Of a stretch of 64,000 nucleotides of DNA, positions 1 through 64,000 are shown piece after piece. Where the stretch lies: the IMG/VR virus record IMGVR_UViG_3300042534_000747, one strand, 5' to 3'. Within the stretch, counting starts at the first letter, position 1. Each line of letters opens with the position of its first letter. The stretch is from a virus. The position numbers were made by a program, and so were the translations under genes. Below the pieces are notes generated by a model. It saw only the letters and a program-made list of their open reading frames with translations, ran no database searches and was not told the DNA's origin.

Positions 1-1
1 A

Positions 2-1108
2 GATGATAATGATTGGAAATTATATGATTCTATTAATTTAGAAATTGGAGATGATGAAACACTTGATTATTTTGAAATTCTTGAAATAGCTACAAATGGA
101 GAAAATATAAGAGCTATTTTTGATGATAAGCCTATAATTCTAAGTAAATTTGATAGTGTTTATTCTGAAGATTTAGAATTAAAAGTGCAGTTAGTTAGTT
201 TATTTCCTAAAGAAAGTTTAGATACTACCACTACTGATTATACAAATAGTGATAAGATTGTTAATATATGGGTAGAATTAGAGGATGGTACTACAAAAAA
301 TTTAGTTGAAGGCAAAATATTATCATTTGATTATTCAAAATATGAAGAGAATGAAGATTCATGGTGGATAGTTGAAGATAGTGAATATGATGAACTAACA
401 TTATTTGTTGAAAAAATAAGTGATGCAGATATTAGTTTTGGTATTGATACTGATGAAATTTATGAAGAAAATAAAGATGGTAATACAATTGAATTTACTC
501 TTTTAACCAATGGACTTTATGAATTTACAATAGATTATGAAACTATAGACGATTGGGGTGGAATTACTGATGAACAGCAGACTTTTGGAATTAAAGTGTC
601 TGGTCTGACTGAAGGTACTAAATCATCTGAAGGTTTATCAATTTCAGAAAATTTAATTGTTGGTAATACAATTATCAGTTTTTATAATACTGAAAGTGTT
701 ACTGTTGTCACAAATGAAGATGGTGAATGGACTGAAGATAATTCATATAGTGTGCAAAAAACAGATAATGAAGATGGAACTTATTCATGGGTTTTGAAAT
801 TTGCAAAATCAGGAACATATAATGTTTACTTCACTAGTGTAAATAATGAAATGCAGTTAGTTAAATTTAAAGTCAGTGAAAAAGAAACTGTGAATGTAGA
901 TGATACATCTTCTAGCTCAAAAGTTGTTTCAAGTAATGAAAGTTCATTTACAGATTCAATTAAAGATAAAGGTGTTTTTATAATTGCTTTAATTTGTGTG
1001 TTAGTGATTGGTATACTTTTAATAAATGATTCAAATAAAAAGAAAAAGAACAATTCTGGTGGCTCATTTGGTGGCAATTCAGATGAAGATAACATTATAG
1101 TTAGCTAA
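2..1108 (+). CDS. 5'-partial acidic membrane-anchored surface/structural protein
   Basis: The frame of the 185..1108 ORF is open back to position 2. D/E/T-rich, with a C-terminal hydrophobic helix (VFIIALICVLVIGILLI) followed by KKKK. Confidence 0.7.
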   Translation, partial: DDNDWKLYDSINLEIGDDETLDYFEILEIATNGENIRAIFDDKPIILSKFDSVYSEDLELKVQLVSLFPKESLDTTTTDYTNSDKIVNIWVELEDGTTKNLVEGKILSFDYSKYEENEDSWWIVEDSEYDELTLFVEKISDADISFGIDTDEIYEENKDGNTIEFTLLTNGLYEFTIDYETIDDWGGITDEQQTFGIKVSGLTEGTKSSEGLSISENLIVGNTIISFYNTESVTVVTNEDGEWTEDNSYSVQKTDNEDGTYSWVLKFAKSGTYNVYFTSVNNEMQLVKFKVSEKETVNVDDTSSSSKVVSSNESSFTDSIKDKGVFIIALICVLVIGILLINDSNKKKKNNSGGSFGGNSDEDNIIVS

Positions 1109-1145
1109 TCATCTTTTTTTTAATTTTTTAGTGTGAGGATATACA

Positions 1146-2324
1146 ATGAGTTTAATAAATAAACATACAGATTCTTATCAATTGTTATCAAGAATTTATA
1201 TAATAGATTCAAATTTTAAAGCAAAGTTTATAGGATTTTATGACCCTGAATGTGGTAAAGAATGGAATTTTAAATATTCTAATAGATTATTCCCTTTAAA
1301 AGATGGGAAAGGTGCATATGATGATATATACAAAGGTCAGAATGCAATTGAATTATCATTTATCCATTATCCATTCGGAACTACAAATGTAGGCAAGACT
1401 ATAAAGATAAATGCACATATGCATACTAAATTTTTTGTATCAACTAACAGTATCAAATTAGATGATGTAATGGTTACTGATAATGATGATATATTTTTTT
1501 ATGCTGATATGCATACAAAACCTAAAGCAATAAATGGTGGACAATTTATGCTTTGTGAATTGACTCCACATCTTTCATCTGATGAATTACAGAGGTTGAA
1601 AGAAAATGCAGGTGAAATTGTAAATTATAAAGAAGCAATTATTAAAATTGAAACTGAGAAAAAACAATTAGAAGCAGATTTATTCTTTGAATATTCAAAA
1701 TCATCTGCATTAAATGCAAGTTTGATTTCATATCAACAACATTCTAATGCACTTTTGAAATATCAAAAAGAATTAGTTAATAGAGTAAAATCATTATCAT
1801 TAGCTGAAGCACATTTATTAAATGAAACAATAAAAGACTTTGAAGAAAAGTTTGATATGAATATTGATTGGAATCAAGTAACATCTAATGTTGTTATGGA
1901 TACAGTATCAAAAGGCAATAACTTAGATAAATTTATTAATATGTCTAATGAGTTGGCAAATTCAAATATTTCAGAAGAAATGAAGAATATAATGATAGAA
2001 AAAGTTGTTAATATATGTGGTATTCAAAAAGTTAAAGAAGTTATTCAGCAAATGGAAATGTCAGGTAATAATAGATTAGCACCTACAAATATGACTGCTA
2101 TGAATATGAGATATTTAGAAGATGTTCAAAATGGAAAATTAAGACCTGATGAAGCTCAACAGTATATGAATAATGCATTTAATGATTTACAAAATAGAAC
2201 TATCAAAAATGGTGATATAAATTCAGCATTGCAAGAAGTAAATAATGATAGAGGATTTTCAACTGATAAATTGTCAATTAAAGATTTGATGAACATACAA
2301 AAAAGTTTAAAAAGTAATGCATAA
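1146..2324 (+). CDS. hypothetical protein with central coiled coil
   Basis: 392-aa ORF, co-oriented with its neighbours; no motif recognised. Confidence 0.65.
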   Translation: MSLINKHTDSYQLLSRIYIIDSNFKAKFIGFYDPECGKEWNFKYSNRLFPLKDGKGAYDDIYKGQNAIELSFIHYPFGTTNVGKTIKINAHMHTKFFVSTNSIKLDDVMVTDNDDIFFYADMHTKPKAINGGQFMLCELTPHLSSDELQRLKENAGEIVNYKEAIIKIETEKKQLEADLFFEYSKSSALNASLISYQQHSNALLKYQKELVNRVKSLSLAEAHLLNETIKDFEEKFDMNIDWNQVTSNVVMDTVSKGNNLDKFINMSNELANSNISEEMKNIMIEKVVNICGIQKVKEVIQQMEMSGNNRLAPTNMTAMNMRYLEDVQNGKLRPDEAQQYMNNAFNDLQNRTIKNGDINSALQEVNNDRGFSTDKLSIKDLMNIQKSLKSNA

Positions 2325-2335
2325 TGGTGAATTAA

Positions 2336-3085
2336 ATGATTGAACAAGATGATGATTATGAAATTTCACCAAGAATGGAAAGAGATTTAGATTATAAATC
2401 TCCTAATGATGAACTGGAACTTAAAAAACGTCAGGAAATAGTAAGTAGATTTAACAATGCATCTTTTGATTCAGATGTTAGATTTTTAATAGACACTTGT
2501 AATAATGCAGAATATGGAGAATTCGCTTTTAAGCATAGAATTGGCTTAAATAATGATGATTTCCATAATTTTTTTCAAACTTTGATGGATATTAATGAAC
2601 ATTTAGCAATGTGTCAATCTATTTTAGATAGTTACATTACTTTTAGTAACAGTACTCCAAATTTTCAAAATTTACAAAATGCAATATTCCATTTTTATGA
2701 TTTTATTGCAAAACAATCATCCAGAACATTTTATTTTGTAATGTTAGAAAAATACGGAATTCATTATTTTGAAGCAGGTACTTTTAAGAAACATGTATAT
2801 GGATTATCATTTTTATTGTCAAGATTGAAAGGAACTTTAGCAGTTGCATCATGGTATATTATAGATATTGAATCACAGACCAGACAAAGTAATAGTGGTG
2901 GATTTGATAGATTTGGTGGCAGTGGTGGATTTGATAGATTTGGTGGTAATAACTTTGGTAGTGGTGCATATGGTAACTATGGAAATAGTTATGGAAATTA
3001 TAATCCTGCCTATAATAATATTGGTGTAAATAGAACAACTACAAATATAAAAATTCACCGTGATATCGGTGATGCTAATGATTAA
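2336..3085 (+). CDS. hypothetical protein with Gly/Asn/Tyr-rich low-complexity C-terminus
   Basis: 249 aa; GGTGA-type SD upstream; SGGFDRFGG occurs twice. Confidence 0.7.
   Translation: MIEQDDDYEISPRMERDLDYKSPNDELELKKRQEIVSRFNNASFDSDVRFLIDTCNNAEYGEFAFKHRIGLNNDDFHNFFQTLMDINEHLAMCQSILDSYITFSNSTPNFQNLQNAIFHFYDFIAKQSSRTFYFVMLEKYGIHYFEAGTFKKHVYGLSFLLSRLKGTLAVASWYIIDIESQTRQSNSGGFDRFGGSGGFDRFGGNNFGSGAYGNYGNSYGNYNPAYNNIGVNRTTTNIKIHRDIGDAND
2894..2947 (+). repeat. 27-bp in-frame tandem repeat x2
   Basis: agtggtggatttgatagatttggtgg(c/t) twice. Confidence 0.9.
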
Positions 3086-3096
3086 TAGGTGAAAAA

Positions 3097-4479
3097 ATGG
3101 CAGTAAAAACGTTTAATGCAGGTACTAATAATGCAAATACTCCATTTAGAAATAGAATAATACCAAATGTACAGTATGTTCCTGATTTTAATGATTATGA
3201 ACCTGAACCTATTGTACATGATATTGATGCACCAAGATGTATTAAATTAGGTTATCTTTTAAATTGGGAAACAGGGGATGTAGAATTAGATGAAAATGGT
3301 GAAAATGTCTTTTTCTATTTACCTTTTGACCATGAATCTCATGAAACATCTATTGCTTTTATAGGAGCGAGTGGTTCAGGAAAAACAGTTGGTGCAACAC
3401 GTTTAATTGATGAATTAAGAAGAGATTATGGCAGATGTGTATTTATTTTGGATAGTAAAAATCAGTATATTAATATGAATAATCCTAATCCAGACACTAA
3501 GCATATTGAAATATTAGATGAAGCAGGTGAAGTTCCTGAAGGTGTAGAAAATGTAAAAGTATACTTGCCTAGACACGTAATTAAGAAACAGGGAACTAAA
3601 TTTTGTAAATATAAATATAATTATGATGAAACATGGACTATTAGAACAGGTGATGTTGATGCAACTAGTTTACTTTTATTAGGAAACAAGGATACAAATG
3701 GAAAAGATTATATTAACACACTTGCAGGAATTGTAGATGATTTAAAAGAAGATGAAAGAGAAAATGGAATACCATTTACTATTAATGTTTTAATGGATGC
3801 TTTCAAATCTGAAATAAAACATATGCAAGCTAAAAAAAGAAGTATTGATACTTTAATGGTCATGGTTGATAATCTTCAAAAAGCAGGAATCATAAGTGAT
3901 GATGGTAATTCTGTAATGGAACTATTTCATAAACCAAAAGCAAAATATATTCAATCAAAAGATATGTGGAAAACTACAGGTAAAGGTGATGTTGTAATCT
4001 TTAATACTGCTGCTTCAGGAGCACAGGATATTCAGACTAAAGGTTTAATTACTAATATGATTACATCTATTTGTGATAAATTAAAATTAGAAATAGATAC
4101 TAAATTAAGGATACCATTATATAGACCTATCATAGTCATTGAAGAAGCAAGTCAATATTATGGAAAACATTCTGATGTTAATATGTTACAGGCAATGAAT
4201 AGTATGCAGAATGTTATGGGAAGAACAGCAGGAATATTAAGAATTTATATTTATCAGAATGATAAACAACCTGCTGATGGTTTACTTGATAATGATAATT
4301 TGCAAGTAATTATAAGATTATATCAAAGTATTAAATTACCACCTTCAGATTATTATCCACAGGGAAAGGATGTTTATAAAAAAGGGCTTGCTAGAGTACA
4401 GATTAGGAATGTAACTTTCATGCAAGATGCTGAATGGCTAGTGCAAATACTTCCACCAAAATGTGAGATAGGTTCTTAA
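3097..4479 (+). CDS. HerA/FtsK/VirB4-superfamily P-loop ATPase
   Basis: Walker A GASGSGKT, FILDSK strand, Walker B IVIEEAS; SD aggtga. Confidence 0.75.
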   Translation: MAVKTFNAGTNNANTPFRNRIIPNVQYVPDFNDYEPEPIVHDIDAPRCIKLGYLLNWETGDVELDENGENVFFYLPFDHESHETSIAFIGASGSGKTVGATRLIDELRRDYGRCVFILDSKNQYINMNNPNPDTKHIEILDEAGEVPEGVENVKVYLPRHVIKKQGTKFCKYKYNYDETWTIRTGDVDATSLLLLGNKDTNGKDYINTLAGIVDDLKEDERENGIPFTINVLMDAFKSEIKHMQAKKRSIDTLMVMVDNLQKAGIISDDGNSVMELFHKPKAKYIQSKDMWKTTGKGDVVIFNTAASGAQDIQTKGLITNMITSICDKLKLEIDTKLRIPLYRPIIVIEEASQYYGKHSDVNMLQAMNSMQNVMGRTAGILRIYIYQNDKQPADGLLDNDNLQVIIRLYQSIKLPPSDYYPQGKDVYKKGLARVQIRNVTFMQDAEWLVQILPPKCEIGS

Positions 4480-4690
4480 ATCCTACTCATTTTTATATTG
4501 ACCTAAATATTCCCACAGTCTTTATTCTCACACCAAAAACAAAAGAATATGAGTAACAACTATACATTTCAAATACAAAAGCACCATCACCCCCATGCTA
4601 ATTGACCATTCAACCCTCCACAGAGTGCCGAAGGCTCACCGCCTGACATTAAGGAGTGAGAAAATACCCTTAAAAACGGATAGATAATAC

Positions 4691-5260
4691 ATGAAAAATG
4701 AAGATATTGAAATTTGTAAATGTTGTGGATTAGAAAACGATAATGGGTATAAATTTTGTTTCTATTGTTTCTTCAGAGGTAAAGTAGGAACTGCAAGATT
4801 CATTTTATTTAAATCTATGAAAGAGAATGATAATAAACCAGTTACTTTAGATGAAGCATGGACTTTAGATTGTAAGATGAGGAAGAAATTAGGAAAACAT
4901 ACTGTAAGTAAAAGTGCAGTTGAAAATATCCTACATCGTTACTCAAAACATTATGAAGATTGTAAAGAAAGAAAGTCTGGTTATTTATTATTAAAAGGCA
5001 AGAAGTATAAGAAAATAGGCAAAAAAAAGGTTAGTGGTAGACCTGAAAACACATATAGATTGAGTAAACATTTATCAGATAGACTAATAGAAAATGAAGA
5101 GAGTTGGAGATTGGGATATCCTGTATATAATAGAGAAGGGAGAGAAGGAGTTAAATTTAAAATGACTGAAGAATATACATTGAAGGCTAAAAAAATAGCT
5201 CAGAAAATAAGGGATAATGAGTATGAATTATATGAGTATTTACTTCCAGATTATACTTAA
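4691..5260 (+). CDS. Zn-finger plus winged-helix DNA-binding protein (putative regulator)
   Basis: N-terminal CxxC...CxxC; wing-like GRPENTYRLS; basic. Confidence 0.5.
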   Translation: MKNEDIEICKCCGLENDNGYKFCFYCFFRGKVGTARFILFKSMKENDNKPVTLDEAWTLDCKMRKKLGKHTVSKSAVENILHRYSKHYEDCKERKSGYLLLKGKKYKKIGKKKVSGRPENTYRLSKHLSDRLIENEESWRLGYPVYNREGREGVKFKMTEEYTLKAKKIAQKIRDNEYELYEYLLPDYT

Positions 5261-5517
5261 TAATATATATTATACTAGCAATATATTTATATTTTAGTTT
5301 TTAAATTTAATTAACTGTAAGTTGTTTGATAGTGGATAAATTATATCTTTTTAATTTCACTATTGATATTAAAATAATATATTATGTTGTTTGATTTTTA
5401 TGTTTATTAAAAAAGTGCCTATGTGTTTCTAGGTAGTTTTGATGCTGCTAGTGTAGATGTAAAGGGTTGAAAAGGTACTTCTAACTTTAGTAAAAAATAA
5501 AAACAGTTATTATGAAT

Positions 5518-5808
5518 TTATCTATTTTTATCATTTACTATTTTATTTATTGAAATAATGATTTGATTGTAAATATCTTCAGGATTTGTATTGTGACCAT
5601 ACATTAGTTGGAGAGCAACACAAATTACATCTGCACACTCTTCAAACATATTATTAATATTATACTTGTAAATCTCTTTAGCAACTTCACCAGTTTCTTC
5701 AGAAAGTTTTAAATGTTTATCTGAAAATGTAGAACCATAACCTACTTTTTTAGATTCATGAATCAAATCAATTAGTTTAGTGAATCTTTCAAAATCAAGA
5801 TTATTCAT
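5518..5808 (-). CDS. MazG-like NTP pyrophosphohydrolase
   Basis: KLSEETGEVAKEI...EECADV motif. Confidence 0.8.
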   Translation of the reverse strand: MNNLDFERFTKLIDLIHESKKVGYGSTFSDKHLKLSEETGEVAKEIYKYNINNMFEECADVICVALQLMYGHNTNPEDIYNQIIISINKIVNDKNR

Positions 5809-6323
5809 TTTGATTCTCCATTGATGAAATTAGAAATTTTATTTTTAATTATTTGATAGGCAGATTCATGTTCATCAATAATTACTGTTTGTGTTTCTAA
5901 ATCATTAATGTCATTTTTTAATGAATTTGACAAAGATGAACCTATGAAATTTAATAGTTTTGGATACTTTATATTACAAAATGGTATCTTATATCCATTG
6001 GAACTTAAATTGTTACTTAAATTTAATATTGTAACATCTGTAAAATCAACTGTAGTAATACTAACTTTCATCACAACATGCATGTAATTGTTATTTAATC
6101 CTACAATTTCAATATTATACATTACTTTGAATTCACTATCTAAATATTCATTAACATGTAACAGTTTAATTTTTTCAGATGAAATTTCATTCAATTTATT
6201 AATAAAAAATTCATGAGTTACAAATTCATATAACGAATCTCTACTTTCACTACTTAAATCATTTTTTGTAATTATTGATTCAGCATTTAATGTATATATT
6301 ACATCAATTTTTCCATCATTCAT
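5805..6323 (-). CDS. hypothetical protein
   Basis: 172-aa ORF overlapping the mazG-like start by 4 nt. Confidence 0.6.
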   Translation of the reverse strand: MNDGKIDVIYTLNAESIITKNDLSSESRDSLYEFVTHEFFINKLNEISSEKIKLLHVNEYLDSEFKVMYNIEIVGLNNNYMHVVMKVSITTVDFTDVTILNLSNNLSSNGYKIPFCNIKYPKLLNFIGSSLSNSLKNDINDLETQTVIIDEHESAYQIIKNKISNFINGESK

Positions 6324-6927
6324 AATATCACTCTAAATTTTAACAAAAACCTAAATCATTAGTACTTTGATTAATTGATAAATTATTAATCATTGAATTT
6401 AAATAATTAATTTCAGTTTTTAATTCATCATTTTCACTTTTTAATATTTTAATTTCATTAATTAAATTTTCAATATAATTTGAATCTTCACACATGATAA
6501 TCGCAATACAACTAATGGTTGTTCTATTATATAAAAGTATTTATCAAAATAAACCATATTCCTATAGACTATGGGTACTAATAGCTGTATATATATAGGC
6601 TTTTTTCTAACTTTTAATTTTAAATTTAAGTCATTTTTTTGAGTAATGGACTGTTATTATGACTATTATGTAAAAATCTATTATTTAGACTGTTAACAAT
6701 GTGAAGTGGTATCAGTAAGCATCATTTAAAAAAACATAAGGAAGAGAAAAAAATTATATCATAATAAATAGGTATCAATAAAATCAATAAAAGAGCATCA
6801 GTAGAATTGAAAAATAAAAATTTAAGCCAATTAGGAGAATCAAACTCCTATATATCTTGCAAGGTAGCGTAGACGTACAGCGTTGGTTAATTTATTTGTT
6901 TTGCAAAGATATACAATCGTTATGGCA

Positions 6928-7230
6928 CTATTCTTTATCACCATTTTTTAATAACTCATATGAGTATTTTAAAATTTCTTCACGTTTCAAATCTTCTTCA
7001 GATTTAAAAAAGATTGAAGCATATAAATCAAATATTATAAAAAATACAGCAATTCCATATAAGAAATATGTTGCATTTTGACCAATTGTATTAAACATAA
7101 AATCTTCAATGATATGTTTTTTAACTATCAAATATATGATTATGTCTATAAAGCCAAATATTATAAATGCTGAAATATAGTTGTTTTTAAAATTAATAAA
7201 TGTTTTAACTATTCTTCTTTTTAAATTCAT
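6928..7230 (-). CDS. small membrane protein (2 TM)
   Basis: Two hydrophobic stretches; SD ggtga upstream. Confidence 0.6.
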   Translation of the reverse strand: MNLKRRIVKTFINFKNNYISAFIIFGFIDIIIYLIVKKHIIEDFMFNTIGQNATYFLYGIAVFFIIFDLYASIFFKSEEDLKREEILKYSYELLKNGDKE

Positions 7231-7255
7231 TATATTTCACCATTTATATTATTTA

Positions 7256-7328
7256 TAGTCCTATTCGGATTTGAACCGAAGTTACCAGATTCAAAGTCTA
7301 GTATGATTGACCACTACACTATAGGACT
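7256..7328 (-). tRNA. tRNA-Gln(UUG), no encoded CCA, no intron
   Basis: Reverse complement folds as a cloverleaf: acceptor AGTCCTA/TAGGACT, anticodon arm CTAGA-CTTTGAA-TCTGG, T-arm TTCGG-TTCAAAT-CCGAA; A1-U72 pair. Confidence 0.93.
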
Positions 7329-7636
7329 TCATTGATTCATTATTGAGCAATACATATAATGTGTTTATTATTATATAAGGTTAACTGTTAATTGAAAATT
7401 CATACATCTTAGAATATGTATCAAAATCTTTTATAAATAAATCTTTATCATAAATATAATCTGATGTAATATGCAGATTAATATCATTTGTTACAACATT
7501 ATAATGAATTATACCTTTTTCGATTCTTGAATATATTACCATGTAATCACAATACTATTAATGTACTTGATATTATATAAAATTAACCTATAAGACGAAG
7601 GTATATTTATATAGAAACAGTGTTATTTATATAATT

Positions 7637-7849
7637 ATGCGTACCATTAGTAGTTTTTTCAAAGAACATAATGCAAGAAAAATAATGAGATTTGAAAAAA
7701 TGATATTCATTTATGAAAGATGTAAATATTGTGATTGTTTAACAAATGAAAATAATTGTATTGGTTGGAGTTCTTTAAAAAGAATTAGTGAACCTAGTAA
7801 ATTTACATGTTATAAATGGAATAAATCAATTATAGAAGGTTTAGTATAA
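7637..7849 (+). CDS. small Cys-rich protein
   Basis: CKYC...C...C pattern. Confidence 0.5.
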   Translation: MRTISSFFKEHNARKIMRFEKMIFIYERCKYCDCLTNENNCIGWSSLKRISEPSKFTCYKWNKSIIEGLV

Positions 7850-7972
7850 TGTATGAAAGGAATAGTATTGATAGAATAGTCTATTGTGAATGTGGATTTA
7901 GAGATGAATTAAAAGAATATGAAATAATGGTTTTATGTCCTATGTGTTTTAAAAAATTAAAAGAAGAAAAAA

Positions 7973-8206
7973 TTAAAGCTTATATCCATTAAAAGAATCA
8001 TCAATCATTTCTTGAATTTTAATTTTTTTATCTGTTATAATAGATGTTTGATTTTCAAGTTCATCTATCTTTTTAGAAATTTCACTAATTGCTTCCATTT
8101 CATTTTTTGCAGATGAACGAAATGAAAATGTAAGTCCTAACTGTTTCATAATATTATAATCATTATGATTCTTAGATAATTTTACAAATGCTATATATCC
8201 AGACAT
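7973..8206 (-). CDS. hypothetical protein
   Basis: 77-aa ORF with SD ggagtga. Confidence 0.55.
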   Translation of the reverse strand: MSGYIAFVKLSKNHNDYNIMKQLGLTFSFRSSAKNEMEAISEISKKIDELENQTSIITDKKIKIQEMIDDSFNGYKL

Positions 8207-8234
8207 TTTATCACTCCATTAAATGAAAATTGAG

Positions 8235-8825
8235 TTATTCACTCAACTTTCTATATACTTCAGTTCCATATTCATTAGACATAATTAGATTGTTACTATC
8301 AATTACATTGAAATTTATAACACTTGTAGATTCAGCACGTTTCCATGTTAATATAAGGTCTTTATTTTCATTAAATGTTTCATTATATGTAAAAGTATTA
8401 TTTCCAATTTCTATATATGAAGTTACATTAAAATCATAATTTTGATATACTTCTAATTTTCCACTTGAATTATTATTAAAAGTGATTACCCATGCAACAT
8501 CTTTTGTAAGATATAACCATTTACCTGTAATTACATCACTAATTGAACTAAATCTTTCATCAAATGGATACATATCTTCATCATTAATTACACCATCATT
8601 ATCTATATCTGCTTCAGTTTCATTAATTCCATAAACATTATATTTTACAATGGTAAAATCAGGAGATGTCAAAATTATTTTATCATTAAAAGTAACAAAT
8701 TCATTAAAAGTTGGTTCTTCATCAAATGAAGAATTTGATATATCATCATTTATTTTATCTGTGCATCCAGAAGTTAAAACACACAACATCATTACAATAC
8801 TAAATATAATTGTTTTTATTTTCAA
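8235..8825 (-). CDS. putative lipoprotein with Ca-binding DxDxDG motif and lipocalin-like C-terminus
   Basis: Lipobox LTSGC; DIDNDGVINDEDMYPFD; ITGKW. Confidence 0.55.
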   Translation of the reverse strand: MKIKTIIFSIVMMLCVLTSGCTDKINDDISNSSFDEEPTFNEFVTFNDKIILTSPDFTIVKYNVYGINETEADIDNDGVINDEDMYPFDERFSSISDVITGKWLYLTKDVAWVITFNNNSSGKLEVYQNYDFNVTSYIEIGNNTFTYNETFNENKDLILTWKRAESTSVINFNVIDSNNLIMSNEYGTEVYRKLSE

Positions 8826-9070
8826 ATAATCACCAATTTTTACAATTCAATTGATGTTCTTTATATTATATAAAGTTTTATGTGAAAGTAAAGTTTAAAA
8901 TTAGTATTTTTAGAAAAAATTGTAGGCACATACCTACAATTATTCTAGTGACCAGTGTTGAAAATAGTTATCTGCTTCCAAACCAACAACTATTCGCAAT
9001 TACTATATATTTTTTGGTTTACCTGTTTATAGACTTATTTTTTGTTTAAATTAGTCTTTCATTGAAATTT

Positions 9071-9144
9071 AAATTATGAACACATATTCATAAAATAAAT
9101 CACAATATATAGATATTAAAAAATTATGAACACATATTCACAAA
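9071..9144. repeat. 24-bp direct repeat x2 (period 50) containing a TATGAA-N6-TTCA(T/C)A palindrome
   Basis: aaattatgaacacatattca(t/c)aaa at 9071 and 9121. Confidence 0.8.
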
Positions 9145-9526
9145 TTAATAATATCTAAATTAAATGCATTTTCTTTACATTTAATTAATGCAATACTTTA
9201 CCTTTGCATGTATTTCCATCATTTTTTTATTTTTGTGTAAATGAAAGATTTACTAAGCATAACATATACCATATTATATTTAAGCATTTTGGTTGATTAA
9301 TTTTGGTATTTCCAAAAAAAGCAAAATATTATATATAATGAATGCTATCGTGTACTCTAAGGTAATATTAATGATAATTGATAAAATAATTGCAAATAAA
9401 CAAGATGAAAAATGTGAATATAATGAATGTATTTATTGTACTCAAAATGTTTGTTGTTTTAGTTTAAGGCATTTGGGATGTTTTCACAATGAAAAATGTG
9501 TTCAAAATTTTGTAAATTTATTTTAA

Positions 9527-10492
9527 GTGATAAATATGAATATAATATTTGAAGGAATTCATGGTAGTAGATTATTTGAACTTAATAATGAACTTTCAGA
9601 TACAGATATAAAAGCAATCTATATACCTGAATTATTAGATGTTGTCAATGGAAAATTCAAAAAAACCATTACTTATAATGATAAAGAATTTCATAATGAA
9701 AAAAGTGATTCTAAAACAATTGATAAAGAAGTTATGTCAATTCAATTCTTTATAGAAAAGGCACTAGAAGGACTAATTATACAAGTTGATATGCTATTCA
9801 GTCCTGAAGATAAAACTATTGTTACAAGTGATTTATGGAAGTTTATAGTAGCAAATAAAAATAAGATAGTTTCTAAAACTATGATTCCTGCTTTCAGAGG
9901 TTATGTGTATCAGCAAATTGGCAAATATGCTAAAAGAGTTAAAAAAGTATCACAGGCAGAGGAAATTGTAGATATTCTCAATAAATATAATGATGATACT
10001 GTATTTGAACATATTTTTGAAGAAAATAAAGCATTCTTTGAAGATAATCCTAATATTACATTGGATGTTCATCAAAATATTAGATGCTTTAATTTCATGG
10101 GAAAGATGTATATTTTTACAACTAAAAATTATCATATACTTGATTCATTAAATAAGTATATAGGTAAATATGGTAGTAGAGTTCTTGAACTGAAAAAGAA
10201 TGAAAATGTAGATTGGAAATCAATTAGTCATGCATTCAGAGGTATTTATCAGTTGAAGCGTCTTGCTCTTTATGGAGAATATCAACATCCTATTCCTGAA
10301 AAAGATTATATCCTTCAAATAAAGAATGGTGAACTTGATTATGAGTTATTGATGGATGAGCTGTATGAAGAAATAGAAAATACTCTTATGTTAGCTGAAA
10401 ATTCTACTATGATTCCTGATGAACCAGATTATGAATTTTGGAATAATTTCATATTAGATGTATATGTTAATCAAATAAAAGAAAAATATTGA
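9527..10492 (+). CDS. DNA-pol-beta-fold nucleotidyltransferase (RlaP/Nuc-transf-like)
   Basis: GIHGSRLFELNNELSDTDIKAIYIP (GS...SDxD) and C-terminal KSISHAFR...IKNG helical region typical of the phage family. Confidence 0.8.
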   Translation: MINMNIIFEGIHGSRLFELNNELSDTDIKAIYIPELLDVVNGKFKKTITYNDKEFHNEKSDSKTIDKEVMSIQFFIEKALEGLIIQVDMLFSPEDKTIVTSDLWKFIVANKNKIVSKTMIPAFRGYVYQQIGKYAKRVKKVSQAEEIVDILNKYNDDTVFEHIFEENKAFFEDNPNITLDVHQNIRCFNFMGKMYIFTTKNYHILDSLNKYIGKYGSRVLELKKNENVDWKSISHAFRGIYQLKRLALYGEYQHPIPEKDYILQIKNGELDYELLMDELYEEIENTLMLAENSTMIPDEPDYEFWNNFILDVYVNQIKEKY

Positions 10493-10506
10493 TTAATTTC
10501 AATATT

Positions 10507-10803
10507 TTATTTACTATATGCACTAATTATATGTTGCAAGTATATTTTTGTATTTTCTGCTTTTGGCTCTCTAATTTTACTCATTGGAATTGATTTTATT
10601 GTATTATTTAATGTTCTTTTACCAAATTCATCTTCAACTTTGAAATAATGTATTAATTTGAAATTATTTCCTGCAATTTCTACTTTTAATCTATTACCAT
10701 TTGGTAATTTGTAATTATATCCTACACCTGTTCCTTTTTGAAAACCTAAACCTATAATGACAGGTCTTATTTCATCTCTAATTTTTTCTAATTTAGAAGC
10801 CAT
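10507..10803 (-). CDS. hypothetical basic protein
   Basis: 98-aa ORF. Confidence 0.6.
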   Translation of the reverse strand: MASKLEKIRDEIRPVIIGLGFQKGTGVGYNYKLPNGNRLKVEIAGNNFKLIHYFKVEDEFGKRTLNNTIKSIPMSKIREPKAENTKIYLQHIISAYSK

Positions 10804-10912
10804 GATTATTATTTGTTATTGTTCTATATAAACATTTTTAGAACAAATGTTGTTTGTTTTTAATTAACTTTATATAAGATTAATACATACTATTATATTG
10901 TAGGTAATTAAA

Positions 10913-11362
10913 ATGACAGAATTTACAATAGCTAATATTATGGAATGGGATGAAAATGATACTAGAAAGTTGAAATCTTTAGTATATAAATTAAGCAAGT
11001 GTGATGAAAATGGTGATACATTTGGTATAACATTTGATGATGTTAGAAATGAAGTAAGTTATGGTTATGATATCACAGATATAGAAGGATGGTTTTTAAC
11101 AATTGGTAGATTGGTATTAGAAACGATGTGTGAATATACTAAAGATTACATTGATGCAAATGCTGATGAAATAGAAAATTATGAAGAAATTTATGATAAA
11201 TTAACAGAAATTGAAGATTCTGCATTTAGTTATATTTCATTTGATTATGGAAAATTAATAGATGAAACACCATTTAAAATGTTTAAAGTGAATAACTTTT
11301 ATAGCACTTTTGATGATAAAGTAGATAAATTAATAAAACAACTTGAAAAGTTTGAAATTTAA
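10913..11362 (+). CDS. hypothetical acidic protein, paralog of 11371..11823
   Basis: Shared N-terminus FTIA...W.E. Confidence 0.7.
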   Translation: MTEFTIANIMEWDENDTRKLKSLVYKLSKCDENGDTFGITFDDVRNEVSYGYDITDIEGWFLTIGRLVLETMCEYTKDYIDANADEIENYEEIYDKLTEIEDSAFSYISFDYGKLIDETPFKMFKVNNFYSTFDDKVDKLIKQLEKFEI

Positions 11363-11370
11363 AGGTAACA

Positions 11371-11823
11371 ATGATGAATAAATTTACAATAGCTACAGTA
11401 TTTGGATGGAGTGAAGAAGAAGTAAAGAGGATAGAAAATATTCTGGATACACTTGATAAACATGGATGGAATATTAGTATAAATGATATAAAACAAGATA
11501 TATTAAAATATGATGAAGATATAGAAATTTTTAACGAATGGAATATTGCAATTGCATCTGTTGTATTTGTAAAAATGTGTATTCATACAAAAAATTACAT
11601 TATTTCAATGTATATTGAAGATAAAATATATGAAAGTGAATTTGAAGATGCACTTTTTACATTGAATTCATGGATTGATGGTTCATTTGAAGGTGTAATG
11701 TTGCATACTAATTTAAAAATAGTAAGAAGTGATAATCCATTTTATATGTTTTCAATTACTGATTTTTATGAAATATTTGAAGGAAAAGTAAATGAATTGA
11801 TGGAGGGAATATTAAAATTTTAA
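11371..11823 (+). CDS. hypothetical acidic protein, paralog of 10913..11362
   Basis: Tandem duplicate; shared PF.MF...FY..F..KV..L end. Confidence 0.7.
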   Translation: MMNKFTIATVFGWSEEEVKRIENILDTLDKHGWNISINDIKQDILKYDEDIEIFNEWNIAIASVVFVKMCIHTKNYIISMYIEDKIYESEFEDALFTLNSWIDGSFEGVMLHTNLKIVRSDNPFYMFSITDFYEIFEGKVNELMEGILKF

Positions 11824-11892
11824 ATAACCTCTGTTTTTTTAGATAATTATATATACTATAAAGGTTATGTATTAACTTGTAGGTGAATTACA

Positions 11893-12402
11893 ATGGATAA
11901 TACAATTGATGAATTTATGGAAAACTGGAAGGTAAAGAGTCTTGAATATTATAATGGTCTTAGAAATGGTTATTTTGAAATTATAAAAAATAAGAGTAAT
12001 CTTACTAAAAATGAAGCTATTGATTTAAGGCACTTGGGTTATGATGTTAAAGAAGGAAATAAAGGGGATTATTATAGAGGTGTCTTGTATTTAAGAACTC
12101 ATTTTGGTAGAAATTTTAGAATGCAAGATTATGTTAAAAGTATAGATGCATATTGGAATGAATACATTACTAAATTAATTGATAAAGAAGCTGAAGCAAA
12201 AAAGATAAAGCTTATTGCTCAAATTGAAAAGAAAGCAGGTAAATTTGTATCAACTGAATATCTTTATATTGGTCAAAATGGAGATATAAACGGTAGAGTT
12301 GTTGGAGATAAAGCAACTGTTTATGTAGAAACAATAGGTGCAGGTGGATACAATGTACAAAGGTATCATTATAGAGTATTAGTAAAAGAAGTAAAGGAGT
12401 AA
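11893..12402 (+). CDS. conserved large-phage-type hypothetical protein
   Basis: C-terminal VETIGAGGYNVQRYHYRVLV motif, recalled from large phage genomes. Confidence 0.6.
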   Translation: MDNTIDEFMENWKVKSLEYYNGLRNGYFEIIKNKSNLTKNEAIDLRHLGYDVKEGNKGDYYRGVLYLRTHFGRNFRMQDYVKSIDAYWNEYITKLIDKEAEAKKIKLIAQIEKKAGKFVSTEYLYIGQNGDINGRVVGDKATVYVETIGAGGYNVQRYHYRVLVKEVKE

Positions 12403-12414
12403 ATGTTTACTCTT

Positions 12415-12771
12415 TTATTTAATTAATTTGACTAATTTATTATCTTCACTTATCCATCCTATTTTATAAGCACAACCGCCTATTATAGCCCATCCTATAG
12501 GGTCTGTCATTGGGAATGGAATTATTATTAAAGCAAATCCTATTAAGAATCCTGATATGTATAACATTTTTTCCATTATGCTTTTTCCATCATCATTAAT
12601 TAAAATTGCAATTATAATTAGAACCATTGTTATTGTTGCAATTGTCATTCCTGCCATCCAGAATGACATTATTTCTAACCCATACATGATTAATATTGAA
12701 ATGAATAAAAGAGCATACCCTTTTAACATATTAAATAATAATTCATTTGATTGATTTGTTTTTTTAACCAT
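12415..12771 (-). CDS. membrane protein (about 4 TM)
   Basis: Hydrophobic throughout. Confidence 0.65.
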   Translation of the reverse strand: MVKKTNQSNELLFNMLKGYALLFISILIMYGLEIMSFWMAGMTIATITMVLIIIAILINDDGKSIMEKMLYISGFLIGFALIIIPFPMTDPIGWAIIGGCAYKIGWISEDNKLVKLIK

Positions 12772-12825
12772 TATTTTTACCTTTATATAATTATATTTTA
12801 ATAGTATATAAATATTTTTAAGATA

Positions 12826-13335
12826 TTATTCATATTTACTTATCCATTTTTTGAATTTAATATCTAAAACTGTGCCATTAGCATTTAATTTTCCAAATGA
12901 TAAAAATTTATTAACTGTCATTATTAATTGTGAATTATTATATGTTTTATGAAAAATATCATGTGGTGTTCCATTAATTTTTATTGTTTTTAGTAAAGTA
13001 TAATCTTTATTGTAACCTATAATTGTACAAAATGTATTTCCAGTTTCTAAACATTCAAATGTAATAAATGTGTATGGAAATGGTCTTGTTTGTTTTGATA
13101 ACATAATTTTCTTAGCTGCATCTATGTAATTACTTGCTTTAACACCTGTATATATGCCTTCTACAGAATTAATGCTGTCAAGGGCTTGATTTTGGCTTAA
13201 TAGATAATGTGCATGGTCTGAATAATTATGATAGTAACCTGTTAAGTTCAATACATCCTCTATCATGAATTCAAATGGTGATTTTGGCATGTCCCCCATT
13301 AAATCTAATTTATATGCTATGTATGTCTTGTTCAT
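12826..13335 (-). CDS. hypothetical protein
   Basis: 169-aa ORF. Confidence 0.6.
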   Translation of the reverse strand: MNKTYIAYKLDLMGDMPKSPFEFMIEDVLNLTGYYHNYSDHAHYLLSQNQALDSINSVEGIYTGVKASNYIDAAKKIMLSKQTRPFPYTFITFECLETGNTFCTIIGYNKDYTLLKTIKINGTPHDIFHKTYNNSQLIMTVNKFLSFGKLNANGTVLDIKFKKWISKYE

Positions 13336-13687
13336 ATTGTATAACTTCCTTTGTATACAAGTTATGTAATATGACTATATAAACTTATTTAGACTAAGTG
13401 TATATTAATTATAATGTTGATGTTGAAAAGTAGTGATTGAAAAATTGATTAAGTAAATATTTGAATTGTTCTTTATTAATATTAGTTGTGTAAAGAAACT
13501 TATCCATTTACTTAACTGTAAAGAATGTCCTATTTGTTTTACAGTAAAACAGTAAAATCAATTTTTAATGTTTACACTGTAAAGAAAGTATAGGGAATAT
13601 GGGATATTCTTTCCACTTCCCTTATTTATATACATACGTAATGAATGTGCTAATATATATTAGTTATAAAAAATATAAAAAAAGTAG

Positions 13688-14158
13688 TTAACCTACTACA
13701 ATTTCTTTATTAGCAAATTTCAACATTTCTGCTTTTCTTCCAACATCCTTATTAATAAACCCTTTACCATCAATCATTCTTTTTATGCCTTTTGAATCTT
13801 CATAAAGAACTTGGTCATTTGGATATACTTTTTCAAGTGTATCATCAAACAGGCTATCAATACCAAATTGCCATCCATTACTAAAAACTATTCTGTTATC
13901 ACGAACTACTTTTATTAGTTTTCTATTATCTGGTAATTCAGGTTCAATAATATTCATGGCAAAACCATTCTTTTTTAGGTAATTCCATGCAGTTTCAGAA
14001 TTTGAAATATCCTTTACAAGTATGTTTTTATCTTTGCCATACTTTATTTTGTTTATTTTCAATACTCTTTTAGCATAAGCTATCATATCATCATTGTAGA
14101 GATATGTTCCGTTTGGATAATCAAATGATAAAATTTTATATTGTTTTATTTGTACCAT
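13688..14158 (-). CDS. hypothetical protein
   Basis: 156-aa ORF. Confidence 0.6.
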   Translation of the reverse strand: MVQIKQYKILSFDYPNGTYLYNDDMIAYAKRVLKINKIKYGKDKNILVKDISNSETAWNYLKKNGFAMNIIEPELPDNRKLIKVVRDNRIVFSNGWQFGIDSLFDDTLEKVYPNDQVLYEDSKGIKRMIDGKGFINKDVGRKAEMLKFANKEIVVG

Positions 14159-14168
14159 ATTGAATCAT

Positions 14169-14492
14169 TCATAAATTGCTTTTTAATTTTACATCTGTTA
14201 TACTATACCCACCACCACTAAATTCATGTAAGAATTTAGGATAATCTACAAAACTACCATTACTATTTTCTTTGGTTGAATAATATCCATTTTCTACAAG
14301 AACTTCAAAAGCAGTTTGTAAACATGTTTCCCCATAACCATATTCCATAGGTACTAACAATACAGTTCTGCCAGTTGTTACATCCTTAAATCTTACAGTG
14401 TGATATGTATTACCATATGTTTTTTGAAACCATCTTCTACACTCAATATACATATTCTTTTTTGGTATATCTATTTTTAAATCTCTTTTCAT
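14169..14492 (-). CDS. conserved phage-type hypothetical protein
   Basis: RRWFQKTYGNTYHTV...YGYGE motif. Confidence 0.6.
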   Translation of the reverse strand: MKRDLKIDIPKKNMYIECRRWFQKTYGNTYHTVRFKDVTTGRTVLLVPMEYGYGETCLQTAFEVLVENGYYSTKENSNGSFVDYPKFLHEFSGGGYSITDVKLKSNL

Positions 14493-14649
14493 TATTTATT
14501 TGCTCCATATTTATATTTAAGCATTTAAATATTTATTTAAAAGTATATAAAGGTTTTTAAAAAAGATGAGTGATGAATTATATATTTTTAATTCACCTAC
14601 AATATTATTGATAGTCTTTTTAGTATATAAAAGTTTTGTAAATAATGAG

Positions 14650-15129
14650 TTAATATCTCATTATTGCATTCCATTGTTTATATGAAAGTGGATTTTTATA
14701 TTCAGGTTCATCCATTTCAACCCATGCCTTCACTTGTTCAAAAAGTGATTTGCGGAATTCACTCTTGAAAGTCTTTGTTTTGCAAAATTTATCAAGTGCA
14801 ACTTCATATTCATAAGGTAAAACAGACAACTTGAATGCATTTCTACCGAATTTTTGAATTAGATTAGGGTAAAACTGCATAAATAGTTGAATACTGCACT
14901 TAGATACTCTTCCATGTAGATATTCATCAACTGTAAGCCAATCAGGAATCTCTACATCCCTAACATCATAAAGATTACATTCTACAAGCATATCATTGAA
15001 TGCACTTACACAACAATTTCTTGTTTCTACAAGAAGCTCTGCATCTGTTTCTTCAACGTATTCCTTAATAGGACTTAATTCAGTATTTTGATTTTCACCA
15101 AATCTCTTGAATAGAAGTTTATAAATCAT
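14650..15129 (-). CDS. hypothetical protein
   Basis: Start moved to the ATG at 15129, downstream of SD gtaggtga. Confidence 0.6.
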   Translation of the reverse strand: MIYKLLFKRFGENQNTELSPIKEYVEETDAELLVETRNCCVSAFNDMLVECNLYDVRDVEIPDWLTVDEYLHGRVSKCSIQLFMQFYPNLIQKFGRNAFKLSVLPYEYEVALDKFCKTKTFKSEFRKSLFEQVKAWVEMDEPEYKNPLSYKQWNAIMRY

Positions 15130-15135
15130 AATATT

Positions 15136-15176
15136 CACCTACAATTCTATACTAGGTGTTAATGGTATATAAATGT
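15136..15176 (-). promoter_or_regulatory. promoter with CACCTA-N11-TAGGTG palindrome
   Basis: Minus-strand AAACATTTATATA box plus a palindrome overlapping the SD; same layout at 47749 and 48373. Confidence 0.7.
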
Positions 15177-15230
15177 TTGCAAAAAAAGGAAATTATTTGA
15201 AAATAGAGGTTTATTACCTCTATTAATAAT

Positions 15231-15512
15231 TTATTTCATTTTATAATATTCTCTTATATCTGAAAGTTCTCTTTCTTTATCAGGCTTTTTATTTCCACCT
15301 TTATAAAGTGCATATACTGTTTTACCTGCTCTTTTAAATGTTAATTTTCTTATTTTAAAACCCATTTTACGTAACCTTTCAGCTTCTTTATCCATATCTG
15401 ATTCTGAAAAAGAAGCATCTGTAAGTTGATACATATTTTTAGAGCCTACGATTTTTTTCCATTGTGGAAGTGCTTTTTCATTAAATCTTATATCATTAAA
15501 TTTTTTACTCAT
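15231..15512 (-). CDS. small basic protein (KK..G..Y.L...A......G..R family)
   Basis: Similar to 22386..22634, the N-terminus of 27545..28126, 28133..28381 and 63569..63748. Confidence 0.6.
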   Translation of the reverse strand: MSKKFNDIRFNEKALPQWKKIVGSKNMYQLTDASFSESDMDKEAERLRKMGFKIRKLTFKRAGKTVYALYKGGNKKPDKERELSDIREYYKMK

Positions 15513-15698
15513 TTTTTATTCCTTCTTTAAAGATAAAATATATTGTATTTTATTCTATATAACCTTTTTTAAAATAGATATTAATTAAATTCTAATGTTA
15601 TAATTGATTATATTTGTAAAATTAATAAATAACTATATTAAATATATATATATACTATAAAAACATGTTTTACATGTAAATAAATATGAGATGTTAAA

Positions 15699-16079
15699 AT
15701 GGTAAACTATAAAGTAAGAGATATTACATGCAATATAAATACAGAAATGACTACAACTGAAGTAGTAAAACATGCAAGATTTAGACTAAAAGGATATCAT
15801 GATATAGGAATTGATAAAGAAGTAAAAAGTGTAGATTTTAATAAATCAATTAATGCAATTGTATATTTAAATAATATAGGTGTTCTAGTTGTTGAAGTTT
15901 TAAATGAAAAATTCAAATGTAAAATTTGTGGTAAAACAAAAAATATTTCACAACATTATGATAATGGCAAGTCAATTAAAGAACCAGTATGTTCAAAATG
16001 TATGTCTGATGCAAAATGTGATTATTATGAAAGACAGTCAAATTTGAGAGAAGAATATAAAAAAATGAATGAAGAATAA
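15699..16079 (+). CDS. hypothetical Zn-binding protein
   Basis: CKIC...CSKC. Confidence 0.6.
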   Translation: MVNYKVRDITCNINTEMTTTEVVKHARFRLKGYHDIGIDKEVKSVDFNKSINAIVYLNNIGVLVVEVLNEKFKCKICGKTKNISQHYDNGKSIKEPVCSKCMSDAKCDYYERQSNLREEYKKMNEE

Positions 16080-16199
16080 AATTCATTCATTTTTATTGAT
16101 TTACATAACTATATTGCTTTTTTATCTACTAATTTTTACTACATTTTAAATAATAGAATATGCATAATGTGTATTTAATTTAAATTTTATTGTAAGTAG

Positions 16200-16652
16200 G
16201 TGTACAAAATGATATTGATGAAAATAGCAATAGTAGATAGTAAATATAGAATTCCTGCTAGAGACTTGTTAACTGATATAGTAACACATACTAAATTTAG
16301 AATTATGGATAAGGAAGGAAATGTTATTTTAAAAGGCACTAAAAATGACAAAAAAATGCAGATGTTTAATGATTTGATTAGTCTAGGATACATAATGCAG
16401 GAACAGGATTTTATTTCATATCAAGGCAAGAGAGAAATTGATGGTATTGAAGTAAAAATATTACCTGCTAAAACAAATTATCATTCAGGCACACGAATTG
16501 AAGTAAAAATACATGGTGAAACAGAGGAAGAAATTAGTAGGAATAGAACTGAATCATGGAATAAAATTGTGAAATATCTAAACAATAATGGAATTCCAGT
16601 AGATAGAATTTGTGAAGAATCGTATGTGGGATGCGTTTATAACACTGATTGA
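16200..16652 (+). CDS. hypothetical protein
   Basis: 150-aa ORF. Confidence 0.6.
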   Translation: MYKMILMKIAIVDSKYRIPARDLLTDIVTHTKFRIMDKEGNVILKGTKNDKKMQMFNDLISLGYIMQEQDFISYQGKREIDGIEVKILPAKTNYHSGTRIEVKIHGETEEEISRNRTESWNKIVKYLNNNGIPVDRICEESYVGCVYNTD

Positions 16653-16661
16653 TGTGATAAA

Positions 16662-18239
16662 ATGGATTTACTATCTAAATCTAGGCATGAAAAATATTCA
16701 GTTGATGAAGTTAAAAAATTAGTAATGAATAAATTCAATGAACTAAACAAAATTCCTACTGAAGATGATTTTACAACAGAAGAATTATCTGCTATTACAT
16801 TTCATGGAATGCCATTATCTAATATGATTTTAAAACTTGATTTAAAGAATAAAGTAATTTTAGAAAGTAATTCTGATTTAGAAATGAATAGAAATCGTGC
16901 TCTAATTAATCTAATTCAAAAAAAGGGTGATTTAGGGCATAATCCTACTGAAGATGATTTTACAACATTAGACCAACATGAATTAAATAATATTAATAAG
17001 TTATTTGGAAATTTAAATAATGCAATAGAAATGGCAGATTTTTCTAATAACAATGTTATTTTTCCATGTTTGTATAATAAAACTGGTTCAAAATATAAAT
17101 TATGCAATCAAATATTGATTAATTTATATAATAAAGAATGTTATGATATTCAAAAACCATTAGCAATTACTAATTATCATATTTATAATCCTTATATGTT
17201 AAGCAAAAATACATTCAATGGGAAACTATTAAAAGAAAATATATTAAATAGTGAACCAATTTATATTGTTTGCAAATGTTATAATGCATCTAGTGATTTG
17301 TATATTAAACTTAATGATGATTTGAATGAAATGCGTAAAGTAATAAAAGGAATTGAAGGCAAATATGTTTATGTTTCTATAAGAAGAGAAAATCGGCAAA
17401 TAAAAATTAATGATAACATAGTTAAGAATTGTGAATTTTTAAATATGGATAGAATAAATGAATTAAAAAAAATCATAGTATCGGATGAATCATATAATGA
17501 TACTGAAAATAAAATTAAAAAATTAAATAATTCTAATGATATTTCACTTGTATTGGATGTATTTTATAAAAAAATATTTAACAAAATACATTCTGAAGGT
17601 GAAATAGTTGAAGAACAAATACATCCAAATAAGCAAATTACAGATAATAATCTTGTAAAATTGATTGAAGATAATTTTGTAGAAGGTGATGATACAAATT
17701 ATGTTACTAAAGATAAAATTATGCAAATATTTGAAGAAAATAAAGAAGTATATAATGTAAAAGATGGTAGAATAACAACTTATATTAGAATATTGTTCAG
17801 TCATGCTTATAAAGGAGAATTTGATAAATACATGAAAATTAAATTGAAAAATCATGAACCTGAAGTATCAAATGAAGAAATTATTTATAAAGATAGTGAA
17901 ATTGTATTAAAACATGATGTTTCTGTAATTGATAAAATTTCTACAAGTTTATTTCATAATATCATAGATGATGAAAATTTTGAGAATGATAATGCTGTTC
18001 ATATCAGTAAAGCAGAATTGATAAACAATAGATGGGAATTTGATATACCATTGAATTGTGAAATGGTTCTATTGTTAGCTATGAATGGTGATAAAATTGA
18101 GAAATCATGGATGATTCCTAGAGCAGAAATTCCAGATATAAAATTTGTATACTTAAATGTTAATGGTATGCTCAATAAATTATTTAAATATAATAAATAT
18201 GAAACAAATACAGACTATTTGAATGCAATAATTAGATAA
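16662..18239 (+). CDS. protein with two homing-endonuclease-associated repeats and a possible degenerate nuclease C-terminus
   Basis: LGHNPTEDDF...FGNLNNAIEMA; identical 23-bp cctactgaagatgattttacaac at 16755 and 16944. Confidence 0.55.
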   Translation: MDLLSKSRHEKYSVDEVKKLVMNKFNELNKIPTEDDFTTEELSAITFHGMPLSNMILKLDLKNKVILESNSDLEMNRNRALINLIQKKGDLGHNPTEDDFTTLDQHELNNINKLFGNLNNAIEMADFSNNNVIFPCLYNKTGSKYKLCNQILINLYNKECYDIQKPLAITNYHIYNPYMLSKNTFNGKLLKENILNSEPIYIVCKCYNASSDLYIKLNDDLNEMRKVIKGIEGKYVYVSIRRENRQIKINDNIVKNCEFLNMDRINELKKIIVSDESYNDTENKIKKLNNSNDISLVLDVFYKKIFNKIHSEGEIVEEQIHPNKQITDNNLVKLIEDNFVEGDDTNYVTKDKIMQIFEENKEVYNVKDGRITTYIRILFSHAYKGEFDKYMKIKLKNHEPEVSNEEIIYKDSEIVLKHDVSVIDKISTSLFHNIIDDENFENDNAVHISKAELINNRWEFDIPLNCEMVLLLAMNGDKIEKSWMIPRAEIPDIKFVYLNVNGMLNKLFKYNKYETNTDYLNAIIR

Positions 18240-18316
18240 TGTATAATTAATTTTTCCTTTTTTTAGATACCTATTTATAATATGACACCATTGTATAGAA
18301 TTGTAGGTGTTAAAAA

Positions 18317-18543
18317 ATGCAGAAAATAATAGCAGTTATTGGAAATCCATATGATAATGAGATTGTACATTTGTTTTCAAGTAATGATGCTTTGAAACTT
18401 TGGATGTCAAAAGAGGATTTGTTTTTTCACCAAAATCCGATAAAATAATAATGTATGATATATTTAAACATGGATATCCATATGAGAAATACACAATTAA
18501 AGAGCTTGATGTACTTGATTTGAATGATGTAAAGGAAATGTGA
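18317..18543 (+). pseudogene. small gene with a 1-bp deletion in a T6 run (about 75 aa if repaired)
   Basis: SD gtaggtg plus ATG at 18317. Span is 227 nt (3n-1); adding one T at 18422-18427 joins the two open frames. Confidence 0.5.
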
Positions 18544-18548
18544 TTTTC

Positions 18549-18780
18549 ATGAATGGTGATATTGAATCTTTAATGAATGAAAAAGACTATCAAGGTATTC
18601 TGAATATTTTGAAAGATGACACTTACATCAATGGATGATTACAATATGGAATTAGGTAGAATTGTAAAAAAGAAGTTTGGTGTATTTGAATATGTAAAAA
18701 AGGAAGAGTTTGAGGGTATCTATTTTGACCAACTCAAACCTATATTTGAAGAAACAACAGGTTTATACCTGTCACTTTAA
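18549..18780 (+). pseudogene. small gene with a 1-bp insertion (about 76 aa if repaired)
   Basis: Span is 232 nt (3n+1); frames join at ttgaaagatg. Confidence 0.4.
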
Positions 18781-19250
18781 TATTTTTTAATCAATTCCCA
18801 ACCAATCACATTTAAATTATCATCAATTTTTTCTTTTTTAATAATTACATTTTTATAATGAATTGTAGTCATATATTCAGCATTTTCTTTAGCTTTGTTT
18901 AAATCTTTGAAATCAAAATATGTTTGTCCACCTACATTATCAGTTCTTGTACCTTCGACTCTATATGTAGATTCTCCAATATCAAGAGATTTATAATCAA
19001 CACATTCTGTAAAAATTTCATATAATTTTTCATTGGTTAATTTCATTGAATCACTATCAAAAATTAATTTACCATCTTTTTCAACAATTTGTTGCTGACT
19101 ACCTTTAAATTGTTTATAACCTTTAATCATACCACTATGCGAATCAAGTAATAATAAATTACGCATGTTCTTAGATGTTTTAGGATACATTTTTTCATAT
19201 GAAATAACTGTATTTTTAATCACTTTTAAAAAGTTTGTTTTACTTGTCAT
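18777..19250 (-). CDS. hypothetical protein
   Basis: 157-aa ORF with SD gaggt. Confidence 0.6.
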   Translation of the reverse strand: MTSKTNFLKVIKNTVISYEKMYPKTSKNMRNLLLLDSHSGMIKGYKQFKGSQQQIVEKDGKLIFDSDSMKLTNEKLYEIFTECVDYKSLDIGESTYRVEGTRTDNVGGQTYFDFKDLNKAKENAEYMTTIHYKNVIIKKEKIDDNLNVIGWELIKKY

Positions 19251-19280
19251 TTTAATACCTCATTAATAATATTTAGATAT

Positions 19281-19310
19281 TCTTTTCGATTCTTTTCGAT
19301 TCTTTTCGTT
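19281..19310. repeat. 10-bp tandem repeat x3 (tcttttcgat)
   Basis: Seen directly; third copy has one mismatch. Confidence 0.8.
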
Positions 19311-19473
19311 TTCTTTTTTAACAATTTTAATCACAATTATATTATGTTTTATTATTATATAAAGATTTGTAGAATAGATGTTTTATAAATATTTATCTAA
19401 TGATGCCTACTGTTATTTGTATATACCATCTATTATAAAAAAGTATATATAGTAAAAAAATGTATTTATTTAT

Positions 19474-21096
19474 ATGAAGGTTAAAAAAGTTTTATTTATT
19501 TTATTCTTATTATCAATTATAGGAATTGCGTGTTTCAGTATAATGGATACAGGCTCTTTATATGATGGTGATAATTATGAATATAGAACAATAAGTTACA
19601 CTAGTACAGATGATATTATCAAACTAAACCGTGCTGTAGAAGATGGAATGGAAGCAGATTTTAGTAATGTAGAGTATTATGATGTAGAGGGTAATTTATT
19701 AGAGCAAGATTATTATGGTAATATAGTTTTAATTGATATTCCTGATGGTTCAAGTAGTATTTATGAGAAATGGGGAGATAGTGTAACTGCTATTGATGGG
19801 GATTTAATTAGTGAAACATTATCATATTGGTCTGAAGGAGCTACAAGCGATTTTAAAACATGGATAGAAATAGAATCACTTGATGATAGTGAAGTAAAGA
19901 AATATGAAATTAAAAAAGAAGCAGGATACATACCAGATGGTAATGATGTATTTGAAGTATTTGATGATTTTGATACATTAGATGATTGGACTATTGTATT
20001 AGGTTCATGGTCAGTAGCTAATAGTGAATTATCAATTCCGGCAACTGGTTCAAATTCTAATTATTTAAAATACAATACTCAACTATCATTAGATACTTAT
20101 AAAATTGCATCTAGATATTATTTGTCTGGTAGTACATATTTAGTTGTTGAAGCAGATTCAACTCCTTATTATGCACATGCTCTTGATATTGCATCATGGA
20201 ATGGTGCATTACCAAAAGTAGTATCTGTGCTTCCTGATTGGAATGTTGCTAATACAGAAGGAGCATTATTATCAGAAGGACATACAAGTGAAAAATGGTA
20301 TGTTCAAGAAACAACTGTATTATCTGGAAATAATTATGCAGATATTTATGATAATGGAAGAAATAATTTAATTGGAACAAGTGATTTTCAAACAGTAGAT
20401 GGTACTGGTGCAGGTCATTATTTTGCAATTTGGGGAAGGTCTGATACAACAGGTACTAAATACGATTGGATAACTGTAAGAAAATATGCAAGTGTAGAAC
20501 CTACTGTGACTGTTACTGATGAAGGTGAATATTATGTAGTTACAGTGACTAATAATTTAGCAAGTGAATTGACTAATTATCAAGTTGGTTTTAGTTCTGC
20601 TGATATTGATTTATCTTCAATTGATGAATCATTAGAAATTACAGAATATATAGAAGATGCTGAAATAACTTATAGTGATACGTATATAACTGGTGTAAAT
20701 GAAAATATTCAAGAAGATATAACTGTTGATACTGATGTAACATTTACAAAAACATTTATTGAAGAATTAGACCATGAATGGTATGTAGATGATGATTTAA
20801 CACAAGAAAATACATCAGAAACAATTACATCTTTAACTATGACTATAGATGAAGCAAAAGAATATACAGTTACTTTAAAATCATATAATGGTGCATCTTT
20901 AGTAGATGAAAACACATGGACATTTAGCGGTATTGCTGTAGCTAAAAAGAGTTCAAGTACTATTATTGATGATGATGTAACTACTATTACAGAAACAAAA
21001 GTTACAGAAACAAATTCTAATAAAGTAATTGGGTTTATTAGCAATGCAATAAATACTATATTAAATTATATAAGAAGTATATTTGCTGCATTATAA
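19474..21096 (+). CDS. secreted DUF2341-like / lectin-fold surface protein with PKD-like C-terminal domain
   Basis: N-terminal signal/TM; DFSNVEYYD and GNDVFEVFDDFD motifs; YTVTLKSYN. Confidence 0.65.
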   Translation: MKVKKVLFILFLLSIIGIACFSIMDTGSLYDGDNYEYRTISYTSTDDIIKLNRAVEDGMEADFSNVEYYDVEGNLLEQDYYGNIVLIDIPDGSSSIYEKWGDSVTAIDGDLISETLSYWSEGATSDFKTWIEIESLDDSEVKKYEIKKEAGYIPDGNDVFEVFDDFDTLDDWTIVLGSWSVANSELSIPATGSNSNYLKYNTQLSLDTYKIASRYYLSGSTYLVVEADSTPYYAHALDIASWNGALPKVVSVLPDWNVANTEGALLSEGHTSEKWYVQETTVLSGNNYADIYDNGRNNLIGTSDFQTVDGTGAGHYFAIWGRSDTTGTKYDWITVRKYASVEPTVTVTDEGEYYVVTVTNNLASELTNYQVGFSSADIDLSSIDESLEITEYIEDAEITYSDTYITGVNENIQEDITVDTDVTFTKTFIEELDHEWYVDDDLTQENTSETITSLTMTIDEAKEYTVTLKSYNGASLVDENTWTFSGIAVAKKSSSTIIDDDVTTITETKVTETNSNKVIGFISNAINTILNYIRSIFAAL

Positions 21097-21111
21097 ATAT
21101 ACTTTCTTTTT

Positions 21112-21426
21112 TTAACATTTTAATGGTTGATTTGCATATTTTTTATATTCAAATTTATATTTAATAAATTTATTTTTTGCTTTAATTAATTCTTCTTTGA
21201 ATTCAGGATTTGCTTCTATAATTTCATCTGAAGGGTAACACCATCTCCAATAATTTCCTGCACCTATCCAATTGATTTCACCAGAATGACTACTAATACT
21301 TGATATAGTAATTTTTTGCATTCTAGTTGTAATCATATCACTTTTTGTAGGATGTGTGGATATGATTCTTGTACCTTTAGGTATTACAATTATTGATTTT
21401 TCAGGAATCTTTATTTTTTCAATCAT
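21112..21426 (-). CDS. hypothetical protein, paralog of 32059..32310
   Basis: Shared IP.GT...ST.P...R...W.G...Y.RW...I...NP. Confidence 0.65.
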   Translation of the reverse strand: MIEKIKIPEKSIIVIPKGTRIISTHPTKSDMITTRMQKITISSISSHSGEINWIGAGNYWRWCYPSDEIIEANPEFKEELIKAKNKFIKYKFEYKKYANQPLKC

Positions 21427-21503
21427 AAAATCACTTTACTAATATTTGCAATACAACTGTATGCATTAATGATATAAAAAAGTATTTAAAAAAAAAATTA
21501 ACA

Positions 21504-22208
21504 TCACATATGATGCCAATTTTCTGAATTACTCATGTAAAATTTTTTATTAAATTCACCAATTTTCTCACTGTAATATAAATCATCATCTAATTGTGAA
21601 GAATCAAATAAATCTTTATCATTTCTGATAGTATCTCCATATTCTTCACCTTTAAACCTGCTCACTCTATGCATATCAGCTTCAAATCTATCCTCTACGC
21701 TTATATTTTTGATAGAGCCATCTAATCTACCCTTATGTGTTTTGACTTGATTGAGAGCATTCTGATAAGATGTGTGAAGGGTAGTTTGACCTATATTGAT
21801 TCCTTTGAATTTTGGTCTATATTTAATAGAATTTCCAATTTTATATTTATGAATTTCATAACCATTTGGTAAACCTTTAAATAAAACGGATTGAGTTGAA
21901 TTTTTTGGTGGTAATTGAAAACCTTTTGCATCAACACCTAACCAATCAATAGTTGAACTATTATCATTAGGATTAATTAATGCAGTATTACCTCTAACAA
22001 GATTTCTTTTTAATGTTCTTGATTTATCACGTTTTTGGTCTTGAAATGGTCTTTTTTCAAATTCATTTAAATATTCTTCTTTAGAAATTTCTTTTTTATT
22101 TACTGTTATAATTCTATCATGTGCTTTAACAGTAATTACTTTACCATTTTTCCGATATGTATTTTTCGGAATATGAATTTTCTTTTGGATTTTAACAATT
22201 TTACTCAT
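21504..22208 (-). CDS. basic protein with N-terminal IP...R......VK.H.R motif
   Basis: IHIPKNTYRKNGKVITVKAHDR; the motif recurs in 24784..25347. Confidence 0.6.
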   Translation of the reverse strand: MSKIVKIQKKIHIPKNTYRKNGKVITVKAHDRIITVNKKEISKEEYLNEFEKRPFQDQKRDKSRTLKRNLVRGNTALINPNDNSSTIDWLGVDAKGFQLPPKNSTQSVLFKGLPNGYEIHKYKIGNSIKYRPKFKGINIGQTTLHTSYQNALNQVKTHKGRLDGSIKNISVEDRFEADMHRVSRFKGEEYGDTIRNDKDLFDSSQLDDDLYYSEKIGEFNKKFYMSNSENWHHM

Positions 22209-22385
22209 AAATATTTAATCACATCCCATTTTTTATAATTCTTATAGCTTCATCTACTTCTTCTACTCTTTTAGTGCTACCGCCCAATTTATTAGCTCTA
22301 CCAGTGATTATATGGTTTCTGTAATTATCTAAAAGATTGAATAGTCTTGTTTTATCTGATTTGAATTCTTTAGTTGTCATATTTT

Positions 22386-22634
22386 TTATCTCCTACATAC
22401 AAAAATATTGTAACCTTTTGCACATGGAACTACTCTTGCAAGATTGCCTTTTGCTCTTTCTTTATCAGCTATTTCATTAGCAACATTCTTTTTTCTTGAA
22501 AAATCAAGTAGTCCAAATGTTTTATTACCAAATTTACGTTTATTATTGGTATAACTATATTGTTGTTCATATGGTTGGTCTGAAAGCGTTCTAGCATCAA
22601 TTCTTTTTAGTTTTTTATTGTCTTTTCGTGTCAT
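22386..22634 (-). CDS. small basic protein, close paralog of 28133..28381
   Basis: Shared IDARTLSDQP.EQQYSYTNNKRKFG and KGNLARVVPC. Confidence 0.8.
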   Translation of the reverse strand: MTRKDNKKLKRIDARTLSDQPYEQQYSYTNNKRKFGNKTFGLLDFSRKKNVANEIADKERAKGNLARVVPCAKGYNIFVCRR

Positions 22635-22903
22635 TATTATTCTCTTTTTTATATATATTTATAATATTGTAGTAATTTAATTAATTTTATTAAAACATAA
22701 ATTAATACAAATATTGTTATTCCTAGTCTAAACCAATCTATTATTTTATCTATATCTAGCATTATTTTATTATATCCTGCAAAATTATATTTGTTTTTTT
22801 ACTATATAAGCATTTTTAAAAAAGATGTTAATTAAATTAATATATAAAAAGAGTAGAGAAAATATTTATGAAAATTAAAAAATAATAGATTAATATCTAT
22901 TAT

Positions 22904-24679
22904 TTAATTTTTCTTTTTATTGCCTTGATTTTGATTTTCATTGTAAACAATTAAAAGTAATCCGGCAATTATCATTCCATACATTGTTTGTGCTGTTGAA
23001 TTCATATTTAATATATTTTCAAACAATAAAGCTAAAAATTTATTATCATCATCTTCTTTTACATTTTCATTAGTAATTGGTGTATTTTCTTCTACATAAT
23101 CATTTAAATCATCATACACTTTAACTATTTCTGGATTTGCTTCTACAACTGCATCTACTTCTGCTTCTGCTTCTGCTTCTGCTTCTGCTTCAGGTTCAGT
23201 GGGGGTTGTTCCTGCACCAGATTTACTTGCTTCAATTGTATTACCGTATGCACCTATATTGATTCTACCACCGTTGTTGTCAGGTTCATATTCAAAATTT
23301 GAAAGAGGATTACCTGCATCAATTAATGGAGAAATTGTTTCTGAAATTACCCATGAATTTCCATTCCAACTTCCATATGTTGATTTTAAGTGGAAATCTG
23401 CTTTTGCTGAATCATAAGATGGATATACAAATTCAGGGTCTAAATTAGTATTATGTGTTCCCCATACAATATTTGAATTGCCATCAGTTGCATCCATACC
23501 ACCATACCAATTGTTGTAATCAGCATATACAATATGTTTAGGAGAATTGACAATGCTATAATATTTAATCATTTCATAATTAGTATCTGTATTTTTACAA
23601 ATATTATTGTTAAAGTAAATTTTCATATCCCAATTTGTATCATCATGGTATGGATATGGTGAATAAATACTAAGGATACCACCCTGAAATACACCAAAAA
23701 TTACATTGTTTTCAATGACAACATTTGTAAATCCTGATACTGAAATAGCACCTTGTAGGTCAGATGTTCCATCATGGTTTACATCATAGAATACATTATT
23801 TAGAACATATATATTCTTTGCAGAATTTGAAGATGTTATATGTTTACTATCATATATTGCACCACAAATATAAACTGCTGAATCACATATATTATGGAAT
23901 TCATTATCTTTTATAAGTATGTTGTATGTTGGATAATAATCTACCCATCCTTTAATGTATACTGTTCCGTATCCACTAATTGCATTACCTGCACCCCATA
24001 TTTCATTATTCAAAATGTTTACATCATGTGATAATTCAATTCTAAATGCTGTATTTACCCAATGGTCACCACGATTATTAGTAATATCCATATTATTACA
24101 TTTGTTTAACCAAACATTTTCGTGACCTGATTCAAAGAATTCACAATTATTTACAAGTCCATTACTGCAAGATTCAAAATATACAAAATCCATTGCATTT
24201 TCATGTAAATACATATCTTCTACAACTACATTATCACAATTTACGAATTGGAACATTCTGTATAAATACATACCTCTAACCAATTCATCATTGTTAGCAT
24301 AGTTTCCATCAACTTCAAAGCCATGAACATATAAATCATCATAACCATTAGCATTGAACATTGTTTTATATGCTCCCCATAATGCATTATTTTTTAATTT
24401 AACAATTGCATTTGAGTCACCTGTTAATTCAGTACCTCTCATACTAAATCTTATAGTATCGCCTATAACATATGTTCCACTTTTTAAGTATACTGTTCCA
24501 TCAACACCTGCTGCACTAATAGCTTGATTGATTTGAACTTCATCATTTGTTCCATCACAATTATACGTTCCACTGCCATCTCTTGCAACTGTAACTGTTG
24601 AAGCAGATGCCATAGACATTGAAAACAATAAAATCAATGTAACTATCAATATTTTTATATTTTTCATTTTTTTAACCAT
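22904..24679 (-). CDS. secreted right-handed parallel beta-helix protein (Methanosarcinales disaggregatase-related type)
   Basis: Signal peptide; TVTVARDGSGTYNCDGTNDEVQINQAI; DFHLKS...SPLIDAG...EP..NGGRINIGAYGNT; C-terminal TM anchor. Confidence 0.8.
   Translation of the reverse strand: MVKKMKNIKILIVTLILLFSMSMASASTVTVARDGSGTYNCDGTNDEVQINQAISAAGVDGTVYLKSGTYVIGDTIRFSMRGTELTGDSNAIVKLKNNALWGAYKTMFNANGYDDLYVHGFEVDGNYANNDELVRGMYLYRMFQFVNCDNVVVEDMYLHENAMDFVYFESCSNGLVNNCEFFESGHENVWLNKCNNMDITNNRGDHWVNTAFRIELSHDVNILNNEIWGAGNAISGYGTVYIKGWVDYYPTYNILIKDNEFHNICDSAVYICGAIYDSKHITSSNSAKNIYVLNNVFYDVNHDGTSDLQGAISVSGFTNVVIENNVIFGVFQGGILSIYSPYPYHDDTNWDMKIYFNNNICKNTDTNYEMIKYYSIVNSPKHIVYADYNNWYGGMDATDGNSNIVWGTHNTNLDPEFVYPSYDSAKADFHLKSTYGSWNGNSWVISETISPLIDAGNPLSNFEYEPDNNGGRINIGAYGNTIEASKSGAGTTPTEPEAEAEAEAEAEVDAVVEANPEIVKVYDDLNDYVEENTPITNENVKEDDDNKFLALLFENILNMNSTAQTMYGMIIAGLLLIVYNENQNQGNKKKN
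23158..23193. repeat. (CTTCTG)5+1 hexamer repeat encoding an EAEAEAEAEAE linker
   Basis: Seen directly. Confidence 0.9.
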
Positions 24680-24783
24680 TTTAACATAATTTATATAATT
24701 AGAATGTAATATAAGTTATGAGTATATAAAGGTTATGACATTAGAAAAATTATGATAATACACTATAAATATATATATTATGA

Positions 24784-25347
24784 ATGAATAATTTTATTAT
24801 GAATAAAATATATATTCCTGAATCAATCAGGATTCAAAATAATGATAAAATAATAGTAAAAGAACATATGCGTTCAACTGATTCATTATCAATTGTGTAT
24901 CATCTCACTAACCAATATCCTTTTTATCCAGATGGATATTTTATTAATAATCAACAAGAATTTGGTACTGGATTGTATGTTACTAATAAAGAAAGTGTGA
25001 AAAAATGGGATTGGGGATTAAGTGGTAGAAAATATATAGTTATTATTGAATTAATGAATGTCAATATAATTAATGAAAAAGATTTTCCTAGTAATATGAA
25101 TATGGTTCAATTTTTAAAATCAATTGGATTTTCAAGTAATGATTTAAAAGAATTTATCCCAAATGGTGATACATTTAATAGAAATCCTATTGATATTGCA
25201 ACTAAAAGAGCATGGATGTATTATAAAAATATTGATGTTATAATACCTTTTAAAGATGCAAAAGAAGGCGAACAAATGATAATTACAAATTTAGAAAAAA
25301 TAAAAATTGTAAATCAAATGCCTATTCAGGAATTTTATAATCTTTAA
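24784..25347 (+). CDS. ADP-ribosyltransferase-fold protein (ART-PolyVal/DUF3990-like)
   Basis: VYHLT...EFGTGLYVT...W...DVII...EQMII...KIK motif order. Confidence 0.5.
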   Translation: MNNFIMNKIYIPESIRIQNNDKIIVKEHMRSTDSLSIVYHLTNQYPFYPDGYFINNQQEFGTGLYVTNKESVKKWDWGLSGRKYIVIIELMNVNIINEKDFPSNMNMVQFLKSIGFSSNDLKEFIPNGDTFNRNPIDIATKRAWMYYKNIDVIIPFKDAKEGEQMIITNLEKIKIVNQMPIQEFYNL

Positions 25348-25380
25348 TTAATTTATTATAAAAAAAGGAGGATGATTAAA

Positions 25381-26094
25381 TCATCTCCTATTAAGTATAT
25401 AATCCATTTCTTTGTTAATTAGATATTCACGAAGTGCCTGATGTTTTACAGGATTCTTGAATGTAAATCTCATTAATCCAGTTGATGTTACTTTAATTTC
25501 AAGTTCAGGATTTTCTTTGTTTATCCTAGATTCAAATTGCTTAACAGATTCACCATATTGCATGTAAACAGGTACAAATACTGTATTGGTAATCATCATA
25601 AATAAATCTTCAATGTTTCTTTGAGATTTATATGAATGTACATCAAGACCTACATGAATAGGTATGTTTTTTTCTGTCTTTTTGAGCATTATTTGTCTAA
25701 GTACTTCAGGTGGTTGAGTATTTCTAAAAGAACGTGAATCTTTATTTATTTTTTTAGCTTCAGAATCAAACACTACATTAGATAGTGAAATATAATTCTG
25801 ACCTAGTTTCTGTTCAAATGAATTTGTAACATATTTGCTCAATATTTTCTTTGCTTCTGCATATGAATTTACATTATAATGAAGTGCATGATTATCTTCA
25901 TTTGTCATATGTAGACTACCAATTTCTATATCATGGTTGTCTCTTGAAAATTTGCTTATAAATCTTTCACGAACACTATGCACTATTTTACCAACATCTG
26001 CATAAGCATTATATTCTTTTATTAATTTAGTTAAATCATTTTCAAATTTTGCTATTGAGATTTGTTCAATTTCCATATAAATCACTTTCTCCAT
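25381..26094 (-). CDS. hypothetical protein, tandem paralog of 26082..26801
   Basis: Shared R..FI...S..NH, ESEAKKI / DSEAKKI and SFRNTQP. Confidence 0.75.
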   Translation of the reverse strand: MEKVIYMEIEQISIAKFENDLTKLIKEYNAYADVGKIVHSVRERFISKFSRDNHDIEIGSLHMTNEDNHALHYNVNSYAEAKKILSKYVTNSFEQKLGQNYISLSNVVFDSEAKKINKDSRSFRNTQPPEVLRQIMLKKTEKNIPIHVGLDVHSYKSQRNIEDLFMMITNTVFVPVYMQYGESVKQFESRINKENPELEIKVTSTGLMRFTFKNPVKHQALREYLINKEMDYILNRR

Positions 26095-26801
26095 CCTTCA
26101 ATTAACTTCATTTCTTTATCAATGAAATACCTTCTAACATCTTCATATTTTGCAGGATTATTTATAAATAATCTCATGTTTCCATTTTTAAATGGTTTAA
26201 TATTTAATTCAGGATTTGTACTATTGATTCTTTTTTCATAATTTGCAATTGATTCATCATACCCTTTTCTAAAATCAATTTTAATATCACAAATTATTGA
26301 AATGATATTATTTAAATCATCAACAGTTTGACCTCTGAAATCATATACTCCTAATGTAACATATTTTTCAGTTTTCTTATACAATAAATTGTAAATGGTT
26401 TCAATGGGTTGAGTATTTCTAAAACTGTAACCTGTATAAACTTTATTGTTTGTCATTTCTGCAATTTTCTTTGCTTCAGATTCATAATAAACATCTGTAT
26501 TAAGATGCACTCTCATTTGGCTTAATTTTACATCACTTGAATTTTTTACATATTTATCAAGAATGGTTTTTAATTCTGAGTAAGAATCTGCATAAAAAAT
26601 CTTTTTCTTATCATCTGCATTAATTTGCAATCTATCAACATCTACATTGTGATTTTGAGCTGAATATTCACGAATGAATTTATTTCTGATGGATTCTCTT
26701 GCTTCACCAGTACTTAAATTAATTGAATATTTAGATTCAATTGCCTTTATTTCATCAATACATTTATTAATTGATATATTTTTTAATTCCATTATTTTCA
26801 A
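26082..26801 (-). CDS. hypothetical protein, tandem paralog of 25381..26094
   Basis: Same shared motifs as the adjacent paralog. Confidence 0.75.
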   Translation of the reverse strand: MKIMELKNISINKCIDEIKAIESKYSINLSTGEARESIRNKFIREYSAQNHNVDVDRLQINADDKKKIFYADSYSELKTILDKYVKNSSDVKLSQMRVHLNTDVYYESEAKKIAEMTNNKVYTGYSFRNTQPIETIYNLLYKKTEKYVTLGVYDFRGQTVDDLNNIISIICDIKIDFRKGYDESIANYEKRINSTNPELNIKPFKNGNMRLFINNPAKYEDVRRYFIDKEMKLIEGWRK

Positions 26802-26882
26802 CCCTTTTAGTAAAGGATGGCACTAATGGTATATAAATGTTTTTAAAATTACGGTTAATTAAAAAAGAAAAAAGAAAATTAT

Positions 26883-27314
26883 TTAGTAAGATTCAGTGTT
26901 ATATAGTAAAATATCAAATTGTTCATTACCTAAAAGACGTTTCAAATCTTTTTCTGATTTCACACATGCTTTATAGATTTTTTCAACTTTTTTATTTTTT
27001 ACATATCTACCATAATCATCTTCATCATATTCTTCATATCCAAATTCACGGCAAAATTCTGAAAATGACATATCAGATGAATTTGCATCTGATGCTAAAG
27101 ATGATAACATTTCACATACATTAGGTTTTCTACCATTATGACCATAACCCATACTGTAATGAACTGTTAATTGTGTATTTCTTTTTCCACATACCAATAC
27201 ACATTTCCAATGGTCTGCATCTTTCCAATCAGTATTATTTGGATTCTGTCTAGTACGTTCACATGATTGTATACGTATTTTGTTGTTTTTTACAAATTGT
27301 TCTATTGATAACAT
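26883..27314 (-). CDS. conserved phage-type hypothetical protein
   Basis: DHWKCVL...YSMGYGH...LSSLASDA...SFSEFCREFGY. Confidence 0.65.
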   Translation of the reverse strand: MLSIEQFVKNNKIRIQSCERTRQNPNNTDWKDADHWKCVLVCGKRNTQLTVHYSMGYGHNGRKPNVCEMLSSLASDANSSDMSFSEFCREFGYEEYDEDDYGRYVKNKKVEKIYKACVKSEKDLKRLLGNEQFDILLYNTESY

Positions 27315-27342
27315 TTTATCACTACTATAAATATAGTATGGA

Positions 27343-27383
27343 AGTATATAAAGTTTTTTTAGAATTAGTGGGAGTTAAAAAAG
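27343..27383. repeat. conserved terminator/promoter junction, copy 1 of 3
   Basis: agtatataaag-ttttagaattagtgggagttaaaaaagaa; also at 28425-28467 and 63792-63833. Confidence 0.85.
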
Positions 27384-27544
27384 AAAAAGGGAAGGGAATT
27401 AATTTGTAGCTTCATCATGCCATTTTTGAACATCTTTTGCATGGTCTACTGGCACTTTATTAAGAACTACTGATTTCATATATGATATATCTTTAATATC
27501 AAAATTAATTTTAGTATTTGCCATTATTTTTACCAATTATAAAA

Positions 27545-28126
27545 TTACCATTTGAATTTTTTATTTAACTTTCTAGCATTTTCAACAGTCATTGATACAG
27601 AAATTGTACCTATATAATCAGGAATTGGATTACTTATTTTATATGGTATTTTCGATTTTTTCAAAATATTTAATTCTTCATTATTTAAAAATACAATTGC
27701 TTCTTGTTTTGGATAAAAATGTCCATCCATTGCATATATCTTATTTCCATCTATCCTAGTTTCATTTCCTTTTTTATAATAACTTTTCATAAATCCTAAT
27801 AAAATATCATACATTTTTTCAGGATAATGACGATATTGAAGTATTTCATCTGCTTTTTCATCAGTTGTTACACCAAATATACTAAACTTATTTATTATTG
27901 AACTACGTTGATTTGCTAATGAATGACCTGTATAGTTCTTATATGTAAATGGTGTTTCATACGTTTCACGCACATAAACATCATAATATCCATCTTTTTT
28001 CTTAATTGTTCTTACTTTGCAACCAATAAATTTATGATATTCTTTAATTTTATCTGCACCTATTTTATTTACTGAACTATCACTTGAAACTAAACTATAT
28101 TCTTCATCGTTAAATTTTTTCCACAT
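27545..28126 (-). CDS. hypothetical protein with N-terminal small basic family domain
   Basis: MWKKFNDEEYSL...GCKVRTIKKKDGYYDVYVR. Confidence 0.65.
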   Translation of the reverse strand: MWKKFNDEEYSLVSSDSSVNKIGADKIKEYHKFIGCKVRTIKKKDGYYDVYVRETYETPFTYKNYTGHSLANQRSSIINKFSIFGVTTDEKADEILQYRHYPEKMYDILLGFMKSYYKKGNETRIDGNKIYAMDGHFYPKQEAIVFLNNEELNILKKSKIPYKISNPIPDYIGTISVSMTVENARKLNKKFKW

Positions 28127-28132
28127 TTTAAA

Positions 28133-28381
28133 TCACTCCCTGCATACGAAAACATTATATCCATTTTTGCAAGGAACTACTCTTGCAAGATTACCCTTTG
28201 CTTTTTGTTCATCTCTGATACCCATAGCAACATGCTTCTTTCTTGATGTGTCAAAGAGTCCATATACTTTTCCACCGAACTTACGTTTGTTATTTGTATA
28301 ACTGTACTGTTGTTCGTGTGGTTGGTCTGAAAGCGTTCTAGCATCAATCTTCTTTAATTTTTTATTATCTTTCCCTGTCAT
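28133..28381 (-). CDS. small basic protein, close paralog of 22386..22634
   Basis: Same shared motifs as 22386..22634. Confidence 0.8.
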   Translation of the reverse strand: MTGKDNKKLKKIDARTLSDQPHEQQYSYTNNKRKFGGKVYGLFDTSRKKHVAMGIRDEQKAKGNLARVVPCKNGYNVFVCRE

Positions 28382-28424
28382 TATTTCACCTTATTTATAT
28401 TAAAGTAAATTTATATTGTTTTAG

Positions 28425-28467
28425 AAGTATATAAAGATTTTTAGGATTAGTGAGGGTTAAAAAAGAA
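28425..28467. repeat. conserved terminator/promoter junction, copy 2
   Basis: agtatataaagatttttaggattagtgagggttaaaaaagaa. Confidence 0.75.
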
Positions 28468-28479
28468 AAAAGGAAAGAA

Positions 28480-30087
28480 TTATTCTTCTACAAAATACAA
28501 ATTTTCTAATGGTCTTGTATATGCAACATAACGAATATTCTGTTCCTGTTGTAATTCCCAATCCTTTTTAGCATAGAGAGATGGCATTAAGTGAGGATAA
28601 AGGATGAATACATTCTTTGCTTCAAGTCCTTTTGCTCTATGAACTGTTGACAATAGTACTTCTACATCATTATTTTCAGAGAAAATGTTTTGGATATGTT
28701 TAATGAGGACATTTACGCTATCTGATTCAATCATTTCAATTAAAGTAAAGATACATTCACATTTGTCAATTAGGGCATTAGGGTTGAGATTTTTAGCCTT
28801 GTAACGTTCTTCCTCTTCATCTAACCAATCTGATATAAGATTACCCAAATCATCATTTGAAGTAGTTTTAAATTCCTTGATGAATTTAACTAATTCAGCA
28901 CCTATATCTCTACCATTAATAGTTGCTTTAATTCCATTTGAAATTAATGTGAAACATGGCTTTATAAGTGGTGCATTATTTCTACAAAGAACTAAATCAC
29001 CTGATTGAACATAATCACTAAATGCAGTGTAATTTATAGTTTCAACTTTACCATCAATTGCATTTTCAGCAGCTTCAATATGTGGAACTAATGTTTGAGC
29101 AAGTTTTACTACATTTTTAGGGCATCTGTATGTGATTGACAATGGTAATAATGTTGCATCCATTCTTGCAATGAAATTAGGAATTGAATCAACATCTGCT
29201 CCACGAAATCCATACAAACTTTGAAATTTATCACCCATTGCTATAATTCTACCATTTTCAGAAAGGCAATTAAGTACAAGCTCCATTTGTGTTTTATTGG
29301 CATCCTGTGCTTCATCAAAAAGAATGATATCATATTTTGGATAATTCATTTTCTTAGAATGTTTGACAGGAAGGTAAATCATATCATTATAATCAATTGT
29401 TTTTGTATTCATAAATGATTTTTTCAATGTGTTTTTTACGAAAGAGAAAACTATACTCTTATCAATAGATTCACCCATCATGATATCTGCTTTGTGTATG
29501 CTTAAAATTTCATCATCAGATAATTTTGGATTTTCCTTTTTCAATGATTCAAGAGCATCATCTAGTACATATTCAGGTAGTGTTATGTCGTGATGTTCCA
29601 TTAAATGATTAATATTTTCATTACTTGCTTCCATATTATTATTTTTCAAGAAACCAACTAATTTTATTGTAAAGCTGGATAATGAAGAAAACATATGTCT
29701 ACTAAGATTATAATCTTTTACAATTGCTGAAAATATTTGATATGATTTATCATTTTTCAAATCTACTTTAAAACCTGAACGAATTAAAACAGTTCTTCCT
29801 AAACTATGAGTTGTGCATACCTCAACATTCTTTAGTTTTTTTGATTTAATTTCATCAACAATACTATTATTGAATGCTATATAAATTACTTTTAATGAAC
29901 TAGGTATGAATTTTAATGCTTCCATTAAAGTTGTTGTTTTTCCTGAACCTGCTGTAGCTTCGATAACAGCATGTCCTTTACCATTTCTAATAAATTCAAA
30001 TATGTTTTCTTGATATATTGAAGGTGTGAATACCATTTTTTGATTACCATCCATGTTCTGAGTAATACAATAAATGGTTCTAATCAT
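28480..30087 (-). CDS. UvrD/Rep-like superfamily 1 helicase
   Basis: ATAGSGKTT, FDEAQD, GDKFQSLYGFRGAD, LSITYRCP, STVHRAKGLE, YVAYTRP; true start may be the ATG at 30036. Confidence 0.93.
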   Translation of the reverse strand: MIRTIYCITQNMDGNQKMVFTPSIYQENIFEFIRNGKGHAVIEATAGSGKTTTLMEALKFIPSSLKVIYIAFNNSIVDEIKSKKLKNVEVCTTHSLGRTVLIRSGFKVDLKNDKSYQIFSAIVKDYNLSRHMFSSLSSFTIKLVGFLKNNNMEASNENINHLMEHHDITLPEYVLDDALESLKKENPKLSDDEILSIHKADIMMGESIDKSIVFSFVKNTLKKSFMNTKTIDYNDMIYLPVKHSKKMNYPKYDIILFDEAQDANKTQMELVLNCLSENGRIIAMGDKFQSLYGFRGADVDSIPNFIARMDATLLPLSITYRCPKNVVKLAQTLVPHIEAAENAIDGKVETINYTAFSDYVQSGDLVLCRNNAPLIKPCFTLISNGIKATINGRDIGAELVKFIKEFKTTSNDDLGNLISDWLDEEEERYKAKNLNPNALIDKCECIFTLIEMIESDSVNVLIKHIQNIFSENNDVEVLLSTVHRAKGLEAKNVFILYPHLMPSLYAKKDWELQQEQNIRYVAYTRPLENLYFVEE

Positions 30088-30248
30088 ATATAAATGTTAC
30101 TTAAAAATAGAAAACATTAATTAGATAATTAACTGTTTGAAAAATGTAAAGTAGAAGTAATTACCACATAGCAATTACATCACTTTAATCCAATATGACG
30201 GTTGGAATTCATAGAATGGCACTTATACTATAAATAAGTATCTAAATA

Positions 30249-31661
30249 TTAGATATGAATGATATCATATCTTTCTGAATTTAATATATCAAGCATTAAA
30301 TCAATTGCTGATAGTCCACTTGTAATCTGACTGAATAAATTAGGACTGAAACCACTTACAAGCTGAACACCTGATTTATTAACTGCAACTGTTGGTTTAG
30401 TTCCATAATTTTCAACATTCCAGAATACAATTTCTGGTAAATTATAACCTTCTTCATTAAATTCTATTGAAATATCAGTAAATGTGCTATTTCCAGTGAT
30501 ATCTTCACAATCAAATTGCATATCACTAATTATATAGAGTTTTGAAGGCATTTCTGATTGCGGAACTCTATTATTAATTGCAACTTTTAATATTTTTCGT
30601 AATGCAAGTCTTAGGTCTGTATTATAGCCTACATTAGAATGTTCAATAAAATTCATTTTTTCATAAAGAGTATTTCCTCTTATTTGTATTAATAGAGGTA
30701 TATTACTAAATGACATGTAATGATTTGCAAAAACACCTTTATTACGTTCTGCATAATAGAGTGCAAGTGATACTGAAACGCTCATAGGTCTACCTGTCAT
30801 AGAAGATGAAACATCTGCCATTACAAGAGCATTTTCATTTTGTACATAATTTGGTAGTGCATTCCATAATGCTTCAAGTGTATTATCTTCTCTTGATATT
30901 TTATCATAAATTTCATATGGATAAAGTGTAGATGAATTTATTTTCATTTCACCATTTATAGCTTTCTTTATAAAGGCAGAATAACGTTCTTCATCATGCC
31001 TTTTGAATGCATTTCTATAATTCATTGATGCTTTTGATGGAACTGTTGAATAATCAATAGAATGCCAATTATTAAATGACATTTCAGTTTCAACGATTCC
31101 TATCTGTTTACGCAAGCTACTAATTGTTTTTCTATAATGAATTTCTGACATATTTAATTCATTAGCTAGATAATGTGCAAGTTTTCTTGTATTATATGAT
31201 GATGCATTGATTGTAGGCATCCATTTTGCAAGGAGTGAAGGGTTATCAGATATTAAATCAGAGGCAAGTTGATTTTTGATAATGTTAATCATTTCATCTT
31301 CAAGTGAAGTTCCAATTAAAATGAACAAATCATCCCATCTTCCATATTCTGCAATATGTGGTATTAAATATTTAACATCTTCAGGATAATTTATAGCAAG
31401 ATGATTGAAAATTGTTCTAAATAATTCTCTTTCACCCTGTCCTTCACGAACATCTCTTGAATAAAAAAGTGCCTTTAATGCAAGATTCTTATCTTCAAAA
31501 TAAGCTTTCATGAAAGTATTTATCTGAATAGATTTAGGTGTATTTCTCATAGCACCTGATGCAGAAAAGAAATCCAATACTACATTATTTGTTGATTTAA
31601 ATGCTTTATCTCCATTGAGAGTTTCAGTTTCATTAAAATGGTTTTTTAATTCGTTTAACAT
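30249..31661 (-). CDS. DUF2828 / TROVE-like vWA-domain protein
   Basis: TLNGDKAFKST, FYSRDVREGQGER, YGRWDDL, LLAKWMP, ADVSSSM (MIDAS), ISDMQFD, IVFWNV, VSGFSP. Confidence 0.85.
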   Translation of the reverse strand: MLNELKNHFNETETLNGDKAFKSTNNVVLDFFSASGAMRNTPKSIQINTFMKAYFEDKNLALKALFYSRDVREGQGERELFRTIFNHLAINYPEDVKYLIPHIAEYGRWDDLFILIGTSLEDEMINIIKNQLASDLISDNPSLLAKWMPTINASSYNTRKLAHYLANELNMSEIHYRKTISSLRKQIGIVETEMSFNNWHSIDYSTVPSKASMNYRNAFKRHDEERYSAFIKKAINGEMKINSSTLYPYEIYDKISREDNTLEALWNALPNYVQNENALVMADVSSSMTGRPMSVSVSLALYYAERNKGVFANHYMSFSNIPLLIQIRGNTLYEKMNFIEHSNVGYNTDLRLALRKILKVAINNRVPQSEMPSKLYIISDMQFDCEDITGNSTFTDISIEFNEEGYNLPEIVFWNVENYGTKPTVAVNKSGVQLVSGFSPNLFSQITSGLSAIDLMLDILNSERYDIIHI

Positions 31662-31787
31662 TAAAGGATTCTCCTATATACATTGATAATAGTTAAAATT
31701 TTATAGTGAGTTAGAAATAATCTATTAATAAACATGATTATTTCTAACTTTTATTTTTACACTGTTGTGTACATTTGATATATGTTC

Positions 31788-31905
31788 AAGATACATTTTA
31801 TCATTGTATTGAAATGATTTTGCTGTTAGTATCTTTATTTTTATTCTCGACACTTTGTTTTTCAAATAATCAGTTTGTTTTTTATTTGTTTGCTGTGAGT
31901 GCCGA
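31788..31905 (-). ncRNA. tandem structured leader motif (stem-ACAGCAAA-loop-stem) x2 upstream of the DUF2828 gene
   Basis: Copy A (31905-31847): UCGGCACU/AGUGUCGA. Copy B (31835-31788): AAGAUAC/GUAUCUU. Each 5' arm is followed by (U)NACAGCAAA. TATA at about 31929-31937. Confidence 0.6.
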
Positions 31906-32058
31906 CAATACAGTTAATGTACTTAATACTATATAAAGTTATGTATTGAATGGAATTGTGAAATTGCATAGTATTAAATATTATTAGTACATATAACAAA
32001 TATCATAATTATTCTATTTTTCAGTTAAATTTAAATAATATTAGTTACATCATTTGAC

Positions 32059-32310
32059 TTGTTAAATTCAGGTTGTGATTTAATTAATAAAACGTTATTT
32101 ATTGTGACAATACCAGTGGGAACAATTGTTTATTCAACAGACCCTAAAAACGAAATATGTAAAGCTAAAAGAACAACTAGGCTAAACATTAGAGAATTTG
32201 AAAAAAATGAAGGTATTTTAAAGTGGAGAGGTTCACAAAAATACTATCGTTGGACAAAAATTACTGAAAATATAATTAATTTTAATCCTGTTTTAAAAAA
32301 TTATATTTGA
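32059..32310 (+). CDS. hypothetical protein, paralog of 21112..21426
   Basis: Same shared motifs as 21112..21426. Confidence 0.6.
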   Translation: MLNSGCDLINKTLFIVTIPVGTIVYSTDPKNEICKAKRTTRLNIREFEKNEGILKWRGSQKYYRWTKITENIINFNPVLKNYI

Positions 32311-32747
32311 ATGATTTCTTCAGGTATCATTCCATGATACTTTTTTCCTTTTAACATTTCTGCTCTTTTTTCATCAAATGTTGTAAATGGTATTTCAATA
32401 TCCTTTCTCATTAGTAAATTACAAAATTCTTCATCACATGATTCAGGATACACTCTTTTATTAGGCACAGAATGATATTTATTAAATAATTCTTTAAAAC
32501 TACATTGTTCAGTTTTTGGAATTACTGATATTTCATTGATTATGTAATCTTCTTTCATGTAAGTGCTATATTTATAATAGCAAGAATACATTTTTCCATT
32601 ATAAATGAATGCATGGAAAGTATCTCTATCACAATTATACCCATAAATCAATGTCCTATTTGATTTATCTAATAATTCATCAATTGAAATTGAACTATTA
32701 GTTTTTTCTTCATATATTTTTGAAAATGATTCTTTTGTAAGAAACAT
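32301..32747 (-). CDS. conserved phage-type hypothetical protein
   Basis: RTLIYGYNCDRDTFH...PNKRVYPESCDEEFC; start set at ATG 32747 after the SD. Confidence 0.65.
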   Translation of the reverse strand: MFLTKESFSKIYEEKTNSSISIDELLDKSNRTLIYGYNCDRDTFHAFIYNGKMYSCYYKYSTYMKEDYIINEISVIPKTEQCSFKELFNKYHSVPNKRVYPESCDEEFCNLLMRKDIEIPFTTFDEKRAEMLKGKKYHGMIPEEIIQI

Positions 32748-32871
32748 ATATTTCACCTACAAGCTGATAGTAGGGTGTTATTATATTTAAATGTTTGTTA
32801 AATTATGATATGTTAAATTTTAAATATGTTTAAATACTATGATGGTTATAGTTTGTATTTGTAGGTGAAAA

Positions 32872-33849
32872 ATGTTTGAATATACTAATATTTTAAAAAA
32901 TCACTTAAAAAGTATAACTACTAATTTAGAGCCATATATCTCTTCAATTTTATTTTCAGGAATGTTGCAGGAAATGAATAAAATTGATAATGATGTTATT
33001 AAGGTTAGTAATACTCAACCTGATAATATTAATCAACATTATATGTTAATGAAAATGAATTCTATGGGAAATGGTGACAAATCTGATAAATTGATTAATG
33101 ATGAAATTAGATTGAATAAGACTTTTTTCTTGAAAACAATAAACACTTCTGCTTTTATAGGTGAAATTATTTCATTTGATAAATTACTAGATAATGTAAT
33201 CAATGATACACTAAATAAAACAAATATTGATGATTTTAGAATGCCTTATAAATCATTATTTATAAATAAGGTTTTTAAAATTGGCAAATATAATGTATTT
33301 GGTGTTGCAGTTAATGAATTGGATGAAAAAACTGTATTTGCAAGTGCTTTTATTATGGATGAAAAATATGAAGATTTTGATACAGTAATGGGTAATTTAT
33401 TGTATGAAAAGAAAATAGATGATAATTTTTATCATAATTATAGTGAAGTTAATGAAAAAATCAATGTTGAAAAAGAAAATATTATAATGGAATTAAGGAA
33501 TTACATTTTGAATTGTATCCACTTGCTGAACAACCCTGAACCTGATATTGTAAAAGTCTCAGGAATCGCTTCTAAGAAGAAAAGACGTGTTAAGGGTGGT
33601 AAGACTAGGGATGTAAGCAAGTTGGAACGTTCTGTGACAACTGTGAAGGTCACTGGTGAGCTACGAAGGTATGTAAGCAAATACAATAGCATTAGGAATA
33701 AAAGAGATTTTCAAAAATCATTTATTGTTAGAGGTCATTGGAGACATTTATCAAATAAAAGATTCAAAGAAGAAAAGTCTATATGGATAAAACCATATAT
33801 AAAAGGAAGTGAAGGTGAATTAATTCATAAATTTATAAATGTTAAATGA
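32872..33849 (+). CDS. hypothetical protein with C-terminal VRGHWR...IWIKPYIKG motif
   Basis: Motif recurrent in phage proteins; SD gtaggtga. Confidence 0.7.
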   Translation: MFEYTNILKNHLKSITTNLEPYISSILFSGMLQEMNKIDNDVIKVSNTQPDNINQHYMLMKMNSMGNGDKSDKLINDEIRLNKTFFLKTINTSAFIGEIISFDKLLDNVINDTLNKTNIDDFRMPYKSLFINKVFKIGKYNVFGVAVNELDEKTVFASAFIMDEKYEDFDTVMGNLLYEKKIDDNFYHNYSEVNEKINVEKENIIMELRNYILNCIHLLNNPEPDIVKVSGIASKKKRRVKGGKTRDVSKLERSVTTVKVTGELRRYVSKYNSIRNKRDFQKSFIVRGHWRHLSNKRFKEEKSIWIKPYIKGSEGELIHKFINVK

Positions 33850-33857
33850 AAAAAGGT

Positions 33858-34202
33858 TTAGAATTTTACACTCCAAACCTTTCCTTCCCATTCTCTTATT
33901 GCTTTCTTCTTTTCAAATTCTATTTTTCTATGAACTTTTTGTAGTCTATAACCACATTTATCAATGAAATCAAGTATTAAATCTTTTTCATATGGCGATA
34001 TCAATTCACCAATTTCAAATTTTACAATACCATCATTGCAAAATCCGTTCAAAACAAGTAAATTATATTCTTTAAAGCATGATGGTGCATTAGATATATA
34101 TTCATCAGGTAAATTGAATTGATTCATCATTTTGACATTTGTAATTTCATACCATTTTCCACTATTTACTATTTTATTTTTGAATACTATTTTCATTACC
34201 AT
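33858..34202 (-). CDS. hypothetical protein
   Basis: 114-aa ORF. Confidence 0.6.
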   Translation of the reverse strand: MVMKIVFKNKIVNSGKWYEITNVKMMNQFNLPDEYISNAPSCFKEYNLLVLNGFCNDGIVKFEIGELISPYEKDLILDFIDKCGYRLQKVHRKIEFEKKKAIREWEGKVWSVKF

Positions 34203-34251
34203 TTTATATCAATCCTGTAATGTAACTAATGGTTGTTCTCATATAAAAGAA

Positions 34252-34905
34252 TTATGCAAAAACAGAACTCAATCTTTTATTTATACGTTTTTGCCTATAA
34301 TCTGTATCATAACATGTTTTGCACATTTGTTTAGCTGCATGTGGCTTTTCTTCATTACATATTATGCAAGTGATTATTTTGTTATTGTAATATTTTTGAT
34401 AGCAAGATGAACACATTTGTTTAGCTGCATGTAGTTTTTCTTTATTGCATATAGAGCATGTTATAATCATTTGTTTACTTTTATTATAACATGTCTTGCA
34501 CATACCTTCTTTGTAAACAGACATAAATACATTAGAACATTTTTTACAATATTTTGATTTTTTATATATAATTACTTGTTTTTCAACTATGATGCTTAAA
34601 TCATCTTCATCTCTAATCACATATTCTTTTTCAATTAAAAATTCTTTAATTTCTGCAAGTAATTTAATACCATTTAATTTGTTAGATTCATAATCAGAAT
34701 CTTTTTTTAATTGATAAGTTATTTTGATTTCTTTTAGTGTTTTAAAACTTTTTGTTCTATTCTTTAAAATTGAAAAACCATTAGGTGTATATTCTTTAAA
34801 ATCTGTTTCTTCATTATACTGTTTTTTAGAAATTGGAAACTTCTTAATTAATAAAGCTCTAATACTTTGAACAGTTGTCGTTTTTTCTATTATCATGAAG
34901 TGCAA
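34252..34905 (-). CDS. protein with tandem C-terminal Zn-finger repeats
   Basis: IITC.IC..EK.HAAKQMC..CY twice; DNA period 90 bp (34322 and 34412). Confidence 0.7.
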   Translation of the reverse strand: MHFMIIEKTTTVQSIRALLIKKFPISKKQYNEETDFKEYTPNGFSILKNRTKSFKTLKEIKITYQLKKDSDYESNKLNGIKLLAEIKEFLIEKEYVIRDEDDLSIIVEKQVIIYKKSKYCKKCSNVFMSVYKEGMCKTCYNKSKQMIITCSICNKEKLHAAKQMCSSCYQKYYNNKIITCIICNEEKPHAAKQMCKTCYDTDYRQKRINKRLSSVFA

Positions 34906-34985
34906 TGAATGGTTCTCATTGTATTTAAAATGATAGTATGATTTGTAATTAATAAGTTTAAAAAAGAGATATTTTTAAATAATAC

Positions 34986-35591
34986 TTAGATAGAATATTT
35001 ATCTAAATTATTATCTATTTCATTAATTTTTTCTAAAATTCTTTCATGGAATTCTCTTTCTTCAGGAATCCTTTTGTCAATTTGGTCAAGTATTTTGTCA
35101 ATTTGCTCAATTGAATCTGAAATTATCCATGAAATTACTTTACCACATGCATTTTTTCTATCTGTTTTTAAATCATCATTTGAGCTATTGTTTAATTTTA
35201 TATTGAATAGAGCAATTGAATCTTTAATAATTTCATCATATTTGAAAGTTGAAATGAATGAATAAATACCATTATTTAAAACATTGGTTACTTTATTTTT
35301 TCTGTTTATGTGAAATTTGACTTCTTTTGTAATTATAATGTTGAAATCAATGTTCCTGTAATTAAATTCAATATCTGAAACTTCAATTATAGCAGTATAA
35401 TTACATGCTTTTTTAGTTAATCCTGTATTTTCAGCATTGAGTACTAAGAATGGAATAGTTGAATCTTTATTTTCAAACCTATCAATGATTTTTCTATTGA
35501 TAACTACATCAGGCATTATTTTTACTTGCAAATAATCCCCTATTTTTTGATAATTAAAAGTATGTGGATTTTCTATAATAATTTTTTCCAT
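34986..35591 (-). CDS. hypothetical protein
   Basis: 201-aa ORF. Confidence 0.6.
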   Translation of the reverse strand: MEKIIIENPHTFNYQKIGDYLQVKIMPDVVINRKIIDRFENKDSTIPFLVLNAENTGLTKKACNYTAIIEVSDIEFNYRNIDFNIIITKEVKFHINRKNKVTNVLNNGIYSFISTFKYDEIIKDSIALFNIKLNNSSNDDLKTDRKNACGKVISWIISDSIEQIDKILDQIDKRIPEEREFHERILEKINEIDNNLDKYSI

Positions 35592-35717
35592 GTTCTCACA
35601 TCTAATGTAATAGATGTACGTTATGTTATTTAAGGTTATTTTTATTTAACAAATTTGATAAAGCATATTTTTAGATATATTTATATATGATTAATACAAT
35701 GTATTATTTAGATTATT

Positions 35718-36020
35718 ATGGCTTATGAAAAGAAACCTTATCAGGACTATAAAGTTGGAGATAGAGTAAAGCTTAGGCATATTGAATATGAAGTTGCTTT
35801 GAAGGTTACTAGGTCACGTTTTAGTCCTAGTGCAAATAAAACCTTCAAGAGCAAATTGCTTTACCTGAGAGCTTTAAATGCAGGTGAAAATAGAGTTGCT
35901 CGTTTGAGTACTACTAATTCTATTAGTTTTGAATGGAAAAATGGAAGTTGGTATAACAATCAAAGAGTTTATGAAACATGGAGTGAAAAAGATATTGAAA
36001 GAATATTAAATAAGGAATGA
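35718..36020 (+). CDS. hypothetical basic protein
   Basis: 100-aa ORF. Confidence 0.65.
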   Translation: MAYEKKPYQDYKVGDRVKLRHIEYEVALKVTRSRFSPSANKTFKSKLLYLRALNAGENRVARLSTTNSISFEWKNGSWYNNQRVYETWSEKDIERILNKE

Positions 36021-36383
36021 TTAAAACCCAAAATAAACATGATATTTATAATATCCACTTTTATCAATTCTCTTTTTTGGGATTATTTTATTTTCTATTA
36101 AATAATCCATTTCTTTTTTATTAATACCAAATACTAGATTTGAAGTTTCTAAATATGTATCATAATATTTTGTTAAGCTAAATGAAAAAACAATACCAAA
36201 TATTGTCATAAATGTATATATTAATTGTTTATCTTCAATAAGTAATAAACTTATAATACTTAACATAATAAGAAATATACTTCTTAAAAACAAACGTAAA
36301 TACATAACTTCTTTATTATAATTTTTTATTAATTTAAATTGCATTTCATTTAAATGTATTATTTTATCTTCTGTTTCATTCAT
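36021..36383 (-). CDS. membrane protein (2 TM)
   Basis: Two hydrophobic segments. Confidence 0.6.
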   Translation of the reverse strand: MNETEDKIIHLNEMQFKLIKNYNKEVMYLRLFLRSIFLIMLSIISLLLIEDKQLIYTFMTIFGIVFSFSLTKYYDTYLETSNLVFGINKKEMDYLIENKIIPKKRIDKSGYYKYHVYFGF

Positions 36384-36426
36384 TATTTGAAATCTCCAAA
36401 AAAAAGAAAATAATATTTATTAAATA

Positions 36427-36894
36427 TTACTTTTTTGTTTTAATTTTACTTGCTAAATCAGGTGATAAATCACCAAATCCTTCAAATGATTCATATGGCA
36501 TATAACAATAGTATCTAGTGTATTTTATTTGAACATCTGAACTAAGTCTATTGATAGATTGACCATAACTATAAACCTTGTCTGTTTTAGGGTCTACGAA
36601 AACGGTTTGTCCTTCATTTACTTTATAGTAAAGGAAATAATAACCTACCTTTGCCTGTGGATTATAGAATTTAACCATACCCATTTTCATATCTTCATTA
36701 TTTGCATCTATCATCATTCTACGTGCTAATGTTGAAGATAAAGTTCCTTCCTCATGATTCCAATTAACATCATTTGATTTTAGGAATTTATTCAACTGTT
36801 CCATCTTTGCATTATCTGTATTTACAGCACTACCTAAGCCTGTAAATAACATTATACTTACAATCAAAGCCACGATTATTATTTTAGTTTTCAT
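36427..36894 (-). CDS. secreted protein, possibly an inactive transglutaminase-like fold
   Basis: Signal peptide; L.KFL..ND...VFVDPKTD layout, with no catalytic Cys or His visible. Confidence 0.45.
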   Translation of the reverse strand: MKTKIIIVALIVSIMLFTGLGSAVNTDNAKMEQLNKFLKSNDVNWNHEEGTLSSTLARRMMIDANNEDMKMGMVKFYNPQAKVGYYFLYYKVNEGQTVFVDPKTDKVYSYGQSINRLSSDVQIKYTRYYCYMPYESFEGFGDLSPDLASKIKTKK

Positions 36895-38164
36895 TTACAT
36901 TACTCTTCAAATTTTCTTTTTTTGATTTTTTATTATAATTACTATCCATTGTGACTATTTTTTCATTTTTACTTCTAGTCATCCACCCACTATGATACAT
37001 GGTAAAAAATCCATATATTCTAATGGGAGTCATGATAAATGTCATGAATAGTATATATAAAGGCAAATATTTTATATCTCTTTTATTATATAAAAGATGT
37101 GGATATTGTCTTAAACCTAAACTTATATTCATACCTACTAAACCCATAGGGATACCAATTATCAATGGTATATTGAAGTATGATTGACTAAATATGTAGT
37201 CATATAGTGTATTTAAGATAACAACTGCAAAGAATAATGGTGTTATCATATCAGTTAAGAATACAAACATTGTAAAGGGTCTTTTCCAAATCCAATTCAA
37301 TGATAGTATTGTCTCTCTTTGACTGCTTCTAGCCCATCTTAATTGCTGTTTTATGAATTTATTCCACTTAGAAGGACAATCAGTATAAACAACTGAAGAT
37401 GTTTGTAGTACTGTATCATATCCCATTTTTAAAGCATATGAAGTTAGTACTCTATCATCACCAGATTCACATTTAAACCCTAAGAATGTTTGAGTTAAGA
37501 AATGGTCTGTATTTTTTGTAAATACATCTTTTCTAAATGCAATAGCTCTACCTACTAAACATCCAATAGACCCCCATGCACTTTGTGCAGGCATTGTTAA
37601 TGTAAATCTAACATCTTCCATCCATTGACAGAACTTAGATATTAAATTTCTATCAGGATAGATAATATGCTGACGTGTTAGAACACCACCAACTTTAGAA
37701 TTTTCAAAAGGCATCATCATATTTTTAATTGCATTTTCAGTAAAGATAGTGTCACTATCAACTGAAATTATAACATCACCAATTGATTTTTCAACACCAT
37801 AAATAAGATTACTACGCTTTCCTGCTTTATCACAGTTGTAAACCTTATCAGTGTATTTACTTGCAATATCAAATAAAATATTACCTTCTTGTTTAACATC
37901 TATAACTACAATAATTTCATCTGGATTATTAGATTTAATTGAATTTAACGATTGTTCAAATATATCAATATCTTCATTATAAACAGGTATTATTACACTA
38001 TTTGTAATTTTAAAATTTTCATCTTTCAAAGTATATTGAGTATATTTTTTAGAATAATAGTATTTTATAAAAAATACCATTAAAACATAAATCGAAAAAA
38101 CTTCAAACAGAAAAACATGTCCTGTTTTTAAAGTTTCAATTAATTGTATTATAAAGTATATCAT
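36884..38164 (-). CDS. processive GT2 glycosyltransferase, hyaluronan synthase/NodC-like
   Basis: IIPVYNED, GKR, DSD, GCLVGRAIAFR, SGDDRVLT, QQLRW; N- and C-terminal TM helices. Confidence 0.85.
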   Translation of the reverse strand: MIYFIIQLIETLKTGHVFLFEVFSIYVLMVFFIKYYYSKKYTQYTLKDENFKITNSVIIPVYNEDIDIFEQSLNSIKSNNPDEIIVVIDVKQEGNILFDIASKYTDKVYNCDKAGKRSNLIYGVEKSIGDVIISVDSDTIFTENAIKNMMMPFENSKVGGVLTRQHIIYPDRNLISKFCQWMEDVRFTLTMPAQSAWGSIGCLVGRAIAFRKDVFTKNTDHFLTQTFLGFKCESGDDRVLTSYALKMGYDTVLQTSSVVYTDCPSKWNKFIKQQLRWARSSQRETILSLNWIWKRPFTMFVFLTDMITPLFFAVVILNTLYDYIFSQSYFNIPLIIGIPMGLVGMNISLGLRQYPHLLYNKRDIKYLPLYILFMTFIMTPIRIYGFFTMYHSGWMTRSKNEKIVTMDSNYNKKSKKENLKSNVNEN

Positions 38165-38356
38165 AATTTGTTTCCTTTGTTTCTTTTATTTTTTCACATT
38201 ATCAATAAATATCAATATGTGCAATTTGGCACATGTCACTACATGGCATTCATGGTATATAAATGTATTTGAAAATTTAAAATTATAATGTAGAGATTTG
38301 AGATATCTTTATATAATTGGCAGTTTATAAAATAGGTTAATTGGAATGTGATTTAA

Positions 38357-38665
38357 ATGGAAGAGTTTAAAATTCAAGTTGAGCAGACAATGTTTAAGGG
38401 CAATTGTCCTGAATGTAAGAAAGAAGAAATTGATAAATATCCTTTCAATGTAGATATATTATGCAATGATTGTGCTGTAAAAGATTATGAAAAAAGAAAA
38501 AATAAAGAAAGAATTGAAAATGAAAAATTATCAAAGAATATTTATAATGGAAAAATAACAAATATTAGCTTTGTTGATTCTAAACTTAATGATTTATTTA
38601 TTAAGGGTGAAGATGGCACTTGTTATAAAGTGGATGTTTATAGATTTGGAATTAAAATTATTTAA
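38357..38665 (+). CDS. Zn-finger hypothetical protein
   Basis: CPEC...CNDC. Confidence 0.6.
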   Translation: MEEFKIQVEQTMFKGNCPECKKEEIDKYPFNVDILCNDCAVKDYEKRKNKERIENEKLSKNIYNGKITNISFVDSKLNDLFIKGEDGTCYKVDVYRFGIKII

Positions 38666-39017
38666 ATAATTGGCAATTGCCAGTTATTTTGTCTATCTCT
38701 GCATCAATCATTGGGAAAAAGCCTATTGCAGTGGTTGTATTTGGCTCTAATTCTGTCCTTCCTGCATCTTTTACAATGAAGTAAGGTATTCCTGCATCTA
38801 TAGCTCTTTTTTCCATCTTAGTGATTGTTTTGAGTGTTCCTGAAAGGACTACCTTCTTTTGTTGTAATCCTTCATCAAACCATTTTTCAATTTCTTCTTT
38901 TCTATCAAGATTGTTATAAATCACGCTAAATGATGCATGTGCCACTTGCACGGAAAGTTTAGCAGGTGACATATTTAAATCATTTCTTGCAATTATTACT
39001 TGTTTCATTTCCCACAT
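38658..39017 (-). CDS. pth2: peptidyl-tRNA hydrolase type 2
   Basis: KQVIIARNDLNMSPAKLSVQVAHAS; QKKVVL; DAGRTELEPNTTTAIG. Confidence 0.93.
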   Translation of the reverse strand: MWEMKQVIIARNDLNMSPAKLSVQVAHASFSVIYNNLDRKEEIEKWFDEGLQQKKVVLSGTLKTITKMEKRAIDAGIPYFIVKDAGRTELEPNTTTAIGFFPMIDAEIDKITGNCQLFK

Positions 39018-39019
39018 GG

Positions 39020-39628
39020 TTAATCACTTTTTGATACATTTATAAAATTCCATTTTAATCCTTCTATATTTAATGTAGTTTCATTTAAATCTATATTTGA
39101 AGGCACTACAAACATAATCCATCCTTCTTTTACTGTATTTGGATATTGTTCGCCATAATCTCTAAATTGTGGATTATATTTAGATGCAGATGCATAAAAT
39201 TGATACACTGGACTAGATGGTGAAACACTTGGCTCTATTTCTATTTTATTACCCTTGTATAAAATATATGGTGTATCACTTCCACTTTTTGTCATTAATG
39301 TATATGAATTTGTTATGATAGTATCATCAGAAGATTTATAGTCTCCAATATATTTTGCTGTAATATGTATCATTAGTAATTTAGAATTTTCTGTTGGATA
39401 AAATGTTTCATAATTGTCTTTCTTTAATTTGCCTAATAAATACCATTCATTCCATGTATTAAACTCATTAATTGTTTCATATTTATCAAATGATATTTGC
39501 ATATCATTATTTGAAATACCTGTTTCACCAACATTTAATGATGATGTTTGAACATCAATACATCCTAAAGATAATAATGTAATTAAACATATTATTAATA
39601 TTTTTTTCATTGTTTCCATTTTAATCAA
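39020..39628 (-). CDS. DUF4352-like lipoprotein
   Basis: Lipobox LSLGC; YPNTVKEGWIMFVVP. Confidence 0.65.
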   Translation of the reverse strand: MIKMETMKKILIICLITLLSLGCIDVQTSSLNVGETGISNNDMQISFDKYETINEFNTWNEWYLLGKLKKDNYETFYPTENSKLLMIHITAKYIGDYKSSDDTIITNSYTLMTKSGSDTPYILYKGNKIEIEPSVSPSSPVYQFYASASKYNPQFRDYGEQYPNTVKEGWIMFVVPSNIDLNETTLNIEGLKWNFINVSKSD

Positions 39629-40110
39629 TTCTCCATTTTTAAATTTATAAATAAATATCTAAGGATTATCCATAATACATTACATATTAATAATATATTA
39701 AAACTGGTTAATATTTTAAGCTGAGTTATATCAAAATTAATTCCAATTAATATTTGAATATATATAATAATAGTAGATAATATAAAAATATAATCTATCA
39801 ATTTAAATTTTATGTTATTGAATCCAATAAAATATATATATATACTTTTAAATTCAATTTCATTATTTATTAATTGTAATTTTATAGAAGTTAAATTTAT
39901 AGAATAAAATATTATTATATTAAAAATAATTGTACTTATTCCTGCTGATAATAAATAACTATTTTGAAAAACAATATTATCATCTGTTATAAGTGTAATA
40001 GAATAAAATCCTACAGATGTTATGAAAAATATTTGAAATATGGATATATAAAATAATTGTATTATACGTGTTTTATTAAATTCTTTAATTAATTCTTTGT
40101 TTTTATCCAT
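39625..40110 (-). CDS. membrane protein (about 4 TM)
   Basis: Hydrophobic throughout. Confidence 0.6.
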   Translation of the reverse strand: MDKNKELIKEFNKTRIIQLFYISIFQIFFITSVGFYSITLITDDNIVFQNSYLLSAGISTIIFNIIIFYSINLTSIKLQLINNEIEFKSIYIYFIGFNNIKFKLIDYIFILSTIIIYIQILIGINFDITQLKILTSFNILLICNVLWIILRYLFINLKMEN

Positions 40111-40120
40111 ATTTCAACCT

Positions 40121-40345
40121 TTATTGTAGTAGGTAGTTAGGGTATTCTTCCCATTTGATTTTTGCATGGTAGTCAAAATTTTTCATTGCTATGTTCAAGT
40201 AGTAACTTGTTTCTTTAATAGAGCCATCATCTAAAACCCATAGGTTGTTTATTCTGGATAGGGTGGGTTTTGCGATTATGCATGGTCTGTACTTGTTTTT
40301 GATGAATAAGCAATGAATTCTATAGTATATTGTGTAGATGTTCAT
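40121..40345 (-). CDS. hypothetical protein
   Basis: 74-aa ORF coupled to the upstream gene. Confidence 0.5.
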   Translation of the reverse strand: MNIYTIYYRIHCLFIKNKYRPCIIAKPTLSRINNLWVLDDGSIKETSYYLNIAMKNFDYHAKIKWEEYPNYLLQ

Positions 40346-41049
40346 GATTGTGTTGAGAGATTTTCTATGAATAGCAAGCCATCTTTGTTTATTGAAACTA
40401 ATTCTTTCAATTTCACTTTCTTTTCAGTTTTAATTGAGAGGATGTTTTTTATGATTGGGATTTCACTACATAATTTGACAAATATGTCACTTTCAAATGG
40501 AGTAGTTATGATGTGGTATCCATTTTTTGTTTCAACATATTTTTCTATTTTGAAATTTTTGTAATTAGGTAGATTTTCCATATGAGTTAGTGTTGTCAGG
40601 ATATCATTGATTATTGTTTTATCATCTACATCTATGAGGAAATGAACACCATCATCTTTATTTCTGCAATTATTTGATTCAAGGATTGAATACCACATTC
40701 CATGTATGTTGTTGAGCCTTCTGATTGTGCATTCATCATTATCAAGTTTAAATAGCATTTCTACTAATTCTTTGATGAAATTTTTAAGGGCAACCTTAGT
40801 ATGTCTTGGATTTACTGTTAGATACATATAATAATCATGATTAGTATCTTTAAGAGCATAACTTTTGAGAGAATCGTATGAAGGTTCGATATCTGTATCA
40901 TTTAGGAGCACAAAACGTCTTACTATTTCCTGAGAATGAGTAATATTAGTGTTGTTTTTCTTTCTAGAAATGATTGATAAAATGTAGCATTTATTTTTGC
41001 CAAATTTACACCAATCTTTTATTATGTTAATAGATAATTCTTTAGACAT
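40342..41049 (-). CDS. archaeo-eukaryotic primase (AEP/PrimPol)-like protein
   Basis: FLIDVDD (hhhDhD) followed by ETKNGYHII (TxxGxH). Confidence 0.5.
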   Translation of the reverse strand: MSKELSINIIKDWCKFGKNKCYILSIISRKKNNTNITHSQEIVRRFVLLNDTDIEPSYDSLKSYALKDTNHDYYMYLTVNPRHTKVALKNFIKELVEMLFKLDNDECTIRRLNNIHGMWYSILESNNCRNKDDGVHFLIDVDDKTIINDILTTLTHMENLPNYKNFKIEKYVETKNGYHIITTPFESDIFVKLCSEIPIIKNILSIKTEKKVKLKELVSINKDGLLFIENLSTQS

Positions 41050-41091
41050 AATATGATAAATGGATGTTATGTTATAAAAAGGTATGCAAAA

Positions 41092-41376
41092 TTAGGAATT
41101 ATATTGTTCAAAATCTTTAGGGTTATATTTGTATTTCTTTTCTCTATTTATGTAAAAGTATATTAAAAATGATAGAAGGCAAATTAATGGTATTAAAACT
41201 TGAATGTTTTCTATTCCAGATACATGTTGTTGTTGTGTACTGGAATTAATAATTAATTTGTAATATATGTTAGATATTTTAGTATTAATTGTTAAAAATA
41301 TAAGTTCATTATTTATTTTTACAAATACAAATGAAACTATTAAATTATAAAACAGTGGCAGGTTAGTTATTTTCAT
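41092..41376 (-). CDS. small membrane protein
   Basis: Two hydrophobic stretches. Confidence 0.5.
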   Translation of the reverse strand: MKITNLPLFYNLIVSFVFVKINNELIFLTINTKISNIYYKLIINSSTQQQHVSGIENIQVLIPLICLLSFLIYFYINREKKYKYNPKDFEQYNS

Positions 41377-41687
41377 ATTTTCATTTTTAATTTGATATCA
41401 AAAGTAATATATTAATATTAGTATATAAAGTTTTTGTGGTCATGTTTTGTCCATGTGATTGGAGTTTGTTATCAGATATGTTATCAATATAATTGTATAT
41501 TGTTAGTATAAAACAATATACAGTAGGCTTTATTCATAAGTATTATATACTTGTACATTCTATTACAGGTGTCTATAAATTTAAAAATATTATAGAGTAA
41601 CAATGTTTATAAAATGAGAAATGTAGACGTTTTTAGAATCAATGTTCATAAAATGAGAAAAATATGAACATGATTCTATAACTTTGG

Positions 41688-41728
41688 TTGATTTGTGTAT
41701 AATATGGGAAGTAGAATACACAAATCAA
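41688..41728. repeat. perfect 13-bp inverted repeat with 15-nt spacer
   Basis: TTGATTTGTGTAT (41688-41700) / ATACACAAATCAA (41716-41728). Confidence 0.9.
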
Positions 41729-41793
41729 TATATGTTAATATTGTTATTTAAGTTTTGTTATATTATTAGTATAATTGCACAGTTGTATATTTT

Positions 41794-42189
41794 TTACATA
41801 GGTGAATTATAATCTTTTAATATGTTATTAATATTGTTATCAATTTTGATTTGCATTTCATTATAGTAATTAAATACTAATTTTTTAATATCTTCATTAG
41901 CATAATATGCTTCTACAATATTAATTGGGATTGAAAGCTCATAAACATTTAGTTCTTTTGTTTTAATTTCTTTTTCTATAATGGTTAAAATTATATTTGC
42001 ATTTTCATAACCAATATCAATTGAAATGATGTCAATTTCATCTTCAAAAATAACAGGATATAGTTTTAGGTCTTTCTTTGATAAAATTTTGTTAATATCA
42101 TCTATTAGTTTGATGAAGGTAACTTCAAGTTCTTTTTGATTAAAGATTGTTTCTTTTATATTTTTTTCAAATGACATAATAAGCACCAA
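41794..42189 (-). CDS. hypothetical protein
   Basis: 131-aa ORF. Confidence 0.55.
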   Translation of the reverse strand: MVLIMSFEKNIKETIFNQKELEVTFIKLIDDINKILSKKDLKLYPVIFEDEIDIISIDIGYENANIILTIIEKEIKTKELNVYELSIPINIVEAYYANEDIKKLVFNYYNEMQIKIDNNINNILKDYNSPM

Positions 42190-42261
42190 TGCAATAGATG
42201 TTCCTCAAACTATAAAACATTATGCTTATTTACGAAATTTAATAAATAAAAAAGAAAGAAG

Positions 42262-42588
42262 TTAATTAACTTCTAAATCTCTTTTTATGCCTTTGCTTAT
42301 AGCATTATACATTTCATCGATTTCATCTTTTTCTTCAACTATTGTGAAAACTAACTCAATATCATGCTTTTCTGCAATTTTTTGAATCATTCCAGATTTA
42401 AGAGCATAAAAGTTTTCAACATAACCTAATTTCAAATCAGTCTGTTTAGAGTGGAATTTTACAATAGGTGCTCCTAATTTGTATATTAAGTATGCAAGTA
42501 CACTCATTAGTAGTAGACTGCCAACTGAACCAATTATTGTAGCAGTTGTTTTATCAGTTGTTATATATTCGATTGTTTCAAATACCAT
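42262..42588 (-). CDS. single-TM hypothetical protein
   Basis: N-terminal hydrophobic helix. Confidence 0.6.
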   Translation of the reverse strand: MVFETIEYITTDKTTATIIGSVGSLLLMSVLAYLIYKLGAPIVKFHSKQTDLKLGYVENFYALKSGMIQKIAEKHDIELVFTIVEEKDEIDEMYNAISKGIKRDLEVN

Positions 42589-42649
42589 TTTTATTCACAA
42601 AAATTAATTAGTTACGGTATATATAAATGTATTTGTAATTAAAAGAATA

Positions 42650-42832
42650 TTAGAGTGATAATGCAATATCACGCTCAATTTCTTGTTTTTGACTGGTTCT
42701 TGTTTTAGCATACTTATTATGATTTTTACAATAATGACAATTTCCCATACATACTTGCATATATGGATGATAAAAGAAATATGGATTATTCATAGCCTGT
42801 TCAGAATTGTAGATTCTTTTAGTTCTGCTCAT
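42650..42832 (-). CDS. small basic Cys-containing protein
   Basis: MSRTKR...CMGNCHYC; hairpin leader upstream. Confidence 0.55.
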   Translation of the reverse strand: MSRTKRIYNSEQAMNNPYFFYHPYMQVCMGNCHYCKNHNKYAKTRTSQKQEIERDIALSL

Positions 42833-43143
42833 AGTATCTATTCCAAATGAAGTAGGAAGAGTGAAAACACGGAGGAACGCAAAACTCTTCCATAATTATA
42901 ATGATTATCAGATATATTTAAAGCTATTGCTAAAATAAAGATAGTATTAAATATTATTAATACCATTTGTAGACTTGTAAAATTGATAAAGGATAATACT
43001 ATTATGAATGATTGGGATAATTTTGGTTATGATTCAGATGAAGCATGTATAATATGTGGTATGAAGCCAACTAAATTAGAACCTAGATTTTGTTATAGTG
43101 TTTGTGAAAATCATTATAAAATAAAACCTGTGGATGTAAAAAA

Positions 43144-43626
43144 ATGAACAAAATTGTTAATTTGGATAATGAAAAATTTTTAGTTGAAAACATTCATTAT
43201 AAGAATCATGATGAAATTATTAATATGTTATCAACTGATGATATGCATTTATTGAAGTTGAGAAAAACACTTTCAAAAGACATTGTTGTATTTAAACAAA
43301 CTTTGGTTTATAGAGGTATAACAATGGATTTAAAAATAAATGAAATTATTGAATTTACATTTGATGAAATTGTAAGTTTTGATTATTTGAAAGATTGCAA
43401 TCCATTTTATAGTTTAGTCATAACAAATGATTATTTTACAAGAAGGGTGAATTCATATCAAGGTGACGGATTAACAGTATCATATTTGTGTAAAAATGAT
43501 AGTGATAGTTTTTATCCAAAACGAAATTTTATTGGAAGAGATAAATTGATAACAAATATGCAAAATGAAATAGATGAAATGATTAATAAAATGAAATGTT
43601 ATATTGGAAGTGGTTTAAATTTTTAA
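43144..43626 (+). CDS. hypothetical protein, distant paralog of 45032..45679
   Basis: F.Q...YRGI...L shared. Confidence 0.55.
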   Translation: MNKIVNLDNEKFLVENIHYKNHDEIINMLSTDDMHLLKLRKTLSKDIVVFKQTLVYRGITMDLKINEIIEFTFDEIVSFDYLKDCNPFYSLVITNDYFTRRVNSYQGDGLTVSYLCKNDSDSFYPKRNFIGRDKLITNMQNEIDEMINKMKCYIGSGLNF

Positions 43627-43827
43627 TTTTTCATTAATCATTGGTATATTGTTGTTCTTTAATATATGATTTCCTAAAATTTTAGGAAATTCAGGGAATC
43701 GTTCTTTACATTGAAGTGCAATGCCTTTACCCATTACACATTCACCTTTTACATTTATATAACCATTAGTAGTTATGCATATATAATCTTCAGAACTTTC
43801 CCAAATATCACCTGTTTTTTCAATCAT
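43615..43827 (-). pseudogene. truncated macrodomain (N-terminal 70 aa only)
   Basis: GDIW...ICITTNG...VMGKGIALQCKERFP; stops at about half the usual domain length. Confidence 0.6.
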
Positions 43828-44087
43828 GCTTCCTCAATGTTAAAATGGTCATTAAGTATTTCATTGAAACCATTTTTAATTAGCCAATTGTAAGCTTCAT
43901 CTTCAGTTAAAGGTTTTATTTTACCTTCCAATGTGTTACTGTCAATGATTTCATATTCAAAAAATCTACCATTTTTTGTTTTATATAATCCTTCACTACT
44001 GTAAAAATCATATTCTGAAAATTTTACAATTTGTTCAGCATTATATATTGAATATCTTAAACTATTTATTATTTGTTCTGTTGGCAT
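43824..44087 (-). CDS. conserved MGE-type hypothetical protein
   Basis: LYKTKNGRFF...IKPLTEDEAYNWL. Confidence 0.55.
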   Translation of the reverse strand: MPTEQIINSLRYSIYNAEQIVKFSEYDFYSSEGLYKTKNGRFFEYEIIDSNTLEGKIKPLTEDEAYNWLIKNGFNEILNDHFNIEEA

Positions 44088-44539
44088 TCAAATCCCTCTA
44101 ATTTGTAAACTGAAAGTCCTGCTTCAACAAGTAAATCAAGAGATTCTTTATCAGGGTAATCATTTATATAAAGTACCTCTTTAATTCCGGCATTAATTAT
44201 TAATTTTGCACAAAGAATGCAAGGTTGGCAATTTATGTATATAGTTGCACCATCACATGCATGACCATGTTTTGCACATTGAACTATTGCATTTTGTTCT
44301 GCATGAACTGCAAGGCATTTTTCATGTTGAGTTCCTGAAGGGATATTCTCTTTATCTCTAAGACAAAAGGTGTCAATACAGTGAGGGATGTTTGAAGGTG
44401 CTCCATTAAAGCCTGTAGCAATGATATTTTTATCTTTTACTATTACTGCACCTATATTACGTCTGATGCATGTAGAACGCTTAGAAACAGTATTTGCAAT
44501 TTCCATAAAGTAATCATCTAATGATATACGTTTTGACAT
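44069..44539 (-). CDS. dCMP deaminase (ComEB-like)
   Basis: RSTCIRRNIGAVIV, TGFNGAP, HAEQNA, PCILCAK. Confidence 0.93.
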   Translation of the reverse strand: MSKRISLDDYFMEIANTVSKRSTCIRRNIGAVIVKDKNIIATGFNGAPSNIPHCIDTFCLRDKENIPSGTQHEKCLAVHAEQNAIVQCAKHGHACDGATIYINCQPCILCAKLIINAGIKEVLYINDYPDKESLDLLVEAGLSVYKLEGFECQQNK

Positions 44540-44582
44540 AAGTAAGTAGATGGTTCTGATATTATAAAAAAGTAATGGATAT

Positions 44583-45005
44583 TTAGATTTTATCCATTAT
44601 TGAATTTTTAATTGTGTAAATTGGAATGCCATTATATAGATATAATGTAAAATCGCTATCTATTGGTTGTTTTTCCAATGTAAAATTAGATATATCATCA
44701 ATTAATTCATTAATGTAATTTGCTAATGAGTGACATCTTTTTTGCATATCTTTTAATATATATTCTTGTTCATTAAGTATTGATTTATCTTCATTCAAAA
44801 TGTGATTCTTTCTAAGGAATTTTGGATTTGTGTAATATTTATCTGTTTTTAATTCATCAGTAATTTGTTTTGAAGATTCCATGTTTATTTTGTAATCAGA
44901 AATCATATTTTCCAATTGTCCTAGCGATAATTTTAGAGTTAAGTATCTGTAATGACGCTGTTCTAAAATTTCAAAAGCCATTCTAATATCTGCATCTATT
45001 TTCAT
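44583..45005 (-). CDS. hypothetical coiled-coil protein
   Basis: 140-aa ORF. Confidence 0.55.
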   Translation of the reverse strand: MKIDADIRMAFEILEQRHYRYLTLKLSLGQLENMISDYKINMESSKQITDELKTDKYYTNPKFLRKNHILNEDKSILNEQEYILKDMQKRCHSLANYINELIDDISNFTLEKQPIDSDFTLYLYNGIPIYTIKNSIMDKI

Positions 45006-45031
45006 AATAACACCATGAATTTTTTAATTGA

Positions 45032-45679
45032 TTATAATAATGCATTAAAATAATCTAAATTTTCTGAAATCACTTCATAAGTTTCATTAAGTTCAGGAAT
45101 TCCTTTATTTAATAAATAATCAATATCATTCATTATATTTTCAATTAATGATATAACAATTCCATCAAACCTATTTACACTAGTTTTAAATGTGTATTTA
45201 TAATGATAAAAAGTACTAGCAACATCATATGAATCTATATAATAAGATTCTACTAAACATTTTTTATCATTATATCCACTTGAATCTCCAAAAATTCTAT
45301 ATATTTTAGCTTGTAATTCTCTATCAGATAATGATATTGTAAATGTTGGATATTTATCTGAAACATATTCACAATATATTTCATCATTATTAATTTTTGT
45401 TTCAATTTTTTCAAATACTCTTAATGTAAATTCAATACCTCTATAAATCATATTTTGATGAAATACAGGAATATCAAATATTTCAAAATTTTTCTTTTCA
45501 AATATTTTCATATGTTCAGGACTTTGCTTGATAAAATCTGCAACATCATTTAGAGATACATATTTTATATTATCAAATGATATGTTGAATTTTTTTGTTA
45601 TTTCTATAATAGAATCATTTTGATTTTTGATTTTTCTAAATGATTCAATATCACCAACTACATAATCATCAAATGTCAA
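45032..45679 (-). CDS. hypothetical protein
   Basis: 215-aa ORF. Confidence 0.6.
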   Translation of the reverse strand: MTFDDYVVGDIESFRKIKNQNDSIIEITKKFNISFDNIKYVSLNDVADFIKQSPEHMKIFEKKNFEIFDIPVFHQNMIYRGIEFTLRVFEKIETKINNDEIYCEYVSDKYPTFTISLSDRELQAKIYRIFGDSSGYNDKKCLVESYYIDSYDVASTFYHYKYTFKTSVNRFDGIVISLIENIMNDIDYLLNKGIPELNETYEVISENLDYFNALL

Positions 45680-46010
45680 TTACCCACCATCCTTTTTTAA
45701 TGTAAGATTCAATTGATTCTTTTGCATTTTTAATTATTCTATTGAATTTTGCAGTTTCATATTCATTGAATAAAAATTCAGTTCCACGTATTACATCAAT
45801 TCTTTCAATTTTATTGTTTTTAAATTGATATACTGCAAAACCATTTAATTTTTTCAAATTTCTAATTTCTGAATAATATAGGATTGCAAATGATTCACCT
45901 TTTTTGTGGATTGTTTCAATTGATTCAAGAATGATGTTACTGTATATTTTCATTTCTTCATTGAATATTTCTTCACATTCACTTGTAAAATTACTCACTG
46001 GTATCACCAC
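45669..46010 (-). CDS. hypothetical protein
   Basis: 113-aa ORF coupled to its neighbours. Confidence 0.55.
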   Translation of the reverse strand: MVIPVSNFTSECEEIFNEEMKIYSNIILESIETIHKKGESFAILYYSEIRNLKKLNGFAVYQFKNNKIERIDVIRGTEFLFNEYETAKFNRIIKNAKESIESYIKKGWWVIDI

Positions 46011-46422
46011 TCAACAATTCTGGATTTGCGTGTATGTTGCCTATGATTCTGTAAAATTTAAAATCAAGGTTATGAATAGTATCTATTGAATATCCACCTA
46101 CAAATTTACCATATGGGATGAATATAGCTTTATATCTACCATGTTCAAACATAATTCTGTATCTAATATGGGTTATTGTGTATTCAATTATGAAATCATT
46201 GTAAATTTCATTGTTGTCACAATCATTACATCCAGTGTACTGCATTACTTTTGTATTTGGATTTTCTAAACCTAATTCATCCCAACCTACATAACAACCA
46301 TCTTCAAAATCAAAATCTTCTCTGTCTTGTAAATTCCCAAGAGTAAAAGGCAGTGTTAAACCGCCTGATATTTCATCAAAATTTTTAAATGTTTTATAAG
46401 CTATAAATTTCATATTATCCAT
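45991..46422 (-). CDS. YopX-family protein
   Basis: MKFIAY...VMQYTG..D....EIY...IIGNIHANPELL. Confidence 0.85.
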   Translation of the reverse strand: MDNMKFIAYKTFKNFDEISGGLTLPFTLGNLQDREDFDFEDGCYVGWDELGLENPNTKVMQYTGCNDCDNNEIYNDFIIEYTITHIRYRIMFEHGRYKAIFIPYGKFVGGYSIDTIHNLDFKFYRIIGNIHANPELLSGDTSE

Positions 46423-47744
46423 TATATCACCATATTTGCAAGTATTTTTATTCCTTCTTCTTTTGTTGTAAATATTCTTTCAAGTTGCATTTCAAATAAT
46501 TCATCTTTGATTTTGCCTATTTCTTTACCTTTGAATCCAAATACAAGTATATCATGACCATTTAGCAAAGGTTTTTCTACTTCCATAAGATTTTTGAAAT
46601 CTTGCTTTATCCATTCTATTCTATTAAGGTCAAGTTTTCTCATAGATATATCTGCTATGTGAAGTGCAAATAGACTATTCCAATGCTCATGTTCAAAAAG
46701 TTGCCTTCTTTTTCCAGTACGCATATTTTCAAAATTATGCATCTTCATGTGGTTTTTTATCACGAATTTTGCTTTATTTATTAATTCATTAGATAGTTTG
46801 AAATTTCTAAATATTTTTTCAACTTCTTCAGCACCTATATTATCATGATTGTGAAATGAAGTGCCTACTTGTGTAAATCTTTTACCATCATCATGAAATA
46901 GTGTTATTAGACATAGGTCAAAATCTATTTCTATATCTATAAAATTTTGGATTGATTCAGTTATGAATTTAAGGCAAAGCATATCATGATTAAATAAAGT
47001 TATTTCAGGGTGATGAAGTGGATTCTGTTCAATTGATTTGTGCATTTCTATTTCAGGAAATATTTTAGGAAGTAGATTGAACTCATCAAGTAATTGAACT
47101 GTCCTGAAAGCATTTATACTAAACATTATTTCTAATTCTTTCATGATTCTTTCAATGCTGACTTCAGTGAGGTCTACATGTTTTAATGCTTCTCCTAGAT
47201 TCTCTTCTATAACCATTCCATCTATAAGGGCAAATCTGATAGCTCTCAAAGCTCTCAAAGAGTCCTCTGCTAAACGTTCAACTGGATTGCCTACTGCACG
47301 TATTACACGGTTTTCTATATCTTTTACACCATCAAATAGGTCTATTATTTCACCATCTGCATTCATCAAAATTGTATTTATTGTAAAATCACGTCTACTG
47401 ACATCTTCTTTTATATCAGTTGTAAATTCAACACCTTTAAAATCTTCAATATTGGATTTTTCACCTTTTTTAAGTTTTATTGCGCCACAATGTCTACCTT
47501 TTACAATATCTTTTCTCATTGTGGTTATTTCTACAAAACCTGCATCAGAAGTCTTTATAACAAGTGTACCAAATTTTTCACCAAGATTATGATGGATAGG
47601 CACTAATTTTTTAACTTCAGTTGGTGTAAGTGGAGTTACAACATCCCAATCTTTGATAGGCAAGTTCAGCAATTTATTTCTAATTGCACCACCTACAACA
47701 AAACTATTGGTTTTTTGGAGTAATTCATTAAGAGTTATTGACAT
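46422..47744 (-). CDS. cca: class II (bacterial-type) CCA tRNA nucleotidyltransferase / poly(A) polymerase with HD domain
   Basis: VVGGAIRN, KDWDVVT, EITTMR, DVSRRDFTIN, EDSLRALRAIRF, ERIMKEL, FHDDGK; start set at ATG 47744. Confidence 0.88.
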   Translation of the reverse strand: MSITLNELLQKTNSFVVGGAIRNKLLNLPIKDWDVVTPLTPTEVKKLVPIHHNLGEKFGTLVIKTSDAGFVEITTMRKDIVKGRHCGAIKLKKGEKSNIEDFKGVEFTTDIKEDVSRRDFTINTILMNADGEIIDLFDGVKDIENRVIRAVGNPVERLAEDSLRALRAIRFALIDGMVIEENLGEALKHVDLTEVSIERIMKELEIMFSINAFRTVQLLDEFNLLPKIFPEIEMHKSIEQNPLHHPEITLFNHDMLCLKFITESIQNFIDIEIDFDLCLITLFHDDGKRFTQVGTSFHNHDNIGAEEVEKIFRNFKLSNELINKAKFVIKNHMKMHNFENMRTGKRRQLFEHEHWNSLFALHIADISMRKLDLNRIEWIKQDFKNLMEVEKPLLNGHDILVFGFKGKEIGKIKDELFEMQLERIFTTKEEGIKILANMVI

Positions 47745-47748
47745 TTTT

Positions 47749-47793
47749 AACACCTACAATGATATAATAGGTGTTAATGATATATAAATGTTT
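47749..47793 (-). promoter_or_regulatory. promoter with AACACCTA-N11-TAGGTGTT palindrome
   Basis: Near-identical ~50-bp copy at 48373-48417. Confidence 0.75.
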
Positions 47794-47836
47794 GTAAAAA
47801 AAGGAAAAAAATTACTTCTTTGTTATATTGAAATTT

Positions 47837-48367
47837 TTAAGAAGTATTTCCATTATCATTTAATATATCAATATTAAATTTTTTAAATTTATTGAACATC
47901 TCTTTAATTTCAAGACCAAATGTTTTTAATTCACTTGAATTATAAGCAGTTGTTTTAAAGGTAATATCATCGATTTGAATTTCATAAATATTGTGATAAT
48001 ATAATGTAGTATCAGTTTCAAAATCAAGTGCTTTTTCTTCTATAAGAGTGACTGAAGCATCCGATTCATGAATATAAAGGTCACATTTAAGAGTATTAGA
48101 ATATTTATCTTTTCCCTTTGAAATAATAAAATTACCATCAAATGAAAAATCAATTTTTCTTTTAAATGATGGTTCATGTATTTTAAAAGAAATTATATCT
48201 TCTTTGAATGGCATTATTTTTTCAAACCATCCAGAAGAAGTTTCATATATAATTCCTTCTGTATTGAAAATATGAATTGAATTAATTTCGTAAATTTTAT
48301 TATTTACATTTACAAAACATAGTCTGAATATATTTGAATTTGTACTAACTATAATTTTTTTAAACAT
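47837..48367 (-). CDS. hypothetical protein
   Basis: 176-aa ORF. Confidence 0.6.
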   Translation of the reverse strand: MFKKIIVSTNSNIFRLCFVNVNNKIYEINSIHIFNTEGIIYETSSGWFEKIMPFKEDIISFKIHEPSFKRKIDFSFDGNFIISKGKDKYSNTLKCDLYIHESDASVTLIEEKALDFETDTTLYYHNIYEIQIDDITFKTTAYNSSELKTFGLEIKEMFNKFKKFNIDILNDNGNTS

Positions 48368-48372
48368 TTTTT

Positions 48373-48417
48373 AACACCTACAAGGATATAATAGGTGTTA
48401 ATGATATATAAATGTTT
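48373..48417 (-). promoter_or_regulatory. promoter with AACACCTA-N11-TAGGTGTT palindrome
   Basis: Duplicate of 47749-47793. Confidence 0.75.
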
Positions 48418-48433
48418 ATTAAAAAAAGGAAAA

Positions 48434-48808
48434 TTAACAAACTTGCATTTGTGTTGGTTTATTGAAATAATTTGTTTCCATTGTTTTAATAATTGGTTCA
48501 ACTGCTTTTCTCTGAAGAACTTTAAGTTTATAATTTGCAAAATCCAAACATGATTCAAAATTGAAATTTTCAAACTTATTTACTGGAATGAACATATGTT
48601 TATCATTGTTGTATATGGTAATGTTTAATTTGTCACTGATATTGTTTTTAATTAATTCAGAAACCATATCTTTGTTGATGAATATTAAAGTACCTCTTTT
48701 AGTTTCTGAAAGTACAATATTTTCTGCATTTCCAGTTTTAAGATATGTTTCAATATTTTCCATTAGTGAGATAAAGTTTTGTTTATTTTCAATCTTTTCT
48801 GTAATCAT
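48434..48808 (-). CDS. hypothetical protein
   Basis: 124-aa ORF with SD aggtga. Confidence 0.6.
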   Translation of the reverse strand: MITEKIENKQNFISLMENIETYLKTGNAENIVLSETKRGTLIFINKDMVSELIKNNISDKLNITIYNNDKHMFIPVNKFENFNFESCLDFANYKLKVLQRKAVEPIIKTMETNYFNKPTQMQVC

Positions 48809-49003
48809 TTAATCACCTGTTATATACTGTTGATATTGCACATATGAACATTATAAATAAATATACCATTGTCATTAATAATATCATTATATTTTTATTA
48901 ATTTAAGACACCATTCAATTGATGGGCGTTATGTTATTTAAATGTTTGCCAAAATAAGAGAATTGTTATCTAAATGTAAATGAATTTAGATAACTTTTTA
49001 AAA

Positions 49004-49327
49004 TTAATATTCTAGTTCTTTATAGAGTTCGTTTGTTATATCATCAAGTATTTCATCAAAATTCCCATTGATTTCCATCAAAGTATCCCATGTATAAATG
49101 TAATTTCTACCTTTCAATTTAAAATCAATATCGTTGTAAATTTTACCATCATACCCATGATACATTAGTACATCTGCAATTTTACTAGTAATTATGATTC
49201 CAGAATGTTCTTCTGTATTTATTATGTTAAGAAAATCTCCTAGTTCATCAGGATTAATGTTTGATTTCTTTACAAGAATTGTATAATCTATCATTGTTTT
49301 AAATATTTCAATTAAATCTTCATCCAT
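49004..49327 (-). CDS. hypothetical acidic protein
   Basis: 107-aa ORF. Confidence 0.6.
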   Translation of the reverse strand: MDEDLIEIFKTMIDYTILVKKSNINPDELGDFLNIINTEEHSGIIITSKIADVLMYHGYDGKIYNDIDFKLKGRNYIYTWDTLMEINGNFDEILDDITNELYKELEY

Positions 49328-49475
49328 TGTTTAGCAATCTCCATGTTTTATAAAATATTTTTTTATAAAGATTGGTTATCTTCATTCTCATTTTGAGAAC
49401 TGCAAGACAATGAATGTACCTAATTATATAAAAGGATTATGCAAAAATGAGAACATAAAAAAGAAAAAGGAGAAA

Positions 49476-50354
49476 TTAATTAATGAATATGTTGATTTTT
49501 TTGATTATATCATCAATGTTAAATGGTTTTTGCCATAATACCATAGTTGATTTCTTTTCACAATAACTTATTTCATCATTGTTCATTGTTATTATTTGTG
49601 CTTCATTACCTGTAATTCCAGTTATAATAGCGGTTGTTCCTGTACCTGTGCTCATTTGAAAACCATATGAATCTAAAAGTTCATTTGATAAATAATCTCT
49701 TCTATCTGCATCAAATAATTGAATTGTTACATCTATTGTATTATCAAAATTGTTAGTTACTGTAGATGATACAGGTGTAACTTCAGGTGCTTCTTTATAA
49801 AGTTTAACATCTGATACGAAATCAATAGCTAAAACTTCATCAACTAAACTAGGTTGGAATCTATATACATATGCATTTGTAGATATGTATGTATATCTGT
49901 AAATAAAGCCCATGTATGCCATTTGGTCTTTCATATCATCTGTTGTTGTGCTAGTGAAATAAACAACATAATATGTATCAAGGTATGGACTATTGGATAC
50001 TGAATATATTGGCAAATATGCATATTCAGGATTGTCTATAATTGGTTCTTCCTCTTCAGGTTCTTCAATAGGTTCAGAAGTGTCTATAACAGGGTCAGGA
50101 ATAGGGTCAGGAATAGTGTCAGGGATTATGTCACTTATTGTATCATTTTCAAATTCTGTTGAGTTTAATTTGTCATTTAGAATGATATCTGAAAGAACAT
50201 CGAAAAATGAATCAGTCATAGTATCATTAGTTGAATTATTTTTAATCTGAACTTCTTTTAATAAATTAACTATGAAGAATGAACTGATTAAAATAATTAA
50301 TATTAAGGATGAAGAGATAATTTGTTTTTTGTATTTTTTAAAATATTTTGACAT
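49476..50354 (-). CDS. membrane-anchored protein with Pro/Asp/Glu linker
   Basis: N-terminal TM; PDTIPDPIPDP from a 12-bp repeat; the distal part weakly resembles a subtilase propeptide. Confidence 0.6.
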   Translation of the reverse strand: MSKYFKKYKKQIISSSLILIILISSFFIVNLLKEVQIKNNSTNDTMTDSFFDVLSDIILNDKLNSTEFENDTISDIIPDTIPDPIPDPVIDTSEPIEEPEEEEPIIDNPEYAYLPIYSVSNSPYLDTYYVVYFTSTTTDDMKDQMAYMGFIYRYTYISTNAYVYRFQPSLVDEVLAIDFVSDVKLYKEAPEVTPVSSTVTNNFDNTIDVTIQLFDADRRDYLSNELLDSYGFQMSTGTGTTAIITGITGNEAQIITMNNDEISYCEKKSTMVLWQKPFNIDDIIKKINIFIN

Positions 50355-50636
50355 GCATAATATTATATTTTAGTAGTATATAAATATATTGTTGAAAGTT
50401 ATTATAAAAACGTTTATATATAATCGAGAATATTTATGTAGGAATGATTAATTTTGTACATGATAAGTATGTATTTTTGAAAAGTAAATATATTAGAAGG
50501 GATTATCTGTATGTATTTATTGCAAATTTTGCATGTGTATTTTTTATCATTTTTGCAATTTTATTAATTATATATATGGTTCTGCATATAATTGATTCAA
50601 TATGGTCTTTATTTTAGTAAAAATGTTTATATATAA

Positions 50637-50951
50637 TTGAATAATTATTGTAGTATGCATAAAATGGGTAGATTTTTTTGGAAAATTATTGATATATTGT
50701 CATATGTTTTGCCTTTTAAATTAATGGTTTGGATTTATATAAAAATAGGTTCTACAGGCATTTATACCATTAAAATTAAGAATGAAGATGAATTTGAAAA
50801 AATGGAATTTGTATACACATATAATGGATATTGTGTTTCAATGACAAAAAAATTAGAAGCAAGATTAGAAAGAAAAGCAAGAATGAAGAAACTTAAAAAA
50901 TTAAATGATGAACTTAGAAGTTTGGAGAATAAAGATGAAGTACACTATTGA
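50637..50951 (+). CDS. hypothetical protein
   Basis: 104-aa ORF. Confidence 0.55.
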   Translation: MNNYCSMHKMGRFFWKIIDILSYVLPFKLMVWIYIKIGSTGIYTIKIKNEDEFEKMEFVYTYNGYCVSMTKKLEARLERKARMKKLKKLNDELRSLENKDEVHY

Positions 50952-51366
50952 GGATTATATTAGTATTTCTTCTGATTCATATATGGTATTGAAAAAATAT
51001 TATGAAGAAAATCAAGATGAATATTGTGAAGTAAATAATTTTATAAAAGTTTTACAAATTAAAAAAAGGCAAGATTTTATATATGATTATGATAGATTTT
51101 TTGATGGTAAATTTGATTGGAGAAAAAAGTTGGCATTTTGGTTATTAAAGCCTTATTTAAAAAATTATTTAAGAAATTGTACTGCTGATATTAAAACTTC
51201 ACATCATAAATATGATGATTATGACTATGATGATTATATTGCAGATGGTGAGGGATGGGAATTAGGCAAAGGATGGTATTTATTATTTGATATTACTGCT
51301 GATAAAAGTAAAAATATAGAGAAAGTTAAAAAGGAAATTGAAGAGATAGAAAAGAAATTAAAATGA
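50935..51366 (+). CDS. hypothetical protein
   Basis: Start set at ATG 50935, after a ggag SD. Confidence 0.55.
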   Translation: MKYTIEDYISISSDSYMVLKKYYEENQDEYCEVNNFIKVLQIKKRQDFIYDYDRFFDGKFDWRKKLAFWLLKPYLKNYLRNCTADIKTSHHKYDDYDYDDYIADGEGWELGKGWYLLFDITADKSKNIEKVKKEIEEIEKKLK

Positions 51367-51371
51367 TGGGA

Positions 51372-53000
51372 TTATTCCCATCTGTTATTATTTGCTCTTC
51401 CATCTTTGAATATTTCAGTTGTTTCCTTTTTTGATTTTTTGAATGTATCAGTCATTTCTTTGTAGTGTGTGGATATTACATCTTGATATGTGCCTGTCAG
51501 GTATGAATGTTGTTGGTCATGATTTGAATGGCTAATGTGAGCATATTCATGAGATAGTTTGTTAAATAGGTAATGACCTAGTTCAAATGCATTGCCTGTC
51601 TTGTTAATCATTTCAGGATTGATGAGCAGATATACTTTATTATTGATATATTCCATTTGAGCTTGTGTTTCACTCTTTACATATTTTTTTGTTTCATCAT
51701 CAATGTTTCTGGTATAAAGAAGTCCTACACCTATATCATCTGTGTATCCTCTAATTTCCATGAATTGTAAGAGAATATTTCTCCAATAATGCAGTATTGT
51801 TTGTGGTTTTTTTGCAAATACGTCTTTTGGCACTTTTTTGTAATTTTCAACCTTTACAACAAATTCAAAACCAAATGGTGAGTGCATGATGAGGTCTTTT
51901 TGAACAAATGAATCTCTAAGTTCATCAATGTTTACTTCAGGATGTGTTATAATTTCAATTTCATTATTTTCAATTGCTTCCTGTTCAATTCTCTGATTTT
52001 CTTCTCTGATTTTTGTTGCAATTGCAGATGCAATACAATAATCAAAAGTTGTACCTTCATTTGTTGAATTTTCATCAACTATTTGTTCAATTTCAGATTC
52101 AGGAATTATATCTGCAAACATGTTTTTCAATGTTTGTTTGATTGTTTCACCCTTATATGTATTTACAAATGATGAAGTTTGTTTATCAAATACTGTAACA
52201 GGATTTACAATAACTTGCCTGTAAAGTTTTTGATATTCCCTATCATAACTCCATTTCAAAGATTCCCTACTGGATGTAAGGATAGTAGTGCTGTCTTTTG
52301 TGAGGTCAAGAATTGTTGTAATGGAAGAATCATCAAGACCTTCATAAAACATGGCAACTCCATGCACTCTAATAATCATCATGCCATTATTTTGCTTTTT
52401 CTTGATTTGTACATTAGCCCAATCAAGTTCACGCTTTGCACCTCTTTTGTCCATCTGTTCAAGAATTACATCATTAAGAGTGATTGTTGCTTTTGTAGTG
52501 CAAAGTGATACAAAAAATCTAATTTCAGAAATCCATGATGGTGCAGACATTCCTTCATCATATTTTATTTCTATTTTAGTGCCTTTTGGATGATTACCAT
52601 TATCGTAACCAATTGGTTGATTACCAAGCATTTCAGATGTAAGGTAGTATTGAGTTTTTCCATCCATACAAGTTGTTATACTCCATGATTCCCATGTGAA
52701 AAAGAGTACTTCCTTTGCCTTTCCAAAACCACCAACTGCATCAGGTGAATCCTTATGTGAACCACCTAGAGTCAAAAGTTTGTTGAGAAGGATATCTTCA
52801 TTCATCCCTCTACCATCATCAATAAGGGTAATGGTGCGTGATTCAGAATTAATTTCAATGTTGATGTTTTTTGCACCTGCATCAACACTATTTTGGATTG
52901 CTTCACGAATCCAGATAAAACGAATGTCATTTGAGTATTCATTTCTGGATTTTGCAAAGTATGAGTTGTCAAATTTTATTGTTGCTATTTCGCCTGCCAT
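51372..53000 (-). CDS. GHKL (HSP90/MORC-like) ATPase with C-terminal HExxH motif
   Basis: REAIQNSVDA, DDGRGM, GGFGKAK, GTKIEI; C-terminal SHEYAH...H. Confidence 0.8.
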   Translation of the reverse strand: MAGEIATIKFDNSYFAKSRNEYSNDIRFIWIREAIQNSVDAGAKNINIEINSESRTITLIDDGRGMNEDILLNKLLTLGGSHKDSPDAVGGFGKAKEVLFFTWESWSITTCMDGKTQYYLTSEMLGNQPIGYDNGNHPKGTKIEIKYDEGMSAPSWISEIRFFVSLCTTKATITLNDVILEQMDKRGAKRELDWANVQIKKKQNNGMMIIRVHGVAMFYEGLDDSSITTILDLTKDSTTILTSSRESLKWSYDREYQKLYRQVIVNPVTVFDKQTSSFVNTYKGETIKQTLKNMFADIIPESEIEQIVDENSTNEGTTFDYCIASAIATKIREENQRIEQEAIENNEIEIITHPEVNIDELRDSFVQKDLIMHSPFGFEFVVKVENYKKVPKDVFAKKPQTILHYWRNILLQFMEIRGYTDDIGVGLLYTRNIDDETKKYVKSETQAQMEYINNKVYLLINPEMINKTGNAFELGHYLFNKLSHEYAHISHSNHDQQHSYLTGTYQDVISTHYKEMTDTFKKSKKETTEIFKDGRANNNRWE

Positions 53001-53112
53001 GTTAATTCACCTACAATGCTATACAAGGTTGTAATAGTATATAAATGTTTGTGAAATTATGAGTAGAAATGTGCAAATAATTAAAGATTTGTAATAAAAA
53101 AGGAAAAAAGAA

Positions 53113-53334
53113 TTATTTATTTGATTTTCTTATATAATTCATTAGAAAATCATGTGCTTCTTTTTTACTAGTTGTCATTTTTGAAGGATAACCATTGTAA
53201 TATACTGCATATTTATAATTTGGAGTACCCACTGAATTTACTGATTTTGTAAATTTGTCTACAATGATTTCAGTTTTATTTATTTTTGATGTGTAGGAAT
53301 CTTCACCTACTTTTTTCCAATCTTTTAGTGCCAT
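53113..53334 (-). CDS. small basic hypothetical protein
   Basis: 73-aa ORF. Confidence 0.55.
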   Translation of the reverse strand: MALKDWKKVGEDSYTSKINKTEIIVDKFTKSVNSVGTPNYKYAVYYNGYPSKMTTSKKEAHDFLMNYIRKSNK

Positions 53335-53336
53335 AT

Positions 53337-53531
53337 TTATCTTTCCGATTTATATAGGAACTTATTTTTTTGTTTGTTTGGGTATCCCCAATTATGAGCT
53401 TGCTTGTCGGTGATTTCACCTGATTTATTAAGATTATCTACATGGCATTGCCATTCATATTTATTTTCACCTATATCATCTGTTGGTGTATACCATCCAA
53501 AAAATTCAAATTCTGCATCTGCTTTATTCAT
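53337..53531 (-). CDS. small protein, paralog of 62932..63144
   Basis: MNK.DAE..FF...W...L...G.IT.KQA..W.YPNKQK.KF. Confidence 0.7.
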   Translation of the reverse strand: MNKADAEFEFFGWYTPTDDIGENKYEWQCHVDNLNKSGEITDKQAHNWGYPNKQKNKFLYKSER

Positions 53532-53557
53532 TATTTCACCTTTAAAAACTGAAGTGA

Positions 53558-53794
53558 TTAAACTTCAGTAATTTTAATATCTTTCCTTACAAACCAACCA
53601 TGTTCACCTGTTTTATATCCTTCTTTTTTAGCAATAATTGCTCTAGCAGTTCCGCTTGCACCTGCCCAACTAGCACTATTCCAATCTTCAGTTCCAATTG
53701 CAACAGGTACGTTTTTTACAATTCTGTACACACGAATATTTCTATTCATTCCTCTTCTATCTGAACCACTTTCTATATAGATATATGATGGCAT
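53558..53794 (-). CDS. small basic hypothetical protein
   Basis: 78-aa ORF with SD aggtga. Confidence 0.6.
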   Translation of the reverse strand: MPSYIYIESGSDRRGMNRNIRVYRIVKNVPVAIGTEDWNSASWAGASGTARAIIAKKEGYKTGEHGWFVRKDIKITEV

Positions 53795-53851
53795 TTATTT
53801 CACCTGATTATATATTAAGTTATAAGTATATAAATATTTTTACATTTGTTG

Positions 53852-54313
53852 TTATATGATTTTGTAAAGTTTGAATAAATTATATGCACCAAAATTTGTA
53901 GTATAATCTGTTTTAAATTTAGTTACTTTTGTTACATCTTCAGGTGTATCATATACTTCTATGTTTGTAAAGTTATAAAAATGCTTTAATATGAATTGTG
54001 GAAGAAATGAAGTACAATCATATTGGAATCCATTGACGGAAAGCCATGCATGTCTAAATTCATCACCATTTCTTTCCACATCACTTCTTACAATATCTGC
54101 ATCAAATCCTAATGCAGTAAAAATTTCAAATTGCTCTGCTGCCATATTTGAACAGTCGTGTACGCCTTTTACATATGAAAATGAATGGATTGAATATAAA
54201 ATACATATTGCAATCAAAAAAATCATAAATATTTTATACGTTTTAAAAGATATCATAACTAAATCAGTGGTTGTAATAATATATAAAACTTTCTTGAAAT
54301 TGGTAGTAATCAA
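53852..54313 (-). CDS. membrane-anchored transglutaminase-like (Cys-His-Asp) protein
   Basis: TM, then HDCSN...RHAWL...QYDCT. Confidence 0.6.
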   Translation of the reverse strand: MITTNFKKVLYIITTTDLVMISFKTYKIFMIFLIAICILYSIHSFSYVKGVHDCSNMAAEQFEIFTALGFDADIVRSDVERNGDEFRHAWLSVNGFQYDCTSFLPQFILKHFYNFTNIEVYDTPEDVTKVTKFKTDYTTNFGAYNLFKLYKII

Positions 54314-54397
54314 TTTTACGTTTTTTTAGTTAAATTTAAATAACATGAAGGATATTAGTTGTATTGTTCTATTGTAAATTAATAGGGATGATAAATA

Positions 54398-54955
54398 ATG
54401 AAAACTGAAGCATTTTATGTTGAAAGAATTAGAGAACTTGAAGATGAAAACGTACTTCTTGCTAAAAAATTGAAAGTAGTTCAGGCAAATATTAAGCATG
54501 TTGAAGCAGAAAGTTGGAAAGGTAAGGATTCACCTACAATTAATAGTTTCAATGGTTACTATATTTTTACAGAACATCGTAAGGATAAGTTCACTAATGA
54601 AGTAAAGGATATTAATCATAAAATTCAGAATGAAACTGTAAAAAAGATATATGATATAATTAAGAAACATGTTAATTATAGATGTGACATTGCAGGATAT
54701 AAATTTGATAATGCACATGCTCCTTTGATTTTTGATGTTGGAGCAAGGGATTTATGGATTGAACTAATTGATGAATATAAGATTCGTGTTGAATTGGATG
54801 CTTTTAATGGTGGTCAGAATAGAAATAAGTATTATTTCCCATTGTACTATTACCCTCTGAAGATTCTGGAAAGCAAGGGTGTTATTGAGTATGAAGGATA
54901 TGGTAGAATTAGACTTCTAGAAACAAATTATAAAATTTATAGTGGTAATAATTAA
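54398..54955 (+). CDS. hypothetical protein
   Basis: 185-aa ORF. Confidence 0.65.
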   Translation: MKTEAFYVERIRELEDENVLLAKKLKVVQANIKHVEAESWKGKDSPTINSFNGYYIFTEHRKDKFTNEVKDINHKIQNETVKKIYDIIKKHVNYRCDIAGYKFDNAHAPLIFDVGARDLWIELIDEYKIRVELDAFNGGQNRNKYYFPLYYYPLKILESKGVIEYEGYGRIRLLETNYKIYSGNN

Positions 54956-54967
54956 TTACCACTTTTA

Positions 54968-55210
54968 TTAAGAAATAGTCCAATCATTGTTACATTTTTT
55001 ACATTTTCTTTTGATGTATGTTCTATGACCAAACATAGATGAATAACTATGACCATAATTAATATTTTTGAAATCTGTTGTATTACCACATTTTAGGCAT
55101 TTTCTAGGATTCTGTGTCTGTTTTTCAATAAAATCAACAATATTATCCATTTCTTGTAGTATTTTAATTAATGATTTTTTTTCTTCTTCAGTTAATGGTT
55201 TTTTAGTCAT
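54968..55210 (-). CDS. Zn-ribbon protein, paralog of 55854..56099
   Basis: PRKCLKCGN...FKN..YG...C..C.N.WT. Confidence 0.7.
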   Translation of the reverse strand: MTKKPLTEEEKKSLIKILQEMDNIVDFIEKQTQNPRKCLKCGNTTDFKNINYGHSYSSMFGHRTYIKRKCKKCNNDWTIS

Positions 55211-55237
55211 ATATTAATTTCCTATATAAAAAGGGAA

Positions 55238-55456
55238 TTACTTTTTTCCCTTTCTAATATCTTCAATGGTGTATTTTTTTATGTTTTTAGAGAGTGTGAC
55301 TGAGCCATCTACAAACCCTGTCATAAAATCACCATTAATTTCAAGTTTATCCATCCACATACCAGTATTACAAACATCATTTTCATATACTGAAATCATG
55401 ATTGGCGTTGGGCTATCTTGAACATCATCATCTTCTATTACTATTTTATATGGCAT
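55238..55456 (-). CDS. hypothetical protein
   Basis: 72-aa ORF. Confidence 0.55.
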   Translation of the reverse strand: MPYKIVIEDDDVQDSPTPIMISVYENDVCNTGMWMDKLEINGDFMTGFVDGSVTLSKNIKKYTIEDIRKGKK

Positions 55457-55542
55457 AGTAATGCATTGTAATGTATTTGTAGTATATAAATGTTTTTAGA
55501 TTAAAGAAATTAAAGAAAATGCAAAAAAGTTAATTATTGTAC

Positions 55543-55797
55543 TTAATATTCCTTTTCGTAATGGTCTTTATTGTTTTTTGTTACGGTTTTTATAATTCTA
55601 GGTGAAATTTCTTTTGATAATCTGATTATTCTTTTTTCTATAAGATGAATAATCTCAACTATTTCATCTTCTTTACTTTCATAACCTATTATAAATGTTG
55701 CAAACATTTCACTATTATTAATACATTTACCAATTTGACCGTTACCTCTTTTGTCACCTATCCATATTTCATACCATTTGTTTGTTTCAAAATCCAT
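55543..55797 (-). CDS. hypothetical protein
   Basis: 84-aa ORF with SD aggtga. Confidence 0.55.
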   Translation of the reverse strand: MDFETNKWYEIWIGDKRGNGQIGKCINNSEMFATFIIGYESKEDEIVEIIHLIEKRIIRLSKEISPRIIKTVTKNNKDHYEKEY

Positions 55798-55853
55798 AAT
55801 TTCACCTGTAATATTATAAATGGGTGTAATATTATATAAATGTATGTCTTATT

Positions 55854-56099
55854 TCACAATCTCATAGTCCATCTATTTTCACAATTTATACATATTCTCA
55901 TAATATGCATTTTTGAACCAATTCCTGAAAAATATCTTCCACCATATTGAACATTTTTAAAATTTGAACTGTTTCCACATTTCAAACATTTTCTCGGACT
56001 TTGATTTTGAAGTTCTATTGAATTTGTAATTTCTTCTATAATTTTATTACGTTCTTCAAGTAATGCTTTTTTTTCTTCATTTGTTAAATTATTATTCAT
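55854..56099 (-). CDS. Zn-ribbon protein, paralog of 54968..55210
   Basis: Same shared motif as 54968..55210. Confidence 0.7.
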   Translation of the reverse strand: MNNNLTNEEKKALLEERNKIIEEITNSIELQNQSPRKCLKCGNSSNFKNVQYGGRYFSGIGSKMHIMRICINCENRWTMRL

Positions 56100-56206
56100 A
56101 ATTTATATTATGATATAGTTTTAGATTAATTATAGTATATAAATATTTTTACAATTAAATTAAAAAAATTATAAATACTTATTTATTGTAAGTTTATTGG
56201 TGATTT

Positions 56207-56483
56207 TTGATTAATTATAAAATTTTTGGTTTCAATTTAAGTAGAGATTATGAAGGAAATTTTTATGGTGATGGAACATATGAAACAAAATATTTAGTGA
56301 TTCTTAGACATGATTCTTCAGATAAAAATATAGTTAAAGCATTAAGGGATATTGGATTTTTTTAGAAAAGGAATACATTCTACTAATTATAAAATAAGCG
56401 GTGATACTGAAAAATCGTTGATAATTAAATCTGCTAAGAGTGGAATGTTTATATGTGAATTAAGAAAAATAAATGATTATTAG
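56207..56483 (+). pseudogene. small gene with a 1-bp insertion in a T7 run (about 91 aa if repaired)
   Basis: ggtga SD plus TTG at 56207. Span is 277 nt (3n+1); removing one T at 56357-56363 restores the frame. Confidence 0.45.
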
Positions 56484-58717
56484 TCATTTATTTCTATACC
56501 TTTTTCTTCAAAGTACATATTTCTTGCATCAATGATGCTTGTTTTTGAAGGCAACTCATTATTTAGCATTTTTTGTCTACACCATCCATAAAAATAATTA
56601 TCGAATGCAGTATATAATTTGCTTTCATGTGGCTTGCCATTCTTCAGTACTATATCGAATGCACCACGAAGGTTTTTCCATGTATTATAGAAATGTCCTT
56701 TTGTTTTGGTCATGAAGCCTGTTGCATCTTCAATCACAAAACCTTCAACATATTCATTATTGTATTTGTAATTTTCAGAATTGACTTCATTATATAGTTC
56801 AAGGAAATCTTCTATATTGTCTACTGTATAGCAAAGTTCCTTTACTTCAATACCTAATTCATTGCCTAATTTTTGAACTTCATCATATGGAAGTTTTTCA
56901 TATTCAAATGTCCTTCTAACTAGGTCAAGTAAGATGATTTTTGGTTTTGAGTATTCAATTATATGAGGGTCTTTTTCAGGATGAATAACTTCAAAAATTG
57001 CACTAGTATTATTTATTTTATTATAATTTTTGAGAAATTCACGCTTTTCTTCTGTAACGGAATCATTGAATATTTCTTCAAATGTAAGTGCATAATTACC
57101 TGCATTATTTGAATATTCTTTTGCATCATATGATTTTGATGAAATGAATAGTTTGTCAAATTCACTGTTGTAACCTATAATTCCTAAAAATCCATTATAT
57201 TTTAGGTAGAATTTTACAGGGAACTGTAGATTCTTAATTAATTGTGAAAGTTGCACTTCAGGTATATTTCTCTGGTCTACATTGAAGAATTTTTCATATG
57301 AACGTGATACTATTTCAAGTGTACTAAGATTTATGAAAAGTCCTCTTGCTTTGATTGTCTGACTATTCCATTTATTGTTTCTAAATACTGAACTGGTAAA
57401 ATTATATGATATAACATTATCAGATAGAGCACGTTTATTAATATTGTTATTTGAATTTAACAAATTAATTATTTCATTATAAGATTTATTTAATGGTAAT
57501 TCAGTTCTTTTTTCATAAACCTTAAATACTGTATTTTTGATTTCAATAGGTGTGAAACCTGTGGAATCTAGTGTAAGGCATCTGAGATTACCACCTGATT
57601 CAATTTCATGGTTCAGATTGAAACATCTGTCATTGATTTGAATAGGGTCAAGTAATTTGTTTCTATGTCCGTGTACCTGATATGTATCATTAGGAGAATG
57701 CTTCATGAAGGCATTATTTACAATATTCATATCATCATACATACCAACTCCACGAATCATCTCATGGCAAGCTATGAAAGCTATGTTTTCAGGCATCTTA
57801 GAGATTCCTGCATGGGTTACAATTACATTTTTGTCATGGAATTTGTAATATAGGCATGGATAGAGCTTGCGATAGAACATTCTTGCATCTTTCTTTGTGA
57901 ATCCTGCATTAACAAGTTGATGAACTGTTTTATGCATAAATTCTTTAGATGCATATCTTGTTTCTGTTTCATTTGAATATCCCCAATTTTTCAAATGAAT
58001 TTCATGATTACCTTCAAGCATAACTACATTAGGCATGTTGATAATGCTTTTTAGGAAATTCATTACTTCACCATTTTCAATACCTCTATCAATATAGTCA
58101 CCTACAAAAATATAAAATTCATTAGGGTCAATTCCATTTTTGAGGTATTCCTGAAGAACTGTATTGCATCCATGAATATCTCCAATGTGATGAATTTTTT
58201 TGTAATTTGAAAGGTCTGTGATTTTGGTTTTAAATGTTTCATTAAAATCTTCAGGTTTAATTACAGTTACAAATGATTGTGGTTCAAGAACTTCAAACCT
58301 TGCATTCATCTTTTCAAGTACATCTTCAGGTACAAATTTATATTCTTCTCTATTTTTGTTTCTACGCTTTACTTCTTCAAGAGGTATGTCTGTAAAATCA
58401 AGTGCATAAACTCTATATTTGTATTTATCAGTGAGATTTTTGTATTTTTTGTAATCTTGGGTTCTGGAATGTGTAGCATCAATAATAATGAATTCTCCAC
58501 GTTCCATACGCTTTTCTACAAGCTCCATTATGAGTTTCCATACATAATTATCATTAAATTGAGAAATTCCATCTGTGCCATCAGGCATCTGTATAGGTGA
58601 CTGAACTAAAAGTCTAATAGAGTCTGCACTAATGGTATATTTTTCAAGATTATTATTTTTTAGGAAAGTGGATTTTCCACATCCTGCTATTCCTCTCATG
58701 AGTACTAAATTTTTCAT
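56480..58717 (-). CDS. RNA-repair fusion: polynucleotide kinase + calcineurin-like phosphoesterase + T4 Rnl1-like RNA ligase
   Basis: GIAGCGKST and DATH; GDIHG, GDYIDRG, GNHE, HAG, HGH; ARGLF, RSYEKFFN, KYNG, EGFV, KTK; start set at ATG 58717 after ggtga. Confidence 0.9.
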   Translation of the reverse strand: MKNLVLMRGIAGCGKSTFLKNNNLEKYTISADSIRLLVQSPIQMPDGTDGISQFNDNYVWKLIMELVEKRMERGEFIIIDATHSRTQDYKKYKNLTDKYKYRVYALDFTDIPLEEVKRRNKNREEYKFVPEDVLEKMNARFEVLEPQSFVTVIKPEDFNETFKTKITDLSNYKKIHHIGDIHGCNTVLQEYLKNGIDPNEFYIFVGDYIDRGIENGEVMNFLKSIINMPNVVMLEGNHEIHLKNWGYSNETETRYASKEFMHKTVHQLVNAGFTKKDARMFYRKLYPCLYYKFHDKNVIVTHAGISKMPENIAFIACHEMIRGVGMYDDMNIVNNAFMKHSPNDTYQVHGHRNKLLDPIQINDRCFNLNHEIESGGNLRCLTLDSTGFTPIEIKNTVFKVYEKRTELPLNKSYNEIINLLNSNNNINKRALSDNVISYNFTSSVFRNNKWNSQTIKARGLFINLSTLEIVSRSYEKFFNVDQRNIPEVQLSQLIKNLQFPVKFYLKYNGFLGIIGYNSEFDKLFISSKSYDAKEYSNNAGNYALTFEEIFNDSVTEEKREFLKNYNKINNTSAIFEVIHPEKDPHIIEYSKPKIILLDLVRRTFEYEKLPYDEVQKLGNELGIEVKELCYTVDNIEDFLELYNEVNSENYKYNNEYVEGFVIEDATGFMTKTKGHFYNTWKNLRGAFDIVLKNGKPHESKLYTAFDNYFYGWCRQKMLNNELPSKTSIIDARNMYFEEKGIEIND

Positions 58718-58767
58718 TTTTTCACCATTGATTAAACAATGGTTGTAATGATATTTAAAAGTATGCA

Positions 58768-58779
58768 AAAAAAAGAAAT
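58768..58779 (-). terminator. oligo-T terminator downstream of the CRISPR array
   Basis: A-run on the + strand (T-run on minus) about 30 bp past the last repeat. Confidence 0.45.
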
Positions 58780-58809
58780 TAATGAAGCCATTTTGCTTCA
58801 ATGTAGCCA

Positions 58810-59126
58810 GTCACAATTCAACATTGTTGGAATAATGTATTGTAACACCAGACAACAAAATAAGAAATATCAAAAGAAGCATAAGTCACAATTCAACATA
58901 TTTGAAATGTTGTATGACAACTAATCCATTCAAAAGAAGAAGAAGTTATATGTTAACATCACAATTCAACATTGTTGGAATGTTGTATTGTAACATTTAG
59001 TATGAGTCCTGATTGTCACAATTCAACATTGTTGGAGTGTTGTATGACAACTCTATTCTTGGTAATGTTGCATGAGCAGTATTATGTGTGTCACAATTCA
59101 ACATTGTTGGAGTGTTGTATGGCAAC
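58810..59126 (-). CRISPR. CRISPR mini-array: 5 x 37-bp repeats, 4 spacers
   Basis: Repeats at 58810-58846, 58885-58921, 58958-58994, 59015-59051 and 59090-59126. Minus-strand consensus GTTGTCATACAACACTCCAACAATGTTGAATTGTGAC. Unique spacers of 38, 36, 20 and 38 bp. Degeneracy is greater toward low coordinates. Confidence 0.88.
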
Positions 59127-59285
59127 ACTGTAATGTATATTGTTTTTATTTATACAACATTTAGTTGATGTTGATTCTTGAATCATTGATTTCCTAATGG
59201 AACATCTCAAACAAGCTCACCCCATATGTGCTACGGTGTATATGATTATTAATTATTTGAATTGTACTTGGTTATCGTACAAGTC
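59127..59285 (-). ncRNA. putative tracrRNA / omegaRNA-like leader RNA
   Basis: Own TATA at about 59304-59315. Hairpins TTGTAC/GTACAA and CCGTA-gcaca-TATGG; nested CTTG..TTGA..TTCC-atta-GGAA..TCAA..CAAG; repeat-complementary segment at 59152-59174. Confidence 0.6.
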
Positions 59286-59302
59286 ATATAATGTACGTTA
59301 TC

Positions 59303-59316
59303 ATATATAAATGTTC
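59303..59316 (-). promoter_or_regulatory. archaeal BRE/TATA driving the leader-array transcript
   Basis: Minus-strand AGAACATTTATATATG, matching the box found upstream of many minus-strand genes. Confidence 0.65.
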
Positions 59317-59360
59317 TGTAAGAAAAGAAATCTTGTATTTATAAAGAAAAAAATAAAAAT

Positions 59361-60566
59361 TCAACAAGAAATAGGTGCTGAATTTTTGATATTGATTGCT
59401 GCATTAATATCTCTATCATGAGTTGTATTACATGATGTGCATGTCCATTCTCTGATATTTAATCCCATTTTAGCAGTTTTTGTCCCACATACATTACAGA
59501 TGTGAGATGTTGCTTTCCATTGGTCTACTTCAATGACTGTTTTGCCTTCATATTCTGCTTTATATCGGAGTTGTCTGAAAAATTCACTCCATGATACATC
59601 TGCAATTGCTTTTGAAAGTTTTGGATTTTGCATCATTCCTTTTATGTTGAGGGTTTCAATTGCAATACAGTCATAGTTAGTTACTAATTCTTTTGAAATG
59701 TTGTGTTGGAAATCAGAACGTTGATTTGCAATTTTCTCATGGCAAGATGCAATAATTTTATTTTGTTTATGCCAATTATTTGAAAATTTTTGTTTTCTTG
59801 ATGCTCTACGTTGTAGTTTTGCAAGTTTCTTTTGTGAGGAAACAAAATATCTATTATTATCTATTTTTTTGCCATCTGAAAGAATTGCAAAATGAGTTAA
59901 TCCCATATCAATACCTATTGTGGTAGAATCGTTGTAGGGTATTTTTGGCATTTCAGGTAATCCATCTTCTACAAGAATTGAAATATAATATTTTCCTGAA
60001 GATGTTTTTGAAATTGTAGATGTTTTAATTAAATATTGGTCTGAAATTTTGAAGGTTTCACCATTATCATATGAAATCCAACATTTATTTTTAGATTGTT
60101 TAATTACATCAAAATTAGAATTTTCAAATTTTCTATGTAATCTACATTCAATTAGAGTTTTTAATTTTGGAATATTTATATATCCAGTTTTGAAGTTAAT
60201 TGAATAATTTTGATAAAATTGAAATGAATTACCTGATTTTTTATTTTTAAATTGAGGATATCCTACATCTATACCCTTTTTTTGCCCTCTAAAGAAATTT
60301 TTATATGCTGTATCAAGGTTACGCAATGTATATATTAAGCTTCCTGAACTAGCTTCTGAAATAAAAGGGTATTGTTCTTTCCATACACTGCTAATTAAAT
60401 CTTGACAATCTGATGGAAACATTGATTGATGTGCATTTTGATACATGAATGAACATGTATGCAATGATTTATTCCAAATGAATCTACAACAATCAAAATT
60501 TATTTTGAAAAATTCCTTCTGTTCTTCAGTTGGATAAATTCTATATTTATATGCTTTTAGTACCAT
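59361..60566 (-). CDS. tnpB: TnpB-family RNA-guided endonuclease, CRISPR-associated (Cas12f/V-U-like candidate)
   Basis: KAYKYRIYPTEEQ N-terminus; RuvC-I IGIDMG; RuvC-II IAIETL; CNVC...CTSC Zn finger; RuvC-III DRDINAAINI; no tnpA nearby. Confidence 0.9.
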   Translation of the reverse strand: MVLKAYKYRIYPTEEQKEFFKINFDCCRFIWNKSLHTCSFMYQNAHQSMFPSDCQDLISSVWKEQYPFISEASSGSLIYTLRNLDTAYKNFFRGQKKGIDVGYPQFKNKKSGNSFQFYQNYSINFKTGYINIPKLKTLIECRLHRKFENSNFDVIKQSKNKCWISYDNGETFKISDQYLIKTSTISKTSSGKYYISILVEDGLPEMPKIPYNDSTTIGIDMGLTHFAILSDGKKIDNNRYFVSSQKKLAKLQRRASRKQKFSNNWHKQNKIIASCHEKIANQRSDFQHNISKELVTNYDCIAIETLNIKGMMQNPKLSKAIADVSWSEFFRQLRYKAEYEGKTVIEVDQWKATSHICNVCGTKTAKMGLNIREWTCTSCNTTHDRDINAAINIKNSAPISC

Positions 60567-60596
60567 ATTTTAACCTGTGAATGTTATAGGTCAATT

Positions 60597-60623
60597 AATG
60601 GTTGTTCTAATATTTAAATGTTT
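60597..60623 (-). promoter_or_regulatory. element-type promoter of tnpB
   Basis: aatggttgttct-aa-tatttaaatgtttg; the aatggttgttct motif also precedes TATA boxes at 6514 and 34228. Confidence 0.6.
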
Positions 60624-60686
60624 GTTAAAAAAGAAAAAAAGAAAATTGAGTAACAAATGGATTATTATGGTATTGCAACCAATAAC

Positions 60687-60965
60687 TTACTGTAAATTTT
60701 CCCAATTATTTAATAATTCCTTTGCTTTTTTATCATTTGTAGTTCTTACAAAATCTAAAACTTCACTTAAATAAGGTTGTGTTCCATTATATATAATGAA
60801 ATAATGTACTCTTCTATCAATACGATTTATTTTTTCCATTTTGGTATAATATCTCAAAACATGAATTTTTCCTTTAAATGTTTTAAAATATTCTTTCATC
60901 ATAGAACCATTTGACATTACAGCACTTAATTGAGTTTGTTTTGATTTAACCATATTTTCATACAT
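60687..60965 (-). CDS. hypothetical protein
   Basis: 92-aa ORF. Confidence 0.5.
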   Translation of the reverse strand: MYENMVKSKQTQLSAVMSNGSMMKEYFKTFKGKIHVLRYYTKMEKINRIDRRVHYFIIYNGTQPYLSEVLDFVRTTNDKKAKELLNNWENLQ

Positions 60966-61012
60966 GTATATATAAATAATATTACTATATATAAAGATTT
61001 TTAGAATCTGTA

Positions 61013-61267
61013 TTAATTAATTTTTTCTACGGATTCAGGTTCGTAATCAATGTTTGTGAGTTTGGCAAAATTATTGGATAAATTGGCAAAACCATCTAAA
61101 TTTGATAGATTGCAACCTCTGAGCATATTGTAAGAGATATGTTCAGCTATTTCTTCAGGTGTTTCTAAATTGTAGAAGGTATTTTTCCAATCTTCATCTA
61201 TTTGTTCAAATACTTCAGGGGAAATTTCAAGGTCTGCTGTTATCATAAATTCAATTTTAAATTTCAT
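61013..61267 (-). CDS. hypothetical acidic protein
   Basis: 84-aa ORF. Confidence 0.6.
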   Translation of the reverse strand: MKFKIEFMITADLEISPEVFEQIDEDWKNTFYNLETPEEIAEHISYNMLRGCNLSNLDGFANLSNNFAKLTNIDYEPESVEKIN

Positions 61268-61480
61268 TTAATATTCTACTCCTTTTAGTAAAAATGTTTT
61301 TTTGCAATTAGGGCATTCAATTTCAGAATTTTCTATTTCGTTCCATTTGTTGTTAAAAATGCAATATGAAAAGAATCCTTCAGTATCAAAATCTTCATCT
61401 TTTGCTAAATCAATATCATGTTTACAATTTGGACATTCTACATCTAATGACCAATATAAAGTTGCAGTTGCTTTTTTCAT
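61268..61480 (-). CDS. Zn-ribbon protein
   Basis: CPNC twice. Confidence 0.65.
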   Translation of the reverse strand: MKKATATLYWSLDVECPNCKHDIDLAKDEDFDTEGFFSYCIFNNKWNEIENSEIECPNCKKTFLLKGVEY

Positions 61481-61482
61481 AA

Positions 61483-61668
61483 TTATCTGTAATTCAAATT
61501 ATGGATTTCTTTTAGAAGTTTGTCATTTATGGCAGTTGTAATGTCAAAAATATTAAATATTTCTTTTCCATCTACCATTACTACGCCATCATAGCATACT
61601 ACTACATCAATATCGCCTGATACAGTAGTTGAATAAAAAGAAGTTTCACCATCTATCATATTAATCAC
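61483..61668 (-). CDS. hypothetical protein
   Basis: 61-aa ORF. Confidence 0.5.
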   Translation of the reverse strand: MINMIDGETSFYSTTVSGDIDVVVCYDGVVMVDGKEIFNIFDITTAINDKLLKEIHNLNYR

Positions 61669-61957
61669 ATTTTTTCATTTTTTCAAATTCTGCCATTTTT
61701 TCAATATTTTTACAAAGATAATGATTGCAATTAAAGCATTCTGGTAATGAATCTATTGGTTGTGAGCAATGTCCACAAATAGGAATATTCCATTTATCTG
61801 AACATGCCATTTTTGACATTAGATTATAATCTATTGTTTGTACGTCTGATAACATTGTGGTTACAGCAGGGCATTTTTCATATCCTAAATCAAGTTTCTT
61901 TTTTGAGCATTGACCATTTTTTTTGAGGTTAGAGCATATTTTCAACATAATAATCAT
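61661..61957 (-). CDS. Cys-rich Zn-binding protein
   Basis: CGHC...CFNC...C. Confidence 0.6.
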   Translation of the reverse strand: MIIMLKICSNLKKNGQCSKKKLDLGYEKCPAVTTMLSDVQTIDYNLMSKMACSDKWNIPICGHCSQPIDSLPECFNCNHYLCKNIEKMAEFEKMKKCD

Positions 61958-62059
61958 TCAATGAATGGTTATTATTATATTTAAATGTAATTGATAATAT
62001 AGGCAATTAGTAATTAAAAAAGCAAATGTTTTTATAATATCAATACATTATTATGAATA

Positions 62060-62560
62060 ATGGATAATGAATTATTAATGTTTGATGAAATTTTAACAGA
62101 AAAAATAAAGGAATATCATGTTTCTGTTGTATGGAATGAAGTAGAAATAACATTAGATGATGTTAGAAAAGCTATTGAAAATAATATTTCAGTAATAGAT
62201 AATGAATCTTATAGTAATTGTGGATATATTTTTAAACCTGATGAATGGCATATTGGGAGAATTATTTATTTTGTGAATAATCCAAATGAAATTGACCCAA
62301 TTTGTTTAGATAATAAGTGTGCTAATAACGATATATTACCAATTCCAATTATAACAGATGGAAATCATAGATATATGGCATCTTTATATTTAAATAAAAA
62401 ATATATAGAATGTTTTTATGCCGGAAGATTAGATGTTTTAAATTATTTAAAAGGGAATATAGAAAATCCACCAATGAATGGAAAAAAAGAAAAAGAAGGG
62501 ATTATTCAGTTAATTTTTTTGCATTTTTTGTCTTTGCTAAACTTTTTTCATTCTAAATAA
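62060..62560 (+). CDS. ParB/Srx-like N-terminal domain protein
   Basis: DPICL...IITDGNHRYMA. Confidence 0.65.
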   Translation: MDNELLMFDEILTEKIKEYHVSVVWNEVEITLDDVRKAIENNISVIDNESYSNCGYIFKPDEWHIGRIIYFVNNPNEIDPICLDNKCANNDILPIPIITDGNHRYMASLYLNKKYIECFYAGRLDVLNYLKGNIENPPMNGKKEKEGIIQLIFLHFLSLLNFFHSK

Positions 62561-62929
62561 TAAGGAGAAGATTTTCCAGTCAAATTATTTAAATCATTAA
62601 TTTTTATAAATTTAATTGCATCATCCCATTTATTAAATGTAACTGGTTGTGCTTCTTTATAAATTTTATATGTTCCTATACATGCAACTATATTACCTCG
62701 AACATCTCTTTTTAACCATACATTTTTATTTGCAAATCCTAGATATTTTGATACTTTCCAAATTGTATCAAGTCTAATACCTTCTCCACCAACTATTCTT
62801 GCAACTTCTTGTTCATTTGTTTTTTTATTTATAATTGCACCATTATAATATCCATCTTTAAGATGTATATATTTATCATTTTCAGAATATACATATATAC
62901 CTTTATAATAGCCATTTGTATCTTGCCAT
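62548..62929 (-). pseudogene. 127-codon open frame whose SD-linked ATG is 1 nt out of frame
   Basis: GAGGA SD plus ATG at 62929. Span is 382 nt (3n+1); removing one A gives MADTNGYYKG...SPYYLE. Confidence 0.55.
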
Positions 62930-62931
62930 AA

Positions 62932-63144
62932 TTATTTCCTCAATATTTTATATGTATGTATCATTGAAAATTTAGATTTTTGTTTATTTGGATATTTCCA
63001 TGAATCTGCTTGTTTTTCTGTAATAAGTCCTTTTTCTTCTAATTCATAAACGAATGTTAACCATCGTGTTTGATTAACTTCAATGTAAAGACTTGTTTTT
63101 GGATTTAATTTAAAAAATTGTTCTTCAGCATCTTTTTTATTCAT
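62932..63144 (-). CDS. small protein, paralog of 53337..53531
   Basis: Same shared motif as 53337..53531. Confidence 0.7.
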   Translation of the reverse strand: MNKKDAEEQFFKLNPKTSLYIEVNQTRWLTFVYELEEKGLITEKQADSWKYPNKQKSKFSMIHTYKILRK

Positions 63145-63148
63145 AATA

Positions 63149-63565
63149 TCACATTTTATTATTCTTTAAGAATTTTACTCTTGCTTTTGCTTTGCCTAAT
63201 TTTTCATAATCTGTAATAGAAATTGATTTATAATAATCTTTATGTGTTCTATTTATTAGTGTCCACATACTAAGAACTTTACCTGATGATTGTTTTCTTT
63301 CACCATATTTCCATCGTTCATTAAAATTGTTTTCAAGTGGTATATCAATTGTTTCAAATGGATGAAACTCATAATCACCACGTTCTAATTTACGATAAAA
63401 TTCTTCTCTACGTGATAATTCATATACTTTATCATTTCTTATTTTAAATATGAATTCTTTTGCATCTTTTAATTTATCAAAGCTTGCACCATCAAATCTA
63501 TGACTATAATTTACACCATAACTAACAAAATATGTTATTACTTTTTTATCTGTCATTATTTTCAA
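63149..63565 (-). CDS. hypothetical basic protein
   Basis: 138-aa ORF. Confidence 0.6.
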   Translation of the reverse strand: MKIMTDKKVITYFVSYGVNYSHRFDGASFDKLKDAKEFIFKIRNDKVYELSRREEFYRKLERGDYEFHPFETIDIPLENNFNERWKYGERKQSSGKVLSMWTLINRTHKDYYKSISITDYEKLGKAKARVKFLKNNKM

Positions 63566-63568
63566 CTT

Positions 63569-63748
63569 CTATAAAACCCATAAATCAACTGTTGTTTCAG
63601 ATAAAGAACCATCATTTCTAACTGAAGGAAACGTTCTAACTGAATAATATTTATTTTTTAGTTCATCTTTCAATTCTTTAGCTAGTTTTCCTCTTTTAGC
63701 TGTACCCATTAATGTATAATTATTTCCATTTATTTTCTTATATACCAT
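63569..63748 (-). CDS. 59-aa member of the small basic KK..G..Y.L family (not in the ORF track)
   Basis: MVYKKINGNNYTLMGTAKRGKLAKELKDELKNKYYSVRTF...; sits below the shared junction repeat. Confidence 0.55.
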   Translation of the reverse strand: MVYKKINGNNYTLMGTAKRGKLAKELKDELKNKYYSVRTFPSVRNDGSLSETTVDLWVL

Positions 63749-63791
63749 TATTTTTATCCTATATTTTAAGATAAAAATAAATTGTTTTAAG

Positions 63792-63833
63792 AGTATATAA
63801 AGTTTTTTAGAATTAGTGGGAGTTAAAAAAGAA
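63792..63833. repeat. conserved terminator/promoter junction, copy 3
   Basis: agtatataaagttttttagaattagtgggagttaaaaaagaa. Confidence 0.85.
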
Positions 63834-63834
63834 T

Positions 63835-63999
63835 TTATTTTCTAATGATTATTTCAATTATGGTGTTTTTATCAATTTTTGAAAGAATTTCTTTGCCTAC
63901 TTGCAAACGCCCATATTTACGCTGATTGTCTGTTATATCATTTGGATAAATTGTTTTTCTGATTATTATTTCAGATTCATCAAAAACTAATTGTGGCAT
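63835..63999 (-). CDS. 54-aa protein, possibly DUF2080/AbrB-like (may extend beyond the window)
   Basis: MPQLVFDESEIIIRKTIYP...GRLQVGKE...IEIIIRK. Confidence 0.4.
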   Translation of the reverse strand: MPQLVFDESEIIIRKTIYPNDITDNQRKYGRLQVGKEILSKIDKNTIIEIIIRK

Positions 64000-64000
64000 G

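Follow-up and report, generated by a model that had tools for sequence, protein, structure and literature searches.

A probable TnpB-derived, CRISPR-like RNA-guided nuclease module fixed in a mobile element

Does a tnpB gene that is followed, on the same strand of a mobile element, by a leader RNA and a short array of CRISPR-like repeats form one RNA-guided system with them, or are the three merely neighbors by chance? The question is raised by a locus in the IMG/VR virus record IMGVR_UViG_3300042534_000747, of which we analyzed a single stretch of 64,000 nucleotides (hereafter, the window). The host element, of roughly 200 kb and 25% GC, is probably associated with Methanosarcinales-like methanogens; a megablast search with positions 56000-64000 against phage records returned no match. 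As set out below, we place at roughly 60% the probability that what has become fixed here in the mobile element is a CRISPR-like, RNA-guided nuclease module derived from TnpB and of the TranC/type V-U kind.

The tnpB gene occupies positions 59361-60566 on the minus strand, and its product matches the Pfam families HTH_OrfB_IS605 (3.9e-17), OrfB_IS605 (2.4e-27), and Cas12f1-like_TNB (1.5e-23). Matches to PF12323, PF01385, and PF07282 all exceed the gathering cut-offs, giving an N-terminal HTH/WED portion, a split RuvC domain, and a zinc-ribbon TNB. When aligned to ISDra2 TnpB (8bf8/8exa), the protein retains an intact RuvC D-E-D triad within the motifs GIDMG, AIETL, and HDRD, and the CxxC...CxxC zinc finger is kept as CNVCG...CTSCN. 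These results bear out a first-pass annotation of the DNA, which had described a 401-aa TnpB with RuvC acidic motifs and a Zn finger. BLASTP against a relative designated P0004 reveals that the protein has gained or kept 29 extra residues near positions 149-178. Among natural solved structures, the closest in sequence is that of the ISDra2 TnpB-omegaRNA complex (8exa, 8bf8, 8h1j), which a PDB search matches with an E-value of 2.6e-61. Far weaker scores are obtained with LaTranC (9jfo; just 5e-30, and only in the C-terminal RuvC region) and with 9j09 (3e-27), a 540-aa chain deposited as "Transposase" that is cited as Cas12n in 10.64898/2026.03.27.714800. The best chain labeled as Cas12f (9nzq) reaches just 2e-5, and does so in the RuvC/TNB part only, which speaks against membership of the Cas12f family and against the earlier description of the system as Cas12f-like. 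As judged from its sequence, tnpB encodes a catalytically intact RNA-guided nuclease of the ISDra2 type.

The arrangement of transcription signals on the minus strand is consistent with two separate units. A TATA-type promoter motif, ACATTTAAATA (60611-60621), precedes the tnpB ATG by 45 nt, and a second promoter motif, ACATTTATATA (59304-59314), precedes the leader and would drive a transcript comprising scaffold and array. Both are of the element's own class, as had been proposed for that of tnpB: the motif ACATTTAWATA, of which one copy stands before tnpB and one before the leader, is found 16 times in the window versus 1.5 expected, with 15 of the 16 copies on the gene strand, and the tnpB promoter motif falls inside a direct-repeat family (D2) that is common to the pnkp and leader promoters. 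Between the two units, a T-rich tract at 59340-59360 abuts the tnpB stop codon. Oligo-T tracts act as transcription terminators in archaea, and by inference from this, and as read from the sequence, the tract is a likely terminator that parts tnpB from the RNA unit. The non-coding stretch after the leader promoter spans about 510 nt, which we take to be one transcript. Beyond the last repeat, positions 58767-58809 hold a possible fifth guide, then a hairpin at 58800-58783 with a T-run behind it (58782-58767), which a terminator scan and the sequence itself point to as the terminator of the RNA unit. The full succession reported earlier, in which a second promoter is followed by a leader, an array, and an oligo-T end, is present, the leader measuring roughly 155 nt. 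Domain scans likewise agree with the earlier view that adaptation and transposition genes are lacking, since no Cas1, Cas2, or Cas4 domain, no tnpA, and no second TnpB was detected among 56 scanned ORFs of the 64-kb window, a set in which all but one are at least 140 aa long, above the sizes among which a Cas2 would fall, and every ORF of at least 280 aa is included.

Evidence that the three components belong together comes from the leader. A covariance model (R1), built from seven relatives with the window excluded, produced a single match in the 64 kb, which is full length and lies at 59239-59173 (35.9 bits, E 6.7e-8). This region (59173-59239, minus strand) corresponds to the tracr-like portion of an omegaRNA scaffold, with stems A, B, and C and the conserved ending ...AAGAAUC. 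The stems are preserved through compensatory changes; stem B reads CUUG...CAAG in the window versus CCUG...CAGG in most relatives. At its end, the scaffold retains a complete relic of the last hairpin. Unlike that of relatives, it begins 122 nt past the tnpB stop and behind its own promoter, whereas in IS-copy relatives the stop codon lies within the scaffold or directly next to it. Ahead of the conserved region, a 5′ hairpin, UUGUAC-N9-GUACAA (59262-59282, minus strand), is predicted by both MFE and centroid folds, and is not conserved in relatives. Folding energies, with z-scores of -1.6 (leader) and -2.6 (whole transcript), are uninformative, and the significance of the leader derives from homology rather than from folding stability. 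No family was identified in positions 58000-61500 by Rfam with E-values up to 1. A candidate pseudoknot between a GUGGAC-like segment of the scaffold and the 3′ end of the repeat, sought by eye, is convincing in the Methanococcoides omegaRNA and has no clear equivalent in the window. To go by the covariance match, the leader is a homolog of the omegaRNA scaffold, and this homology upholds the proposal that TnpB, leader RNA, and array constitute one unit and are not chance neighbors.

The scaffold is followed by a 46-nt linker (59127-59172, minus strand) that contains a candidate anti-repeat. RNAduplex predicts pairing of 59171-59164 with repeat positions 25-34 and of 59159-59152 (UGUUGUAU) with positions 7-14, yielding a 16-bp duplex of -10.8 kcal/mol that is equaled by 12 of 500 shuffled repeats. 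Because the paired segments can also form hairpins, an anti-repeat and a degenerate copy of the repeat are indistinguishable from one sequence. The topology and position of the predicted duplex match those of a covarying duplex in a sister clade, which is described below.

The array lies downstream of the RuvC effector in the same orientation and comprises five repeats with four or five distinct intervening segments, such that each 37-nt module precedes a different segment of 14-38 nt. The repeats occupy positions 59090-59126, 59015-59051, 58958-58994, 58885-58921, and 58810-58846 of the minus strand, the fourth being the most divergent. Their start-to-start spacings of 75, 57, 73, and 75 nt leave spacers of 38 nt (spacer 1, 59052-59089), 20 nt (spacer 2, 58995-59014), 36 nt (spacer 3, 58922-58957), and 38 nt (spacer 4, 58847-58884). 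The first-pass annotation had described five regularly spaced 37-bp repeats with unique spacers, and the number and length of the repeats hold, whereas no two repeats are alike and the spacers vary from 20 to 38 nt. Pairwise, the repeats are identical at 29-36 of 37 positions, and ten columns vary; the leading GTT and the 14 nt just ahead of the final base, ATGTTGAATTGTGA, are the same in every repeat. Variation affects 2 of 16 columns that are predicted to be paired versus 8 of 21 elsewhere, which represents a trend only (p 0.14). The spacers are indeed distinct segments, but their uniqueness is incomplete: only the first 14 nt of spacer 1 are unique, the remainder resembling the 5′ part of the repeat in the manner of a decayed partial copy (17 of 21 matches, p 0.008), and spacers 3 and 4 both hold CTTCTTTTGA, a member of direct-repeat family D7. 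From these features the array seems to have arisen by duplication and to have decayed in part. Candidate spacer targets in the 64-kb window do not rise above chance level (best 14-17 of 20 nt), and neither spacers 1-4 nor the repeat yielded a match in IMG/VR as exact 20-mers.

When homologs were checked for arrays, the nearest protein lineages (43-46% identity) were found to have the same layout of scaffold and 37-nt repeats, so the closest relatives of the window TnpB are not array-free. Loci L138/L139, of the P0004 lineage (44% identity), carry two repeats that are identical to those of the window at 24 of 37 positions, a score that none of 20,000 shuffles equaled, and that have the same length and ends. 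In the P0007/P0009/P0012/P0059 clade (23 proteins; hereafter, the P0007 clade), 37-nt repeats are present in all fetched members, the repeats being perfect and the spacers changing. Measured from the scaffold start, repeat 1 ends after 158-159 nt in this clade and after 159 nt in the window. Moreover, the duplex between linker and repeat covaries in the P0007 clade, with 6 of 15 pairs changing on both sides and 88% of cells paired; none of 500 shuffles reaches the real value, and slid controls give at most 1. Loci of this clade with identical proteins bear 1-8 repeats and 7-8 distinct spacers, the new ones nearest the scaffold. Given that the proteins are identical while the spacers differ and are gained at the scaffold end, these are live CRISPR arrays, whereas no such spacer turnover has been seen in the array of the window. 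An independent origin of the window array had been suggested, but both the resemblance of its repeat to that of the P0004 lineage and the scaffold-to-repeat distance in common with the P0007 clade speak against it: the repeats of the window are homologous to those of its sister lineages, and the origin is therefore not independent.

Relatives in Methanococcoides, Staphylococcus, and others have plain omegaRNAs ending in ...GTTCAC, and the 3′ ends of the repeats (..TTGTGAC, ..TTGCGAC, and ..TTGCCAC) resemble such canonical omegaRNA 3′ ends (..GTTCAC and ..GTCAC). In a careful tree, the window protein and both array-bearing lineages fall on one side of a 98/96 branch; the window TnpB itself forms a lone long branch, with P0043 (Spirulina) as its tentative neighbor. 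The effectors of the array lineages are TnpB-sized (371-426 aa) and have short scaffolds. Arrays are lineage-specific: among 78 more distant relatives on viral contigs, with 36-44% identity, only one has an array. A tblastn search of phage records recovered just ordinary "transposase" TnpBs with at most 42% identity, and the array of locus L140 had no match among plasmids.

Assembled contigs from RNA libraries cover parts of the locus, although contigs of this kind are silent on transcript ends, strand, and level, and may include DNA carry-over. The principal contig (run X3; 156 nt, depth 11.4, no differences) spans 59230-59076; it takes in the scaffold, the linker, and repeat 1, and its end at 59076 falls 14 nt inside spacer 1. 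The same run has nothing on tnpB, and a second metatranscriptome contributes low-depth pieces on tnpB and on the end of the array (repeat 5 and spacer 4); parts left uncovered in runs X2/X3 are no evidence of silence. A low-depth, 230-nt contig from run X3 with rearranged partial matches to spacer 4 and repeat 5 is too thin to be taken as an array variant. At a depth of about 200, the contigs of the source DNA run contain no array variants, though contigs drop rare ones.

That the sole RNA contig with good coverage breaks off 14 nt inside spacer 1 lends itself to another interpretation, in which the locus is an ordinary, if immobilized, TnpB-omegaRNA pair. The scaffold and repeat 1, together with the next 14-20 nt, would make up a working omegaRNA that has one fixed guide, and repeats 2-5 would be nonfunctional, decaying tandem duplications of the omegaRNA 3′ module. 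Units 2-5 could indeed be decaying duplicates, since all repeats differ and the irregular spacers carry repeat-like remnants (in spacers 1 and 3), and the P0004 relative, in which two repeats with spacers of 15-17 nt come straight after the scaffold, would represent the minimal duplication state. However, the 3′ 14 nt are unchanged in five of five repeats while ten other columns have drifted, which suggests that the guide-adjacent part of every unit is under selection. Furthermore, the entire array lies between promoter and terminator, a contig of the second metatranscriptome falls on repeat 5 and spacer 4, and sister lineages with the same architecture have multi-spacer arrays. We regard the single-guide interpretation as rather unlikely, though more probable than the other alternatives.

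Viruses of Sulfolobus carry mini-CRISPR arrays that borrow the class 1 machinery of their hosts, and the array could in principle be of that kind, served by host Cas6 and a type I/III system, with TnpB as a coincidental neighbor. The 37-nt length of the repeat and its 8-nt 3′ end, ATTGTGAC, are features that we take to resemble archaeal class 1 repeats ending in ATTGAAAC/G; in addition, a small hairpin, CAACA-N9-UGUUG, sits directly upstream of ATTGTGAC, and the scanned ORFs of the window include no adaptation genes. Searches with exact 11-14-nt cores from the 3′ part of the repeat, placed in tandem, were directed at host-type repeats in 185,579 species genomes, JGI metagenomes, and IMG/VR, and found no related array: the 11-nt core gave 112 stretches in GTDB genomes and 9 in IMG/VR, and the 14-nt core gave 6 in JGI metagenomes, all of them unrelated tandem or coding repeats with no more than 24 of 37 positions identical to the window repeat, the forced core counted. 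Against this reading, too, the omegaRNA scaffold sits between tnpB and the array, and the linkage of scaffold and array recurs in three diverged TnpB lineages together with a covarying duplex between scaffold linker and repeat. Such recurrence is not expected of a host-type array. We consider this explanation very unlikely.

Hardly credible is the reading that an IS200/IS605 or IS1341-type element, still able to move, has a long and internally duplicated right end, in which case the spacers would be internal IS sequence and only the flank past the true end would serve as the guide. In its favor, the TnpB is canonical, ordinary multi-copy IS TnpBs of Methanosarcinales are among its nearest relatives, and the sequence after repeat 2 in L138, TTGTTCTGTT..GCATGCAA, recurs upstream of tnpB and could mark IS ends. 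Against it, the 64-kb window has no tnpA or second tnpB among its scanned ORFs and no second scaffold by the covariance model, promoters and terminators of the element's class, instead of IS ends, flank the unit on both sides, and a terminator-like tract and a promoter motif detach the scaffold from tnpB, unlike in IS copies.

Under the favored reading of the locus as a TnpB-derived CRISPR-like module, the 37-nt repeat would be a duplicated 3′ module of an ancestral omegaRNA, consisting of the 3′ strand of the last stem and the guide-adjacent tail ...UUGUGAC. TnpB would bind the scaffold, and pairing between the anti-repeat of the linker and a repeat would restore the final stem of the omegaRNA. 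Repeat 1 would pair in cis, and repeats 2-5 would rely on alternative or trans pairing. The segment 3′ of each repeat would then serve as the guide for TAM-dependent DNA cleavage. Growth of the array is envisaged to proceed by segmental duplication and divergence rather than by Cas1-Cas2 insertion, in which case the guides would be few and unchanging, with competing elements or host loci as their most likely targets, much as the first-pass annotation had proposed.

The first-pass annotation had also called the locus a candidate new type V system, a claim that does not survive comparison with the literature, as TnpB-sized effectors with downstream arrays and without adaptation genes are already cataloged among V-U6-45, TranC, and Methanoperedens elements. 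TranC (transposon-CRISPR intermediate) systems pair an IS605-lineage, TnpB-derived effector with a short downstream array, whose repeats number 3-20 and are 32-38 bp long (Jin et al., Cell 2025; via PMC13565253, 10.64898/2026.03.27.714800). Some TranC effectors are carried by viruses and lack REC/WED expansion, and CauTranC9 is TnpB-sized and phage-borne (PMC13565253, 10.64898/2026.03.27.714800). Like the window, TranC loci have no adaptation genes nearby, and their omegaRNA is divided by function between a tracr-like scaffold and repeat-guide units, as that of the window probably is. The window differs from them in that its repeats are all different and have a duplication-derived look, its scaffold keeps a relic last hairpin, and the scaffold has a promoter of its own. 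The TnpB branches V-U6 to V-U45, which are found in archaea as well as on plasmids, likewise have arrays downstream of the gene and lack cas1/2/4, and birth of the array via serial duplication of omegaRNA segments was proposed for them (Altae-Tran et al. 2023, PMC10691335); to these the window adds sequence-level support for the duplication route, in that the repeat corresponds to the 3′ module of an omegaRNA and remnants persist in the spacers.

Nearest in setting are the TnpB-associated CRISPR arrays reported on unclassified Methanoperedens extrachromosomal elements, where TnpBs lie "within two genes" of the arrays and the arrays are perfect and highly diversified (Shi et al. 2023, 10.1101/2023.08.02.551345). 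These share with the window an archaeal, Methanosarcinales-related mobile element and a TnpB adjoining the array, and differ, as does the P0007 clade, in that spacer content varies within populations, whereas the array of the window is degenerate and apparently static. With ISDra2, the window has in common its domain order, RuvC triad, zinc finger, and a scaffold downstream on the same strand, but not tnpA, IS ends, or extra copies, and its scaffold is detached behind a separate promoter, with five guide-bearing modules present versus one. The likeness to Cas12f (V-F) is one of architecture only, namely the order of gene, tracr-like RNA, and short array, repeats of about 37 nt, and a miniature effector; there is no sign in the window protein of the Cas12f-specific REC/WED expansions, and sequence similarity is marginal. 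The locus is accordingly of the TranC/type V-U kind already described, not a new type, and it defines no new class.

On the favored reading, the locus is an intermediate found in nature, part way from the nuclease of a selfish transposon to a CRISPR system. If active, such modules would be compact multi-guide nucleases of interest for genome editing. The origin of type V arrays from a single-guide omegaRNA has been framed by the "RNA splitting" model for TranC and by the omegaRNA-duplication proposal, and the window and its two sister lineages provide sequence-level snapshots of this path from omegaRNA to array in archaeal mobile elements, with a repeat still recognizable as the omegaRNA 3′ module, a relic last hairpin, and states that extend from two degenerate units to actively growing arrays. 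We advance more tentatively, as a possibility that for now falls short of even odds, that the array was born without adaptation machinery, with one omegaRNA scaffold serving five repeat-guide modules in cis to yield a multiplexed TnpB, and that the three lineages form a graded omegaRNA-to-CRISPR series. If this is true, the series would lead from the two-repeat proto-array of the P0004 lineage, through the array of the window, to the adaptive arrays with polarized spacer gain of the P0007 clade.

The unit reads entirely on the minus strand. It opens with a promoter motif, ACATTTAAATA (60621-60611, found by sequence inspection and a motif scan), followed by the 401-aa tnpB ORF (60566-59361, from sequence and Pfam). 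A T-rich tract comes after the ORF, and then a second promoter motif, ACATTTATATA (59314-59304, motif scan), that precedes a non-coding leader of ~155 nt, which extends to the first of five 37-nt repeats located by direct-repeat analysis (59126-59090, 59051-59015, 58994-58958, 58921-58885 and 58846-58810). A hairpin (58800-58783, terminator scan) and a T-run follow the array, and then the next gene's promoter. The parts described in the first-pass annotation are confirmed at their positions and on their strand, but the regular array it described is in fact degenerate: all five repeats differ (pairwise identity 29-36 of 37 positions, ten variable columns), and the spacers measure 38, 20, 36 and 38 nt. 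Among the five repeats, no variation is seen in the opening GTT or in the 14-nt stretch that stops one base short of the repeat end (ATGTTGAATTGTGA). The promoter-like motif ACATTTAWATA occurs at 16 sites in the window versus 1.5 expected, a ten-fold enrichment, with 15 of the 16 on the minus (gene) strand (including 15166, 26830, 30087, 47781, 53038, 59304, 60611 and 61978), and is a TATA-type promoter common to the element's gene cassettes. One copy lies ahead of tnpB and another ahead of the RNA unit; given this enrichment and strand bias, both sit behind a promoter of the class that the element itself uses.

The ORF carries three TnpB Pfam domains and aligns with ISDra2 TnpB at E = 2.6e-61, an alignment that confirms the RuvC Asp-Glu-Asp residues and CxxC...CxxC zinc finger to be in place, as first noted by eye. 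Matches to LaTranC (5e-30), 9j09 (3e-27; cited as Cas12n in 10.64898/2026.03.27.714800) and Cas12f (2e-5) are weaker. Judged by these alignments, the protein is a TnpB far nearer ISDra2 TnpB than any of the three, and the description "Cas12f-like" does not fit it. Its best homologs in a search of a 5.8-billion-protein collection are at most 46% identical; those named by their sources are IS200/IS605 TnpBs or transposases, many from Methanosarcinales.

DNA 3′ of the stop codons in fetched loci of the nearest homologs encodes a common scaffold that overlaps or abuts the tnpB stop codon and includes a hairpin such as CCGUAG...CUACGG, the motif GAGCYUGUGGA, and an inner hairpin within a long-range stem, terminating ...AUGAAGCAGGAAGC. 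A covariance model built from seven relatives' scaffolds, with the window left out, gave a single match on searching both strands of the 64 kb: 59239-59173, minus strand, full length, at 35.9 bits (E = 6.7e-8). The long-range stem here is CUUG...CAAG versus CCUG...CAGG in most relatives, and the inner hairpin is retained as UUCC-AUUA-GGAA. By this sequence comparison the leader is an omegaRNA scaffold; it lies 122 nt past the tnpB stop codon, behind the T-rich tract and its own promoter.

Whether the nearest homologs also carry arrays had been posed as a check on the locus, and two lineages do have a scaffold followed by 37-nt repeats. The first comprises P0004 and P0002, the latter the top match, with 44-46% identity to the window TnpB. 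P0004 loci have two repeats with 15- and 17-nt spacers, and the P0002 contig ends within its first repeat. In an ungapped alignment these repeats are identical to those of the window at 24 of 37 positions (0 of 20000 shuffles as good), with a common start, GTTG, and a common end, TTG.ATTG.GAC. The second is a 23-protein clade (including P0007, P0009, P0012 and P0059) in which every locus with enough downstream sequence has the scaffold, a 45-nt linker, and repeats ending GTTGCCAC; measured from the scaffold start, repeat 1 ends after 158-159 nt in this clade and after 159 nt in the window. In array-free relatives (from Methanococcoides, Staphylococcus and several viral contigs) the omegaRNA is a plain one with the 3′ end ...GTTCAC or ...GTCAC, and among 78 further viral-contig relatives (36-44% identity) the only array belongs to the P0012 lineage. 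Arrays are lineage-specific among these relatives. In a maximum-likelihood tree, a branch with 98/96 support separates the window and both array lineages from array-free P0003 and P0010. The window's side also holds array-free Firmicutes TnpBs, and the window itself is a lone long branch; arrays have therefore been gained or lost more than once in this neighborhood. The repeat length, ends and sequence held in common with the sister lineages nevertheless argue against the fully independent origin that had been entertained. In one P0004-lineage locus (L138), the sequence following repeat 2 (TTGTTCTGTT..GTTGCATGCAA, with a palindrome) recurs upstream of tnpB (L138:2830-2870 and L138:4250-4290), a recurrence that could represent the ends of an IS, or else an integration site duplicated on either side of the whole unit.

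In the 23-protein clade the arrays are live, and they are linked to the scaffold. Contigs that share an identical P0009 or P0012 protein carry from one to eight perfect 37-nt repeats, with seven and eight distinct spacers of 35-39 nt, and in one P0009 contig (L146) a spacer common to other such contigs sits among the last two positions, with novel spacers nearest the scaffold. Linker and repeat pair in two helices that covary among four lineage variants of the clade: 6 of 15 pairs are changed on both sides and 88% of cells are paired, values reached by 0 of 500 shuffles, and sliding the duplex by 1-3 columns leaves at most one pair changed on both sides. Such covariation is the signature of a tracr-like anti-repeat, showing that the sister-clade array works with the TnpB scaffold and not with an unrelated Cas system. 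No cas1 or cas2 was seen in the fetched flanks of the P0009 and P0012 loci (L142-L149, L150-L155), whose elements also encode a D5/Pox_D5 primase-helicase, T5orf172 and a second TnpB. One 36-nt spacer core is present in L151 (3015-3400) and, in the opposite orientation, in L162 (2706-3000), two array variants beside a TnpB identical to P0012 and one of the P0012 lineage, respectively; this suggests that spacers integrate without control of their orientation or that both strands are targeted.

Homology, layout and the comparative evidence from relatives are shown, and from them a working of the window unit can be proposed. The canonical omegaRNA of this group runs ...GAAGC, last hairpin, and a ~10-nt tail ending ...GTTCAC, followed by the guide. 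The window RNA instead reads ...GAAUC, a complete small hairpin (AACAU-N7-AUGUU), a degenerate tail and ~25 nt more before the repeats. Within each repeat the same stem recurs as a hairpin (CAACA-N9-UGUUG), accompanied by the tail AAUUGUGAC. The repeat would thus be the ancestral omegaRNA 3′ module, duplicated. TnpB would bind the scaffold, linker and repeat would rebuild the last stem (repeat 1 pairing in cis, the other repeats in an alternative fold or in trans), and the nucleotides 3′ of the repeat would serve as guide. The linker is predicted to pair with each of the repeats over 16 bp (-10.8 kcal/mol; 12 of 500 shuffled repeats as good), with linker 14-21 pairing with repeat 7-14 and linker 2-9 with repeat 25-34, the topology of the sister clade. 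On this model units 2-5 would be in use, and cleavage itself would be expected.

Several signs point to growth of the window array by duplication, and to its being static. Its spacers are irregular in length. Spacer 1 is repeat-like toward its 3′ side, which resembles the 5′ part of the repeat (17 of 21 matches; p = 0.008 before correction for six tests), and spacers 3 and 4 have CTTCTTTTGA in common, preceded in spacer 3 by sequence like the repeat 3′ end. Alternative array alleles were not seen in the source DNA run at ~200-fold depth, in contigs, which hide rare ones. Cas1, Cas2 and Cas4 domains were not found in 56 window ORFs, among them every ORF of at least 280 aa; all but one of these are at least 140 aa, and most smaller ORFs, in the Cas2 size range, fall outside the set, within which the earlier statement that cas1/cas2/cas4 are missing holds. 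Together, these observations fit serial duplication of omegaRNA segments, a route to array birth proposed in PMC10691335, better than Cas1-Cas2 insertion.

A mine drainage metatranscriptome from a different study contains a 156-nt contig (depth 11.4) that matches 59230-59076 with no differences, running from the scaffold through linker and repeat 1 to 14 nt into spacer 1; nothing from this run falls on tnpB. A sediment metatranscriptome yields low-depth pieces on tnpB, the downstream gene and 58739-58889 (repeat 5, spacer 4 and part of repeat 4). As assembled contigs, in which DNA carry-over is possible and ends, strand and level are not readable, these hint that scaffold-repeat 1 RNA is abundant, short of proof of processing. 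The mine drainage run (X3, record 14) also holds a low-depth 230-nt RNA-library contig touching 58831-58882 and otherwise unlike the window; part of spacer 4 is exact, the repeat 5-spacer 4 junction has four differences and the order is rearranged. Its source may be another allele of the array or a related element. Spacers had no match beyond chance in the 64-kb window, and IMG/VR contains no exact match to 20-mers of spacers 1-4. The unit may serve in conflict between elements or in targeting the host, or may have no role at all.

The 156-nt contig and the degeneracy of the array favor the main rival explanation, an ordinary single-guide omegaRNA trailed by decaying duplicates; against this reading, which we consider unlikely, if worth weighing, the guide-adjacent 14 nt are invariant in all five units. 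A class 1 mini-array dependent on host machinery is suggested solely by the 8 nt at the repeat end, which resemble ATTGAAAC; against it, a tandem search with the 3′ core did not find the window repeat in 185,579 species genomes, JGI metagenomes or IMG/VR, and scaffold-array linkage recurs across lineages. A still-mobile IS is unlikely because tnpA, IS ends and further copies were not found in the window and element-type promoters lie on both sides of the unit.

The surrounding element (~202 kb, 22-30% GC) encodes an RNA-repair set. Directly downstream of the array, on the minus strand, is a single-chain Pnk-phosphatase-Rnl1 fusion (AAA_33 kinase, metallophosphoesterase, T4 Rnl1-type ligase; 56480-58717) that probably starts at the ATG at 58717 and not at the listed TTG at 58801. 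Scattered across the window are an RlaP-like nucleotidyltransferase (9527-10492), a DUF2828/DUF7788 protein (30249-31661; PHROG "RNA-binding"), tRNA-Gln(UUG) (7256-7328) and a class II (PolyA_pol-type) CCA-adding enzyme (46422-47753). Class II CCA-adding enzymes are of bacterial or eukaryotic type, odd for an archaeal element. Also encoded are a HerA-like ATPase, a UvrD helicase, and a 542-aa protein (51372-53000, minus) with an N-terminal HATPase_c_3 (GHKL/MORC-like) domain and no other recognized domain, possibly a defense or DNA-manipulating ATPase. A beta-helix and disaggregatase-related protein (22904-24679, minus) has named relatives at 33-41% identity, mostly from Methanolobus, Methanococcoides and Methanomethylovorans, a hint of a Methanosarcinales-like host even though the element's GC is 25%. 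Considered alongside the TATA-type promoters and the affinity of TnpB to Methanosarcinales, it makes an archaeal element associated with methanogens likely, if not proven.

In the sources compared, 40 V-U branches, some archaeal, pair a TnpB-derived effector with a downstream array and lack adaptation genes (PMC10691335); in TranC intermediates the omegaRNA is split between a tracrRNA and a crRNA (Jin et al., 2025, as cited in PMC13565253), and one TnpB-sized, phage-borne example of these has 38-bp repeats (10.64898/2026.03.27.714800); and Methanoperedens elements carry arrays adjoining TnpB (10.1101/2023.08.02.551345). TnpB effectors with arrays and no adaptation genes are thus established, and the proposal of a candidate new type V system is not supported. 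The window unit, whose protein is by sequence a TnpB, appears to have the same kind of layout and working. Four of its features are absent from the literature compared, as far as its available text extends, and may be new: the window lineage, a scaffold detached from tnpB and placed behind a separate promoter, remnants of duplication that are still visible, and the graded series formed by the window and its two sister lineages.

Follow-up and report, generated by a model that had tools for sequence, protein, structure and literature searches.

Nucleases of about the size of TnpB that are associated with CRISPR arrays have been reported under the name TranC. Such systems are described as carrying 3-20 repeats of 32-38 bp and as lacking adaptation genes (bioRxiv 10.64898/2026.03.27.714800; Jin et al., Cell 2025 as cited in PMC13565253), and the TranC guide RNA is proposed to be split into a tracrRNA-like part and a crRNA part (bioRxiv 10.64898/2026.03.27.714800; PMC13565253). 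CauTranC9, which is TnpB-sized and resides on a Caudoviricetes genome, has an array of five 38-bp repeats to which no Cas accessory genes are linked (bioRxiv 10.64898/2026.03.27.714800). Mini-arrays with host-type repeats are also known in archaeal viruses (PMC11656645).

The locus described here lies in the window, by which we mean the whole 64-kb stretch of DNA that was analysed, from a contig of 202.5 kb. It consists of a tnpB-like gene and, 234 nt downstream on the same minus strand, an array of five 37-nt direct repeats (Table 1). The locus is like TranC in its RuvC nuclease of near-TnpB size with the catalytic residues kept, in the short array adjoining the gene on the same strand, and in that no adaptation genes were found among the ORFs scanned. 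It differs in that the solved LaTranC matches the RuvC part of the protein only and ISDra2 TnpB matches far better. A further difference from TranC is that the leader between gene and array keeps a complete terminal hairpin and that the host looks archaeal; since that hairpin is retained, the guide RNA appears here to be duplicated and not cleanly split as in TranC. With IS200/IS605 TnpB and its single omegaRNA (ISDra2 type) the locus shares 46-50% protein identity and a leader that fits the omegaRNA model. In contrast to such elements, however, no tnpA was found, the scaffold stands farther from the stop codon, the tail of the leader has been lost, and five copies of a hairpin plus tail are present. 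Cas12f (V-F) and Cas12n (V-U4) are likewise small TnpB-derived effectors with a tracrRNA between the effector gene and the array and with repeats of ~36-37 nt, but comparison with PADLOC profiles and PDB chains revealed no specific similarity to them beyond the general similarity to TnpB.

Judged from its sequence, the locus is on balance probably a miniature type V-like CRISPR system of the TranC kind, derived from TnpB and carried by an AT-rich element that resembles a virus, in which the repeats are tandem copies of the P3 hairpin and tail of an omegaRNA. Intermediates between transposons and CRISPR systems have already been described; what we rate as unusual here is the apparently archaeal nature of the element and a leader in which the ancestral scaffold, including P3, still stands. 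If functional, this would be a very small (401 aa) RNA-guided nuclease system on an archaeal virus-like element, and arrays could grow by duplication alone. The ancestral omegaRNA scaffold and the repeats apparently derived from it can both be read in one locus, so that the proposed path by which the right-end RNA of a transposon gave rise to tracrRNA and crRNA becomes directly testable on a single natural example.

Table 1. Positions of the gene, the leader elements, the repeats and the spacers in the window, listed in minus-strand order
Feature	Position	Strand	Evidence
tnpB-like gene, 401 aa, encoding an apparently intact RNA-guided RuvC nuclease	59361..60566	(-)	Pfam, conserved residues
T-rich run that follows the tnpB stop directly; putative terminator of archaeal type	59343..59359	(-)	
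TTTATATA, TATA-box-like, ~65 nt upstream of the omegaRNA-like scaffold	59304..59311	(-)	
Leader: omegaRNA-like scaffold with helices P1, P2, P3; proposed tracrRNA-like partner	59145..59238	(-)	covariance models
Leader P3 hairpin UCAACAU-CAACUAA-AUGUUGUAU, proposed to double as anti-repeat	59152..59174	(-)	covariance model alignment and inverted repeats I2/I5
Repeat R5, first on the transcript, GUUGCCAUACAACACUCCAACAAUGUUGAAUUGUGAC	59090..59126	(-)	
Spacer S4, 38 nt	59052..59089	(-)	
Repeat R4	59015..59051	(-)	
Spacer S3, just 20 nt	58995..59014	(-)	
Repeat R3, best hairpin; last base U	58958..58994	(-)	
Spacer S2, 36 nt; opens with a degenerate repeat 3' end, then a copy of the start of S1	58922..58957	(-)	
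Repeat R2; 3 of its 4 changes in the loop	58885..58921	(-)	
Spacer S1, 38 nt, T-rich	58847..58884	(-)	
Repeat R1, last on the transcript, without a spacer after it; most diverged (6 differences)	58810..58846	(-)	
Terminator-like hairpin (58800-58783) and T run, directly after R1	58775..58800	(-)	

The TnpB protein and the omegaRNA-like leader

Pfam analysis of the protein identified the TnpB domains HTH_OrfB_IS605, OrfB_IS605 and Cas12f1-like_TNB, the last supplying a zinc ribbon, and both the RuvC residues D220/E304/D386 and the two CxxC pairs of the zinc finger fall in invariant columns of the alignment. Its nearest relatives, many of them from Methanosarcinales, are the ordinary TnpBs at 46-50% identity mentioned above. 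Among proteins of solved structure the best relative was ISDra2 TnpB (E 2.6e-61), as compared with E 5e-30 for the match of LaTranC, confined to the C-terminal RuvC part, and E 1e-5 to 1e-7 only for the solved Cas12f chains. PADLOC profiles for Cas12u4 and Cas12f also match the protein, yet they score ordinary TnpBs equally or higher, and such matches are therefore uninformative on membership. No REC or WED expansions were found in the protein beyond an insert of ~30 aa (window 60030-60125, minus strand); this insert is also present in two ordinary relatives (P0008 and P0011) and is thus not specific to the array-linked TnpB.

The leader was compared with the omegaRNAs of related loci. In 19 Firmicutes loci an omegaRNA follows right after the tnpB stop and is made up of three helices (P1, P2 and P3) and a tail, GUAGUUCAC, beyond which conservation ends, with compensatory changes in 12 of the 20 omegaRNA pairs. 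Of 89 related loci, which came from bacteria, archaea and viruses, 61 were found by a covariance model to have this RNA right after the stop codon, and a second model was built from the 61 matches. Firmicutes, methanogens, cyanobacteria and viral contigs all have this well-conserved family immediately behind tnpB (L010-L089; for instance L010:3646-3791 and L027:3607-3700).

When the whole window was searched on both strands, the leader (59238-59145, minus strand) was the top match of both covariance models and was matched over the full model length. The scores were 12.5 bits (E 0.13) with the first model and 15.3 bits (E 0.084) with the second, for which the next-best match reached 8.9 bits. 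In a stretch of 621 nt comprising the intergenic region and its flanks the E value was 8e-4. At 15.3 bits the match has a modest score, and it reaches significance only if the search is confined to the place where the RNA is expected. A blastn comparison of the leader with the regions downstream of tnpB in the relatives matched the coding part alone, the homology being visible only with covariance models, and Rfam reported no family at gathering score in the locus, its matches at E up to 10 being at chance level. The scaffold begins 123 nt past the tnpB stop, as against ~10-30 nt in the relatives, and lies behind the T run and the TATA-like box. TTTATATA can only be put forward as a putative TATA box, since the motif is common in the AT-rich window (64 copies).

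P3 of the model aligns to UCAACAU/AUGUUGUA of the leader, and the same 6-bp CAACAU/AUGUUG stem, with the same loop size of 7 nt, recurs in the inner hairpin of the repeats. At the position where the relatives have the conserved GUAGUUCAC/A, the leader has UAUAAAUAAA, and the guide-adjacent tail has thus been lost in the leader; every repeat, by contrast, keeps a constant tail, AAUUGUGAC (AAUUGUGAU in R3). Given the shared stem and loop size and a tail that is lost in the leader but constant in the repeats, we read the repeats as duplicates of a P3-plus-tail module. Individual repeats gave no score against the omegaRNA model, and the link from repeat to P3 rests on identity with the P3 stem of the leader.

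Variation and folding of the repeats

The five copies of a 37-mer claimed in the original prediction are present, and its counts of differences from R4, namely 1 in R5, 5 in R3, 4 in R2 and 6 in R1, were reproduced in our alignment (A4). For a 14-mer taken from the repeat, 0.17 copies would be expected in the 64-kb window; 5 were observed, all of them inside the array, and no copy of the repeat core was found elsewhere in the window. The suggestion that the repeat might belong to a dispersed family of REP or IS-end hairpins has to be divided: an origin from an IS end, here the IS605 right end with its omegaRNA, is supported, and dispersal within the window is not. The heterogeneity that had been noted among the repeats is real, at 84-97% identity to R4. 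In contrast to a canonical adaptive array, the repeats of this locus are not near-identical and its spacers are uneven (20-38 nt).

The partition of the 37-mer as 8-1-6-7-6-1-8 exists when the repeat is read on the minus strand (GUUGUCAU-A-CAACAC-UCCAACA-AUGUUG-A-AUUGUGAC), and on this structure standard pairs fill 91% of the pair cells, as against 26-55% when the partner strand is slid. As had been pointed out, R1 and R3 have GUUACAAU in common, which makes the outer stem perfect, the three-base block turning G.U, U.G and C/U into A-U, C-G and A-U, and R1 carries two changes that weaken the inner stem; it is the only repeat in which that stem is broken. Each repeat was then folded as minus-strand RNA. 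R3 gave a fold of -12 kcal/mol (z -3.8) that was equalled by 0 of 200 shuffles, the folds of R1 and R2 were marginal (z about -1.7 against shuffles), and R4 and R5, which are near-identical and proximal to the leader, folded no better than shuffled sequences (z -0.13 and -0.39). The description of the repeats as full-length hairpins therefore holds clearly for R3 only; it is marginal for R1 and R2, and is not confirmed for R4 and R5. Energies were also computed with all 14 pairs forced, but such values are meaningless where pairs are non-canonical, and they were set aside.

The original prediction had also held that the variation is structure-aware and reflects selection on the RNA fold. Selection would then act on the full-length 37-nt hairpin as a whole, which might serve in processing or in the binding of a protein, and would shape the differences between copies through the fold. 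This agrees with the excess of standard pairs over slid alignments, with the improvement of the outer-stem pairs by the three-base block of R1 and R3, and with the finding that random mutants of R4 carrying an equal number of changes seldom retain as many pairs as R3, R2 and R1 (p 0.001-0.04). That comparison, however, assumes R4 to be ancestral and hinges on the choice; with R3 as the ancestor, we estimate that the same differences would look like plain decay. Moreover, not a single pair is changed on both sides, every change being one-sided, and the folds of R4 and R5 are like those of shuffles. The block shared by R1 and R3 is common to them by descent and is counted as a single event, and 5 of the 7 variable stem sites are transitions opposite a G/U-rich strand, so that pairing is kept automatically, without selection. 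With changes that are one-sided, folds of R4 and R5 that are weak, a test that depends on the ancestor and transitions that preserve pairing, structure-aware variation is a suggestion and not a result. We consider it improbable that the whole hairpin is what selection has preserved.

The variation is distributed unevenly along the repeat. In the minus-strand reading the variable columns of the five repeats are 4, 5, 6, 12, 13, 15, 17, 21, 22 and 37, that is, nine of the ten lie in positions 1-22 and the tenth is the last base, while positions 23-36 (ATGTTGAATTGTGA; as RNA, AUGUUGAAUUGUGA) are invariant in all five. The hypergeometric probability of finding at most one of ten variable columns in the last 15 positions is P=0.023, for a partition that was picked post hoc. 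This asymmetry is compatible with constraint on a guide-adjacent handle. Our reading is that the heterogeneity reflects uneven constraint, on the handle as against the rest of the repeat, together with the history of duplication, selection on the whole hairpin not being demonstrated.

Predicted pairing of leader and repeats, and proposed growth of the array

The predicted duplexes between the leader and the individual repeats had energies of -13.8 to -20.1 kcal/mol, whereas shuffled repeats gave about -7. Relative to the leader and repeat hairpins folded separately, duplex formation was predicted to gain -6.6 to -7.7 kcal/mol for R5, R4 and R2, -3.6 for R3 and -2.2 for R1. As a palindromic stem is common to both hairpins, complementarity between leader and repeat is largely automatic. 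The part of the pairing that is not automatic lies in the flanks, where the repeat hairpin has an A.A mismatch and the leader hairpin a U.U mismatch, both of which are converted into A-U pairs in the heteroduplex, and by our own count the flanks alone discriminate (~5/6 versus 3/6 matches). As modelled, the pairing of the leader with the repeats is compatible with a tracrRNA-like role.

If the locus is indeed TranC-like, the leader and the array would be transcribed on the minus strand from the TATA-like box to the hairpin and T run after R1, which form the sole terminator-like site in 58600-60800. Each repeat would be a copy, in tandem with the others, of the module at the 3' end of an IS200/IS605 omegaRNA, consisting of the terminal hairpin P3 and the guide-adjacent tail. 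Its invariant 3' portion (AUGUUGAAUUGUGA, in most cases with C next) would supply the 3' arm of P3 and the tail beside the guide; this portion would pair with the 5' arm of P3 in the leader RNA, and AUACAACA of the repeat with AUGUUGUAU of the leader. TnpB would bind this two-piece scaffold and would be guided by the 16-20 nt that follow each repeat. The array would have grown by duplication and not through Cas1-Cas2, and the 5' part of the repeats, together with the terminal R1 that is not followed by a spacer, would be under weaker constraint, giving rise to the heterogeneity observed. A bolder proposal, which we put forward tentatively and with some doubt, is that the birth of a CRISPR array has been caught in the act. 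The omegaRNA scaffold would still be intact, its terminal hairpin and tail would have been duplicated four to five times with guide segments and without Cas1-Cas2, and the old P3 would have become the anti-repeat; this would have happened independently of the solved TranC lineage and on an archaeal virus.

Growth by duplication, which had been suggested in the original prediction, is backed by two observations. The first is the inner stem common to the repeats and to the omegaRNA hairpin of the leader. The second concerns spacer S2, which on the minus strand opens with a degenerate repeat 3' end, after which the first 15 nt of S1 recur in copy, and so repeats the R2/S1 junction; the identity between S2 and this junction is 23/30 (direct-repeat family D3), and the best window was reached by only 1 of 500 shuffles. 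A degenerate half-repeat in S4 (11/16) was also considered and was rejected as not above chance, 0.56 such matches being expected.

Targets of the spacers were sought in several collections. The spacers have no self-targets in the 64-kb window, and exact 20-mer searches gave no protospacers for the first 20 nt of S1-S4 in IMG/VR or of S4 in JGI metagenomes. BLAST of the leader and array against phages and plasmids returned chance matches only. The best match from a BLAST search of 151 genomes of the Methanolobus family paired 27 of the 38 positions of the T-rich S1 with a chromosomal ORF in Methanosarcinales (E 4.5e-4 per genome), and was judged to be due to chance.

The results on spacers and leader bear on another explanation, according to which the IS605 right end was duplicated in tandem and the repeats are its decaying copies with no guide function, and TnpB, if active, uses the single omegaRNA of the leader. 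The leader retains a complete P1-P2-P3 scaffold, and its complete P3 counts against the TranC-like reading, in that TnpB might use only this single canonical omegaRNA. Decay would also be in keeping with repeats of just 84-97% identity, with spacers of 20-38 nt of which S2 is partly a duplicate, with the lack of protospacers in the collections searched, and with the finding of no such array in any of 150 related TnpB loci. The uneven spacers with their partly repeat-derived S2, the lack of protospacers and the lack of comparable arrays in relatives also speak against the TranC-like reading, as do the modest score of the covariance match and the largely automatic pairing of leader and repeats. 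Against decay stand the identity of positions 23-36 in all five copies while the rest varies, and the constant tail of the repeats where the leader, with UAUAAAUAAA, has lost the GUAGUUCAC of its relatives; in addition, the block is bounded by promoter-like and terminator-like elements of its own. On this evidence we regard a fossil duplication as unlikely.

Adaptation genes, host and related loci

The original prediction had doubted that the array was extended by Cas1-Cas2, and genes for cas1, cas2, cas4 and tnpA were indeed not found among 41 ORFs scanned with Pfam, a set made up of all those in the window that reach 220 aa and of the ORFs that flank the locus. It had also asked whether the repeat belongs to a known host CRISPR type. 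The repeat was looked for, and no match emerged: a 31-nt repeat pattern allowing up to 3 mismatches was absent from all 284 genomes of the order of Methanolobus, the presumed host order, and relaxed repeat patterns (two of them in IMG/VR) found nothing in IMG/VR or in JGI metagenomes. These results weigh on the explanation that the array is a viral mini-array borrowing the CRISPR-Cas machinery of its host, as a decoy or against competing viruses. Such an array would have precedents in the host-type mini-arrays of archaeal viruses cited above, and would be in keeping with the lack of adaptation genes among the scanned ORFs of the window. The repeat, however, was found neither in the genomes of the order nor in the viral and metagenomic collections, and its stem is that of P3 in the neighbouring omegaRNA, and we hold this explanation to be very improbable.

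Arrays or tandem repeats lie near two of the related TnpB loci, and both were rejected as unrelated. In Spirulina subsalsa (L013:3474-4900) the TnpB element ends in GGGGTAGTTCAC, and ~226 nt farther on begins an ordinary CRISPR array of the host, the 37-nt repeats of which end in ATTGAAAC; here an IS has inserted next to the leader of an array, which is not derived from TnpB. In the second case (L121:3990-4230), 4-5 near-identical 60-bp tandem units without unique spacers lie ~300 nt beyond a viral TnpB element, and this plain tandem repeat is probably a coding repeat.

The ribosome-binding motif in the window is mostly GGTGA, with GGTG in 15 of 56 ORF upstream regions and GGAGG in 0 of 56. 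Together with the TATA-like boxes, the GGTGA sites point to an archaeal host. A recurrent motif, ATACCATTAACACCTATTATATCATTGTAGGTGAA...ATG, is seen upstream of many ORFs of the window. For a 591-aa protein with a beta-helix and a disaggregatase-related region (window 22904-24679, minus strand), the best relatives with a name come from Methanolobus, Methanococcoides and Methanomethylovorans, and these relatives suggest a host in the Methanosarcinales; the host is thus probably a Methanosarcinales archaeon. The protein itself is a candidate host-surface depolymerase or receptor-binding protein.

Downstream of the array lies a 773-aa ORF (window 56480-58801, minus strand) whose product is a fusion of a kinase (AAA_33), a metallophosphoesterase and a T4-type RNA ligase 1. 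It was called from a TTG at 58801, and its start is probably the ATG at 58717 (MKNLVLMRG...); the first 84 nt of the ORF as called overlap the terminator-like hairpin of the array.

What the first reader, a model, noticed from the sequence alone, without database searches (positions are those of the whole stretch)
59127..59316. Leader looks like a detached omegaRNA scaffold whose last hairpin mirrors the CRISPR repeat
Seen on the minus strand after a TATA at about 59304-59315: hairpin UUGUAC-N9-GUACAA, hairpin CCGUA-GCACA-UAUGG followed by GGUGAGCUUG, and a nested stem CUUG/UUGA/UUCC-AUUA-GGAA/UCAA/CAAG. Then comes UCAACAU-CAACUAAA-UGUUGUAU (59174-59152), which can pair 7+8 bp with the repeat (AUACAACA...AUGUUGA) at exactly matching spacing. 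The same segment can instead fold on itself as CAACAU-N7-AUGUUG, the hairpin found in the repeats. Inference from my recollection of IS200/605 3' ends (ACCG..G..CGG-GG..AGC(C/T)TG...CA(A/G)GAA): this is the omegaRNA core moved out of the ORF under its own promoter. Its terminal hairpin would have been duplicated to found the repeats, a snapshot of omegaRNA splitting into tracrRNA and crRNA.
Basis: partly seen in the sequence, partly recalled or inferred. Interest (0 to 1): 0.85.

Follow-up and report, generated by a model that had tools for sequence, protein, structure and literature searches.

The report
Detached TnpB guide scaffold before mini-array
The stretch is the guide-RNA scaffold of a transposon nuclease (TnpB) that has been separated from its gene, given its own promoter and placed in front of five CRISPR-like repeats on a large archaeal virus-like element; it is a clear, base-by-base example of the already described step from transposon guide RNA to CRISPR.

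Summary
On the minus strand, 59246-59149 is a full-length homologue of the omegaRNA scaffold of IS605-type TnpBs. A covariance model built only from 18 relatives' omegaRNAs hits this one place in 64 kb (28.5 bits, E about 1e-5; next best 10.8 bits). In relatives the scaffold overlaps the end of tnpB. Here about 110 extra bases lie between them, carrying a T-run terminator and a TATA promoter of the element's own class, and the leader still holds dead codons of the old C-terminus. The 37-nt repeats are homologous to the guide-adjacent 3' module of the omegaRNA of the closest RNA relative (locus L094), where that module is already duplicated once. The scaffold's last hairpin shares its stem with the repeats and could pair with them over 7+8 bp, in the register of the canonical terminal stem. 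Because the repeat is a palindrome, most of this pairing is automatic, so it remains unproven. I found no transcripts, targets or close relatives. The kind is known (TranC systems, Cell 2025; type V-U candidates), and this scan has found TnpB-plus-mini-array loci read as the same kind on phages in other genomes. This one is a new, archaeal-element member.

The parts
59361..60566 (-). tnpB gene, 401 aa. RuvC residues D220, E304 and D386 and the zinc finger are intact. The protein ends 8 residues after the NAAINI motif.
   Evidence: Pfam HTH_OrfB_IS605, OrfB_IS605 and Cas12f1-like_TNB; alignment A1; closest solved structure is ISDra2 TnpB, E 2.6e-61
60597..60618 (-). Promoter of tnpB: a perfect match to the element's own TATA-plus-downstream motif. 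No transposon left end lies upstream.
   Evidence: best PWM score in the window
59343..59363 (-). Stop codon of tnpB followed by T-runs, a likely archaeal-type terminator.
   Evidence: sequence; inference
59300..59315 (-). Promoter-like site of the leader (BRE-like bases plus TATA box). The predicted start is about 59287-59284.
   Evidence: Three-mismatch match to the 22-nt motif (16 sites against 2.7 expected); PWM rank 23 of about 128,000 positions; the start site is inferred from spacing, not measured
59262..59282 (-). First leader hairpin (6 bp, 9-nt loop). It lies in the inserted stretch and has no detectable counterpart in relatives.
59217..59243 (-). Dead codons reading IYTVAHMG-stop, matching the C-terminus GYTVAHTG-stop of the closest relatives P0004 and P0002. 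They overlap stem A of the scaffold.
59149..59246 (-). omegaRNA scaffold core: stem A 59236-59222, long-range stem 59215-59212 with 59180-59177, inner hairpin 59210-59186, terminal hairpin.
   Evidence: Covariance model R1 from 18 relatives matches end to end, 28.5 bits, E 1.3e-5; the family structure covaries; blastn and nhmmer agree
59152..59174 (-). Terminal hairpin of the scaffold, the candidate anti-repeat. It is the counterpart of the canonical terminal stem and shares its 6-bp stem with the repeats.
59127..59151 (-). A/U-rich linker between scaffold and first repeat. It carries no terminator-like T-run and no promoter match.
   Evidence: similarity to a repeat is not significant
59090..59126 (-). 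Repeat 1 (37 nt).
59052..59089 (-). Spacer 1 (38 nt).
   Evidence: no match found
59015..59051 (-). Repeat 2.
58995..59014 (-). Spacer 2 (20 nt).
58958..58994 (-). Repeat 3. Its outer stem is a perfect 8 bp and its last base is U instead of C.
58922..58957 (-). Spacer 3 (36 nt).
58885..58921 (-). Repeat 4. Its changes fall at position 15, the base closing the inner stem, and in the loop (17, 21, 22).
58847..58884 (-). Spacer 4 (38 nt).
58810..58846 (-). Repeat 5, degenerate in its 5' inner arm. It is followed by trailing sequence that would serve as a last guide.
58767..58800 (-). Terminator-like hairpin plus a run of eight T that closes the unit.
   Evidence: (the only terminator-like site in 58650-60700)

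Best explanation
This is a domesticated TnpB guide-RNA locus of the transposon-to-CRISPR intermediate kind. It sits on a roughly 200-kb, 25% G+C, virus-like element with archaeal-type promoters. Shown: the leader (59246-59149, minus strand) is a homologue of the omegaRNA scaffold that in ordinary relatives overlaps the end of tnpB. Shown: about 110 bases have come between gene and scaffold, and they carry T-runs and a TATA site of the element's own promoter class. Shown: the transposon left end and tnpA are absent. Shown: the five 37-nt repeats are homologous to the guide-adjacent 3' module of the omegaRNA of the closest RNA relative, which already has that module twice. Inferred: one transcript starts near 59285 and ends at the hairpin and T-run at 58800-58767, carrying the scaffold plus five repeat-guide units. 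Inferred: the scaffold acts like a tracrRNA. Its terminal-hairpin arms would open and pair with the two arms of a repeat hairpin (7 bp plus 8-9 bp). This would rebuild the canonical terminal stem directly after the CAAGAA junction and leave an 8-nt tail before the guide, as in one-piece omegaRNAs (8-9 nt). Inferred: TnpB, whose nuclease residues are intact, then cuts DNA matching the 20-38-nt guides next to an unknown motif, probably in conflicts between mobile elements. The first unit may work as a natural fused single guide.
For: Covariance model R1, built without the window, gives a single end-to-end hit at 59246-59149 (28.5 bits, E 1.3e-5, next best 10.8 bits). The model's structure is backed by covariation in relatives (93.7% of cells paired, score 0.64 against 0.19 in shuffles). 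nhmmer finds the coding end and the scaffold 26 model positions apart in the profile built from relatives but 136 nt apart here. Dead codons IYTVAHMG-stop at 59243-59217 match the C-terminus of P0004 and P0002. The promoter motif occurs 16 times against 2.7 expected, including before tnpB and before the leader, and the leader site ranks 23rd by PWM. The only terminator-like hairpin lies after repeat 5. The repeat matches the duplicated 40-nt omegaRNA end of L094 at 26-27 of 40 positions without gaps, above all 300 shuffles, and in the same place relative to the scaffold. None of 26 other omegaRNAs has such a duplicate. The hairpin core is shared only by repeats 1-4 and the leader hairpin. Cofolding gives the two-helix duplex for repeats 1-4, 4-10 kcal/mol below the separate folds. 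The last 15 nt of the repeats differ at one base in five copies, while the 5' part varies. RuvC residues are intact. No Y1 transposase or Cas1/2/4 match among the 13 ORFs of at least 80 aa scanned around the locus (about 49.5-63.6 kb).
Against: No close relative carries the same leader or repeats, so leader-repeat covariation cannot be tested. Because the repeat is a palindrome, any copy of its hairpin is complementary to it, and only about 4 extra pairs (AUA/UAU and A/U) favour pairing in trans. Each repeat can also fold alone into a 14-15-bp hairpin (-5 to -12 kcal/mol), which competes with that pairing. Spacer lengths are irregular (20-38 nt) and no target was found. The leader fold is not more stable than shuffles. 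The protein tree does not place the gene.
Confidence: 0.6

Rival explanations
1. Fossil. The array is a decaying by-product of tandem duplication of the transposon's right-end module. Only a one-piece guide (scaffold plus the first or last unit), or nothing at all, is still used, and the leader hairpin is just the old terminal stem with no pairing role.
For: Repeats 3-5 differ from repeats 1-2 at 4-7 positions and repeat 5 has a damaged inner arm. Spacers are irregular and spacers 3 and 4 share a 10-nt word. No targets were found. The relative L094 shows a bare two-copy duplication with a 12-nt gap that is too short for a guide. The locus is a singleton.
Against: The gene is intact with all catalytic residues despite a long branch. 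It has a perfect copy of the element's promoter motif. The guide-adjacent 15 nt of the repeats are almost invariant. The unit is framed by a promoter-like site and a terminator.
Confidence: 0.2
2. Self-sufficient hairpin crRNAs. Each palindromic 37-nt repeat folds on its own and serves as the whole handle, as in tracrRNA-independent Cas12 enzymes, and the leader scaffold is vestigial.
For: Every repeat can form a long hairpin, and the variable positions 4-5 keep pairing with the constant tail (G-U/A-U and C-G/U-G). Nakagawa et al. proposed that palindromic repeats arose from condensed, duplicated omegaRNAs (PMC10097598).
Against: The protein is of ordinary TnpB size and far closer to ISDra2 TnpB (E 2.6e-61) than to any Cas12. 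Relatives of this kind use a scaffold of about 100 nt with four covarying stems. That scaffold is kept complete here, with a promoter-like site in front of it.
Confidence: 0.1
3. Not a guide system. The repeats are protein-binding or transposase-recognised palindromes (solo right ends or REP-like elements) unrelated to TnpB targeting.
For: The repeat has a two-part 13-11-13 layout of GUUG...AC words, as at the L094 element end, where similar words also occur at the left end.
Against: No Y1 transposase was found nearby. The hairpin core occurs nowhere else in 64 kb. Orientation, position and the tail next to each unique spacer match the scaffold-guide junction of omegaRNAs.
Confidence: 0.05

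Closest known systems
TranC (transposon-CRISPR intermediate) systems, Jin et al., Cell 2025 (known here through PMC13565253 and preprint 10.64898/2026.03.27.714800), including the 414-aa-class clade 9 (CauTranC9: 38-bp repeats, 5 repeats, from a Caudoviricetes genome)
   Same: A TnpB-sized effector with an intact nuclease. A short downstream array without adaptation genes. A helper RNA descended from the omegaRNA/right-end RNA lying between gene and array. A virus-like carrier. Size (401 aa), repeat length (37) and repeat number (5) resemble what is reported for clade 9.
   Different: Clade membership could not be tested because the sequences are not held. The only solved TranC (LaTranC) matches only the C-terminal 120 residues (E 5e-30), against E 2.6e-61 for ISDra2 TnpB. 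Here the scaffold keeps its complete terminal hairpin and the repeats are full palindromes, so the guide RNA is duplicated rather than cleanly split at the loop. The promoters are of archaeal type. Activity is untested.
Canonical IS200/IS605 TnpB with one-piece omegaRNA (ISDra2, PMC10097598 and PMC8612924; Methanosarcinales and Firmicutes relatives L049, L011, L096 and others)
   Same: Protein family and catalytic residues. Scaffold architecture (stem A, long-range stem, inner hairpin, terminal hairpin) and the conserved junction words. The guide lies 3' of the scaffold.
   Different: No tnpA and no left end. The scaffold does not overlap the ORF and has its own promoter-like site. There are five guide units instead of one flank-derived guide. 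The tail before the guide differs from the near-invariant GUAGUUCAC of relatives.
Unnamed TnpB locus L094 / L097 (proteins P0004 / P0002, Logan assemblies), the closest relative at RNA level
   Same: Stem A with the unusual GCRCA loop. The same C-terminal codons. The same start of the terminal stem. A 37-40-nt 3' module with 13-11-13 layout whose last 15 nt are identical to the window's repeats at 13 of 15 positions (second copy of the L094 module).
   Different: In L094 the scaffold still overlaps the ORF end, and the module is present only twice, 12 nt apart. Protein identity to the window is only 44-46%, and the tree does not confirm a sister relation.
Cas12f / type V-U tracrRNA-crRNA pairs (Altae-Tran et al. 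2023, PMC10691335)
   Same: The array lies downstream of a small RuvC effector with no cas1/cas2. The proposed origin is serial duplication of omegaRNA segments. The helper RNA would pair with the repeat in two helices.
   Different: The effector is not enlarged and is not close to Cas12f (E about 1e-6 to 1e-5). The helper is probably co-transcribed with the array. The pairing is not demonstrated.

Membership tests
IS200/IS605 TnpB (OMEGA) nuclease | RuvC-like fold with D-E-D catalytic residues and a zinc finger, matching the OrfB_IS605 / TNB profiles | tested here: met
   Pfam E 2.4e-27, 1.5e-23 and 3.9e-17; D220, E304 and D386 are invariant in alignment A1
IS200/IS605 TnpB (OMEGA) nuclease | omegaRNA scaffold encoded at and overlapping the 3' end of tnpB | tested here: not met
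   The scaffold is present but lies about 110 nt further from the coding end than in relatives and does not overlap the ORF
IS200/IS605 TnpB (OMEGA) nuclease | Mobile element with left and right ends and (often) a Y1 TnpA | tested here: not met
   No Y1_Tnp match among the 13 neighbouring ORFs of at least 80 aa scanned (about 49.5-63.6 kb). Only about 30 nt lie between the native promoter and the start codon, against about 170 nt of shared upstream sequence in L094 and L097
omegaRNA of the Methanosarcinales/Firmicutes TnpB group | Sequence-plus-structure match to a covariance model of the family | tested here: met
   R1 gives 28.5 bits, E 1.3e-5, all 104 positions, and is the only hit in the window. 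This is weaker than true family members (34-100 bits)
omegaRNA of the Methanosarcinales/Firmicutes TnpB group | Conserved tail GUAGUUCAC directly after the terminal hairpin, abutting the guide | tested here: not met
   The leader hairpin is followed by A/U-rich sequence. A tail of the right length (8 nt, ending in AC) is found only at the end of each repeat
Type V CRISPR-Cas / V-U candidates | RuvC effector next to an array of at least 3 direct repeats with unique spacers, array downstream of the gene | tested here: met
   Five repeats and four unique spacers, downstream and on the same strand. Spacer lengths of 20-38 nt are less regular than in typical arrays
Type V CRISPR-Cas / V-U candidates | Adaptation genes cas1/cas2/cas4 (optional; absent in V-F and V-U) | tested here: not met
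   No such Pfam hits among the 13 ORFs of at least 80 aa scanned in about 49.5-63.6 kb or among the 10 largest ORFs elsewhere in the window; smaller ORFs elsewhere were not scanned
TranC | TnpB-like effector whose guide is a tracrRNA plus crRNA derived from a right-end/omegaRNA | tested here: inconclusive
   Descent of both leader and repeats from an omegaRNA is supported. Function as two pairing RNAs is only modelled
TranC | Membership of a named TranC clade; activity with both CRISPR guides and right-end RNA | not testable with these tools
   Clade sequences are not held. LaTranC is only a distant match. Activity needs experiments
tracrRNA | Anti-repeat complementary to the repeat beyond chance | tested here: inconclusive
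   7+8(9) bp with matching spacing, but 11-12 of these pairs follow from the shared palindromic stem, and no relatives exist for covariation
tracrRNA | Transcribed and required for guide maturation or loading | not testable with these tools

The most novel reading that the evidence does not exclude
The locus preserves a route from omegaRNA to CRISPR that differs from a clean split at the terminal loop. In this route the 3' guide-adjacent module was serially duplicated (two copies in relative L094, five here) while the scaffold kept its own complete terminal hairpin. Guides would then be loaded by strand exchange between two like hairpins, the scaffold's and the repeat's. This would sit between the two routes sketched by Nakagawa et al.: palindromic, tracr-independent repeats versus a split tracrRNA/crRNA pair. 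It would be, to my knowledge, the first such case seen on an archaeal virus-like element.
Probability: 0.25. Interest if true: 0.65.

Novelty: new member of a known kind. Interest (0 to 1): 0.42.

Why it matters
That type V CRISPR effectors arose many times from TnpB, with arrays born from duplicated omegaRNA segments, was inferred from trees (PMC10691335). It was shown experimentally for TranC systems (Jin 2025). This locus adds a case in which the steps can be read directly in the sequence. The old C-terminal codons are stranded inside the leader. A terminator-promoter cassette sits between gene and scaffold. A relative is frozen at the two-copy stage. The carrier is a methanogen-type archaeal element, a setting for which I found no report in the papers I read. 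At 401 aa, with a scaffold of about 100 nt and a multiplexed array, it is also a candidate compact editor, if it is active. It does not open a new question.

Tried and rejected
Rfam gave nothing above noise on 58500-60800.

The leader's folding energy is not better than shuffles (z = -0.84).

A second candidate anti-repeat pairs leader 59266-59257 with repeat positions 26-35 over 10 bp, in the place where ISDra2 omegaRNA forms its pseudoknot. It is not significant: 91 of 2000 shuffles match it for the upstream 39 nt and 370 of 2000 for the whole leader. I dropped it as evidence.

The idea that the linker 59159-59127 is a decayed 'repeat 0' is not supported. Alignment scores are reached by 18-85% of shuffles.

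Spacer targets were sought in the window, phage and plasmid records and IMG/VR for spacers 1 and 2. None was found.

Relatives were sought by repeat core, stem-A word and module pattern in viral and metagenome contigs. The only returns were four chance single matches.

A protein tree left the window's TnpB on a long unsupported branch, so the kinship with P0002 and P0004 rests on RNA-level characters.

Sigma-70-type promoters are not enriched (14 found against 15.7 expected), which fits an archaeal-type promoter instead.

P0008 and P0011 carry an insertion at the same site. P0011 also sits in an ordinary element with a Y1 transposase and a canonical omegaRNA scoring 94 bits.

Full report
What is there. 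The minus strand of 58,767-60,618 holds one compact unit. It starts with a 401-aa tnpB gene (60566-59361) behind a promoter motif at 60618-60597. T-runs follow the stop codon (59363-59343). Next comes a second promoter-like site (59315-59300) and a leader of about 160 nt. After that lie five 37-nt repeats (first bases 59126, 59051, 58994, 58921, 58846) with spacers of 38, 20, 36 and 38 nt. The unit ends with a hairpin and a run of eight T (58800-58767). The protein matches the three TnpB profiles and keeps the RuvC residues D220, E304 and D386. Its closest solved relative is ISDra2 TnpB (E 2.6e-61), far ahead of LaTranC (5e-30, C-terminal part only) and Cas12f (about 1e-6 to 1e-5). The nearest database proteins are ordinary TnpBs of Methanosarcinales and Firmicutes at 41-46% identity.

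The carrier. The contig is 202.5 kb with 25% G+C. No whole genome is held for it. A helicase in the window looks viral. A 22-nt TATA-plus-downstream motif occurs 16 times against 2.7 expected, mostly just upstream of minus-strand ORF starts. Bacterial-type promoters are not enriched. This fits a large archaeal virus-like element, as earlier unchecked notes of this scan also suggest.

The observation. The core of the last leader hairpin, CAACAY-N7-AUGUUG, is found without mismatch only there and in repeats 1-4 in the whole window. The 7+8-bp complementarity with equal 8-nt internal strands is real.

Is the leader an omegaRNA? I fetched 80 loci encoding relatives and read what follows their genes. 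The archaeal and many Firmicutes loci share a scaffold of about 102 nt. It has a covarying hairpin (stem A), the words AGCYUG and CARGAAGC forming a long-range stem around an inner hairpin, a terminal hairpin, and a near-invariant 9-nt tail ending at the transposon boundary. I built a covariance model from 18 of these sequences, leaving out the window, and scored every position of both strands of the 64 kb. It gave one significant hit, 59246-59149 on the minus strand. The hit covers all 104 model positions at 28.5 bits, E about 1e-5 (calibration is rough), and the next best score is 10.8 bits. blastn to L011 (E 1.6e-4) and nhmmer agree. On an alignment of 25 family members the model's 22 pairs are 93.7% formed. 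The covariation score is 0.64 against 0.19 in shuffles and at most 0.21 when partners are slid (that alignment is fitted to the model).

Detachment from the gene. In the profile built from relatives, the end of the conserved coding block and stem A are 26 positions apart. In the window they are 136 nt apart. The extra stretch of about 110 nt holds the stop codon, the T-runs, the TATA site and the first hairpin. The two closest relatives at RNA level, P0004 (L094) and P0002 (L097), read through stem A and end in GYTVAHTG-stop. The window's leader still reads IYTVAHMG-stop in the same place (59243-59217), now stranded about 120 nt behind the real stop codon. The leader's TATA site shares 16 identical bases with the promoter at 30094. 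By a matrix built from eleven other sites it ranks 23rd among about 128,000 positions. tnpB itself has a perfect copy of the motif and only about 30 nt of upstream sequence. L094 and L097 share about 170 nt upstream. No Y1 transposase or adaptation gene appears among the 13 neighbouring ORFs of at least 80 aa that I scanned, between about 49.5 and 63.6 kb. The gene is therefore immobilised and wired into the element's own expression.

Where the repeats come from. L094 has stem A with the same unusual loop and the same start of the terminal stem as the window. Its omegaRNA 3' end is present twice: 40 nt at 2675-2714 and at 2727-2766, 12 nt apart. The window's repeat, with 3 preceding bases, matches these two copies at 26-27 of 40 positions without gaps. 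That is the best match anywhere in L094 and above all 300 shuffles, whose maximum was 25. Both units have the same 13-11-13 layout, and the last 15 nt before the guide agree at 13 of 15 positions with the second L094 copy. None of 26 other canonical omegaRNAs has a second copy of its end within 500 nt. So the repeats descend from the guide-adjacent module of the omegaRNA. In L094 that module starts at the 3' arm of the terminal stem and runs downstream. It is the 'serial duplication of omegaRNA segments' proposed by Altae-Tran et al. (PMC10691335), seen here at two stages.

How it probably works. In ISDra2 the terminal stem (stem 4) and the pseudoknot next to the guide correspond to the two repeat/anti-repeat helices of Cas12f, and the omegaRNA is a 'natural single guide' joined by a loop (PMC10097598). 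In the window, pairing of leader 59174-59168 with repeat positions 23-29 would rebuild that stem directly after the CAAGAA junction. It would leave an 8-nt tail before the guide, against 8-9 nt in the one-piece relatives. Pairing of 59159-59152 with repeat positions 7-14 would add a second helix. Cofolding predicts exactly this for repeats 1-4, 4-10 kcal/mol below the separate folds, and not for the damaged repeat 5. In favour: the register, the four pairs that extend beyond the shared palindrome, the near-invariance of the last 15 nt of the repeats, and the absence of a terminator between scaffold and array. Against: any two copies of one palindromic hairpin are complementary. Each repeat can also fold alone into a 14-15-bp hairpin whose variable positions keep pairing. 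There is no relative with which to test covariation and no RNA data. I put the descent of the leader from an omegaRNA at about 0.9, and the tracr-like pairing at about 0.4-0.5.

Comparison with what is known. The split of an omegaRNA into a helper RNA and CRISPR RNAs was proposed in 2023. It was demonstrated for TranC systems in 2025 (Jin et al., as cited in PMC13565253). A 2026 preprint describes a 414-aa-class TranC clade from a Caudoviricetes genome with 38-bp repeats and five repeats. This scan has also reported several TnpB-plus-mini-array loci on phages in other genomes. The present locus belongs to that kind. Whether it falls into a named clade could not be tested. Three things are particular here: the archaeal-type setting, the stranded codons and inserted terminator-promoter cassette, and the combination of an intact scaffold hairpin with fully palindromic repeats. 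A two-copy relative marks an earlier stage.

Limits. The locus is a singleton in every collection searched. No protospacer was found. The protein tree is unresolved. Transcription, processing, target motif and activity are all inferred.

Noticed in passing
window 56480-58716 (-): Directly downstream of the array, behind its own perfect promoter motif (58759-58738), lies a fusion of a P-loop kinase (AAA_33), a calcineurin-like phosphoesterase and a T4 Rnl1-type RNA ligase. This is a complete RNA end-healing and sealing enzyme of the kind phages use against tRNA-cleaving defences.
   Followed up: partly
window, 16 sites, e.g. 6535, 30094, 34929, 41080, 53045, 55840, 58759, 60618, 61985 (-): A strong promoter class (TATA box, 4 nt, then an ACAACCATT-like word) lies 3-31 nt upstream of ORF starts. 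This implies leaderless or short-leader mRNAs. Nearly all sites are on the minus strand.
   Followed up: partly
L094 2675-2766 and 1310-1331 / 2768-2794: The relative's omegaRNA end is duplicated (40 nt, 75% identity, 12 nt apart). The whole tnpB unit is flanked by a direct repeat of about 22 nt that is itself part of a palindrome. This is an unusual boundary for an IS200/IS605 element.
   Followed up: partly
window 59266-59257 with repeat positions 26-35: A 10-bp complementarity links the leader, 5' of stem A, to the repeat tail next to the guide. It lies where ISDra2 omegaRNA forms its pseudoknot. It is not significant by shuffling but is worth a mutational test.
   Followed up: yes
window 60030-60125 (residues about 150-185 of TnpB): A 30-aa insertion relative to most relatives is shared in position with P0008 and P0011. 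P0011 lies in an ordinary transposon with TnpA, so the insertion is not tied to the array.
   Followed up: yes
window 58922-58957 and 58847-58884: Spacers 3 and 4 share a 10-nt T/C-rich word (CTTCTTTTGA). It may be chance in A/T-rich sequence, or a trace of unit duplication.
   Followed up: no
window 59361-60566: The TnpB sits on a long terminal branch (0.74 substitutions per site against a median of 0.13). This suggests fast evolution after immobilisation or strong A/T pressure.
   Followed up: partly
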